The notes below the pieces were generated by a model, which did not search any database, was not told the origin of the DNA, and saw only the letters and a list, made by a program, of their open reading frames with translations. A stretch of 64,000 nt of DNA, taken from contig CM102287.1 in the NCBI GenBank assembly GCA_046563655.1, forward strand, positions 868,001 through 932,000. Direction: 5' to 3'. Shown here in pieces: positions 1-64,000 of this stretch. The translations under genes were made by a program, and so were the position numbers. Position 1 is the first letter of the stretch; each line of letters begins with the position of its first letter. The DNA is from Yuukianura sp. NJ FZ-2021. Its lineage: Eukaryota.

Positions 1-227
1 CAATTGATGATTTTATTGTGGTGCTTACTCATTTCGTTTGTGAATTGAGGCGAGAGCAAAATACAGACTGAGTGAATTTTAATTAGTCTAGTCTGATCGA
101 CTTTTCAGAATGAGTCATTGACGCTTGGTTGCTTTTTGCTCCGTTTCATATCACTCCAGTCATACAAAGCATTGCAATTTCACATTTTATTTTAACTTGC
201 TCTTTCACTTGTGAAACTAATATTAAC

Positions 228-1241
228 CTATTCTTCTGAAAAGGGGTTGCAATTTAGGCGTGCATTCAAATATTCTCCCGCCGCTTCATAGTCCAAGTTG
301 TCTTCGAGCCATTCATTTATCGCCAAGTTCATTTCGTCTTCTCCGCCTGGATGACTAGGCGTTTGGAGTAACATGGGGGGAGACGAATCTGCCAGCACAC
401 TAAGTGTTTCCACTGGAATGTCGTCGATCAATTCCATTGGGAGCTCATGCGGTAGTACCGGAGGAGCGGAAGCTGCTTCCTGCAGAAGCCTCAATACCAC
501 ATCGTAGTCTGGGTCTTGTGCTACGGGGAGATGAGCATCCATTCTTTCCATTTCCTTTAGCAACGCATCAATTTCGTCCATTTCATTGTCTTCTGCAACC
601 ATGGTGGAACTTGGCTGAAATTCTTCTTCGGAAATGTCACTAAAGGCTGGAGATGGTGCCGGTGTAGCAGGCATTTCGTCGTCGGAAGAATCTGAAATCT
701 CATCAAGGTGGAGAGACTTCCCTGCACATCTTCTTAGACCGGAAGGTGGAGCAACTGCCCAAATTGAAAAAAAAATTTACATTAAACTCAAAATTTGGTA
801 CAAATTTTCAATTCTGTATTGTTATAAACCTGCCAAGCGACCAATCAGGTTCCATGTTGTAGCCCGCCAAATCTGAACCTCCGCCGTTTCCATGATATTC
901 AGGAAGAATCCTTGCAATCTTTGGTCAGGGACTACAAGGCCTGGACCCCCAAACACTCGGCGGTAACTAAAAACTTGGACTGGGAGTTGAAGCTGTTTAA
1001 ATATTCTTTTGGACTCCTTGTCAATACATACAAGTATTTTTGCTTCTGCAAACAATGGTCGAACAATACCCGAGTGAGGAAGTCCAAGAATTTCCGAAAA
1101 ACAAAACGAAAGAGCGTGACGTTCTTTACATACAGTCGTGTGGTCAAAAATGAAAGCTTTTTTTTCAATAAAGTTTCCAATTATTAGCTTAATCAAGTGT
1201 CCGGCCTCACTAGCGCGGGCGTAGGATAAGAGAATTGACAT
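228..1241 (-). CDS. Polinton hypothetical protein, 2 exons (1241-830, 754-228), acidic C-terminal half
   Basis: GT-AG intron 755-829 joins ORF 822..1325 in frame to ORF 228..674 (phase checked). TATAAAA lies upstream near 1295. Confidence 0.6.
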
Positions 1242-1362
1242 TTTGAAAGTGTCAGTTGAAAATGACAGTTGAAATTTGGCGCGCGTCACTTTTATACACC
1301 GCGCTCTTCTGTACCATGGATTCAACGGTCGAAACTTGCGGTTCCATTTAATTTAGGTTAGT

Positions 1363-4300
1363 TTAATTTAATTTTTCCTCTTCTTCCGTTTTTTCTTGTT
1401 TTTGTGTTACGGCCAACCGAAAGTCGCCAAATGCAAAACTGAATGTGTTGTCGACAAAATGGCGCTTGATGTCAAATGAACCAATTCCACGACGATTCAG
1501 GATGGTGGTAACCATTTGATCATTTTCAAATTTTACCAACGGCACTTGAATCTGAGCTTGCTTTTCAAAGTTCAAAATGTAGCTTCGAAAGGTTTCGTGT
1601 TTTACATTTTCCTTGGCCCAATCCCGTCCAATTCCTCCGCATTTCAAAATTTCCTTTTCGTTTGACTCTGGATAGTTTAAGATCGAATACTGATTAGGAC
1701 TCGTAGCACAGACTTCGTAGATTCCGTCCGTCACGATTTTCAAAACTCCCGCTCTTCCCCTATTGGAGTCATCGTAGAGCTGATGATGCTTTGGTAAATT
1801 TGAAAAGTCAAAAATGTGTTTTAGGCTCCTTAGTTTTTGTAAATACGTCCGGTCAGGGTCGATGACCTTGACTAGGAGAGAGTCTGTGTTGTTTAAAATA
1901 TTTTTGACATCGCCAAACGTTGGCAAAATGTAATTGTAGTAGTAGTCGTAGAGCATAGTTTTTGCATTGCTCATAATCACAAGTGACAGAATACGCAAAT
2001 TCCGGGTAGGGACCTTGGTTTTCTTCATGTGAAATAGCGTGACGTCATTGTTGTAAATTTCAAAACTTTGAAACTTGTCTGATGCAAGCAGCCTTTGAGC
2101 GATCGTTCTAGTTTCACAAAACTTCTTTTGTGAGTAGTGTGTTGGGTCCAGCATCAACCTTCCATTTAAAGTTACTGACATTAGTTTGGCCAGCTGTCGC
2201 TCCGTCTCTGTAGGAGCATTTTTCTTTTTTTCCAAAATTCTTCCCATGTAATTTTGAAACAATCGCCGCTCTTGAAATTTGATTCCACTGTGGACAGCCG
2301 TTAGCCGAATTCCGATGCGGAGACAAAATGCCAGCATTTTATAATACAGAACGATGCGCTTTTTGGGAAGCAACGTCAGGAGAAGGAATTCGTGGCGTAG
2401 GTTTTTTTTTGTTTCTGAGCAAAATTCCTGCTGGGCAGTCGATAATAGGTTGTATTCCACAATTTTCTTCTCGGGAGGTAGAGGAAATTGACCTAGCTTT
2501 TCGTGAAGCTCATTGGGCACCACTAGGTCAACTTCAAACAAAAATCCAACCCCCGTGTCCCATTTTTGATGGATATAGTCGAATTCTCGCAGCTCGTCAC
2601 CAGTCATAAACTCATATCCCCCGCATGGTAGCATTCCTTGCGACCAATAGGCGTAGCATGACGTAATGTCTGCAAATAGGTGCTCTGACCTCTCTTCTTT
2701 GGGGTCAAAGTGCTGGGCCCCAAACCTGTCTGTGTTTGAAACTGAATGTCGAGTTGTGAGGTTAAAGAGACCAGCAACTAGCCCGCGATCCACAATTTGT
2801 GTCATTTCCGGATTTGTAATTAGCTCAACTTGGGCTTTTTCTGTAAAAAAGCAGCTGTCGAGGACAAACGAGTTGCAACTCCAAGTCGTTGCAATGTCGA
2901 GTCCGTATTCTTTAAACATGATTGAGCGCTGATTTTCAAAAGCTTCAGCTTCGAGGAGACATTCGACAGTCGTTAGAAATTCCAAATATTTGGAAACGCT
3001 TCCGGTCAGTCTGAGAACAATTAGAGATTCGACAGACTTTTCGTTGAGCATGCGCCAAAATTCCTCTTCTTCCAATTCTGTATCTTCTTCTAATGCTTTT
3101 TCGTACTCACTCACTGATTTGAACTTTGGCACTTTGAGTTTAAAGTTCAAAATCCACTTTTTTTCAATCAGTGGAAAGTTTTCATCCAAAAAATTTGTTA
3201 AAATTTGAAACTGACACTTTGAAACTAGCAGTTCAGTGACTAATCCCTGGATGCAAACATCCGGTCGATAATTTTTCAACTGTGAAATTCGTAGTGAGTT
3301 GCTATAAACGAGACCAATCGTGGTCCCGTCTTTGAGGGCAATTGGTTCAAGAAAATGGCGACTAGATTTGGTAGCCAAAAGCTTGAATTCATTTTGAACT
3401 CCAAAGCACATGGCCAGAAGATCCAGTTTGTATTTGATGTTCAAATTTTCCTTGGAATGAATCGACCCGAGGTAACTTCCGTCCATGTGGTTATGGTGAC
3501 AAACCTTGACATTTTCCGGAGTAAATTGACCTTGACACAAAAAAAACTAGAAAATAAATTTTAGTAAACACGAGGTCACCGTTCTTACCTCCGCACAAAT
3601 CACAAACTTGTACAGAAATGTGCCGCTGGATCTCATCGGCAGTCATTTTCACAGGAACGTTTCTATTGGCCAAAATGTGAATGACTCGATTTGAGGCTTC
3701 TAAAGCAGTGGTTATTAGCACTTGCATGCAATCGAGTCCGCGATGAGCGTGACGAAAAACTATTCCTTCTTGACCTAGTAGAACCATGACAACAGCGACA
3801 GGTATGGCGACAATTGAGCCATCATCTCTCGCCTCATGTACATAGTGAAACTTGAAATAAAAAATGTATGGAATCTTCAAAAGCATGTGAAGCTTGTTAA
3901 ACTCGAAAATGTTGGTTTTGGGTTCGAGCGTCACTGTTTCACCACAGACGTGATGCCCAATACGTTTTCTTTTTCTGCGGAAGCTTTTGAGACACTTGTG
4001 GCAAAAGTCGCTCTTGTTTTTTTCGTTTTTCCCCAGAAATCGTGATACGTCGGTAATGCACACAAAATGTGATTTGTCTTCATTTTCAATTTGAAGCAAA
4101 TTGACATGATGTCTCCTCGTCTCTGTTGTTGCTCGTGACAGGCTGACCTCTGACCCATCGACCCGAAACAGATTCAGGGAAATTTCGGGATTATTTTGTT
4201 CAAAAGTGTCAAAATCCAAAACTGAAACTCCGCCTTCCTTGTCGATGCCTTCAAAATTTAGAGCTCCAAGGTACGGCACATATGAGCCTTCCTTGATTAA

Positions 4301-5146
4301 CTTTTTTTGACGAAATTTGTCGCATCGTTTTGGTTCCTCTGCCCCAAGAGACCTTCTCCTCGAAAGTTTCGATTGGACAATTTCGTTTCCGTAAATTCCA
4401 CATAGGATTGAATTTTCGAAACAGTTGTTAGTTTTTATGTTGACCAAGCCGTGTCTCCTCTGTAGAAATGGGGGGAGGGGTATGTATCCCTTTCCCCTCA
4501 AAGGCTTGTACTCTCCAATGTGCACTTGAACCTCTTTGATGGCTTCAATTCTCCATTCTGAGCCACGCACGAGATACAAGTTGAGACTTTCGATAACATA
4601 GGCAGTGTTTTGTAAAATTGATCGCTGAATGTAGTTGGCATGAGTAACTGTAGTAAACGGGGAAGAAACTGGAGAATCGGGATGTCGAATGTCGTACCGA
4701 ATCTCAATCATGTCACAAAGCAGCTTTAGTGCAAATCTGAGACCCTTGTAGTGTGACAAGAGTTGTGACAAGAGTTTGTGCATCGGAGCATAGATGCTGT
4801 CAATCAACGGAGCCACTGAGCAAGTTGGTGGGTCCGTGGCAGGAACCTTGTAGACGTAAATTGCAACTGACCCATTGCACGAGTAGCTGGCTTCTTTGAA
4901 AACGGAAAGGTCAAGCTGCCGTGGACCAGCGAATCCAGGACCCCCTCTGCCCCTCTGACTACAGTTGAAATGCTCTGCATTTTTATTCATGAACGTTTTT
5001 CCACAACTACATTCGTGCGTCGCTTCATAGTGCACGTCTAGCCAGTAGTATGTACGACATTTGTACTTGCACTTGGAAGCTCCTTTTGAAAATCCACAAC
5101 TAAATACCGAATGTCGCTTGTTGCCATTTTTGAGTTGAAAAGACAT
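1363..5146 (-). CDS. Protein-primed family B DNA polymerase (pPolB), ~1241 aa, 2 exons, degenerate catalytic motifs
   Basis: Intron 3531-3588 joins CDLCG|GQFTPENVKVCHHNH (EndoVII/HNH-like insert). N-terminal YKPLRGKGYIPLP..NIKTNNCF..HVNLL..SHFVCI is typical of Polinton pPolB. Motif A DITSCY, motif B KLMSVTLNGR, motif C NNTDS. Confidence 0.85.
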
Positions 5147-5395
5147 GATGCAGCGGCCAAAGTTAAGCGACACTGATTGCGACTCGGTTTTTCTAAAGAT
5201 GTTGCTCTGACCAAGGTCAAACGACTACTGACATGCAAGCTCCACCTGGTCCAGCTATATAGGTCGAAACCGACTAAAAACAATTTTGAAGGCCGAAATG
5301 TATTTTCTTTTTTTTTTATTTTATTTTTAAATGGTGCCAGGAAATATACTACACAGTAGGCCGACTTATTCTAAGGGAAATTAATGTACAATGGG

Positions 5396-5927
5396 CTATG
5401 GTTGCGAAGTCGAAGGTCTAAACAGGTAGGCTTTCAGATTGTCGCACTTGATTTTGGCTCCAATGTAAAAGGCCACACCGTAAATGACTGCGCCTGTGGA
5501 AACAAAACAAATTAAAAATTAAAAAATAAAAATTTTCGAAAATTGTTGGAGAAAATATTTTTAATTTACCCAGGATTGTAAACAGGCATGGTGGCACTGC
5601 AGAGTATGGACCCAGGGCTCCAAGGGATTCTTCAAATTTTGTAATTAGGGGAGATAGCGGCGACGCGTCAATTCCGGGAAATGAAACATTTTGAGGGGAC
5701 CCAAAGCGAGTGCATTCCTTGAGGGTTCTAGAAGCTGAAAGTAAAACTTGCCCAGGCTGAAATCGATGTGCGTCTGATGCACAAAATTGTTGCTCAGCAA
5801 AAAGAGTCCAGGCTTGAACAAATGTAGATTGTGTATTTACACAACTTTCGCAGCGAACCTTGAGCGAAGGGGGTACTGCACACGCGCAAACCAGAAGGCT
5901 TGAGACAATAAGCTCCAAGAGTGCCAT
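5396..5927 (-). CDS. Small predicted type I membrane protein (signal peptide, Cys-containing ectodomain, TM), 2 exons, 151 aa
   Basis: Hydrophobic N-terminus MALLELIVSSLLVCACA. Intron 5494-5569 gives TM CLFTILGAVIYGVAFYIGA and a stop at 5396. Confidence 0.65.
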
Positions 5928-6050
5928 GGTGACGTGTGCTTGGTTCGACTGCTAAACTTGAACTGCAGACTATTCCCGCCGTCGCCTGACTTTTCTACGT
6001 CTACTGTGATCATGTGCTGGTTATGTGCCGCATTCCGGATTCTTTTATGC

Positions 6051-7157
6051 TCAAGAAAATCTTGGCGTTGCGTCCGACATGTAGTCGTATTCGATGCTGT
6101 GTATTTGAGTGTGGGGAAACGGAAAATCGTTGCGAAAATATTCCACCTTGTTGGAGACCATAATAAGCCGGGGTCCCATGCAAGCATGAACTTGTCTCAG
6201 AAGATATTTCGGGATGGAGGCGGCATTTATAGCGATAACTGCAGTTGCAGTTTTGATTTTTGCATTCGTCTCTGGATCTTCCAACCCGACTCGCATTTCT
6301 TCCGGGAACGTAAAAATGAGGTTATAATTTTTGATGCAATAGATGAAATCTCCATGTTTTCCCACGAGCGCATGGGGTTCATATCTTGTCGGATACACGA
6401 GTGGCATCCTGTGTAGATTTTTGTAGTCGGCGAGTTCCGTCGTGTCAAATATTCCTATGTCTCGATAGCTTGGGTAACCAAGGTGGCGTTTTAAAACTTC
6501 ATACATCAACAACCCGGAAGCCAAAATTATGACCTTTTCAACTCCAATTACATATGGCGCCAACGCAGTAAACAAGATGCGCTTGTATTCGCTTTGGTAA
6601 TATACCAAAATCGGAGTAGTTCCTCCGATCCACTGGGTCTCGAGATTGGACAAGCCAATTGCCTGGTCCTTTTGAATGTACCGCCTGGTGGATCTCTTGA
6701 ATTTCTTTCTCATGACATATTCGACGATAATGGAGCTCATGGAGATATGAAGGCGCGAAAACTGGGATCTTCTATTCTCTGGCCTTGGTTCATGTTGTCT
6801 GAAAGGACGAAAATGAACCTTTCCTCCAATGACTGAGCACGGCGTGTATTTTTTTGAAAATTCGAGTTCAAGCTTCAAATCAGCTTCCGGATCTCCGACA
6901 CAGCCGATACATGGGCAAATGTTCTTTTCCTTGTAGAGACCTGGATCCTTCAACTGATTTTGACATTCTGCAATCTTGACTTTTAATTGCTCAACTCCAG
7001 TTAGCGGCTCAATGTGAGTAGTTTGTATTGGTAGTGCTAATGGCGCCAACTCCACAATATCCTCTACTAATACTTTTTGGCAGCCGCAGCCCTCATATGG
7101 CCTTACTTCCTTGCTGGGCTCCTCCTTGGAACAAACTGCTTCCGAAGCAGATTCCAT
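6051..7157 (-). CDS. Polinton hypothetical protein, 368 aa (possibly a degenerate DEDD-like fold)
   Basis: Long ORF co-oriented with its neighbours. The middle part only loosely recalls nuclease-like Polinton accessory ORFs. Confidence 0.55.
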   Translation of the reverse strand: MESASEAVCSKEEPSKEVRPYEGCGCQKVLVEDIVELAPLALPIQTTHIEPLTGVEQLKVKIAECQNQLKDPGLYKEKNICPCIGCVGDPEADLKLELEFSKKYTPCSVIGGKVHFRPFRQHEPRPENRRSQFSRLHISMSSIIVEYVMRKKFKRSTRRYIQKDQAIGLSNLETQWIGGTTPILVYYQSEYKRILFTALAPYVIGVEKVIILASGLLMYEVLKRHLGYPSYRDIGIFDTTELADYKNLHRMPLVYPTRYEPHALVGKHGDFIYCIKNYNLIFTFPEEMRVGLEDPETNAKIKTATAVIAINAASIPKYLLRQVHACMGPRLIMVSNKVEYFRNDFPFPHTQIHSIEYDYMSDATPRFS

Positions 7158-7388
7158 TTTAAAACTAAAGAGAAAGTAGCAAGGGAGTTTGTATTTTATA
7201 TCATCTCGGAAAAACTAAGTCTTAGTAGTATATCCGGTATAACCTCGTAACCACATTTTTTATAATTGGATCAATTAAAATTTGGACCAAATTAATCAAA
7301 TGTCGCCTTTCGAATGTCGCTTTTTGAGTGTCGTCGGGTGTTACAAAAGGTTAGAGCTAATTGCAACTGCATTGTCGCCAAAAACTAA

Positions 7389-9126
7389 TTAATGCTGTTC
7401 ACTGCCACCGTCCAATTTGGAGATCGAATGACTTCCTTGTAGTAATTTTAGCCGTTCTTCCTCTGCCTGCCACGCTCTCAAGTGGGAAGACCGAGACCCG
7501 TTGACCACATCTACTCGAAAGGGTGTCGAAAAGACCAAATCCTTTAAGCTCTTTACTCTTGAGCATGCAGTGTAAATTAGCATCGGCGACAGTCGAAAGA
7601 ATAGACTGTCACGAGACGGAGCTCTCGGGATGGAGACGACAACCTGTATGGAAATGCCAAAGCATGATCACCTTAAAGTTTTCAAGACAATAGGCTTACT
7701 TTGTTTAGAGTGAGGCCTTGACTTTTGTGAACCGAGACGGCAAACGCCAATTCTAGGGGCAGTTGAGTTCTTGTAAAAGTAATCTTTTCCACCGGATCTG
7801 TCACTGGATACTGGATAGGGACAATTGGAATTTCGTTTAATTTTCCAGAATAAAGAAAATGAGGTCCATAATAGCTTTCTGGCTTGATCATGACAAACAA
7901 TGGAAATCCACTTGCGTCCCTCTCGTTTGAAATTTGTGTCACCGTAGCTATTGCTCCATTGTATAATCCAGCCTAAAACATAATTTTGTAAATCGTTACA
8001 CGGCCCCACAATTGTTTCAAGTTCTCACCTCGACCCAGAGGTTCCGTGTAATTGTGACCTTGGCCCCCACCGCTAGCCTGAGCACATGCTCTTTGGAAGA
8101 TTTAGGATTTTTCGACTTGATGTCTACAATTTCGGTTCCGAGCTTTTCCAGTCTAAACGCATTGTAGTGGTCTACAAACTTTCTTTCCGCAAACAAAATT
8201 GTAGCATCTGCAAAATCTTCTAGCTCTTCTTCGCTCAATTGTGATGCACACCGACCAGAGAGCAACTGGGCATCTTCATTATTGATTTGTCCGACACGCA
8301 TTCGTAGCAACAATTGGCGAAAAGTCTGCTCTTCAGGGTCACGCTGGCGCATATTCTGTTGTAAGAAAAAGACGCGCGAAAAGGATGCATAAGCCGCGGC
8401 ACCAGCCACTTCAAAACGATTATTTGGATCCGGCTTTGCATAAATTGGTTTTTCTGCAACCGGTGGCAGCTAAATCAAAAATTATAAAAACTAAAATTTC
8501 GACTGTTAGAGAACTGAGAAGGAAAAATTACTTGGGCGCAGTCTCCAAACATTACGATGCTTTTTCCTCCAAAGGGTTCCGTATTTTGGAAAATTGCAGA
8601 AAGCCTCAAGCTGACAAATCCCAATAGCTGAAGACCTATGAGACTCGATTCGTCGAAAATTAGCCAATCGTTTTTATGCAATTGGCGCCCAACACTTTGC
8701 CCAAATTTTCCAGGCTGAGATTTTAAAAAGTTGAGGGATAAAAATAAGCCCTTGTGGAACGTTTTTCCTCCTAAGCAGACATAAAGACAAACTTCAATCA
8801 CAAAATTAAGGTGAAATTGAATTCAACTTACCAATCAAATGTGCAGAACTCCCCGTAAAACTAAAAATTTCGCATCGTTTACTAAATTGCGCAAAAAGGT
8901 CCCTAAGAAATAAAATGACAGTCGATTTCCCACTGCCTGCGGTTCCCATAACCAAGAGACGAAGGGGTTCGAGGTTAGATTCCAAATGTTTTTGGACGTG
9001 TTGCACAATTTGCTGTTGATCCAAATTTAGTTGGTCAAACGAAACTCTATTGTACTTTCTTTCCCTCAAGTGCCCCCGCTTCTTGGCTTCTGGGATAAAA
9101 TTTTGATAAATATTTTCAGAGTCCAT
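7389..9126 (-). CDS. PIF1-family SF1B helicase, 5 exons (~500 aa; 22 further N-terminal codons at 11003-11068 separated by an insertion)
   Basis: Walker A GTAGSGKS, Walker B FDESS, FGGKSIVMFGDCAQLPPV, NMRQ, NLWVEAGLYNG, QLPLELAFAVSVHKSQGLTL, YTACSR. Introns 8771-8831, 8470-8531, 7973-8028 and 7644-7699 are all GT-AG and phase-consistent. Confidence 0.9.
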
Positions 9127-11000
9127 CCCGACAAACACAAGGGTAATGGTTAGGTTATGGCATTGTGATGGCACGTTGGGGTAGTATTGGTTTCTAACTT
9201 GCCAATACCCGCAATTTTTGGGCCAGCAAGGTACCACCACCTTGTACCAGCAGCAGTTTTTATAGCCAGCATTGTTGGTAATGAACTGGCTTTTTGTATC
9301 GGCCCAATACTGGTAGGCCGATGTGAACCCGAAAATTTAAAAAGAGCTAATGGTTAAGTGCGGAACCAGTAATGGCAACCCGATACGCAGAATTTGTGGA
9401 TTAAACTTTACTTAACCAGAGCTGGACCAATGTAACAGCACTGGAACTTTTCCCGCTCAGTATAACAAAGGAACCCAACAATTTTACATTTTACCAAGTT
9501 ATAAAATAGTTGACTTCTAATTTTACTCCTATTTTAACTCTATTACGATGACTGAGTTTAAGTTTGCGTTAGTTCAATTCAACGTCGATAACTCAGTGTC
9601 AGTCATCCCAAAGAATTGGTTAAGTGACGACGAAACTCTGTGCTTATGGGGAAGTGACATCAATACGTCCAGAATTAAGCACTGCAAAGCACCAGGGGAG
9701 GACTGGACATACTACGAAGTTAAAGTTTTACGCAAATTTGGTGAGGTTTCCTAAATATTGTTGGCTATACGTAGTGCACTACATTAAGTTGGCCTGTTTG
9801 TTAATTAATATTTTGTTGCCAGATAACTACAAATCAGCGAGGAAATACGAGCTGAGAAGCGAAAACAATACCGATTTGGACACCACGGATATCGACCAGC
9901 CTAGACGGAAGAAGAAAAACGCTCCGGTCACAAGTCCAGCTGCTACTGCTACTTACGAAGTGCTGGGACCAACTGAAAACAACCTTAGTTTTCCGATTCC
10001 ATCAGGTGCTGTTGAATCTCGTTATGCTGCAATTTTTAGTGAGATTAATAACTCTTAACAGTTTTCTATTATAATTTCAGTAACTGAAGTACAATCCAAC
10101 GTTCAAATCGTCACTCTTCCTGACTTAATCTCAAGGGAAGAATTCCAAGGTTAGTGTTGAATGCTTACTTGATCAATGTAATTTTTAAATCGCCAGCAAA
10201 TGATATGTAACGTTAACTATAATTTTAATTTTTATGCAGCATTCCAACTGGTACACTTCCGAAAATTAAAAGAAATTGCTCAAATTTGTAAAGCAAATAG
10301 TCGGGCAATTGCAGCATTGGAAAGTGGAACTACTACTGAACCTCATGACGGAATTCCTAGCTTGCCTGCTACAACAGTTGATGAATTGACACAACTGGAT
10401 CAGTGGATCTACTCAAACACAGAAAGCAGGGCTAAATTGGTAATGTTTTATCCTATGGATAGTCGTGATTTACAAATTGGTCTAGTTGAGAACTTGTCAA
10501 ATACAGTAGAACAAGTAGCTTTGTCTGAGTTAAAAATCAAATGTGTCAAGACACCCTTTTTGCAACATAAGTATATTTGTATCCCTATGATATAGTTTAA
10601 GTTTAAGATTACTTAAGTTACATAGGGTCGTAGAATTTATTTTTATATAAAATTTAGGTCACACACAATTAACTGTTATCATTATTTTGACGATTAATAA
10701 ATTTTAAAAAAAACTCTGGGATTCTACTGGCATAAACTTTTTTACCACTACTGGGGCAGTGCTGGAATATGAGTGGCAATTGTTGGCACTAACGGTACCA
10801 TGGGCTCAGCCAGCACTGGCCCAATATGCAAGCGCTAACACATCTACCTGTGCTGGAAATTATCTCATTGGTCCACTGATGGCTTTATACCGGGTAATGC
10901 AATAGGTATTTCATTGGCAAAACGGCCAAACTGATGGAATACCAACAGTTTCTTGCCACATGTCAGCCAGCGTCCCACCATTACTGGCGTGTTTGTCGGG
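9127..11000 (+). mobile_element. Non-autonomous CACTA/EnSpm-like DNA transposon
   Basis: TIR CCCGACAAACAC...GTGTTTGTCGGG with 2-bp TSD AT (9125-9126, 11001-11002). Its removal restores the helicase reading frame. Confidence 0.8.
9548..10439 (+). pseudogene. Truncated multi-exon transposon accessory gene (DUF4806-associated type)
   Basis: FALVQF..VSVIPKNWL..CLW..W..YEVKVL..DNYKSA N-terminal pattern, then LPATTVDELTQLDQWI. Several GT-AG introns; C-terminus missing. Confidence 0.55.
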
Positions 11001-11135
11001 ATGTGCCCTGGCTGACGTCTTAAGACAGACTGATTAGTCGCCTCGAGGGAGACAGGGGGATAGGTCATTCATTCATGACACACAGAATAGGACTGGCGAC
11101 CATCGTTGGTCGCCTTGTTACTTTAGTTTTTAACG

Positions 11136-11173
11136 TATAAAAGGCGCAATTTTTCAAAATTTGTCATTCAGTC
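11136..11173 (+). promoter_or_regulatory. TATA box plus arthropod-type initiator
   Basis: TATAAAA at 11136 and TCATTCAGTC at 11164, just before the ATG at 11179. Confidence 0.5.
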
Positions 11174-11178
11174 TGCAA

Positions 11179-11963
11179 ATGGAAGGGACACAGGAAACTC
11201 GCTCTGACTTGCCGGAGCAAGTCATCAAACCTTACAGAAAACGAGGGCGAGACCTAATCACCGGTGGACAGGATGATTTAGAGGAGGACCAAGTTGCACA
11301 AAAACGTGGATTTTCGTTTAACGGGCTCAACTCGGATTCCAAGGCCGCATACTTGGAACGATGCAAGCTTCTTCCTTACCAGCATCATTTACAACAACAA
11401 TTTTTTGAAGAGTCGGTAGTGCAGACGATTGCAATCAATACCAAATTCTTGGTTAGGCTTGGCTTTGACGCATACAACGACATTTGGAAAATTTTCATCA
11501 AGAGACCAAATTTTGGTGGGAAACCTTCAATTGTTACGATGCTTCTTGTCGAGGCCAAGCAGTTTGTTGACTATGTCAACAACGAACTTTTGCCTTCAAT
11601 TGACAATGGAATAATGACTGGCATTGTTCCATTTCGAAGCGAAAGCGACGCTAGGCCAAACACGCAACAATTTTGGGAAGAGGATGACGTCTACGTCGTA
11701 CCATCTGGCACGTTTCGAATGCGCACGCTCCACAAGATGGGCAAAGTGTTCATGAACTACTTGAACACTCCGGTATACACTTCTGTGTACAATAATTTCT
11801 TTGGGTAATGTCAATTTTCAATTGGGAATACATTTATGTCAAAAATAATGGCTCAATTTCTATTTTCAGGCCGCGGGTAATTCTTTCTCGACCAGAGTTG
11901 GAGTTGCTGATCAAGGTCATTGAGCAGATCCTGGACAGTATCCCACCGGCTGAAGAAATATAA
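11179..11963 (+). CDS. Polinton hypothetical protein, 2 exons, possible PC4-like ssDNA-binding protein
   Basis: Intron 11805-11869 gives ...NNFFG|PRVILSRPELELLIKVIEQI, resembling the PC4 strand-helix end. Family call is tentative. Confidence 0.55.
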
Positions 11964-12016
11964 TGGACGTACCACTACTGGAGTCAAATGACTACAATTA
12001 TAAACTATTTGAAATT

Positions 12017-12535
12017 TCAATTTTTCTTTTCGATTCCTTTTGCCAAATCTTTCCGAGTTTTAAAGCCAGAATTGTTGGCGTCCGTAAAGTCATCTGGTGC
12101 GGTATCCGGGTAAAACAGTTGCGCTGTCATTCGCGATTTTTTGTCCCCCTCCGATCTGCCGAGAATTTCGGGAATCGTGCTGCGGTAAACATACTTGCCG
12201 CAGCTATCCGAAATTGTTGTAGAATGCAGATTAACCTTGACATTGTTCCAGAGGAGGTGGAAAAACAAATTCGCAGGAGCGACATTATCGTCTGTCGCAA
12301 TCTTTGTGCCATCGGCATTAACAATCCGCGCACGAACATACAAGTAGCTGTGACCCAGATGATAGTACAGCTTTGATTTCGGGATTGTAAACGTGATTTG
12401 CGCGTCATCGCTCAGAGGAGTGGTAGGTTTGAGGTGAAGAAACTGTGACTCTAAAATTCCCACGTCAGTAGGTGGGACTTCAAAAATGTTCAGCGAATTT
12501 TGATAACTTTTTCGGCTTTTGCTTAGAAATTCCAT
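12017..12535 (-). CDS. Polinton major capsid protein (hexon-like), N-terminal ~172 aa only
   Basis: LNIFEVPPTDVGI..KPTTPL..ITFTIP..SYLYVRARI..VAPANLFFHLLW..YVYRS..LFYPDT..NSGFKTR matches the Polinton MCP N-terminus. The ORF stops about 50 bp from a convergent gene. Confidence 0.75.
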   Translation of the reverse strand: MEFLSKSRKSYQNSLNIFEVPPTDVGILESQFLHLKPTTPLSDDAQITFTIPKSKLYYHLGHSYLYVRARIVNADGTKIATDDNVAPANLFFHLLWNNVKVNLHSTTISDSCGKYVYRSTIPEILGRSEGDKKSRMTAQLFYPDTAPDDFTDANNSGFKTRKDLAKGIEKKN

Positions 12536-12537
12536 GC

Positions 12538-12834
12538 TCAAGCGTTTTTCTGGAACCCACAAGGAGCGTCACCCTTCCTCTTTGACCGCTTCTTTGATAC
12601 TGACTTGCGTCTGCCTTCACCCGTCTGGGACTTATCCCTTTTGGCTGGTCGTTTCTTGCCCGGTCCCTTCCTTTTTTTGCCCTTGGTAACCTTGACCTTC
12701 TTTTTGCCTTGACCTTTGACCTTTTTGCTTTTCTTGCGATTTGTGGGGCCCTGGAATTTTTGGAGTGGCACGTACGTAGTATCGGGGGTTGCGACTAATC
12801 CTCCAGATTGCGGAAAGGCATCTACTGCTGCCAT
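12538..12834 (-). CDS. Lys/Arg-rich core (pVII-like) protein, 98 aa
   Basis: Highly basic, with QSGG, GQG and QTGEG motifs resembling adenain cleavage sites; immediately upstream of the MCP. Confidence 0.6.
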   Translation of the reverse strand: MAAVDAFPQSGGLVATPDTTYVPLQKFQGPTNRKKSKKVKGQGKKKVKVTKGKKRKGPGKKRPAKRDKSQTGEGRRKSVSKKRSKRKGDAPCGFQKNA

Positions 12835-13245
12835 CACCTTTTGTAGCTTACAAACTCTATTTTTGCACACGACCTCTCGCATTCACCGTGCAGTGCAAAC
12901 TACTCGAGTGTCTTTTGACGACTGATGAGCGTTAAGATATGGTATGCCTTTATGACCCACCTCCAGGGGCGTCCGTACAGTGCGACAGACAAACGAAGAC
13001 TGAGGTCGGGAGGTGCACATGTGTTCTCAGCTCAGTGTCCAGCCAACTACTGGCGACCGTTTTGAAATTTGAGGAAATTTGGAAGCCTTGGCGACCGTTT
13101 TGGGGACGACAACTTTACGACATTCGCTTGGCGACATTGAACTTTTTGGAGCAACATTGAGCGTGTGGCGACAGTCAATCTGTAGCGACACTCAAATAGA
13201 CTGAATATTTTTTTAAAAATACACGAAAATTTCGGAGAGACAGCG

Positions 13246-13863
13246 TTAGCTTTCAAAGGGCGTAATTCTTCCGACAATAGCACGTCTACAAATTGGGCAT
13301 GACATTACTGCCGCTGCACAAGAGGAACAGCATGCCATGTGACAACAGGGAAGCAAAAGCGTATCCAATTCTCGTTCCATGCAAACCTTGCACATCTTTT
13401 CTGCTTTTAAGCATTGTAGAATCGTATTTAGCTTTTCGATGCACTCGCTCTGCATTTCCTTTGCTGCAATATTCTTGAGAACTTGTTCAATCTTTTCACA
13501 CACGTCTTCTCGCGAAGTTGGTTCAATGGGAATATTTATATCTTTAACGCCACGAATCAGAGGGCAGGACCCGTTGAATCGTCTGTGCTCAGTTTTAATG
13601 TCGTCTCCAATTATAAAGTCACCGAGAATAATGGAACAAAAGAAGCAACGAACCATATCGGCACGGCCAAAGTAGTAAAAGCCTTCTCGTGCCATTTCGT
13701 GAGGAGTAATAAATGAATGTGGCCAGACATGCGGAGGCGCAAAAAATGTTTCCAAGCGCTTTTTTTCAGATACATATAGAGATGGTGCACGGCTTATTGT
13801 AAACGAATAGAGTGGTCGATTTGGAGGTACGTTGCTGACGAGGTTGTGGTCATGTTGTGACAT
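13246..13863 (-). CDS. Inhibitor of apoptosis (single BIR + C-terminal RING), 205 aa
   Basis: RLETF..WP..MAREGFYY.G..DMVRCFFC..EHRRFNGSC (BIR); CKVCMERELDTLLLPCCHMACCSSC..CPICR (RING). Confidence 0.9.
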   Translation of the reverse strand: MSQHDHNLVSNVPPNRPLYSFTISRAPSLYVSEKKRLETFFAPPHVWPHSFITPHEMAREGFYYFGRADMVRCFFCSIILGDFIIGDDIKTEHRRFNGSCPLIRGVKDINIPIEPTSREDVCEKIEQVLKNIAAKEMQSECIEKLNTILQCLKAEKMCKVCMERELDTLLLPCCHMACCSSCAAAVMSCPICRRAIVGRITPFES

Positions 13864-13867
13864 GGTT

Positions 13868-14932
13868 TTATTCGCGGGAGCGTATATGTAGCGTAATAAT
13901 TGTGTTGCTTCCTTTGACTTCGGTGATTGGGTTGAGAAACTCGTCGACCAACTGAATGTGCGCAGACTCGATGCGGCTCCTTTTAAGCGGAAAGTAGACT
14001 CGCTTGGGGATTTTTTTCGCGACAAATCCAGTAGTGCCCTTATCTTGCAGAAACGCACCAATAATCGAGGCTTGTTTATTTCCAAATTGACTAAACGACG
14101 CAATGTCTGACAAGATGAGTAGACATCGTGATTCTACTCCAAGGTCGATGCTTGCAACCGAGTCGAGCTCCATGTGGGTCCCTTGAAAAACTGTGGTTGG
14201 TGGAATGCCAAATGTACTATTCAAAAGCGGAGAAAATGTCGTCATGTAGTTGTGGCCCAGTTCCATGTTATACTTTAACTTTTGGTCCTTGTACTCAAAT
14301 TTAATTTTAAACTTGGCCATTTGCTTGTTGATTTCGGCTAACAGACCGTCTACCGTCTTTTTCGCTGGTTCGTTCACAGAAGCCTTGTTGACCTTGTCGT
14401 TGTAAAAAATAAATTTCATGGGTACATTCGGATCAATTTCATCAAATGCAACTTCACTAAACGCTCCTCCGTTGGTAGTTCCCTTTTTAAAAGTTGTCTG
14501 GTCAAACCCAAATGCTTTAGCGTAGACTTCTGTGACTTGAATCAAATCATCGGGTTCATTGTTGATGAAAACATAGTGATGAGAAGCGTATCCAATCTCC
14601 ATTTTCTTGCCGTAGTGCTTCGCTTGCGAGTTGACAACCGACATCATGCGCAAAAGATTTGCCGCCTTTTGGATATTCATTGTGGATTCTAATCGCTCTT
14701 GTACTACAATTATGTTGTCATCCTTTGTGTGGCCAAAAATGTTCCTGATCGTATCCGGCGGGGGTTCATAAAACAAGTCCACTACGGCGACCTCGAGGGG
14801 ATCTTTGGTTACGTCAAGGGCATCTGTAAACTGTGCTCTAAAATCGTTTGAAGTGTTGGCAGGGTAAATGTCATTATTCAGTTTTGTAGAAAATCCACAC
14901 CAAATTGACGTCAGGGGTTCTGCTGCCATCAT
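13868..14932 (-). CDS. Polinton minor capsid protein (penton-like), 354 aa
   Basis: YPANTSNDFRAQF..LEVAVVDLFY at the N-terminus; LILSDI..QFGN..YFPL..IQLVDE..IITLHIR at the C-terminus. Confidence 0.75.
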   Translation of the reverse strand: MMAAEPLTSIWCGFSTKLNNDIYPANTSNDFRAQFTDALDVTKDPLEVAVVDLFYEPPPDTIRNIFGHTKDDNIIVVQERLESTMNIQKAANLLRMMSVVNSQAKHYGKKMEIGYASHHYVFINNEPDDLIQVTEVYAKAFGFDQTTFKKGTTNGGAFSEVAFDEIDPNVPMKFIFYNDKVNKASVNEPAKKTVDGLLAEINKQMAKFKIKFEYKDQKLKYNMELGHNYMTTFSPLLNSTFGIPPTTVFQGTHMELDSVASIDLGVESRCLLILSDIASFSQFGNKQASIIGAFLQDKGTTGFVAKKIPKRVYFPLKRSRIESAHIQLVDEFLNPITEVKGSNTIITLHIRSRE

Positions 14933-16038
14933 CCCACCTTGTTCAATTCTTCGTTTACAAATGAACCTATTGTCACAAGAAAATTGGAAGGTGTGCGCGG
15001 TCCGAAGGTCTGTACAAGACTAAAACTTACCCAGAATTGGCTCTCCGTCCAAGGCCGTCAGGTGGTAATATGGAACGTTGAAAATGTTTACCGACCTCAC
15101 CCTAAAAACCTCTTGGGTCCACCCCGCCCCTGCAGTCGGCTTTGTAAACGTGAGTCGGGCTTCGCTAATTCTGACAAGATCCCCAACCTTGAACTTTGGT
15201 AAAGGTTTACGCTGGGTGATTGTCTTGTGGTAAATGTTCCGAAAAACTACATCCGTATTGGTGGAATTGACGGCAGAGGGCGCCATCTAATAAGACTTGT
15301 GTTAGACAAAATTTCCCGTAAAGAAGATTAAGAATACCTTTATTGTTGAGTGATAGGAATCATTGTAGGATTTGACAATGCTGTCCCAAAACTGCAGAAA
15401 CACTCCCTTTTGTTTATATTGGTGCTGCATTCTGCTCAGCTTTACTCGGAGTTGCGCAATGAGCCGCTCACACATTGCACACTTGTTTTTTGAACGGACA
15501 GAATACAGTCGGATACCATGTGTCTCAAAAAACCCCTTTACACGAAAGTTGTAAAATTCCTTTCCCTAAAAAAGTTAACGTTATTAAACCGAGTAACTGA
15601 AATTTAGAAACGCCAAGAGGTACTCACCCGATCCGTCAAGACGAACGATGGATATCTATCGAGTCCACTAAAACACTCCTTGATTCCTTCCAAAACCGCG
15701 ACACCCCCCTTGTTTTTTAAAAAGGCGGTGCGCAAATAGCGCGAAAACATGTCCACGCAGATCAAAATGTACTTTATTCCCTTGTTTTTTCTACTCATAT
15801 TTTGAGTGCTCATAAGATCCATACCAAACGTATAATTTTGATATGGAATGAAATATTGCCTCTCCTTGTATCGCAGACGAACAGGCTTAAACATGGAGTA
15901 ACTTTCCACGGTGTTTAGTTTTTCACGATTTTGTTTTGAATTTTTGCGCCTAGTAGCGCGAATAAATTCAGGATATCCGGAAAAACTTCCGGGACCATCT
16001 AAATTTGTGTAATCTTGTTCAATGTTACCGGTCGCCAT
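14929..16038 (-). CDS. Polinton retroviral-like DDE integrase, 4 exons, 310 aa
   Basis: GPGSFSG, GMDL, YILICVDMFSRY, TDR|GKEFYN, CER, YNDSYHSTIK|MAP, FKVGDLVRIS, WTQEVF, EPILG|SFVNEEL. Introns 15566-15627, 15287-15337 and 14967-15030. The stop overlaps the penton ATG. Confidence 0.9.
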
Positions 16039-16117
16039 GTCTACACTGCTCCAGATCCAAACAACAACTGACTGAACATTGATTAAAACATCAAACTTTT
16101 ATTTGAACAAAACTGAA

Positions 16118-16956
16118 CTAACAACAAGTATTCTGAGTAGTACTAACACGGCGCCCGTATCTAGTAACGTAAACTCCATTTGAGTCTACGCGCCCAAGGC
16201 GCGCACGCGGAGGTGCGGGAAGGCGGCGAAGAGGCGTGACTTCAAGGACAGCTGGCACAGACACGACTCGCGGTGGGGACAACTGCAACAAGGCGGGAGA
16301 AGCTGGCTGCTGATGCACGAGAACTGCCGTCGACCCCTGCGCAGACGCAGCTACGGGCGGAGTCTCCCTGATCGCGCCAAGCTCTACATCAACAGAAGCT
16401 TCGGGACTAGAAGAAGGAAATTCTACAAAAAAAAAGTAGTCAAAGATTGAAAGAGTTTAAAATACTCATTAGAAATTTTAACTTACTGTGAGGATAGTAA
16501 GAGAAACCATTGTGGTTACAGAGTGGCATCATCCTAATTCTGCGCATGCGCAAGTTCCACTTGACCCTGCGCACAATCATCCTGCAAAAAACGCCAACTG
16601 CAAAACAAACAAACTTGAAACTTTTGTATTTTCAATTTTGAAAACTTTGTTTAAAACTTACGCATGACAACCAGAAACAGTCCCAACAGGCACAAAAGAA
16701 CGATGTTGGACGGTCGAGAAAGTGTTGAAGCCGGAGCATGCGCAGAAGCCAGAGAAAGAACCAAAGAGGAAGTTGTGGTAGTGGTGGTGGCAGATACAAA
16801 GGTTGGACATGTTCCAAGAGGTCCGACTTGGAACGGAACGCCACTGTCTCCCTGAACTGGAGAACAAAATGTCCCACTATGGACAATTAGAAAGTGGCAG
16901 CCACTGGCTACGCAGGCTCCGCAGTCGGTCGAAAGAGATGAGCAGAATGATGACAT
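16118..16956 (-). CDS. Single-pass membrane protein, 3 exons, 236 aa (Cys-rich N-terminus, Thr/Ser stalk, TM, polybasic segment, Pro-rich tail)
   Basis: Introns 16598-16661 and 16423-16486 join ORFs 16651..16956 and 16118..16318 in phase. TM IVLLCLLGLFLVVMLGVFC is followed by RMIVRRVKWNLRMRRIR. Confidence 0.65.
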
Positions 16957-17349
16957 GATGCGACAAATCCAGAAAACTCCAAGGCAGAATCCAAAATTTT
17001 CAAAAAAACGAGAGAGCGAAAATTGATGCGACTCTACTTCAAAAATCTGTCAGCCAATCAAACCTTCCGTTTCAGTTCCTTTTCATTCTTCTTGTTTTTT
17101 GATTTTTATTTCTCAAATTTCCAAACATTTCTCAAAAGTAACAACAAATCATCACCAAGGCATTTTTTTTCATCATATTTCGTTTTTTATTTTTCAAAAA
17201 ACCGCAAAACACTAATTAAAAACTAATTAAACTCTTAAACATACAGTGAGCATTGGAAAAAACGAAATATAAAAAGTTGCACAAAAGTGCAAAAAGAAAA
17301 ACCAAAAGTGCAAAAGTAAACGGGGTAGGGGGGGGGGGCACTCTCCACC

Positions 17350-20300
17350 CAACCCATTGACTGTCGGGGATTGAAGGGTCAATCCCAGACTAGTCAATGA
17401 CAACATCTCCGGAGACTTCCGTGAGGTAATGTTCACGTTCAAATCACCAGCCACAATTGTGCGTGTTCCTCCAAGCTCCCCCATAACGTCCGCAAGCGCA
17501 GAAGCCACCAAACTGAAATTGAAACGTGGTGACCGGTACAAGGCGATCACATTTGTGCCAGAAATATTAACACAGGCGAGGCTGCAAGTTCCGGTTCCAT
17601 GTTCAACGAATCTTGACGTGGCATGTCGAACTTGATCTACCACATTTTGCCTGATGTAAATTCTGGCCCCAAGTGGTCGCCTTTCAGTAGCACAATCGAC
17701 ACTACAGATTTTCACGTGATCTCCAATTGTGAAATTGTCTTCCGGAAGAGTCCATGTCTCCACAAAGAGAAGAATATCGCTCATTTTGTAAGTGGCATCA
17801 GAAGAATATATTGCGGAGTGCTTTGGCAATGACTGGACGTTGTGGTAAAAAAACTGCATTAAACCATCATCCCCTTTGTGAAGCGATTGAAAGATGGGGA
17901 CCAGCTTCATGGTTTCGTGACGTGCCATTTCCAAGGCGAGAGGACTTGTCGGTGAAAGTGGCTTAGGAGCCCTGAAGTCCCCCAGAATGTAAAGCCCACT
18001 GGCTTTCGTAGGTCGAGAACAGCCGACGTAGATCAAAGCTCGGGAAATGTGGCGGGTACGATCAATGTGTAGCACAGCACTGCAGAATATAAATTGATGT
18101 TAAAGTTTTATTAGTTTCGGTAAGTAACTAGACACACTTACGCTGCGCAAGTTATTCCTTGACTTTTGTGAATTGTAATCGCTTCCGCGGGAACTATAGG
18201 AAATTGTTTTCTTATAATCTTGATGCTAGCATTCTTCTGGTGTATTTCTTGCATAAGTAGTTCCAGCGGTGTCCAAGTATACTCCACTCCTAAATTTTCT
18301 ACAATCGATTCATACCGCCGTCGTAATTGCAGCCCACTTCGTGGATCTTCGAATTCTAACCACAGTCGAAGTGGGATGCGGTTGTTTGGATCTTGTACCG
18401 CGACACCAAGGTCAATTCGTCGTAGAATTCCTGTCTCCCCATTCACTAATCCATCGGAACAGTCCACATTAGCTGTCATCATGTATCTGGCGTTAATTTT
18501 CTATTGAAGTTCTAGAGGAAGGCCCATAGTTTCGTTCAACGGTTTCGTCTGAAACCTTTGCAGAAGACGGACTTTTGACGATTGTGGGACATCTCCTCGA
18601 ACACAGTCGCTAGCTCTACTGATAATCAGCTCTCCTGGCATCTGTTGGAGGAACATTTCATTGAATGCGTTCACTGCCGCATTCGTTTGAAAAAAGTGTA
18701 TTGGTCTGAGTTCGGCCACTTCGGATGGTAGAGTGTCGTAACACCTTCCCCGCATCAGCGTCTTGTCGTCTTCAGTCATAATTCCTCTGGCTGAATTATT
18801 TAGTGCCACAGCAAACGCAATATCTTCACTTGTCGCATGATTATGGTCAACTCATGCACAAGAAAATGATGCCATAGTGGCCGACAAAATAATGAACTAA
18901 TGGAGTTGCTCATTGTCCCGTGAGTCAACGGCACAGCCAGAACTGGGGGTAGTTGGTAGAAGTCACCGACAGCAATGAATGAGATTCCCCCGAAAGGTGC
19001 AATTGGTTGAAACAAATCTCTCAGGCGTTTGTCAACTTGCTCCAGTAAGTGTTCTCCCACCATACTGATCTCATCACATATCACAATCTTTAAATTAGAA
19101 ATTTTAGTTAGATTCAGTAAATTAGATTCAGCTAACAACAAAAAATATATGTAGGAATCTGATACCTTCAGATCCGAGTAAGTTGAAGCCATCGTATTGG
19201 AAACATCAGCCGAAAGGGTGCCAGCTTCACGCTGGTTCACAGGTAACTGAAATGCTGTGTGCAGAGTGGAGCCTCCAATATTGAAAGCCGCTTTCCCAGT
19301 GTGAGCGACAAGGAGGACACAGATTTTGTCCGGATTACGATTGAGGTCAGAACCAAAAATTCGGACCAATCCTTGGAAGAGTGTTTTGATGACATGGGAG
19401 TTGCCCACACCGGCACCTCCCTTCAAGTTGATGTGAAATGCTGAACCTTCTTTTCTGTTCACGTGATCGAAGGTGTGGTAAACCAAGTCTCGCTGTTCAT
19501 CGTTCAAAGAAGCTAGGAGCGACCAGTACTCATCATTCGACGTCAACTGCGGATTCTTGAAATTCTCTGCAAATGGCCGTCTTTCGTATAAACCGAAATC
19601 AACCGCATTTGCCCCAGATGCATCTTCCAGTCGATACTCACGCAGCTCATCCACGGAAGGCTGGTTCTCATCCAACTCAACTTGATCTTCTGGTGGCCTT
19701 GTCAGCAACTCTTCCATGGCAGCATCAAGTATGCAGTCGTCAAAAAATTGAACTCCTTTCTGTTGCTGGTTATCAAGTCTAAGTTTTCCGCAACAATTTT
19801 CTAACAGTTAGTATCTTCTCCACATTCCTGTTCCTCATTTCTCCATGGTTTGTATAGCATCAGGAGTTCTCTGAAGAAGTTGTCTGGATCCTTTTCCTTG
19901 TTATAACGGACAAAGCGGATTACCTTTGCAAATTTCCTTTTACGTACATATCCAGACCCGTCCCGTAATTTGTAAACTTCAGTTCCCATTTCTTCTGGAG
20001 GTGGTGCGTCATTCTCTTCGTCTAGATCGCCAATCTTTCGTCTTAATGTTTTTGAAAACTCAAACCAGGCGGAGAATTGGGCAAGATTTAACGACTCCAA
20101 TGCATATGGCCGCTGAGCGTAATGATCAGTTGGACTAGAAAAGAAAATATTTTCGTCATCGGGGTCCAATTGGGATAGATCGGCCTGAGACTTCAACATT
20201 CTTGTACGATGGCTGGCAGGACCAGTCTGGACAAAGACACACTTTTCTGAAGAGCAGCTCATTGGCATTTGAAGTACATTGTAAGCAGCTTCTTGAGCAG

Positions 20301-22666
20301 ACAATTCGCTGTTCAAATTATGAGCTGCTCCAATGGTCTGCAGACTGTCTTTGAGAGACGTATTTCCTTTTCTTACTTCATCCACAACGTTCCTCATGAG
20401 CTCGGAAAGCCCACGATTACTTTTGTTTATGTAGTCCACAATGTAACTGCAACATGCGTAAGGATCCAGAATAAATTGTATGTCCATGTTGGACTTCTGC
20501 AGTCGTAGAATCTTCTCGTTGTAGGCATTAATATATATGTCACACGGGCTTCTCTTGAGATATACATGAGGCTTCTTCAGTTTGGATTGAATTACTCTTA
20601 AATACAACGGAAGATCACAAGAAATCGCATCTAGAAAATCGTCAAACGACATTCCTCGGTCAGGCATCTGATTTTCCAAGAACTCTCGATAACTTTGTGT
20701 TGTAGCTTGAGATCTTTGAAAGCTGATGTATCTTCTAAGGGCAAAAGAATCCGAGTTTTGTCCATTGGGAAAAAAGGAATACCGAAGCGACATTTCACTC
20801 CCTTGTGCGTCCTTTTGTAGCAAGTATGTGTATGTCGATGGGTTTGGAGCGATAATAAACCATTGATTGGATCTTCAGAAGTGTAGTTCGTACTGCAAGT
20901 TATCATACTGTCAATAAAAATCGTCACGTCATCATGAGAAGCCTTCTCCGAGTTGAAGATTGGTGCGTCGGAGAGCCAAAACATGGCATGGACATGAGGA
21001 CTTCCCCGGTGCTGGAATTCCACTCTCTCGTAAAAGTGTCGTATTTCATGGGTACCAAAAGGCCCATTTCGGAAGCGGTAAGTTGCCTTCAGTGCGGAGT
21101 AACGATTGTCAAAATAACGTGCGCAAGTGATCGGATCGCGTTGAATGAAAAGCGCCTTTTCAGGATGCGGCAACTGCTCGGCTGCCTCTTCAGAGATTTC
21201 AACGCCATCCAGAATTTTCTTCAGTAAAACAAGTAACTTGTTCCATTTCATTTCTGCGGCGCTGATTGTTAAAACAAAGTAGCGATCCCAAAGGTACGAA
21301 TCATTGCCCGAACTTTGTTACCCTCGTTCTTCCAGTTAGTTCCTGCGTTTCTAATTCCTGCCAGAACTTTATAAGCGTTATCGTCCCTGACGAGTCCATC
21401 GACGTAAGTCTGGTGCAAGACTTGTCCAGCCGTTGGAATTATAAGCTCCCCGTTTACTCTTCTTTTCCTCAAATGTATGGTGCGATTACTTGTAATCCGT
21501 GCAATTTCCAGAGTCTTTGCCATGAACAGCAAAAAATCCACTGACTCTGCCGCTCGTCGGTCCTTGTTTCTAGCAAAGGACTTAAACATATCAGCTCTTG
21601 AGATTTTTTTGCCAGCATACATAGGGTTCAACTTTTGTCCCGCAAACAGTTGAGGAAATGCTAGAAATACAGCATCTTCATCCAGTATAACAGAAACAGG
21701 ACGATGTCCTTCTGCAGGGGCCATACGAATTCCAGAGGTGTCCGTCAACATAGTTTCGTTCGCAGTAGATTCCTCGTAATTGCCGTCCGGTGTTGATTCG
21801 TTCGTGATTGTTAGCGAAGTTTCAAGTTGTCTTTCCAAGCTCAAGTTGGTAGAAGTTACTTCTCGCTCGGAATCCACCAGCCACGATTGTGAAACTGTCA
21901 CACCATGTTGCAAATACAAAGGAGATCTGCATAAAACTTTAGCAGCGTCGAGTATTTTTTGTGGACGTATGTTTCCAGACGTGTAGTTTTTGTCCACATG
22001 CATCTGACGGGCAAGCCGAAGATGAATGACCGCATCATCGGAAAGTAGACGTGGAAGACTTTGAACAATATTAGGTACTGATACAGGAACGTTGACGATA
22101 CGCCCCTTAGTCTTCAATTGACCTAAACACAAAGGGCAATATAAATAAACAAAATCCAATGATGCAGATTTGGAATTACCTTGTTGTCCTTGTACGGCCC
22201 AGATTGCCTGAAACACGTGATAAGGGGAAACTAGACGGGCTTCCAACCGGGTCAGCGACGATACTTCAGTTGGTACAGAGATGAACTGGAGACCATTGGT
22301 TAAAGCTAGCCGAGAGCTACGACCTGATTTCACCGCCGCATAACATGTGATACAAAAGTCTCCTTCTAGGTCATCATAAGAAAACACAATGTTCAGAAAG
22401 TTTTCATCACACTGAGCACAATCTGAGCGTCGTAGGTGCTTAATTGATTTCTTAAACCACAGACCACCGCAGCAGAGACAAGTGGTCGAGGGACCTTCTC
22501 TGCAGCTGCCTTCGAACATCTCAACGACGGACTCCCAGGTTCTATCTTGAAACTGAGCTCGAAAGTTGCGATGAGCCTCGGAGTAAAGAGCTTGTTCTTG
22601 CCGACGGCGGCCATCGTCCAAATTTTGGCGCAGCTCATGCACATAATATACTTCCAATGTTGCCAT
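17350..22666 (-). pseudogene. Helentron RepHel-endonuclease (HUH Rep + PIF1 helicase + APE-like endonuclease)
   Basis: EFQHRGSPHVH (HUH), DPYACCSYIVDYINK (Y2), GGAGVGNS (Walker A K->N), DEISMV, GDFYQLPPV, TIHKSQG, HNVQSL..ETW..YRSP..GDLNVN. Several frameshifts and short introns. Confidence 0.9.
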
Positions 22667-23596
22667 GACAATGCCGTAGCATACACAGGGTGAAATAACT
22701 TCAAAATAGTGTTGTTGAAATTAAACTGTTGAAACTCAGTAAGGAACATTCACATAATGTATAGTGAATGTTCAAATGACAATGCAGTAGTAACAAAGAA
22801 CGTAAGCCAAACGGCATCAAAATATTGATATCGAAATTAAGCTTTGCGCATGATGCACAAAATTGAACGCTGATGAGGATGTGTCGATTATCCATTCTTC
22901 TAAATCGAAATCGGTTAATGAAAATGCATAGATTTTAAGTTAAGTTAGTTTAGGTTAGGCCTATTTTAAGTTAAATTAAGTTATTGAGCCGAACATCGTT
23001 TGTTTATAATTAAAATTATAACAGTCTTCTTCAGCATGTCGAAGACATGCGTCTCCAGAAGGTAAAACTGATCAAAAGATAAAACTTTGATAAAACAATA
23101 AAACAATAAAACAAAGATAAAATAAAACAATAAAACAAAGATAAAACTTTGACTAACAGAAGACTAAAAATTTCTAGTAAATGCAAATTTGACCCCTGTT
23201 ATTCACTATTCACACCTTAAACATTTAAGCCGGATTTTCTACCCTCTGATAAGTCTTCATTTAACAACGTAATTCAACATACTGCCAGAAAATGATCAGA
23301 TCAAAACTCCGTTGTTTATAAATACTTTGAGTGCAATCGAAACCAAAACAGGTTTGCGGAGCCACGATACTGCGGGTACGTAAAGTAGCCGCCTACTTAT
23401 ACATTGTTAATGTATGAGTTTGAGTGCAATGTAGAACTACTAAAAACACTTGAGCCGTAGATAACCCCCCGACTGCGATGGAGCTAATGTTTCAGTGGAA
23501 AGTGTTCTAAAAAACGTTACGGACAGACGGACGGACGGACAAAGTCGTATCAATAGTCTTCTTCAGCACTTCGTAGACGTGCGTCTCCAGAAGACT
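17350..23596 (-). mobile_element. Helentron (Helitron2-type rolling-circle transposon), 3'-truncated and decayed
   Basis: Rep-helicase-APE coding region plus a HINE-type 5' end (TT, subTIR AGTCTTCTGGAG, partial IR, GTCC microsatellite) in the same orientation. Confidence 0.75.
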
Positions 23597-23689
23597 AAAA
23601 TGCGCAATTCAACGTTTATGTATCTCTGGTAGTCATAAGTGTGCAACATGCACAAAATTGAGCGTTGAGTGGAACTTATAGAAATGTCT

Positions 23690-24588
23690 AGTACATGCAA
23701 ATTTGACCCTTGTCATTCACAATTCACATAGTAATCATTTATGCCGGATTTTCTACCCTCTAATGAGTAGTAATTTAACAACGTAACTAAACATAATGTC
23801 AGAAAATGAGAAGATCAAAACTTCGTTGTTTAAAAATATTTTGAGTACAATGCAGACCTAATACAAAAATTTTTAGGACTTAAGAAACTGCAACGCGAAG
23901 CAGCCGCGTATTCTGACGTTGCTAAAGTAACACTTTGTGTAGGATAAGTTGGCATTTATATTTTTTAGTTAAGATTAACTTTAAGTTTCCCGCCCTTCAA
24001 AACGAAAGGTCAGTTTTCCATGAGACTCTGTGGGGCTATAGGTTTAAGTATTTAGAGTTTCCCCTATAAGTTATAGCTTCGCCACAAGTCGCGTTTGTAA
24101 GTAGTGGGTGGAGATAGGGTGCGTCGGTTAGCGTCTGGCGTCTGGCCTTCGGCTATTCTGTGTTTTCTTCTCTCCCTCTTTTGTGTGTCCCCATAAGGAT
24201 AAGTATAAGAAAAAGACAAGATTCAGAGATTGAAGAGGCAACACATATCCTAAGTTTCTAAGTTGTCATTAATTGGATTAATTGGTAAAGAATACTAATA
24301 AACTAGTAAAACTAACATCCACCACAGCCCAATCGATCAGTCCATTTAGCAGCGTTTGAGAGCCGGCCAAGTTACAGAACTCCCATTGATGTGGCGTAAA
24401 GAACGGGTAGTTTTTTAGCGCCATATTCTACACTTTGAGTGCAATGTAGACGTACTAAAAACACTTGAGCCGTAGATAACCCCCCGCCTGCGATGGGGCT
24501 TATGTTTCAGTGGAAAGGATCCTAAAAAAGGTGACAGACGGACGGACGGACAAAGTCGTATCAATAGTCGTATCAATACCAGAAGACT
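23690..24588 (-). repeat. DINE-1/HINE-like non-autonomous Helentron fragment (contains a solo LTR)
   Basis: Homologous to 23170-23596, 30130-30544 and 38440-38866; GACG microsatellite and CAGAAGACT end. Confidence 0.7.
23938..24432. mobile_element. Solo LTR (495 bp)
   Basis: TGTAG...CTACA termini with 5-bp TSD CTTTG (23933-23937, 24433-24437); splits a HINE copy cleanly. Confidence 0.8.
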
Positions 24589-24632
24589 AAAACTAGGTTT
24601 TAGGCAACACAGGGTTTCGTATTTGCAAACGT

Positions 24633-25697
24633 TGTTGTACAGGGCTCACGCTTCCAGTGTATACACTGTAAGGAAGTCAACGACCTTTAATTTTTCCGTT
24701 AGATTTCTTCTCTCTCATTCTCTTTTCTTAAAGTTACTAAAACTCTGCCAGTCGTGTGACTGACAGAGTTCATTAACCTTTCGATCTTTTGAAAAATAAA
24801 CATTTACTTCAATAGCAACCTGCTATTCCTAAAATCTTGTAGTTGAATCTTTATTCTTTCCGAGAAAAATAACGATTTTCACGACGAATTGGTGGACGAA
24901 AAACATGACGACCTCGACCTCCACCCCAAATCATGATGTTACTGAGTCCGCGCAAGCGTTGACCAAAATGTTTGACCTAAAGGCAGTGGTCCTTTCTGTG
25001 CCAGTTTTTGATGGCAAATCGAACGTTGACCTTTTGACCCTTAGGTGTGATGCCTTGATAGCATCAGCAGCTTTGCACAGCAATTCGCTGATCCTTAACT
25101 TCCATCAATTGATGGAAGGAGAAGCTCTCGAATGGTGGCGTTGGTCACAAATAAAAATAATCAGGGATTTGACCCCTAATAATGCCAATACTAAATGGCA
25201 AGAATTGAAAACAGCTTTGAGGTCATTCTATGACCCAAGTGAAATAAAAACAGATGCAAAACGAAAACTGAAAACTATTTTTCTATCCAACTGCGACTCT
25301 CCTTCGGAGTATGTCGCTAAGCGTTTGTCATGCCTTTCGGTCATTGACCCTGACATGTCAGACGACAAACAAGTTGAAAAACTAATCAAGGGGTTACCGT
25401 ATTCGCTTAAAAACATGATGACACTCATAGATCCGAAATCTCCAGCTGAATTTCTGCAGAAACTTCGGAAAATTGACAAACCACAATCCGCTGACAAGCG
25501 AGGTCAAAGTCAAGGTCAAATGTCACATAACAAAAACAAACCAAATACTGACACTGGGAGTTCATCGAACTCAAAAGAATCCACAGTCACTGTTACTTCT
25601 GATACTGACATTGGTAAAAAATGCAAAGTATCGCAATTCCAAATTTTGCACATTTTGCAAACGAGATGGTCACACTGAAGAACGATGCTATGTATGA
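24633..25697 (+). pseudogene. gag: 5' fragment of a Ty3/gypsy element: probable LTR, PBS and frameshifted gag (24905-25697)
   Basis: TGTTG start, AATAAA at 24795, TGGTGGA PBS at 24890. VPVFDG..LMEGEALEWW capsid-like motif; the CTFCKRDGHTEERC knuckle lies in a shifted frame. Cut by another LTR. Confidence 0.7.
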
Positions 25698-26310
25698 GAA
25701 GGTAGGCTCCTCACGGGCCGCCACAAAGGACACCCAGAGTGACCTGGACACAAGTGGGAACTTTTGTTGGGGAATGGGAGGAGTCTTGGTTTCATTAGAA
25801 ACCAACACAAATAATGACGATAGGCGACACCGGAGGTCAGCCCTCTCACAGGTCCCCAACGACCGTTAGCCGACCCGGCGACATAAATCGCGGGTGACCG
25901 ACGGGTGGAGCCTGGAAATTGGGATTAAGGAGGGAACAGAGCTACAACAACTCCGCTAACGCGATACTGGAGGGAAGCTGCGTAATGTCAACGGACATCG
26001 TTTGGCGTTCTTTGTAGATTTCCGGCGGCGATTGAACGAAGATGTGAGTGCACGGAAATAGCCAGTATGCTTCTTGCGTTTTCGGGGATGTCCAGTATCA
26101 CGGGGTGGAATGGGGGCAGAACCATGACGGCTAGGAAGAGGGATACTTCCCGTGTGCTGTGGGGGAGTGGGGGAACGAGAGACATTGCCACTCGCTAGGG
26201 ACGAGGAGTTTTCAACAGAACTGAAGTACTGGTCAGAACAAGCGTCTTCATCAGAATCACATGACGACTTGTCGTCGTAAAACTGCTCTCGAGGTGGCCA
26301 GGGAGGCATT

Positions 26311-27840
26311 CTAGTGACATGAGGGACTTCCAAGTGTCGTATGGCGGGGGAGAGTCCACAAATTGGTTAAATGCGAGGAAACGTCTTCCGTTTCTGCGTC
26401 TCGGGTGAAGTAGGGAATGAGTGGAATGTCGAGCCAGGAAACAATGTTTGCTGCGTATTCCGCTTCCGTGAGATTGGGATGATCCGCTTCAGCCATCCAA
26501 CGGGCATGTTTGATAAATGGGTCAGGGTCATCGCCAAGGGACCATTCGGGGAATCCAGAAATGTCGATGTTGGGTGGGACTGGTGTAGACATGGGACTGG
26601 GAGCTGCGACTGAAGTTTGAGGAGGGGAAGCGACAAGTTCTAGACGGGAAACGTTCACCCATTCATAAAATGAAGGGTCGCCAGGCAGGTTGACAATGGC
26701 AACACTGTCGCTGGCGAGAACGCTGTCGACGATATAGGGACCATGCCAAGGGGAAGAGCCGTTGCCACTCTTTCCATTGCTGGGAAGGTGACAAATGACT
26801 TGGGAACCTGGAGGGAACTTGTCGGAGGGGCATTTTCTTGAACGTTGGGAACGGGGCTTTTGGGGCGTTTTCTTCGTCTTTTGGGGGTTCGACACGGCAG
26901 AATCGCAACTGGAGGGAACGGCAGGGGGATCCGGAATGGTCACTGGCGAAATCTCGGCCGGAACAACACTAGAAGGTGCTACAGGGACGGAGGGACACTC
27001 TTGTTCAAGGACAAGTCCGCCCAAAGTATGAGCAGGGGCAATTGGGACAAACTCAGAACTGCTGAAATCAACAGCTTCGGGACTGGAGGGAACAAGAGCG
27101 ACGGATGAACCAGAGGGACAACAAACGACAGACAGATCGCTAGTGCTGGAGGATCTGGAAACGACTTTAACTTCGCTAAGGGAAATACGGGAGGAATCGG
27201 AAATACTGGGAAGATCGGATACACTTGAGACTGGGGAAATACGTGGGGACTCGGAGACACGGAAATTCTCAAAAATTCGGGGAGATGCGGAGAGAGCCGG
27301 CGTTACGGAAAGACTTGGAGATTCGGAGGGGGGAATTACGGAGATACTTCGAGTTTCGGAAAGACTGGCAGTTTCGGAGATACACGGAGATGCGGAAAGA
27401 CTGGAAACTTCTGGTTTAGTTTTTGGATCGGCAAAACTTGTGGGATCGGCTGTGCTCATGGGTTCGGGAGGATCGGAGAATCGGGAAATAACAATAGGAC
27501 TTGGGACTGCGTCACTATTTGCTGGGGCTGTAGGAGTGGGGCTGGTTGGGACAAGAGCGGGGGAACTCGTAATGCTATTTCTAGCTTCGGGGCTACTTGT
27601 GATGGTTGCGGCAATGGGGTCACTCTGATCTGGAATTACATTCAGGGCATTAGGGTCACTCACGTCGATTGGATCAACCGCAACATTTGACTTCAACACA
27701 ACATCAGAATCGGAAACAGCTTCTGCAGCTGCTCGTCTGCGAGGGACTGGGACTGGGAGGGACTGGTTTACGGAAACTTCATTTCTACGCAACAGGGAGA
27801 GTCTCGGCTTCGGTTGAGGTATCGTTTCCCCAACGACCAA
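26311..27840 (-). CDS. Ser/Pro-rich ORF containing an integrase C-terminal (GPY/F) module
   Basis: 509-aa low-complexity ORF with FPPGSQVI..WHGPYIV..VNVSRLE. Confidence 0.5.
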   Translation of the reverse strand: MVVGETIPQPKPRLSLLRRNEVSVNQSLPVPVPRRRAAAEAVSDSDVVLKSNVAVDPIDVSDPNALNVIPDQSDPIAATITSSPEARNSITSSPALVPTSPTPTAPANSDAVPSPIVISRFSDPPEPMSTADPTSFADPKTKPEVSSLSASPCISETASLSETRSISVIPPSESPSLSVTPALSASPRIFENFRVSESPRISPVSSVSDLPSISDSSRISLSEVKVVSRSSSTSDLSVVCCPSGSSVALVPSSPEAVDFSSSEFVPIAPAHTLGGLVLEQECPSVPVAPSSVVPAEISPVTIPDPPAVPSSCDSAVSNPQKTKKTPQKPRSQRSRKCPSDKFPPGSQVICHLPSNGKSGNGSSPWHGPYIVDSVLASDSVAIVNLPGDPSFYEWVNVSRLELVASPPQTSVAAPSPMSTPVPPNIDISGFPEWSLGDDPDPFIKHARWMAEADHPNLTEAEYAANIVSWLDIPLIPYFTRDAETEDVSSHLTNLWTLPRHTTLGSPSCH

Positions 27841-28119
27841 TTTTGAAGTACGGGCATCGTCTGAGTGAGAGCAGGGGCTTGGACATATCCGGGTATTTTA
27901 GGCAAAGAGCTCAAAGGACTTGAGTAAATCTTGTGTGGGAAGGGGGCAATGACTGGGCTTAAGAGAAGCAACTCGCTTTCTGCGTCGTTTTGGTACAGGG
28001 GTGAGGATGTACCTTAAGACAAAATCGGATGGGGGTGGGGCAGGATTTGCAACGGGGGCAGGAGGCTGTTGCACCTGCATCAACAGCCGGTGGAGTTTTC
28101 CGCTTGCAGCATAACTGCA

Positions 28120-28593
28120 TCAGCCATGGTTTGTTAGTACTTCCATGATTTGCTGGAAGGAGGACATAATCATGGGACCCCAATGGGTATCCATGGTGTT
28201 AGGGACACTCTGGGCAAATGTCGGGGGTGGGGGAGCGACATGGGAAACTCCAGAGGTACCGGCTGCTTGCGTCATCACAGGGAGGTTTGAACCACGTTGG
28301 GGCTGGGACCTGGTGTAAACCATGGGGAACTGGCGGGGACGAGGGGGAAGAGGTCGACATCCCGCAGCTATGGGGTCAATGCCTTGGGAACGCCAGTATG
28401 CGTGGCAATACTTTCGTATATGACCACCACGACTACAGTAACGACAGATAGGGCGACCATCCTCTGTTCGTTGGTCCAATGGCGAGGTCTGATATGCCAA
28501 GGGCACATAGCGCTGTGGGGCAGACGTAACTCCAGAGGCTTCAGATCCATCGATGGAGCTGGATGGGCTGGTTTTGTAGGACATTTTGAACAA
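28120..28593 (-). CDS. Gag-like CCHC zinc-knuckle ORF fragment
   Basis: RTEDGRPICRYCSRGGHIRKYC. Confidence 0.55.
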   Translation of the reverse strand: MFKMSYKTSPSSSIDGSEASGVTSAPQRYVPLAYQTSPLDQRTEDGRPICRYCSRGGHIRKYCHAYWRSQGIDPIAAGCRPLPPRPRQFPMVYTRSQPQRGSNLPVMTQAAGTSGVSHVAPPPPTFAQSVPNTMDTHWGPMIMSSFQQIMEVLTNHG

Positions 28594-29740
28594 TTATCTG
28601 AAACTAGAACAACAATTAGTAATAATATTTTAAGGTAGGAGCTATGTGGCTATGAGTTATAAACTCAAATTCCACTAAAACACCAAAACTAGGGTATACG
28701 AGCCAAGCCACAGAGCCACACAAACCACAAGAATTAATCAAGGGCTAGGGGTAACCAACCGCATAACACACCGAATTTAGGAATTTTTGGGGAGGGTAGG
28801 GGCATTCAGATTCAAAAAATCTGAGAAATCTGAGGAATTCTGACGATTAGGTAGGGTACTGCGTCGTAGGGATATGCGAAATCGCAATTGGGGAATTATC
28901 CGATGAGTCTGGGGAAAAGTCGCACCTGGTTGCGTCCAAGTTGCAAGGGTTGCGATCGGCGACGACTGTTTAGTTGGATGTGGTAGTTGGGGGGATAATC
29001 GGTGGGGTTTGGGTCAAAACCGCTAAGTGTTTTGATTTTGGGGGAAAATCGGGCAGCGTTTTAGTAGGAAGTGAAGGAAATTCAAATTGGGTGATGTTTC
29101 AATAGGGGGGGGGGTTAAACAAACCGAAATTTGCTAAGTTTTTGAACTTGGGAAAAATTTGGGCAGAGTTCTGTTACGGGGTGAGGGAAAGCCAATTTAG
29201 GTACTGTTCGGTGGAGGGGGGGGGACTAAACAAATGGAAGATTTGCTAAGGGAGGGAAACTTTTGAAAAATTTGGGCAGGGGTTTGGTTAGGGATTCAAA
29301 ATTTCAATTTAAGGGTAAGCTTCAGGGAAGGGGAAGGACAGTTGACGTGGGTTAACGACCTTTAATGGATGGTGGGGCTTGTTTTCGGCTTTAGTGGGAC
29401 GGGCGGTGACGAAAAATCGTTGTTTTTAATTTTTTGAAAAAATTTTGCGCGGGGGACGTTTAGGGAAAGCGATTTTGCGCGAAAAAGGGGTCACTTTAAG
29501 GGACTGGGGGATAAACGCCGGGGTGGGGCGCTACAACGCAACAAAACAAACAACCTGACCTTTGTTTGAATTTGGTGGCTCTTCGACGACTCAGTAGTGG
29601 CTCAGATGATGAAGATTGAAGGGACGGTGTCTCAAAAGTATGGTGGCTCAGTGGTGGTACGGTGGCTCAGTAGAAAAATCGGTGGCTCTCGCTTCTTCGG
29701 CTGAAAAAGAAGCTGAAAAAAATCGATGCAAAATTAAACA

Positions 29741-30544
29741 AACAAGGTAGGGCGATGCTCAAGGGTTGAGCATACGTCTTCTGGAGGAAGTTGACAATTG
29801 ATACGGATTTTAAACCGGCTGTCCGCAAACCCGTCGAAGAGAAACGTTAAGAAACCGTTTTTACTAGATTTATGCAACAAAACATCGTTCATAATTTTCA
29901 GTGCAGATGTGGGGCCTTTTGTGCACAATTGCACCAAAATGTTAAAAAACCGTTTGCATCAAAATGTTGTTCCAGTGAACAGTTTTCACAAAGTTGAACG
30001 TTCAAGAAACGGTGTCGAATATCGTTTCTTAAAATCAAAATCGGTTCAAGTAAATGCACCATGTGATATTAAATGCACAAGCTGTGGAGTCGAATATCGC
30101 TTGTTCAAAATGAAAATTATAAAAATTTCTTGCAAAGGCAAATTTGAACCCTGCCAAACACTGTTTACGTATTAAGAATTTAAGCCCGGAATTTCTAGCC
30201 TCTAATTAGGCTTAATTTAACAACGTAATTAAACTAACTGTCAGAAAATGAGAAGATCAAAACTTCGTTGTTAAAAAATATTTTGAGTATAATGCAGACC
30301 TAACACAAAATTTTGACGACATAAGAAACAGCAACGCGGAACAGCCGCATACTTTGGCGTTGTTAATGTACGACTTTGAGTGCAATGTAGAGGTAGAGAA
30401 AACACTTGAGCCATACATAACCCCCCGAACGGGATTGGCCTCATGTTTCAGTGGAAGGAGTCCTAAAAAATGTGACAGACAGACAGGCAAAGTCGTATCA
30501 ATAGTCTTCTTCAGCACGTCGTAGACGTGCGTCTCCAGAAGACT
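29741..30544 (-). repeat. Complete DINE-1/HINE-like element (~0.8 kb)
   Basis: Subterminal IRs GTCTTCTGGAG (29776) and CTCCAGAAGAC (30533), stem-loop ATGCTCAA-GGG-TTGAGCAT (29755-29773), microsatellite. Confidence 0.75.
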
Positions 30545-31073
30545 AAAATGAACAACAAGGTAGTGCGATGCTCAAGGGTTGAGCATAGGTCTTCTGGAGG
30601 AAGTTGACAATTGATGCGACTTAAAGCGGCCTGCCTCAAAATTGCACAAGAACTAAGAAACCGTTTTCATTTAGTTAATGCACCAAAATGCCCCTCAAAG
30701 TTTTCAGGGCGAATGTGAGGTCCTATTTTGTGCAAGTTGCACCAAGTTGTACAATAGCAAAAAATATTAAAAAACCGTTTGCACTTTGAACGTTTTGAAC
30801 GCTTGAAATGCTACAGCGTAGAACAGGTGAAATTTTGTGTGGGACGGATAATACCGGGGAACTTTGCACAATTATTGCTTCAAACTGTGCACAACATGCA
30901 CATAATATACTTCCAATGTTGCCATGACAATGCCCTAGCATACACAGGGTGAAATAACTCCATCAAAGTAGTGTTGTTGAATTTGAAACAATAATAATTA
31001 TTGTTGAATTTACTGAATTTCAACAATAATTATTATTGTTGAAATTCAGTAAAGAACATTCACATAATGTAGT

Positions 31074-31740
31074 AGTATTTCCTTGACTATAAGCCGCACT
31101 CGTGTATAAGCCGCACCAAGAAATTCTCAAAAATACCTTAATACCGCGAAAACTTGTAGTTTAAAGTTAAGAAATGAGATTTCACACATGGTTTCTTACC
31201 CTTGCGGTCAAGTTAATTTCTTAGTATTAATTAATATAATTAATTTCCTACATCAGTATAACTCTTAAGTTTTTAAAGATGGATGTGACACCAAAGGTCA
31301 CTCGCAAATCGTACACAGCAGAATTTAAGCTTCTGGTCTGTCGGAGAGCCTAGGTTACCACTGGCTCTGAGAAAAAAAGTTTCAGGATTTTCGACTGTCT
31401 GCGAAGGAGATCAGTATCAGTGTTCCAGTAATCCAAAATGGTTTTAATAAAGCTGGACGGCTGGACTACAAATCTACGAAGAGAAAAATATTTTGCCAGC
31501 AGATTCTGATAAGTCGGAGGAAGAGACAGACTCAGATACCCAAGAACATCACGAATTATTTGATGGATTTGATGAATTGACACTAGATTTGAACAGTTTA
31601 ACGTAGAGTCTAGTACGTTCTCACACAATTCCTACTCCTGATTAAAAAAATCTTTAGTTTTCAGGAAACGAGGAAGTTTTTTTTTTCAAAATTTTCCGAA
31701 ATTTCTTAGAAAAGCCGCGGCTTGTAGTCAAGGAAATACG
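31074..31740 (+). mobile_element. Internally deleted pogo/Tigger-like DNA transposon
   Basis: TIR GTATTTCCTTGACTATAAGCCGC / GCGGCTTGTAGTCAAGGAAATACG followed by TA. Remnant MDVTPKVTRKSYTAEFKLLV at 31279. Confidence 0.7.
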
Positions 31741-31912
31741 TACATATGGTGAATGTTCCCATGACAATACAGTAGTAACAAAGAACGTAAGCCAAACGGC
31801 ATCAAAATAATGATATCGAAATTAAGCTTTGTGCATGATGCACAAAATTGAACGCTGATGAGGATGGGTCGAATATCCATTCTTCTAAATCGAAATCGGT
31901 TCATGAAAATGC

Positions 31913-34900
31913 TGTTGTGGCTTTTCCTTTGTACATTTTTAGAAATAACAAAAAAACATAGACTTTCAGAATAGCATCTATTTTTAGCCTTAAGCTATAG
32001 GTAGCATCTCAACGGTCCACAAAAAGGAAAATCAACACAGCAACAGAATAGCATTAATATAGGAGTACAAGTCATAGTCTTTACTTACACTTCAATTCAT
32101 TCATTAAGTCAGATTTTACTTTCACACTTTTCAATTCGCAACTTCTCACGATTAAGTTTAAATTAGTAATTAATAAAATCAAAGTCATAAAATCATCGTC
32201 ACTGCTCTCCCAATTGATCATTTGCATCACGAAGCAACATTTTTTGGTGCCGAAAGCCGGGACCTTGAGCGGATGTCATCGGAAGACGACATACAACATC
32301 AACCGACGACAAACGTTTAAGGTCAAATCATCCACTAACATTACAGTTTGGTTAATTGTTGTTCTTTGAGACTGACAGACATGGCAGCAGTATCAAAGAC
32401 ATCATTGGCTGATCTTCTGAAGTTACGTCAGAGCCTGGGTCAACAGATTCGGATGCACCACAAGGTCATAGCTCTGTACAATGAACAGACACCAATTCCA
32501 ACAATCAAAACCGCAGAACGGGAACTGATCAGAGTCAGGAACGACCTCGACGCTCTTCACAACAAGATCATCATCGCCACGACAAACTATGAAGATATTG
32601 AAGATCATTCAGCAACCTACATAGAGTTTGTCACTTTGATTGGTACCATGAACGAAACGCTGATCACAATTCAGCCGGCACCAATTCCATCATCAGTACC
32701 TGGTCCATCAGTTCTTTCAAGTTCTGCAGTCACATCACCACAATGCCCACTCTTACTTTCCGAAGATGTCCTTACCAACTTTCGACGGAAAGTATGAAGA
32801 TTGGCTCACATTTCGCGATTTATTTCGCAGTACCGTAATCAATAACACAACCTTACCCAACAGTGTCAAGTTCTGGTACTTACACTCCGCTCTCAAGGGT
32901 GAAGCTGCTACTGTCATCAAGGGCACTCCCATCACTGATGACAACTTCCAAGGAGCATGGCAGCTGATGGAGGAACGGTACCATAACCGAAGAGAACTCA
33001 TCTTTACACTAATTAGGTTAGGTGATTTTCCTGTCAATTTCCCAAAACTGAAAGATGAAAATTCAACTCAGTTGAGGAAACTGATTGATTGTTTCAAGGA
33101 GTCTCTCACACAGTTAGAGACCCTCAACGAACCAACAGAACACTGGGATTCCATCATCGTCTATCTTCTAAAAGAAAAGATGGATCCAGACTGCCGCCGT
33201 GACTGGACCAAGCAACTAAAGGGCTCAGAGGTTCCGAACTTTTCCGAAACAAAGGAATTTCTGGAAAACTACATTCGGGGACTCAAGTCCACTGGATCTT
33301 CATCGTCCTCTGGATCTTCTGGCCAAAGCAAGGCTCACTCCAGTTTCACGGAAAGTGAACCAAATGAACAATCACACAAGTTCACTTGTCCACAGTGCCA
33401 AGGTGAACACGGCTTGTTCAAATGTGAAAAGTGGTTACAGTTAACAGTGAAAGACAGGTTCAGTGTTGTCAAGAAGAAAAATTTGTGCACTAATTGTCTT
33501 AGTTCCAAGCACAATGTTGGAAAGTGCCAGTCCAAGTACAGATGTCGGACATGCCAAGAGCCACACAACACTTTACTTCATTTTGACACGGCTAAGGCTC
33601 ACTCTACGTCACAACAGAATGATGTGGAGACTTCAACATTGGCAAATCATTGCTCCACCTCCAAAGTACTGTTAAGTACTGCCGTTGTCAAACTGATCGA
33701 CTCAGCAGGCGAATTCCAAGAATGCCGTATCCTACTGGATCAGGGGTCAGAATCCAATTTCATCTCTGATCGCTGTGTGACAAAACTTGGACTTGTACGT
33801 AAGAAATCTAATGTGAACATTGTAGGAATTTCAGGTTCCAATGCTGGGAAGGCACTCGGTCAAGTCACATTTGACCTGTGCTCACGCATTTCCAATTTTA
33901 AAATTCAAGTTAATGCACTAATTTTGCAAAAAGTCACAGGTTTTTTGCCATCTTTCAAAGTCAATCCGCAGAAGTGGACTCATCTCATGAGAATACAATT
34001 GGCAGATCCCAATTACACAAATCCAACAGACGTGGACATTATTCTCGGAGCTGAATTCACAGCATCAATCACACTCAGTGGCAAAATCATTGGTCCACCT
34101 CAGACTCCAATTGCACAGGAGACAACATTTGGTTGGGTCATCTCAGGGCCAACGGGTACAACCAGTCAACCCACTGTTCACGTCAACCATGCCAGTGTTA
34201 ACATTTTACAGAAATTCTGGGAACTGGAGGAACTACCAAAGCGGCCAAACTATACAATCGAGGAGCAATTTTGCGAGGATCATTTCGTCGCAAATCACAC
34301 TCGAAATGAGGAGGGAAGGTACGTCGTAAGGTTGCCACTTAATGAAAACATTTCCAAATTAGGTGACAGCCGCGACATCGCAGTACGCAGACTCCAACAA
34401 GTGGAAAAGAGGCTACGACTAAACCCAATTCATCATCCTGAATACATTAAGTTCATGGATGACTACCAAAAATTGGGTCATATGGAAGTAGCGACAGAGC
34501 AACTTCCACCCGGGTCAAAGGTCGTTTACCTTCCTCACCACTTTGTACTCAAGGAGTCAAGCACTACCACCAAACTCCGAGTCGTTTTTGATGGCTCCGC
34601 AAAAACATCCAAGTGACATTTCACTTAACCAATGCCTTCAGGTGGGTCCAACGGTACAAGGTGACATTTTCCTTACTCCTTCAGTTCCGTAAGTACCCAA
34701 TTGCACTAAAGGGTGATGTAACCAAAATGTACCGACAATTTTTGGTACATAAAAATGATCAATGTTTACAATCGATTTTGTGGCGAAAGTCTCACCTTGA
34801 CCCAATTCAGGAATTTAGGTTGAAGACAATCACCTATGGTACAGCCTCAGCTCCTTTCTCCGCAGTCAGATGCCTACGTCAACTTGCAATCGATGACGGG

Positions 34901-37900
34901 GACAAATTCCCATTGGCTAAAAACGCACTTCTCAACAACTTCTATGTTGACGACTTTATGGGGGGAAGTGAGACAGCGGCAGAAACCATCAAACTTCGTC
35001 AGGAATTGACAGCATTAGTAAGTTGTGCAAAGTTGGAAATCTGTAAGTTTGATTCCAACTCAATTTCAGTGTTAAAATCAATTCCTGAACAATTATGTGA
35101 AATTAACCCTAACATTGATGCCAATTCACAAAATGACTCAAAAGCTTTAGGGGTATCTTGGGACTCAAGGACTGACATGTTCCATTTCTCAGGATATGAG
35201 CCCAAGGTCATGTCCAGGATCACAAAACGGGCAGTTTTGTCAGAAATTTCACGGGTTTTTGACCCGTTGGGATTTTTAGCGCCATTGACCATCGTTGCTA
35301 AAATCTTCCTACAGAAGCTTTGGCTGGAGGCAGTTAACTCTAAGCGCCTACAATGGGACGACGAGTTGCCAGCCGAACTTCAGGAACAATGGTTGCAACA
35401 TCAAGGTCACATGGTCAACATTTGTCAGGTCAAAATTCCTCGGTGCATTAAACCCGCGGGAAACTTAAAAATGGAAATTCATGCATTTTCGGATGCATCT
35501 GAAAGTGCTTACTGTGGTGCAGTTTTTTTGAGAGTATTTTTTCAGAATTCCATCGCAGTCAACCTCATTGCAGCCAAAACCAAGGTCGCTCCAATTAAGC
35601 AACAGAGTCTCCCCAAGTTGGAACTTTGTGGAGCTCATCTTGTATCAAAACTCGTCATGTCAATTTTGGAGTCAACACAAATCAATGCACAAGTCACTGC
35701 CTGGTCTGACAGCGAAATTGTGCTCAAATGGCTCCGCCTACAGTCACGTCAACTAAAAACATTTGTTGCCAACCGAGTCTCGGCCATTCAGGAGATGATT
35801 CCAGCCGATTCCTGGAATTTCGTCCCAGGATTACAAAATCCTGCTGACTGTGGAACTCGTGGGATGACGTCAACTGAACTTTTGAGCTGCGACTTATGGT
35901 GGCACGGACCTTCGTTTCTTCACAAACCTGGAATTACTACGTTTGAAACAACAGACGTAAGTCAAATTCCAGAGATACGTAAGGTTTTGACCTCACAAGT
36001 CGTAAGTGACTACTCAATTCTGTCCAAATATTCAAATTTTAACAAACTGATTCATGTCATGTGCTATGTGAAAAGGTTCATAACAAATTTAAAAGTCCTC
36101 ACAGGCAAAATTCATCCAAAGGTTGTAACTGTCAACGGTCCTCTGACAGTGGAGGAACGGACATGCGCAGTTTCAGCTTTGGTCAAATGGGCGCAACAAC
36201 AGGATTTCCCACAGGAATTGGATGACCTCAAGGTCAAGGGCAAAGTTTCCAACGAATCAAAGTTGGTTGCTCTATCCCCATTTCTAGACAGGCATGGAAT
36301 TCTGCGCATTGGAGGGAGACTTGGCAATTCGTCACTCCCAGAATCTCAGAAACATCAAATTATATTGAACGGAAAAAATCCATTGGCCACTCTCATCATC
36401 AGACACAAGCATATTCAACTCCATCATGCCGGATATCAGTTGCTCTGGTCCACTCTGCAGACTGAGTACTGGTTCCTGAAGGCTCGTATCACCATCCGCC
36501 AAATTCTGCGACTTTGCATGACGTGCAAAAAACTGAAGGTCAAGGTCACAGAGCAACTCATGGGTCAACTTCCAAAGGGCAGAACAAATCCATCACCTCC
36601 GTTCACTCACGCAGGCGTGGATTTCGCTGGCCCCTTCGTACTACAAGAATTGACTGGGCGTGGTAGAAAACACTTCAATGGATATTTTTGCATTTTTGTC
36701 TGTTTTGCAACCAAGGCAGTACATTTGGAAGCAGTCACAGCACTTTCTACGGAGGCTTTCATAGCCACCCTCAAACGTTTTGTCTCCAGGAGAGGATTGC
36801 CAGTCGCAATTTACAGCGACTGTGGCTCTAACTTCGTGGGAGCAGAGCGTGAACTGAGGGAATTGGTTCAAAACCAAAAATTCAACGTCACAGTCAGCGA
36901 CTTTTTAGGTGACAGAGGTGTCCAATGGCACTTCAACCCACCCTCAGCTCCAAGTCAGGGAGGGTACTGGGAAGCGGGTGTGAAAAGCACCAAGTATCAC
37001 CTTCGTCGCATTGTTGGTTCTTCAACGCTCACTTTAGAAGAGCTATTCACTGTCCTCTGTCAGGTGGAGGCAGTGCTAAACTCAAGACCAATTTGTCCTA
37101 TGTCACCAGATCCTACAGATCTGGAACCATTAACACCAGGTCATTTCTTGATTAATAATTCTCTTTGTGCTGTTCCAGATGCTGATTTGACCAATCAAAA
37201 GGAGAACAGACTCTCCAGGTGGCAAAGAACCACTCAAATGGTCCAGCACTTCTGGACGCGTTGGCACAAGGAGTACATCAACTCCTTACAAGAGAAAAAC
37301 AAATGGAGAAGTCCAAACCGAAACCTCGCCATCGGTGACTTGGTCATAATCAAAGAAGATGACACTCCACAACTGAAATGGCGAATGGGCAGAGTCATGG
37401 AGACATTTCCTGGTCCTGATGGACTTGTGCGTGTCGTCAAATTAAACACGAACAAGGATTCAATCAAACGTCCTGTCTCCAAAGTCTGCGTCTTGCTACC
37501 AGCAGAAGATCAACAGAATGATCAACTGGCCATTTACCGCATGAAACGACAACCAACTCAATAGTCAATCCTCAAATCACCATTTGTACCAAGTTTGTAT
37601 CCCAATTAACTGTACTTTAACTTTAATTTTAATCAAACATTAACTTTAGAGTAGTTTCATAACTTAATTTTAATTTTAGCATTTCACATAATTCAATTTT
37701 CAAAACAATCTTTAAATTTCATTTACTTTTCATAGGTTAACTGAAACTCAGCATGCAGAGCCCATTTTCAATTTTAATTTTAATTCTGCACTTAAAAGTG
37801 CAATCGTCATGCATCTCAGATCGATGCCCTACATTTCTCCTGCTGTCTGTCACCTTTCAACAAGGTCATGCAAACGGCAAATCCTGTCAGCTCCAGCAGG

Positions 37901-38374
37901 AGAGGGACTTAGTCCACCCCTCAGCCACCGATGTTGAAGGGCCCTTTATTTCACAACATTCCCTGCAAAGATCTGAGGTTCATGTCGCTTTTTCATTTTC
38001 ATTAATTGCAAAATTAGACTCAGGTCTAATTTGGGGCCCGGCATGTTGTGGCTTTTCCTTTGTACATTTTTAGAAATAACAAAAAAACATAGACTTTAGA
38101 ATAGCGTCTACTTTTCGCCTTAGGATATAGGTAGCGTCTCAACGGTCTACAAAAAAAGAAATTCAACACAACAAGAATAGCATTAGTATAGATATACAAG
38201 TCATAGTCTTTACTTACACTTCAATTCAATTCATTAAGTCAGATCTTAACTTCGCACTTTTTCAATTCGCAACTTCTCACGATTAAGTTTAAATTAGTAA
38301 TTAATAAAATCAAAGTCATAAAATCATCTCTCCCAATTGCTCTCCCAATTGATCATTTGCATCATAAAGCAACA
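31913..38374 (+). mobile_element. Full-length BEL/Pao LTR retrotransposon
   Basis: LTRs 31913-32239 and 38044-38374 (TGTTG...CAACA), 5-bp TSD AATGC, PBS TGGTGCCGAAAGCCGGGA at 32245 (tRNA-Phe-like, one mismatch). Confidence 0.93.
32381..37564 (+). pseudogene. BEL/Pao gag-pol polyprotein, disrupted near 32760 and 34615
   Basis: LPTFDG..W..F (DUF1759-like), triple Cys/His knuckles, LLDQGS protease, FYVDD RT, FSDASE RNase H, NPAD, DFAGP/SDCG/WEAG integrase. Confidence 0.9.
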
Positions 38375-38976
38375 AATGCATACTTTGTTAAATTAAGTTA
38401 TTGAGCCGAACATCGTTTGTTTATAATTAAAATTATAAAAATTTCAAGTAAATGCAAATTTGACCCCTGTTATGCACTATTCACGTATTAAACATTTAAG
38501 CCGGATTTTCTACCCTCTGATCAGTCTTAATTTAACAACGTAACTAAACATACTGCCAGAAAGTGACCAGATCATAACTCCGTTGTTTATAAATATTTTG
38601 AGTGCAATCGAAACCAAAACAGTTTTGCGGAGGCACGATACTGCGGGTACGTAAAGTAGCCGCCTACTTCTACGTTGTTAATGAACGAGTTTGAGTGCAA
38701 TGTAGACCTACTAAAAACACTTGAGCCATAGATAACCCCCGACTGCGATGGAGCTAATGTTTCAGTGGAAAGTGTCCTAAAAAACGTTACGGACAGACGG
38801 ACGGACGGACAAAGTCGTATCAATAGTCTTCTTCCGCACGTCGTAGACGTGCGTCTCCAGAAGACTAAAAAAATGATCTAAAAAGGAATTAATGTTAGGT
38901 AGGGTTGTGAGAGTGAGGCTAAATTGGGTCAAATTGGGGTCAAGGGTCAAATATAGCCCGTTTGAGGCCCCTCATA

Positions 38977-39550
38977 TGAGGAGGTAGGCTCCTCACGGGC
39001 CGCCACAAAGGGCACCCGGAATGAGAGGTCAAGGACAGGTCACCAGAGTGACCTGGACACAAATAAATCGATGGAAAAGGGGGCGGATATGGGGGAGAAC
39101 AAATAATGTTTATTTAAATAAAGAAAAACGAGAAAAACGAAAAGAACCAATATGTTGTGGGTGTGTCTGGTGGTTTTGGGTCGTGTCCAGTGATGGTTGG
39201 GGTCACGGCGTGGTCCACTGACCAAAAAAAAAGTATGGCTGCCGGTGGAGTGACGAGAGGCGAGGACTGGACTGCTTTGCGGTTGGAAGTCGACTGCCAG
39301 GAGGAAGTGGGGATTGGGCTTCTGCCTTTGAACAGGCAGAAGTTCTAGAATCTTCTAGAAGGTGGTTTGGGGGAATCGGCTATGGGGGAAAACACACGGC
39401 GGAGTGGGAAAAACGCCTTGTCATGTTTCTTTTCAGAAACATGGCAAGGGCTAGTGAGAACTTTCGTTGGGGAATGGGAGGAGTCTTGGTTTCATTAGAA
39501 ACCAACACAAATAATGACGATAGGCGACACCGGAGGTCAGCCCTCTCACA
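38977..39550 (-). repeat. Isolated LTR of the family seen at 25695-25850
   Basis: Both ends match the deleted copy; TG...CA termini; TSD ambiguous. Confidence 0.65.
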
Positions 39551-40814
39551 TATGCTAAGTATCCACAACTTAGAACAAAAACAGTTAGTGCTTCATTTTC
39601 AAATGTTGAAGCAGAACAAACAGAACAATCAAATACAAAAAACTAAACAAACCGGGTGTTTACGCTCACCCAATGACAAAAGCAGCGTACACTTTAACTG
39701 CACAGGATGTAAACAAATGCATCCTTGGGCAAAATACCTTAGTCTTTGAAAATTCAAAATTTTCAAAAATTCAAAGTAATCAAACTACTAGCGACACCTA
39801 CGCTAGTAAAGTCAAACAAAATTTAAATTTAAATAAACGGTACCCAAACCTACAGAATACAAGTCGATGAAGGTGCTAACTTTAGCAGCATTGGCTTAGA
39901 ATTTTTAAATGAAGTACAGGAGTTTGTACATAAGAGGTATCGGATTTGCCCAGTGGTGGTCAACACAGCCAATAGTGAAACACAAATTGATGAAATGGTT
40001 GAACTGAAGTTCACCTACAACAATGTTCTCACTATTTGGGGCTTTCACCTAATGAAAGGATTGAGGCCTAGAATGCTGTTAGGAACTGACTGGACAACCA
40101 GAACCCTAAACAAAAAGGAAATTCCAACAATTGATGAAAATTTACCTCTGAATTTGCCAAAGGCTGAGGAGAATGTACCTCGGTTACACAAATTCAAGTT
40201 AACCAATTCTGTCCGACTTCAACCAAAAATGAATTCAAGAATCACGGTTGAGTCAGATCACATTATTTCAGGGTCAGTAATACTGAACCCAAACAGGAAA
40301 CTTAATGAGGCCCATGCCTTCAATCTTATGTTTACTCGACAGTCAGGGACAGCCGTACTGATATATGGCTCACCAATTTAAGCTATTTCTGTGTGACCTT
40401 AGGAAAAGGCACAACTACCGTATTTTCCCAAATAGTACACCCGTTGTACTAATTTTGTTTTCGACTTCTGGGGGTGGTGTACTATTAGGGACCTGGTGTA
40501 CTATGAAGCGGAGAGGGACTGACGAAGGACGGATTCGGAACTCCGGAGGAAACCGAGTAGTTAGGGATAGGTAAAGTAGGAGGACTATGTTCTCTGAGTG
40601 TAGGATACAGAAATATTCTTTTTCACATTTTTCTGTAACGGGAGTCTCTTCCCAACCTTCAACAAGTGAACACATAAATAAAAGTCTATTCCATTAGTTC
40701 ACTGTTGTTGTCACGACCAGTTCATTTCTCAGTTGATGTTGGCTCAATAGGAGAACCTAGCATTGTTGACCTCAGGTCAAATCTTCTCTCCAGGAAGATT
40801 CGACCTGAACTGCA

Positions 40815-41728
40815 GATTTCCCTGAAGAGGAAATCACAGTATCGGTCTCAGGGACTGCGGGGTTGTTGCAGTGGCGGCCGAAGGGATCATTCCAGTGATG
40901 TCATGTTGTCAACTGAAATGAAAGGTCAAGAGGTCAAGTGAGACTTTCCGGTAGAGAAAGGCTCAATTGAAGACAATTGAAGAAGGAGACGAGATAAATT
41001 GATGAGAATTTCCCTGTAGAGGAAATTCTGACCTACCAGCTGATTGATTTTCCTGTAGAGAAAAGCAATCCAGCATTGGAATAAATCGAAAACCTGCCTG
41101 TATTTTCCAGTAGAGAAAAGACGGGTCAGGTCAAAGGTCAAATAAAGGCACGGGTGCTGCCAAAAATTTTCCAAAAATCGTTTTCACGCACGGGTGCTGC
41201 CCGATTTTTTCAAAAATTCAAACACTTTGAAATTTTCCTGAAGAGAAAAGTTCAAAGGTCGAAGACACCAAACCAAAGGACAGAGAGCAATTCGTCGCTC
41301 ATTTTGAAAAATCCTGAAGAGATTTTTCGAAAAACTGAACCGATTTTCCTGTAGAGAAAATCGTTCACTGTCCAATTGATGCCAAATTAAGAGGAGGAAG
41401 AGATTCGCATAACAACCCTGACAAAATAAAGGCACGGGTGCTGCCAAAAAATTCCAAAAATCAGACATTACGCACGGGTGCTGCCCAAAATTTTTCAAAA
41501 AGTTGAAATCACGCACGGGTGCTGCCCGATTTTCCAAAAATTACCAAATACTTTGATTTCCCTGAAGAGGAAATCGAAAATCCAAGGAGAGGAACAAGTT
41601 GTAACTTGGCGTTGAAGCTCCTGAAGAGAGCATCGACACCAAGACCACCTCAAAACCAATTACAACAAACAGAATCCTAAAAAACAGCTCAGTTAACTGG
41701 ACTAATTGAAATTCCTGTAGAGAATTTC
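40815..41728 (+). repeat. Array of 11 stem-loops with a conserved CDGWAGA loop (U5 / 5' leader)
   Basis: Loops start at 40822, 40949, 41014, 41053, 41108, 41238, 41314, 41349, 41562, 41621 and 41715, each closed by its own complementary stem. Confidence 0.8.
41147..41527 (+). repeat. Five copies of GCACGGGTGCTGCC in the gypsy leader
   Basis: Copies near 41148, 41188, 41432, 41472 and 41513. Confidence 0.8.
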
Positions 41729-41746
41729 GTTTTCCAGCATTAACTA

Positions 41747-43387
41747 ATGAGCAGAAGGGAGGTGAGAGATTTAGAACAAAACTCTCGTGCATTCCTACGT
41801 GGATTCAACATGGACAGGCAAAACATAAATCCAATTCCTGAAGAACCAATTGATGTTGATGATCTTGAAGGTGACATGCAGATTCACAATCCAGTAGATG
41901 ATGATGATGATTTTTCAAATGGAGGTTCAGATGCAAGTTCCGTTGTTCAACGAACTGTAGCAAACCAAGTTCCTATCGTCTCATCTGCTGCTTCAACTAT
42001 CACAACCCAGGCTCCAACAGCAATATCAGGCATGCGCACTACGGGTTCTGGTCTATCCAGTTCACGTACTGTACCGAGTGGAGCAGATTATGTTCGCATT
42101 CCACAATCAAGTCAAATTAATGAACAAAATATTGCGAAATGGATCAATGAGGGATTAGCTGCTATGGTTTCAGAAATTGTGAATCCTATACATACGGCTC
42201 TAACACGATTGGATAGACGCATGCACAGAATGGAAAGTGGCAATGCAAATCCTACTGGCAGCCAATTCTACCAACCACAATTCAACCAGAGACAGCAAAT
42301 TAATCAACCTCAACAAGATTTCCTAAATGCTCTGCAAGGAATTCGCCTGACAACAGTCAGTTCTGCAATTCCAATTCCGAAGTTCAATCATAAGAAAACA
42401 ACAGCTTCAGACTTCTTGAAGGATGTTGAACGATATTACAGAGCTCAACAATACAATGAAAGTGACTACTTGTATTTGGTCAAAAACATTTTGCCAAATG
42501 ACGCAAAGGAATGGTGGGACCATGTACGTCACAGAATCGATGATTGGGATGAATTCAAACAAGAGTTTATGGAAAAATACGACGGAGCCACCAACATCAT
42601 GGAACGAATGAGGCTTTTGCAAACAAGACTTCAGCGTGCCCATGAACCAACAGAGTCTTTCATTTTTGAAATGATGAAGATGTCAAAGGTCGTTTATCCA
42701 AATGAACCTACAGAAATGGCTGTTGAAAGAACAAGAAATGCCCTATTTCCACAGTTGCGACTGGGTTTAGGAGCTCAAGAAATTAAAACACCGGAGGCTC
42801 TAGTCAAAGCTTGTCACGTGGTTCACCGTAGCCTAGAAGCTAACGCCAGAATATACAGAGAGAAATTACGCCTACCGCCGTTGAGTAAGCATGAACTTGA
42901 AGAATCTAAGAAAAATCAAGGCCCCAAACAAAAATCTGAAGCAAAGTCAACTGAAAAAACGGAGGCTGAGTCGTATCGCGGTTCAACTTTCTTTCGTGTA
43001 CAAAGGGGATTCAATCAAAGATATAATTCAAATTCAAGACGTCCATTCCGCGGCGGCAGAGGAAATTTCCCTGGAAGAGGGAATTTCACTTATCGCGGTG
43101 GAAGATGGAACGGAAATCCAAGAGATGACAAACAAAATGACAAACCTCAAGAAAAAAAACCAAGTCAAAATCCATCTGACAAGAACAAACTGGCCAACGT
43201 CCAATGCATGAAATGTAAAGGCTTTGGTCATCTTACAACAATGTGTCCAAACAAAACCGGATTGGCACTTCCCGCTCATGATGAATGGGAAACGGAGTAT
43301 GAAGAGGAATACTACCAGGAAGAGCCAATGGATGATGAAAGTACCAATCAAAATCCAGATTTAAACTCCAAAGGGAGACACCAATAA
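41747..43387 (+). CDS. gag: Gag (capsid + RGG-rich region + CCHC knuckle), 546 aa
   Basis: IPKF..AKEWW..WDEFKQEF capsid motif; CMKCKGFGHLTTMC. Confidence 0.9.
   Translation: MSRREVRDLEQNSRAFLRGFNMDRQNINPIPEEPIDVDDLEGDMQIHNPVDDDDDFSNGGSDASSVVQRTVANQVPIVSSAASTITTQAPTAISGMRTTGSGLSSSRTVPSGADYVRIPQSSQINEQNIAKWINEGLAAMVSEIVNPIHTALTRLDRRMHRMESGNANPTGSQFYQPQFNQRQQINQPQQDFLNALQGIRLTTVSSAIPIPKFNHKKTTASDFLKDVERYYRAQQYNESDYLYLVKNILPNDAKEWWDHVRHRIDDWDEFKQEFMEKYDGATNIMERMRLLQTRLQRAHEPTESFIFEMMKMSKVVYPNEPTEMAVERTRNALFPQLRLGLGAQEIKTPEALVKACHVVHRSLEANARIYREKLRLPPLSKHELEESKKNQGPKQKSEAKSTEKTEAESYRGSTFFRVQRGFNQRYNSNSRRPFRGGRGNFPGRGNFTYRGGRWNGNPRDDKQNDKPQEKKPSQNPSDKNKLANVQCMKCKGFGHLTTMCPNKTGLALPAHDEWETEYEEEYYQEEPMDDESTNQNPDLNSKGRHQ
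43360..43366 (+). promoter_or_regulatory. -1 ribosomal frameshift heptamer T-TTA-AAC
   Basis: In gag phase; the -1 frame is open into pol (LQRETPINTSMCVL). Confidence 0.7.
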
Positions 43388-43395
43388 ACACCTCA

Positions 43396-46300
43396 ATGTG
43401 TGTTCTCCCAATTCTCAACCGAATATCCAGAGGTGTACCTACAATCCAAGCTACTTCAAATCAATTCAAATTCTCTGCACTCTTGGACTCAGGGTCTAAG
43501 TTTTGCATCATGACGGAGCAATTGGCAAAAGACACCAAATCAAAAATTTCAAAATCAGAAACTTCTGTACTTCACGGATTGGCGGGGAAAGTACAAACAA
43601 TTGGCAAAGTCAAACTTCAATTCAAAATTGGAAATCGATTAATCAATTGGCAATTTCAAGTAGTGGAGAAGCTTCCAGTCTCTTGCATTCTTGGAGCTGA
43701 CTTCATTCAGAAAAACAAAATTCTTTTTGACTTAGACGAATCAAAATTTTGGTTCAAGGAGGAGCCAAACCAAACATATTTCATCAGAGGATTTCATGAC
43801 AAGAAACCCAAGCTTACATTGTCAGTCACATCTTCCGCATTCGAATTTTCCAGTAGAGAAAAGTCGATTGACGATCGTGTGAAAGAGATCCTAGACAAAT
43901 TCCCAAATGTTGCAAGAAAGGATGGGAAGTTTGGACGAACCGATGTCACTTACCATGTCATTGACACTGAAGGTCCACCAGTCAAACAACGTCCATACAA
44001 AACTTCGCCAATGATGAGAGAAATTATCAAACAAAATGTGGAAATTCTAGAAAAAAATGGAATGATCAGACCATCCAGATCACCCTATGCATCGCCAGTC
44101 GTTCTTGATCAAAAGAAAAATGGTCAGTGGAGGCTCTGCATTGACTACAAGCGTCTTAATAAACAAACAAAAGACAACGCTGGACCGATGCATAATGCTC
44201 ACACAATTCTAAGACAAATTCCAGCAGGTTACTGGTATTCAGTCATCGACCTTCAGGCTGGATATTGGCAAATCATGCTGTCAGAAGAAAGTATTGAAAA
44301 ATCCGCTTTCATTACAGAAGATGGACATTGGGATCTACTCGTGATGGGATTCGGATTGAAGAATGCTCCAAAAACATTCGCAGCATTAATGAACATTGTT
44401 CTAAAAGATGCAATTGGTAAATACGTTCATGTATTTATTGATGACACCATCATTTTCTCAAAAGATTTGGAAACTCATCTCAAGCATATTGAAATGGTCA
44501 TGGAGAAACTCAATACCGCAAATCTAACAATCAACTTGGAAAAATCAATTTTTGCCAAGCGAAGAGTTCCATTTCTTGGACATACAATTGGAGAAGACGG
44601 ATTGAAAAAGAATTTAGACAAAATGGAAGCTATTACAGACTATCCAAAACCTCAATGTGTCAAGGACGTACAGCGATTTCATGGCATGTGTCAATGGTAC
44701 TCTACATTCATTGAACACTTTGCGCAGAAGGCTGAACCCTTGTACAAACTTTTACGAAAAGGAACCAAATGGAATTGGGGTGAAGATCAAGAAAAATCGT
44801 TCCAGACTCTCAAAAAAGACATTTGCAATGAAGTGATACTCAAAGAAGTCGACTATTCCAAACCAATTATCCTCAAATGTGACGCATCCGATATTGGCTT
44901 GGGCGCAGCGCTGGTCCAAGCTATAGATGAAAAGGAACGGCCAATACTTTTCATCTCCAAAATTCTGAAGAAAACAGAACGGAGTGCACACATTTATGAG
45001 AAGGAAGTCTATGCAATCGTCTGGGCGTTAAAAACTCTCAAACACTATCTGCAAGGTCACAGTTTCAAAATCTACACAGACAGCAGAGCAGTCAACTACA
45101 TCAAAGGACTTAAAGACTCAAAACCAAAATTCATGAGATGGGCTCAAGAAATTGATCGCTGGAATGCGACAATTGAATTAAGAAAAGGCAGAGAGAATGT
45201 CGAGGCAGATGCTCTCTCACGGGCGCCAGTTGACAGTCACAATACAGAAGACATGGATGATCCTGAAGAGATCATCTATACTCCTGTATGTTTCTGTTAT
45301 GATACGCCGACATGGAGTCAAATCAAAAAAGAACAAGAAAAGGACATTGAAATTTCACGTCTCAAGAAATTGCTTTGTTATGACCCTTCAAATTCCAAGT
45401 GCGCACACTTCGTAGTTGAAGATGGAATAGTGAAGCGTCTAGTCGAGATTCCGCTCAAGAGAATCAACAAGTACTCTCTCGCAGATACTTCCGAGGTTCA
45501 CTCATTAGTAGCTGAAACTCAAATTCAAAAAATGGAAATTCCGGGTTTCCAAAAATGTACATCCTGTGCCGAGGAACAACGTCCAGTTCAGTCAGCAGGG
45601 ATCGTACCAGAGTCAAATCAAACCAAAAAGTCAAAACAGAAGTTAGTTTGGCAAAAAATCAAGATTCCAGTTATTCCAAAGTCACTCCAAAATGAAATTC
45701 TGAAGATATTTCATGATGCACCAGAGGCAGGTCATCCTGGAGTTAAGAAGACAAAGGAAAAAGTCAAAGATAGATGTTTCTGGAATGGAATGAATAAGGA
45801 CATTGCCGATTACGTCAAGTCGTGCAAAATTTGTCAAACGACAAAGCCAGACAACACCCTACCATCTGGGTTGCTTCAATCAACAGATTACGCTACATCA
45901 GTTTTTTCTACACTACACATCGATTTTCTAGGCCCCATGGTACCTAGTTCAAGAAGAAACAAATTCATTTTGGTCGTAATCGATGAATTATCCAAATGGG
46001 TGGAGCTATTTCCCATGACATCGGACACATCAGCAAAAGTTGCAGAAGTTTTAGAAGATTCAATATTTTGTCGATTCGGAGTTGCCAAAGTTATCCTTTC
46101 TGACAATGCGAGCCAGTTCAAATCCAAAATAATCAAAAAATTGTGCAAACAATGGAGAATCCAACATCGTTTCATTAGCCCATACCATCCACAGCCAAAT
46201 CAAGCAGAAAGAGTTAACAGGAATCTAAAGGCAATGATTCAAGCATACGTCGAAAATAACCACAGAACTTGGGACGTTCATCTTCAAAAATTCGCATTTG

Positions 46301-46929
46301 CACTGAGAACTTCAATAAATGAATCGACAAAAGTTACACCAGCTCTTTTGAACTTAGGCAGAAATTTGCCACTTCCGTTTGACAGAAATTTGGAAGCCGA
46401 AGGAAATACAAATTTTGACGAAGAAAGACAAAAATTGACAGATTTACCCGAGAAACTACAAGAAATAATCAAATGGGTACAAGAGAACATGGAGGAGGCA
46501 CATGAGAAAAATAAGAAAAATTACGACATTTCTCATCGAGAAGTTACATACGACATTGGGGATTTAGTCTTGGTCCGAAATCACCCAATTTCAAAGAAGA
46601 TCGATGCGGTTATGCAGAAACTTGCAAAACGATGGCTTGGCCCTTTCAAAATTACATCAAAAACCGCAGACGCAAGCTACGAGTTAACAGATCCAGTCAC
46701 AAACAAGAAGTTCGGGAAACGTCACGTTTCGGAGTTAAAACCATTTTTTGTTCGAGAAGAAACTATGTCAGAAATCAAGAACAATGACGTTCCAAGAAGC
46801 CAACCAATTACCAGGAAGTTACGCGTGAAGAAACCAACAAGTGACATTCCCACAAGCCCAGCAGTTACCAGAAAATTACGCGAAAGAAAACAAGTAAATT
46901 ATAGGTCTTTAGCAGGCCTACGTCATTAG
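43396..46929 (+). CDS. pol: Pol (PR-RT-RNase H-IN)
   Basis: LLDSGS, WRLCIDYKRLN, FGLKNAP, FIDD, CDAS..EKE..TD..ADALSR, H..GH..C..C, HIDF/SDN/AER, WLGPF. Confidence 0.95.
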   Translation: MCVLPILNRISRGVPTIQATSNQFKFSALLDSGSKFCIMTEQLAKDTKSKISKSETSVLHGLAGKVQTIGKVKLQFKIGNRLINWQFQVVEKLPVSCILGADFIQKNKILFDLDESKFWFKEEPNQTYFIRGFHDKKPKLTLSVTSSAFEFSSREKSIDDRVKEILDKFPNVARKDGKFGRTDVTYHVIDTEGPPVKQRPYKTSPMMREIIKQNVEILEKNGMIRPSRSPYASPVVLDQKKNGQWRLCIDYKRLNKQTKDNAGPMHNAHTILRQIPAGYWYSVIDLQAGYWQIMLSEESIEKSAFITEDGHWDLLVMGFGLKNAPKTFAALMNIVLKDAIGKYVHVFIDDTIIFSKDLETHLKHIEMVMEKLNTANLTINLEKSIFAKRRVPFLGHTIGEDGLKKNLDKMEAITDYPKPQCVKDVQRFHGMCQWYSTFIEHFAQKAEPLYKLLRKGTKWNWGEDQEKSFQTLKKDICNEVILKEVDYSKPIILKCDASDIGLGAALVQAIDEKERPILFISKILKKTERSAHIYEKEVYAIVWALKTLKHYLQGHSFKIYTDSRAVNYIKGLKDSKPKFMRWAQEIDRWNATIELRKGRENVEADALSRAPVDSHNTEDMDDPEEIIYTPVCFCYDTPTWSQIKKEQEKDIEISRLKKLLCYDPSNSKCAHFVVEDGIVKRLVEIPLKRINKYSLADTSEVHSLVAETQIQKMEIPGFQKCTSCAEEQRPVQSAGIVPESNQTKKSKQKLVWQKIKIPVIPKSLQNEILKIFHDAPEAGHPGVKKTKEKVKDRCFWNGMNKDIADYVKSCKICQTTKPDNTLPSGLLQSTDYATSVFSTLHIDFLGPMVPSSRRNKFILVVIDELSKWVELFPMTSDTSAKVAEVLEDSIFCRFGVAKVILSDNASQFKSKIIKKLCKQWRIQHRFISPYHPQPNQAERVNRNLKAMIQAYVENNHRTWDVHLQKFAFALRTSINESTKVTPALLNLGRNLPLPFDRNLEAEGNTNFDEERQKLTDLPEKLQEIIKWVQENMEEAHEKNKKNYDISHREVTYDIGDLVLVRNHPISKKIDAVMQKLAKRWLGPFKITSKTADASYELTDPVTNKKFGKRHVSELKPFFVREETMSEIKNNDVPRSQPITRKLRVKKPTSDIPTSPAVTRKLRERKQVNYRSLAGLRH

Positions 46930-47267
46930 TTAAGTCAAAATAATACTTCATTATTAGGTAGGAATATATTCAAATTGTTATAGTATAAATCATAATGTTA
47001 ATAGATTTATAATTTTCCTTTATTATTTCATAATTCATTAATAATTAGTTATTTCTATTCATTCATAATCGTACTGAAATAGTATAATTCCAGTATTTAG
47101 TTGTTAGATTTAATGTTAAGTAAAGTAAAATCGCAGGTTGACGTTACGCAGTTTCCGCTAAATCAGATTATTAGTTATAACCTCACACGCCAGCGCCAAC
47201 TCACACTCATTTCTCTAACCATCTCACATGCTTTCTAGATCCAGCACAGCACAGTCGGGACATATAC

Positions 47268-47403
47268 TCTAATTTCCCTGTAGAGGAAATTGGAATTCAA
47301 AAACTGAAAATCTCCTGTAGAGAGAATTTCGGATTCAAAAAACGTTCAACTGATTTTCCAGAAGAGAAAATCGGTGTTGACTTCTCTGTAGAAGAAGTCG
47401 ACA
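47268..47403 (+). repeat. Four tandem CWGWAGA-loop hairpins directly upstream of ORF3
   Basis: Loops at 47278, 47315, 47359 and 47386; the last stem ends at the ORF3 ATG. Candidate branch point CTAAC (47215) and acceptor TTTCTAG (47238) lie just upstream. Confidence 0.8.
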
Positions 47404-58545: not shown

Positions 58546-58888
58546 AACGTAAATTACAATAATTGTAGAGCTTAGATGGGTAGTATTGTATTAAGTACAG
58601 CACGTTCGCACTCTGCGGATACAAACGTGCAACTGAACAAAATTTCAGCAACGCTAAGTTTATAACGAACTGTGGTGGTGGTGGTGGTGGTGATGTTGGT
58701 GGTGGTGGTGGTAATGTTGGTGGTGGTGGTGGTGATGTAGGTGGTTTTAGTAGTGTGGAGTTCTGTACTCCACTGGTACATCGAAGCAAAATTAGAATAA
58801 AATATTTCATTTTTTGATATATAGAAAAGGTAAGTATAATCCTGGTTAATTGGACACAATCTTTCATGTTGTTTGCATTCAATTGTAA

Positions 58889-60151
58889 ATATTTTGCAAC
58901 CTTGCTGTCGTTTTTAATCTCTGTTGGTATGAATTATTCTTGAGGGTTATTTTGCGTCCTGGTACAAACGTACCAATATATAACGAATTGAGTTCTGTGT
59001 ATTTTTAACATCACCGCACTTATACCTGAAGTCGTGCTGTGTCTTGACACAAATTGACCCCATAACTCTCATTGAACTAATGCAATGGGTGGGCTATTTG
59101 GGGATGCAATGTAAGGATCTATTGAGATGTGGGTGTGTAAACTATACAAAAAATTTGTTTGTGGATTGACACACTTTTCTCTTCATTGTACTACAGTCTG
59201 TGGGAAAATAGAAATCCGAAGAATTGTTTCTCATGCTACCGCACTTTTTTCTCTTCCGGAAGGAATTATGAAGATGAACACAAATCGCAGTTCGGCTCTG
59301 TTCGATGCCTCAATGTTTCGGCAAAGCACAGTTCAGAAGTATTCCGAACCGTCTATTAACATCTATGCTTCCAAACAGAAATCCATGTCACTCGGCAACA
59401 GTCGGTGAGACTCGGCAAGATTCGGTGAGATTTGTCAAGAGTCGATGAGAATCGGCAGGTGTGCTTAAGAGTCGCCAAGAGTCGGTGTTAGGTTAGGTTA
59501 GCTAGGTCGGTGAGGCAGCAGAAGTTGAAATGACGTAATTGTTGAAAATACGCATCTGGACTTTGTACTGATACATAACATACACACAAAGAGGCATGAG
59601 TCACTACTGTCCTTGAGCATTCGGAAAAAAAATTCGGACTTTTGTAATCTCCCCTCATAACTCATGAGGCCCTCCATATTCCTTTGACTGACATCTCACA
59701 ACTCAAGCGTTACTATATATATACATGCGCAAATCCTAATTGTAGGGTCGGCTATTAATAGTACAAATTGAAATGACGATGAACATACGATTCTGGACTT
59801 TGCTCCCACGCGTGCACTTAAGGCCATGACTCACCACCGTCCTTGAAGAAGGGCCGGACTTTGCACCACACAAAAACGATTTTGGACTTTGTTCACGCGT
59901 GTGCACGTAAGGTGTGAGTCACCTCCGTCCTTGAAAACAGGTCGGACTTTGTACCAAATAAGACTTCCAAGGATATTAAAATGCGATCATTCAACTTAAC
60001 CTTCTTATATGACTTATTAACGACCTATTTCTATGACTCAACTTCCAAATACTTTGGACCTTCACCTTCCATTCTTGTTTTGAGTTATTTCGATGACTCA
60101 ACTTTCGAAACTAAAACGTTTTACGTTCTTGGACACACTAATCATGCTACT
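58889..60151 (-). repeat. Right TIR
   Basis: Reverse complement of 51005-52262 except for a few substitutions and a TTAGG patch. Confidence 0.92.
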
Positions 60152-60169
60152 CGTAGCCGTAACCTCTAA

Positions 60170-63100
60170 TGTACATGACCCCGAACTACAATAAAACAAT
60201 GGGCCTGAAGGGCCTAAACCGAAGGTACTGGGGAAAGGAGCGGGGCAAGCCACTACCTGGCCTATGACCACTACCTGGTCATGGCCACTCCTGGCCAAGG
60301 GCCACTAACTGGCCCGAAGGATGCGTAGAGTGTCCATTGTGACCTTACTGTGACGGCGGAGTATTTTCCCCACCGTCAGAGGATTAGGAGGGGTCCGCAC
60401 AGCCGCAGCAGAGGAGGAGAGCAGCAGAGCCACGAGGCAGGAGCACCACACCGCACCACGCCACACTTTAGCTTTTAGTTCATTTTAGTATTTAGATCTT
60501 TATTCTAAGAATAAAGATCAGTTCTCTTTCTGTCCTACACGCGAGCAGTCATGATTCCAGATCCTTCTTAGAGTTGACACGGGGGTCAACTCTACATTGG
60601 CGACGTGACAGGCGACCTCCAATCCAGAAGGTCAAGTCGAAGCCTTCGAGGTCAAGATCAGAGAGACCTCGCTCCATACTCGGCAGCAACCTCACCTTTA
60701 GCAATCGAGGGACGGATCAACGGACGAACGGACACATTTTTGGTACATCGAGGGTACGTTTAGTTAATTGGGGACGCAGCGTCAACAGGCAGCGATCCCA
60801 GCGCAGCGATTGTTGGTTAGTGCGCGTAAAGTCAGGCTAAGTTACATTCGGTGACCTGGACATGCATCAGTGAGGCATGAATCGTTCTCTTTTTCACATT
60901 TTCCTGGTAAAATCAAAGTTAAACAATAAGATTCGCCCATGATCTGCCTAGTGCTATGTCATACGGTATTGTCAGTACACGTATCCTAAAGTTCAGTATG
61001 GAATCGACATAAAACCGTTTTCTAAGGTAACGTATAGTAAAGTAGAGTTACGAATTGGCCTAAAAACGTGGTATAACGTGGCGTGTAACAAAATGGCGTC
61101 GTGAGCATGCAGAGTCAGGTTATCAGCATCAGTTTCATTCAGTAGTGAATCGAGGTCACCGGAAATTCCTTATTAGTAAAAGTAATTCAGAAAGACAGAA
61201 TCTATGAAATGTAATTAGAAATTCTTTCTCTCATACAATCTTAAAGTTGAATGGAAAGAGACGCAACGTAGAGTAAGTTGCAGTCTCTCATTTTATCTTG
61301 TGGACATGGTTAGTGATTAACTTTTCAGTAAGAGACACAGCGTAAAGAAGCAGTTGTCTCAACAAGTAGGTTACAGTAAGGCATAATTCTACAGTTTGTT
61401 CAATGATTCGGAGTTATTAATTTGTTTTTGAAATTTTTTGGTTTGAGTGATTACTAGTGAACAGTTATTAAAGTAAATTGAAGTTTATCTGTAAATGAGT
61501 GACGAGCACGCACAGCTACGTCGAACTAGAGCTGCTAGAGCAGAGAACAGAGATAGAGTAAGACAAGCACAGAGTCAAAGTCAAAATCAAATTCAAGGTG
61601 AAATTCAAAGTCAAATAGAAGAAGACGATATTTTTTCACAAAATCTTTTCGAAATGGCTGACGATGCAGTAAGTAATGTTCAAGATGAGGGTGATGATGC
61701 TCCATTGTTGCCAGCTTCCCTTATTAGACAGTTAGGGCTCCAACCAGCAGGGGTTAGTGCTCTACAACGATGGGTCAATGATCTTCCAGAGACTAGGAGT
61801 AGAAGAGGCGACGCGCATCCCAGCGACGCTTCTAGATTGCACAATTCAGATTCAGATTCAGATGAAAGTGAGAAAGTGCAAGGAAAGAAAAAAGTTTCTA
61901 GCAAATTGCCAAAAGTTCATTACACGATCACAGGGGTTAATCCAAACATTCCAGTTCCAGTCTACGATTATAGAAAGCGAACTGCAGCTTCTTATTTGTT
62001 AGATGTCGAGTCTTATTTTCAAAGTCAGAACTACACGAAGGACAAATATTTGTATTTGATCAGGACTATTATGACTAAAGAGACGAAAGCTTGGTATGAC
62101 AATGTCCGAGATGACATTAAGTCGTGGTCACAATTCAAAAAGAGTTTTATTGCAAAGTATGACACAATCGAAGAAAAGGAATTCAGAGCTAGGTTGTTAA
62201 TGACCAGACAGCAGAAAGTTACAGAATCTGTTGAAAGTTTTGTCTGGGAAATGGTGACTCTTAGCCGTCAGGTTAATCCAAAAGAGGAAATGTTTCGTAT
62301 TGTCAAACGTTGTCGTGATGCTCTGTATCCACAAATCAGATGTTTGGTAGGTTATAGCCAGAGTTGGACTCCAGCTGACCTAATTAATGAAGCCAAAAGA
62401 GTCATCTATGACATTAAGGCAGAGGATAGACGCAAGAATGAGGTTACAGAGCTTCCTCCAGTTTTCACAATTCCGGTAGAAAACGAATTCAACCAAGTTC
62501 AGTCAAACTTTCCGAATGAAAACAAGCAGAAAAGTAATAATAGAGGTCAGAATTCAATTCATAGAGGAAATAATGGAAACAGAGGTCCAAACAATTATGG
62601 TAGAGGTCAAGGTCATTCCGGCCCAAATTCTTACAATAACCAAGGATTCAGACAACAGAATCAGCAAGGTCAGAGTCAGAATCAGCAAGTTAGTAGCGCT
62701 GAGGCTCAATTTGGTAGTTACCAAGATTTTCCGCAAAGTAACAGAGGTCAGAACTCGAGAGACAGAGGTACACCGCGAGGTAGAGGTTACCCAGAGGTTC
62801 CCCAGTTTAGAAATCCAACTGCTAACAATTATCGTACAAGTAGAGGGAACTTACAATGCTATATATGTCAGGATTTTGGTCATTTTGCGAGGGAGTGCCC
62901 GCAAAACAATACAGTTGGAATGGTGATGCAGCGAGATCAGAATTTTCAGAATTTCGAAAATGTTAGACAGGAAAGTCAGAATCATTACATTGAACCAGAT
63001 ATGTCCGCGGGACAACAGAACAGCCAAGGGCCGCAGCAGAGAGAAACTCAAAATTTTAGGGACGACGCGTACACAAGCGACGTCCCACAGTACAGGGAAC

Positions 63101-64000
63101 CGAGAAATACAAGTTTTGCTAATGAACAGGTTCAAATGAGGTCTAATGGTCGTGACTATTTAAACTATTAAAATCAAAAAATCAAAAATCAGAATAGGCT
63201 TTAGTTTGTATTATTTAGGGCATAAGTAGGGTTGGTGTATAATTTAGAAGTAATTAGCTAGGTATTACATAGGGAATAGATTTATTTCCATGATTTAGAT
63301 TTAGGTATAGTTTAATGTTAGTTAAAAATTTTGCAGAATAGTACTTCTGGTTAATAGATTTAAAAGAAAAGGTAATTGTTACGGCGCGTAAAGCCTTCAA
63401 TGAAACTGAAAAGAAGTTGTTCATGTCAGAAACAGAAAGTTCAGGAAGTATGAGTTGAATTCATTTAGAAAAGTATAGCTTTGACAGAAAGTTTACATTA
63501 GAATAGACGTATAAGCATAACTATGGATGAAACTAGAATTAAAATTCAAAATAGGAATCAAATGAGAATTACAAAAGTTAAAATAGTGGCAGTTGCACTA
63601 TCCAGAGCTCCAGTTAAAGCTTTCAAAAATGATTAAAGTTACTTAATAGATGAAATCGAAATTATGGAAATGCTTAGGATGGGACGACGCGAGTGGCGAC
63701 GACCCAAGAAATTTTGTAAAGTTTTAGAGTGTAAGTTAATTTAGAAAGCAGAGAAGATGCTCAAAGAAAAGATTTAGAGAATTTGAAAGCTAGAATTAGA
63801 GCTTAACAAACCGCAGATGGGTTTAAAAGAAATCATGCAATGTAGAAATTATTTGATGAAAGATTTAAAATCCTGTTTAGGATAGTGCACTTAAAAAGAA
63901 TATGAAAGAATTGCGGAAGCGCAAAGTGGGAAGATGACCCCACAAATGGGCAGAATTAGGTCCAAAAAAGCGGTATTACAAACTAAAGGTGTTTTGTATT
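60170..64000 (+). mobile_element. 5' part of a Ty3/gypsy element (LTR ending 60596, PBS 60598)
   Basis: TGTA...TACA, AATAAA at 60510, TGGCGACGTGAC PBS, gag downstream. The LTR start is uncertain and could be ~50891, left of the Maverick. Confidence 0.7.
61495..63171 (+). CDS. gag: Gag, 558 aa, related to the gag at 41747
   Basis: IPVPVY..TAASYLLDVESYF..YLYLI..KAWYD..WSQFK, CYICQDFGHFAREC, terminal TTTAAAC at 63159. Confidence 0.88.
   Translation: MSDEHAQLRRTRAARAENRDRVRQAQSQSQNQIQGEIQSQIEEDDIFSQNLFEMADDAVSNVQDEGDDAPLLPASLIRQLGLQPAGVSALQRWVNDLPETRSRRGDAHPSDASRLHNSDSDSDESEKVQGKKKVSSKLPKVHYTITGVNPNIPVPVYDYRKRTAASYLLDVESYFQSQNYTKDKYLYLIRTIMTKETKAWYDNVRDDIKSWSQFKKSFIAKYDTIEEKEFRARLLMTRQQKVTESVESFVWEMVTLSRQVNPKEEMFRIVKRCRDALYPQIRCLVGYSQSWTPADLINEAKRVIYDIKAEDRRKNEVTELPPVFTIPVENEFNQVQSNFPNENKQKSNNRGQNSIHRGNNGNRGPNNYGRGQGHSGPNSYNNQGFRQQNQQGQSQNQQVSSAEAQFGSYQDFPQSNRGQNSRDRGTPRGRGYPEVPQFRNPTANNYRTSRGNLQCYICQDFGHFARECPQNNTVGMVMQRDQNFQNFENVRQESQNHYIEPDMSAGQQNSQGPQQRETQNFRDDAYTSDVPQYREPRNTSFANEQVQMRSNGRDYLNY

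Follow-up and report, generated by a model that had tools for sequence, protein, structure and literature searches.

The Ty3/gypsy retrotransposon at this locus of Yuukianura sp. carries one short hairpin many times: in its leader, inside pol and directly ahead of its third open reading frame. Do these copies represent a selected RNA structure, and if so, what might read it?

Architecture of the element

An intact Ty3/gypsy LTR retrotransposon occupies the locus, with gag, pol and ORF3 between two LTRs; it is flanked by a 4-bp duplication (ACTA). It lies in a stretch of 64 kb, all of which was analysed and which is called the window below. Its main features are:

40504..40870, +: 5' LTR, 367 bp, TG..CA ends; AATAAA at 40677
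40872..40888, +: putative primer binding site (PBS), starting with TGG, 1 base past the LTR
41747..43387, +: gag; Arc/Retrotrans_gag-like capsid, RGG-rich stretch, one CCHC knuckle
43396..46929, +: pol (PR-RT-RNase H-IN), in frame -1 relative to gag
47404..49482, +: ORF3; DEDDy 3'-5' exonuclease, HRDC, long linker, CCHC knuckle, basic tail
49412..49778, +: 3' LTR; contains duplicates of hairpin 1 (49719-49745, +) and the reverse-oriented copy (49684-49710, -)

The 3' end of ORF3 overlaps the 3' LTR by 71 nt. All three exonuclease motifs are present in ORF3, so that its DEDDy nuclease is apparently intact, and the knuckle regions of Gag and ORF3 show marginal similarity (E 0.02 in one comparison). 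Three ATGs precede ORF3 (46995, 47113 and 47229), as does a branch-point-like ctaac with a pyrimidine tract and an AG that ends at 47238; like the PBS and the frames of gag and pol, these were read from the sequence. The leader also contains other repeated motifs resembling DNA sites: CACGGGTGCTGCC five times and GGTCA direct repeats (n=2).

A comparable third ORF is found in bdelloid LTR retrotransposons. Excerpts of PMC5408684 describe an RNase D/Rrp6-like DEDDy exonuclease as the third ORF of Juno and Vesta, note a Cys/His zinc motif in some of these ORF3s, and report a dUTPase, placed between PR and RT, in every family of Juno, Vesta and TelKA. In contrast, no dUTPase match was found in the present element. 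The words hairpin, stem-loop, leader, UTR, PBS and tRNA do not occur in the main text of PMC5408684.

Number and position of the hairpins

Both strands of the window were scanned by script for the loop CDGWAGA on a stem of 4 bp or more, with G.U accepted as a pair and 40400-49800 taken as the element. The element contains 18 exact hairpins, every one on the plus strand, against a chance expectation of 0.16 on average and at most 4 per element in 300 dinucleotide shuffles; the motif is thus far more frequent than in shuffled sequence. The whole window holds 20, and the two matches outside the element are 4-bp stems at 18557 (+) and 585 (-).

The distinct sense copies number 17: 11 in U5 and the leader (one in U5, 10 between the PBS and the gag ATG), two in pol linkers and four before the ORF3 ATG. 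All hairpins named in the initial annotation were found at their positions. Its 11 copies before gag, its four at the ORF3 ATG, its 3' LTR twin and its pol copy at 43841-43867 stand, but its total of 16 becomes 17, and a second pol copy at 45253-45279 had been overlooked. Below, bits are covariance model scores, and kcal/mol refers to the folding of the single hairpin.

40812..40838, +: hairpin 1, U5 of the 5' LTR; loop CTGAAGA at 40822; 31.4 bits; -7.5 kcal/mol
40939..40965, +: hairpin 2; loop CGGTAGA; 34.9 bits; -8.1 kcal/mol
41004..41030, +: hairpin 3; loop CTGTAGA; 36.0 bits; -9.7 kcal/mol
41043..41069, +: hairpin 4; loop CTGTAGA; A.G mismatch at pair 6; 38.8 bits; -2.5 kcal/mol
41098..41124, +: hairpin 5; loop CAGTAGA; A.G mismatch at pair 6; 33.7 bits; -4.3 kcal/mol
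41228..41254, +: hairpin 6; loop CTGAAGA; 37.7 bits; -3.1 kcal/mol
41304..41330, +: hairpin 7; loop CTGAAGA; stem AAAAATC/GATTTTT, pairing 41302-41332; 32.7 bits; -6.7 kcal/mol
41339..41365, +: hairpin 8; loop CTGTAGA; 37.5 bits; -7.0 kcal/mol
41552..41578, +: hairpin 9; loop CTGAAGA; 40.0 bits; -9.2 kcal/mol
41611..41637, +: hairpin 10; loop CTGAAGA; GCTC/GAGC, an A.A mismatch, then 5 more pairs; 33.7 bits; -9.0 kcal/mol
41705..41731, +: hairpin 11; loop CTGTAGA; 35.0 bits; -5.1 kcal/mol
43841..43867, +: hairpin 12, hypervariable PR-RT linker, pol residues 149-158; loop CAGTAGA; 37.1 bits; -5.3 kcal/mol
45253..45279, +: hairpin 13, RNase H-IN linker, pol residues 620-628; loop CTGAAGA; 10-bp stem; 34.4 bits; -10.2 kcal/mol
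47268..47294, +: hairpin 14; loop CTGTAGA; 39.2 bits; -9.5 kcal/mol
47305..47331, +: hairpin 15; loop CTGTAGA; 33.5 bits; -5.7 kcal/mol
47349..47375, +: hairpin 16; loop CAGAAGA; 38.2 bits; -9.2 kcal/mol
47376..47402, +: hairpin 17; loop CTGTAGA; the sole T-A closing pair; pairing to 47403; 35.7 bits; -11.2 kcal/mol
40777..40803, -: reverse-oriented copy; loop CTGGAGA; core of a long hairpin, 40772-40808
43061..43088, +: doubtful weak look-alike inside gag; loop TGGAAGA; 19.6 bits, E 0.022

Members score 29-40 bits with the covariance model, and in the rest of the window the doubtful site is followed by scores of 15.3 bits or less. All 17 copies fold into the expected hairpin, at -2.5 to about -11 kcal/mol each.

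Fifteen of the 17 occupy the two non-coding regions that immediately precede ORFs. The final leader hairpin (11) stops 16-18 nt short of the gag ATG, and the pairing of the last hairpin before ORF3 stops at 47403, with the ORF3 ATG at 47404. The two pol copies are placed in frame in inter-domain linkers, and since the codon phase of the loop differs between them, what recurs is not a peptide motif.

Each LTR also carries one hairpin in reverse orientation, scoring 29.2 bits (E 5e-5) with a covariance model from whose training set it was absent. For the copy at 40777-40803 the folding energy is -22.9 kcal/mol on the minus strand and -20.2 on the plus strand; read on the plus strand, the loop becomes TCTCCAG, and one A.C mismatch appears in the stem. 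When LTR twins are counted once, there are 18 distinct copies, of which 17 have the same orientation.

Covariation of the stems and constraint on the loop

A gap-free alignment of the 17 copies has the form 10 + 7 + 10 nt, and no copy has more than one mismatch within its stem; the stems vary and stay complementary, as had been described, but they are longer than was stated. Of the 170 stem cells, 92.4% are paired, compared with 63.8 +/- 2.6% in shuffles (0 of 500 reach the observed value) and 35-58% in slid controls. Both sides have changed in nine of the ten stem pairs (48 cells). This covariation is drawn from paralogous copies within one element; the evidence as a whole adds a partial view of other element copies.

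The wobbles are informative about the strand. The stems contain 147 Watson-Crick, 10 G.U and no A.C cells, so the folded form is plus-strand RNA, although seven of the ten G.U cells share one stem position and are therefore not independent events. In the loop, positions 1, 3, 5, 6 and 7 are invariant in all 17 copies while the two others vary: CTGTAGA occurs seven times, CTGAAGA six times, CAGTAGA twice, and CGGTAGA and CAGAAGA once each. Position 2 is never C, and position 4 is never G or C.

Blastn similarity between the leader and the region before ORF3 is confined to the hairpins and ends at their edges, which indicates spread as a module rather than by segmental duplication. Further, a core common to many stems, GATTTTC/GAAAATC, shows that the copies share descent. 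The hairpins are a multicopy, strand-specific, modular RNA structure in which selection has kept the stems paired and five loop bases fixed. The structured RNA element proposed in the initial annotation is borne out by the covariation, the wobbles, the modular spread and the folding of all 17 copies.

Other copies of the element and a second gypsy element

Among the best 40 of 1047 differences in contigs of other copies, three fall within hairpins (41241, 47360 and 49732), all at the two free loop positions and none in stems or fixed loop bases. About 1.8 of 40 would be expected by chance in the constrained positions, so the absence among these best 40 of 1047 is not significant. In hairpin 6 (41241), the contigs of other copies have T as the fourth loop base; in hairpin 16 (47360), most of them have T as the second.

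Abundant contigs of other copies skip 47408 to 48770, that is, most of the exonuclease and HRDC. As they align up to 47408, the four hairpins before ORF3 are kept, and the hairpins hence do not require an intact ORF3 in cis. The window also holds a second gypsy element (Gag 31% identical), whose leader is without such hairpins; they are therefore not a general feature of the clade.

Alternative explanations

Several known systems resemble these hairpins in part. Lambda boxB, to which they had been likened, is a short hairpin with a 5-nt GNRA-like loop and a Watson-Crick closing pair, read by the basic N peptide. Both loops are purine-rich and contain the string GAAGA. However, the present loop is two bases longer on its 5' side, 7 nt in all, and the stems are disrupted when the register is moved so as to close a GWAGA pentaloop; on loop geometry, the likeness does not hold. 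In the leader of Drosophila gypsy an array of Su(Hw) sites serves as double-stranded DNA sites for a zinc-finger protein, and there too a short motif is repeated, in some dozen copies, in the stretch from the 5' LTR to gag. The hairpins might similarly be palindromic sites for a host transcription factor in a leader enhancer, next to the other DNA-site-like repeats (CACGGGTGCTGCC and the two GGTCA repeats) and with a reverse-oriented copy in each LTR. However, half-site recognition does not need arms that vary and stay complementary, the seven central bases are asymmetric and nearly always in one orientation, copies lie within pol, and complementarity, strand bias and G.U wobbles without A.C indicate RNA; we consider this the least probable explanation. 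Scarcely more probable is that the hairpins have no function and are undecayed remnants of a small palindromic unit, repeatedly duplicated. The shared stem core fits such descent, but the double changes in nine of ten pairs with 92% pairing retained, five fixed loop bases beside two variable neighbours, the in-frame copies in two linkers of an intact pol ORF, and differences that avoid stems and fixed loop bases (among the best 40 of 1047) speak against it.

Three other explanations give the RNA a reader. RNA-phage coat-protein operators and the IRE/IRP pair in 5' UTRs are precedents for translational control, and the hairpins, lying in the 5' untranslated parts of gag and ORF3 mRNAs, could switch translation when bound by a protein. 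Their placement just upstream of ORFs and close to both ATGs suggests this, as do the upstream ATGs and the ctaac/pyrimidine tract/AG ending at 47238, which would put the start of an ORF3 mRNA just before the four hairpins; since the stabilities are low, any effect would depend on the bound protein. On the other hand, two strong copies lie deep in pol, far from start codons, pol is reached by -1 frameshifting and not by initiation, one copy is in U5, and the mRNA start and splice junctions are predictions from sequence. This explanation is rather unlikely. Less probable again is the two-part system of the initial annotation, in which the ORF3 protein would dock on the hairpins through its knuckle and basic tail and so anchor its Rrp6/RNase D-like exonuclease on the RNA of the element, for 3'-end processing or carriage into particles. 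Such a role would suit a protein that joins a DEDDy exonuclease and HRDC to an NC-like knuckle and basic tail, and four hairpins adjoin its start codon; but contigs skipping most of the nuclease keep the hairpins, and the Gag/ORF3 knuckle similarity is marginal. Excerpts of PMC5408684 leave the DEDDy ORF3s of Juno and Vesta without an assigned function.

The loops also resemble tRNA anticodon loops, which typically combine C32 with a purine at 37 and A38, a pattern that the hairpins fit; U33 is nearly invariant among tRNAs. Anticodon-arm mimics are known from the thrS operator and the tRNA-like element of HIV-1, and the hairpins might likewise recruit or titrate a host reader such as an aminoacyl-tRNA synthetase, a tRNA-modifying enzyme or the ribosomal decoding site. 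The two commonest 7-nt loops match letter for letter the anticodon loops of tRNA-Phe(GAA) and tRNA-Tyr(GUA), CUGUAGA being what we take to be the eukaryotic tRNA-Tyr(GUA) loop. CUGAAGA is identical to the yeast tRNA-Phe anticodon loop (PMC3923128), UGUAG within CUGUAGA is given as the PUS7 consensus in part of bioRxiv 10.1101/2022.10.25.513650, and part of PMC3384309 offers a viral-leader precedent in GlyRS binding the poliovirus IRES. However, the position equivalent to U33 is T in 13 of 17 copies, A in three and G in one, and stems and closing pair differ from the printed tRNA-Phe sequence (PMC3923128). Among copies of the element, loop position 4 of one hairpin can be either A or T, which would exchange Phe for Tyr identity; an Rfam search found no tRNA-like fold around the hairpins, and the loop match was spotted post hoc. 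We therefore rank this mimicry below both preceding explanations and above the absence of function.

A possible docking site for a zinc-knuckle protein

Our preferred reading, to which we give a probability of roughly 0.4, is that the hairpins are multivalent docking sites for the element's own CCHC zinc-knuckle protein (Gag, perhaps ORF3), acting as a repeated packaging or RNP-assembly signal. Retroviral Psi stem-loops such as HIV-1 SL1-SL4 and the conserved-loop hairpins of gammaretroviruses are bound by the zinc knuckles of Gag NC, and MS2-type genomes carry dispersed coat-protein hairpins. As with Psi, the stems here are free to covary and Gag has a CCHC knuckle; further, these are plus-strand leader stem-loops between PBS and gag, where parts of two reviews locate retroviral packaging signals (PMC5035971, PMC8876502), with conserved, purine- or G-containing loops comparable to the purine-rich Gag sites of MMTV described in part of PMC8096270. 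Unlike Psi, one 27-nt module with a 7-nt loop is used 17 times, also in two pol linkers and before an accessory ORF, and binding is putative. Repeated short structured motifs serve as packaging signals in plus-strand RNA viruses, according to part of PMC8206606. Dispersed signals of this kind are likewise numerous short hairpins with a common loop motif and variable stems, spread genome-wide and working by avidity; those are read by coat or N proteins, whereas the present case is an LTR retrotransposon with an Arc-like Gag.

The covariation, the excess of hairpins, the plus-strand wobbles, the modularity and the leader position argue for docking sites, as do pol copies in linkers with the loop in different codon phases. 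The candidate binding parts, a CCHC knuckle with an RGG stretch in Gag and a second CCHC knuckle in ORF3, point the same way, and so do the hairpin differences, all at free loop positions among the best 40 of 1047. Against it, the covariation comes solely from paralogous copies within one element, G.U cells are mostly at one stem position, the second gypsy element lacks such hairpins in its leader, and conservation in other copies is a partial view (best 40 of 1047 differences). A plus-strand packaging signal does not predict a reverse-oriented copy in each LTR. Any subgenomic mRNA for ORF3 would also contain the four copies next to its start codon, making them less selective for genomic RNA, and translation control is equally indicated.

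We infer protein binding, the identity of the binder and packaging as the outcome as follows. The hairpins would act in cis as stem-loops of the plus-strand genomic RNA, with a protein reading the five fixed loop bases (C1, G3, A5, G6 and A7), while the stem need only pair, whatever its sequence, and loop positions 2 and 4 may be spacers that avoid pairing within the loop. The likeliest reader would be the C-terminal RGG/knuckle part of Gag, possibly also the similar knuckle and basic tail of ORF3. Jointly, many weak sites (-2.5 to -11 kcal/mol) could bind with high avidity and so draw the element's RNA selectively into a Gag particle or RNP, and the set of hairpins would then be a repeated, dispersed signal for packaging or assembly.

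The host element

The hairpins lie in an intact Ty3/gypsy LTR retrotransposon on the plus strand (40504-49778), complete with LTRs, a PBS, gag and a pol whose domains run PR-RT-RH-IN.

Features of the element (coordinates in the window)
40504-40870 and 49412-49778, +, LTRs of 367 bp each, starting with TG and ending with CA
40872-40888, PBS-like TGG..., beginning one base past the 5' LTR
41747-43387, +, gag: Arc/retrotransposon-gag capsid domain, RGG-rich stretch, one CCHC knuckle
43396-46929, +, pol: PR, RT, RNase H, IN
47404-49482, +, ORF3: DEDDy 3'-5' exonuclease (PF01612, E 1.5e-24), HRDC (E 2.8e-10), long linker, CCHC knuckle, basic tail

The LTRs are 94-97% alike over repeat blocks and a 4-bp target duplication, ACTA, is found on both flanks. 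The element is inserted within another repeat, with GGTGTACTA...TTAGGGAC motifs on either side (40440-40503 and 49779-49800), and empty-site contigs exist for this locus. The rest of the window is dense in transposable elements: a Helitron-like PIF1 helicase (17227-22666, -), a BEL/Pao element (32766-37564, +) and the gag of a second gypsy element (61495-63171, +).

Read in the gag frame, the sequence has a TTTAAAC slippery heptamer (43360-43366) 19 nt ahead of the stop codon of gag. From 43339 the -1 frame used by pol is open, and a candidate stem, GGGAGACAC ... GTGTGTTCTCCC, is found downstream of the heptamer, which from its sequence is likely the -1 frameshift site for Gag-Pol. No tRNA gene was found in the 64-kb window. 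By general tRNA numbering, 40872-40888 would fit the conserved T-arm positions better when paired with a tRNA 3' end that lacks CCA; this is curious given the adjacent 3'-5' exonuclease gene.

The final 71 nt of ORF3 lie inside the 3' LTR, and its closest relatives in the protein collection are of the Rrp6/RNase D type, at about 30% identity. Within ORF3 there is an Rfam match to Hammerhead type I (48971-49036, +) with 26.4 bits, below the gathering score of 34. The site contains the CUGACGAG box, but its other box has GAGA in place of GAAA and its stem II is a poor one; judged by these letters it is probably not active.

Seventeen hairpins with a common loop

We searched for CDGWAGA loops with four or more complementary bases on either side, allowing G.U. 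There are 18 such sites in 40400-49800, all on the plus strand, and 20 when both strands of the whole window are counted. Dinucleotide-preserving shuffles of the element, 300 in number, contain 0.16 sites on average and never more than 4. The hairpins described in the initial annotation are confirmed. The bare loop 7-mer is enriched as well, with 93 matches against 44 expected.

Eleven of the 18 sites are in U5 and the leader (the stretch from the 5' LTR and PBS to the gag ATG), two are in pol, four precede ORF3, and one is the 3' LTR twin of hairpin 1. This leaves 17 distinct copies, numbered from 5' to 3', with one in U5 and ten between 40888 and 41746. All those listed in the initial annotation, which counted 16 plus the twin, were recovered; however, it had overlooked the copy at 45253-45279, which has a 10-bp stem. 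The short stems it gave are indeed paired, but several of them run on past one A.G or A.A mismatch, so that the stem is about 10 bp in every copy.

All 17 copies align without gaps as 10 + 7 + 10 nt, and for each of them the predicted minimum-energy structure is exactly the expected hairpin (-2.5 to -11.2 kcal/mol). The majority also appear in the predicted folds of the 1-kb leader and of the stretch before ORF3. No copy departs from C, G, A, G and A at loop positions 1, 3, 5, 6 and 7. At position 2 there are 13 T, three A and one G, and at position 4 ten T and seven A; letters able to pair within the loop are avoided at these two free positions. A C-G pair closes the loop in 16 of the 17 hairpins.

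Covariation and strand

As claimed earlier, the stems differ between copies and stay complementary. In the 10-pair helix 92.4% of the 170 cells hold standard pairs; shuffling the 3' letters brings this down to 63.8 +/- 2.6%, and none of 500 shuffles reaches the observed value. The comparison is made on paralogous copies of one element, many of which share the core GATTTTC/GAAAATC, so part of the covariation signal is common descent. Sliding the partner by 1-3 columns lowers the paired fraction to 35-58%. Two-sided changes are seen at nine of the ten stem pairs (48 cells), and perfect pairing is kept through full swaps such as AAAAATC/GATTTTT, GATGATC/GATCATC, GCTC/GAGC and GACTTCT/AGAAGTC. The main weakness here is that the structural evidence is all from one genomic copy and a partial view of other copies.

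The stems contain 147 Watson-Crick cells, 10 G.U cells and no A.C cells, the last being what wobbles on the opposite strand would look like; seven of the ten G.U cells are at one stem position, so there are fewer independent events than cells. Further, the plus-strand stems are longer, up to 12 bp compared with 7-8 bp on the opposite strand. The G.U asymmetry, the single orientation of the 17 copies and the asymmetric loop point to plus-sense RNA as the molecule that would fold.

Further matches in the window

We searched the window, filters off, with a covariance model built from the 27-nt module. For the 17 copies used in training, the scores of 31-40 bits follow from the construction of the model. 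Outside the training set the 3' LTR twin reaches 31.4 bits, and a reverse copy with the loop CTGGAGA, one in each LTR (40777-40803 and 49684-49710, -), reaches 29.2 bits (E 5e-5). A doubtful site in gag (43061-43088) has 19.6 bits and the opposite-strand reading of hairpin 3 has 19.1 bits, while all remaining sites in the window are at or below 15.3 bits.

The reverse copies belong to a long U5 hairpin, found once per LTR (40772-40808 and 49679-49715) just upstream of hairpin 1 in the 5' LTR. Read on the minus strand, 15 uninterrupted pairs (one G.U) enclose the loop CTGGAGA, and the model scores the hairpin as a reverse-oriented family member. The plus-strand reading contains an A.C mismatch, and its loop, TCTCCAG, is complementary to the family loop at all but the central position. 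Kissing of this loop with the CTGWAGA loops would give 3 + 3 pairs around a central mismatch, which is too weak to claim.

A possible further copy at 45693-45715 is closed by a T.T mismatch, scores only 12.9 bits and lies over the conserved integrase peptide EILKIFHD; from the low score and the overlap it is likely a coincidence. Hairpins of the form GCAYG-TCGWAGA-CRTGC at 23039, 30519 and 38841 (+) occur at about chance level and have no match to the model. They are copies of one LTR-like repeat around the BEL/Pao element (ORFs 32766-37564), and the last five loop bases, GWAGA, are shared with the family, probably by chance.

Modularity and other repeats

The hairpins before ORF3 could in principle come from a segmental duplication of the leader. 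This was rejected on blastn of the pre-ORF3 spacer against the LTR and leader, where similarity is confined to the hairpins and in no case reaches the flanks. Both pol copies are located in inter-domain linkers: the one at 43841-43867 in the hypervariable, indel-rich PR-RT linker, and the one at 45253-45279 in the RNase H-IN linker, where the encoded peptide is acidic and half-conserved. Since the two loops do not begin in the same codon phase, the repetition is not one of peptide sequence, and a peptide repeat was rejected on these grounds. We also considered 3' splice-acceptor sites, a pyrimidine arm followed by YAG, and rejected them: loop position 4 is never C, the letter of the best acceptors.

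The leader holds other repeats. CACGGGTGCTGCC occurs in five exact copies (41149, 41189, 41433, 41473 and 41514, +), where 0.02 are expected; the copies lie within two larger repeat units (41140-41216 and 41424-41541), and the sequence is the same throughout, without covariation. It may serve as a DNA site, or else as a second motif in the RNA. There are also direct GGTCA repeats of the nuclear-receptor half-site type at 40924-40936 and 41129-41140, one of which reads GGTCA-A-AGGTCA. Several transposable elements of the window carry such repeats, nine in all where 0.38 would be expected.

Other copies and relatives

At the level of contigs, the element family is multi-copy in the sequencing runs of two organisms. 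When considering the best 40 of 1047 single-letter differences between the copies, three are in hairpins, all at the two free loop positions.

Differences within hairpins (among the best 40 of 1047)
41241, A>T, loop position 4
47360, A>T, loop position 2, giving CTGAAGA
49732, A>T, loop position 4

Three differences in about 36 free loop positions, out of about 9,400 bases, is far above the 0.15 expected for these best 40 of 1047. Stems and fixed loop bases are untouched by these same 40; chance would place about 1.8 there, and so the absence is not significant by itself. The changes at loop position 4 indicate that A and T interchange at the same hairpin between copies.

Abundant contig variants skip most of ORF3, from 47408 to 48770 or from 47420 to 48763, with a few other letters in between. 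Since these contigs align up to 47408, the four hairpins before ORF3 are kept. Further internal deletions, in pol, are seen among the contigs of other copies.

The closest Pol proteins, 41-55% identical, come from metagenome or run assemblies. A Pol-profile scan of viral contigs gave 62 loci, of which four are gypsy-like at 33-36% identity and the remaining ones are weak, at 22-29% identity on 7-9-kb contigs. In the four gypsy-like contigs (27,706 bases) the model reaches at most 12.3 bits. Gag, searched against metagenome and viral contigs, gave pattern matches only and no relative. The 19-nt hairpin pattern matched 91 metagenome loci (263,718 bases) once each, without any cluster; these loci contain 107 CNGWAGA hairpins with a stem of at least 4, of which 91 are there by construction and 16 are extra, indicating chance matches. 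Finally, in the leader of the second gypsy element of the window, whose Gag is 31% identical, there is no copy of the hairpin.

Comparison with known RNA elements

The initial annotation had likened the hairpins to lambda boxB, an analogy that fails on loop geometry. The boxB hairpin has a 5-nt GNRA-like loop (GNRNA), a Watson-Crick closing pair and a stem of about 5 bp, whereas the loop here is 7 nt in all 17 copies. To form a GWAGA pentaloop, loop base 2 and the first base of the 3' arm would have to pair, a register shift that would break the stems. In lambda the hairpin is bound by an arginine-rich antiterminator peptide; in the element here Gag has an RGG stretch and ORF3 a basic tail.

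Other known elements were also rejected. The loop of the Smaug recognition element is CNGG N0-3, with a required G at loop position 4; this base is A or T in all 17 sense copies, and only the reverse LTR copy has CTGGAGA. For the hammerhead core (CUGANGA ... GAAA, three stems) the A at core position 6 is replaced by T in 10 of the 17 loops, there is no stem II between the boxes and no Rfam hammerhead match at any hairpin. The iron-responsive element has a CAGUGN hexaloop and a C bulge, while the hairpins have a 7-nt loop without bulge and no Rfam IRE match. In general, Rfam at a permissive threshold gave no family at any of the hairpins.

Discussion

A stem conserved only in its pairing, five fixed loop bases and 17 repeats, 11 of them in U5 and the leader, fit a protein-recognition hairpin, which would then be read in the element's own RNA. 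The RNA recognition element proposed earlier is in this respect supported in kind.

The explanation we favour, with a probability of roughly 0.4 and by analogy to known systems, is multivalent docking of the element's CCHC-knuckle protein, in which case the hairpins would form a repeated and dispersed packaging or assembly signal. The C-terminal part of Gag, perhaps together with the knuckle and tail of ORF3, would dock on many hairpins, and this docking would lead to packaging or assembly of the element RNA; we infer both the binding and its outcome. Psi signals are canonically located between PBS and gag, and NC knuckles read exposed G and purine loops; the packaging reading draws on both, and on repetitive motifs acting as packaging signals. 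Such repetitive structural motifs are in print (PMC8206606). In agreement with a Psi, location, covariation and G.U asymmetry indicate a structured plus-strand leader RNA between PBS and gag. The Gag sequence has a CCHC knuckle, which may bind it. In a Psi the outcome is that unspliced RNA is encapsidated selectively.

Translational control by the hairpins is the strongest of the other explanations and still an unlikely one: four copies end one base before the ORF3 ATG and the last leader copy is near the gag ATG, but two copies are deep in pol, which is reached by a likely -1 frameshift at TTTAAAC (43360). Somewhat less probable is the two-part system suggested in the initial annotation, where the hairpins would tie the ORF3 exonuclease to the element RNA. 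ORF3 does join an exonuclease to an NC-like knuckle; however, the ORF3-deleted copies retain hairpins, and the similarity between the knuckle regions of Gag and ORF3 is marginal (E 0.02). Differing arms that remain complementary, the G.U asymmetry, the single orientation and the fixed loop are all hard to square with neutral remnants, to which we give very little weight, or with double-stranded DNA sites, to which we give the least.

Mimicry of the tRNA anticodon arm is doubtful, more so than the tether of the exonuclease. Here the 17 hairpins would present the loops of tRNA-Phe(GAA) and tRNA-Tyr(GUA) and recruit or soak up a host reader of anticodon loops, which could be a synthetase, a G34/G37-directed tRNA-modifying enzyme or the decoding site. 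With C1, G6 and A7 invariant and GAA or GUA at 34-36, the 7-nt loops have the Y32, R37, A38 and true anticodon that such mimicry calls for, and CUGUAGA is what we take to be the eukaryotic tRNA-Tyr anticodon loop. CUGAAGA is identical to the yeast tRNA-Phe anticodon loop (PMC3923128), and UGUAG is the PUS7 consensus (bioRxiv 10.1101/2022.10.25.513650). On the other hand, the invariant U33 of the U-turn is T in only 13 of 17 copies, with A in three and G in one; further, the stems show no relation to those of tRNA, position 35 changes at the same hairpin from one copy of the element to another, and the likeness was noticed after the fact. If it were true, translation, priming or packaging of the element would be coupled to the host tRNA machinery.

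LTR retrotransposons with a DEDDy ORF3 are already known, namely bdelloid Juno and Vesta (PMC5408684). In the same source all Juno, Vesta and TelKA families have a dUTPase between PR and RT, in contrast to the element here, which has no dUTPase match; the main text of that paper mentions no hairpin, stem-loop, leader, UTR, PBS or tRNA. A description of comparable hairpin arrays was not found in the open-access literature, which is no proof of absence.

Outside yeast and vertebrate retroviruses we know of almost no packaging or cis-acting RNA signals in LTR retrotransposons. The array would, from its sequence features, be an addition to the known repeated cis-acting protein-binding hairpins and packaging motifs, and its signal is legible from the sequence, as 17 copies of a 27-nt module in which five loop bases are fixed. 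This module can serve as a probe for binding studies, as a covariance model to scan genomes with, and as a candidate tag to follow or capture the RNA of an apparently intact multi-copy element. The role of DEDDy exonuclease genes in retroelements is described as open (PMC5408684); if the ORF3 knuckle reads the hairpin, the role of the DEDDy ORF3 would become testable.
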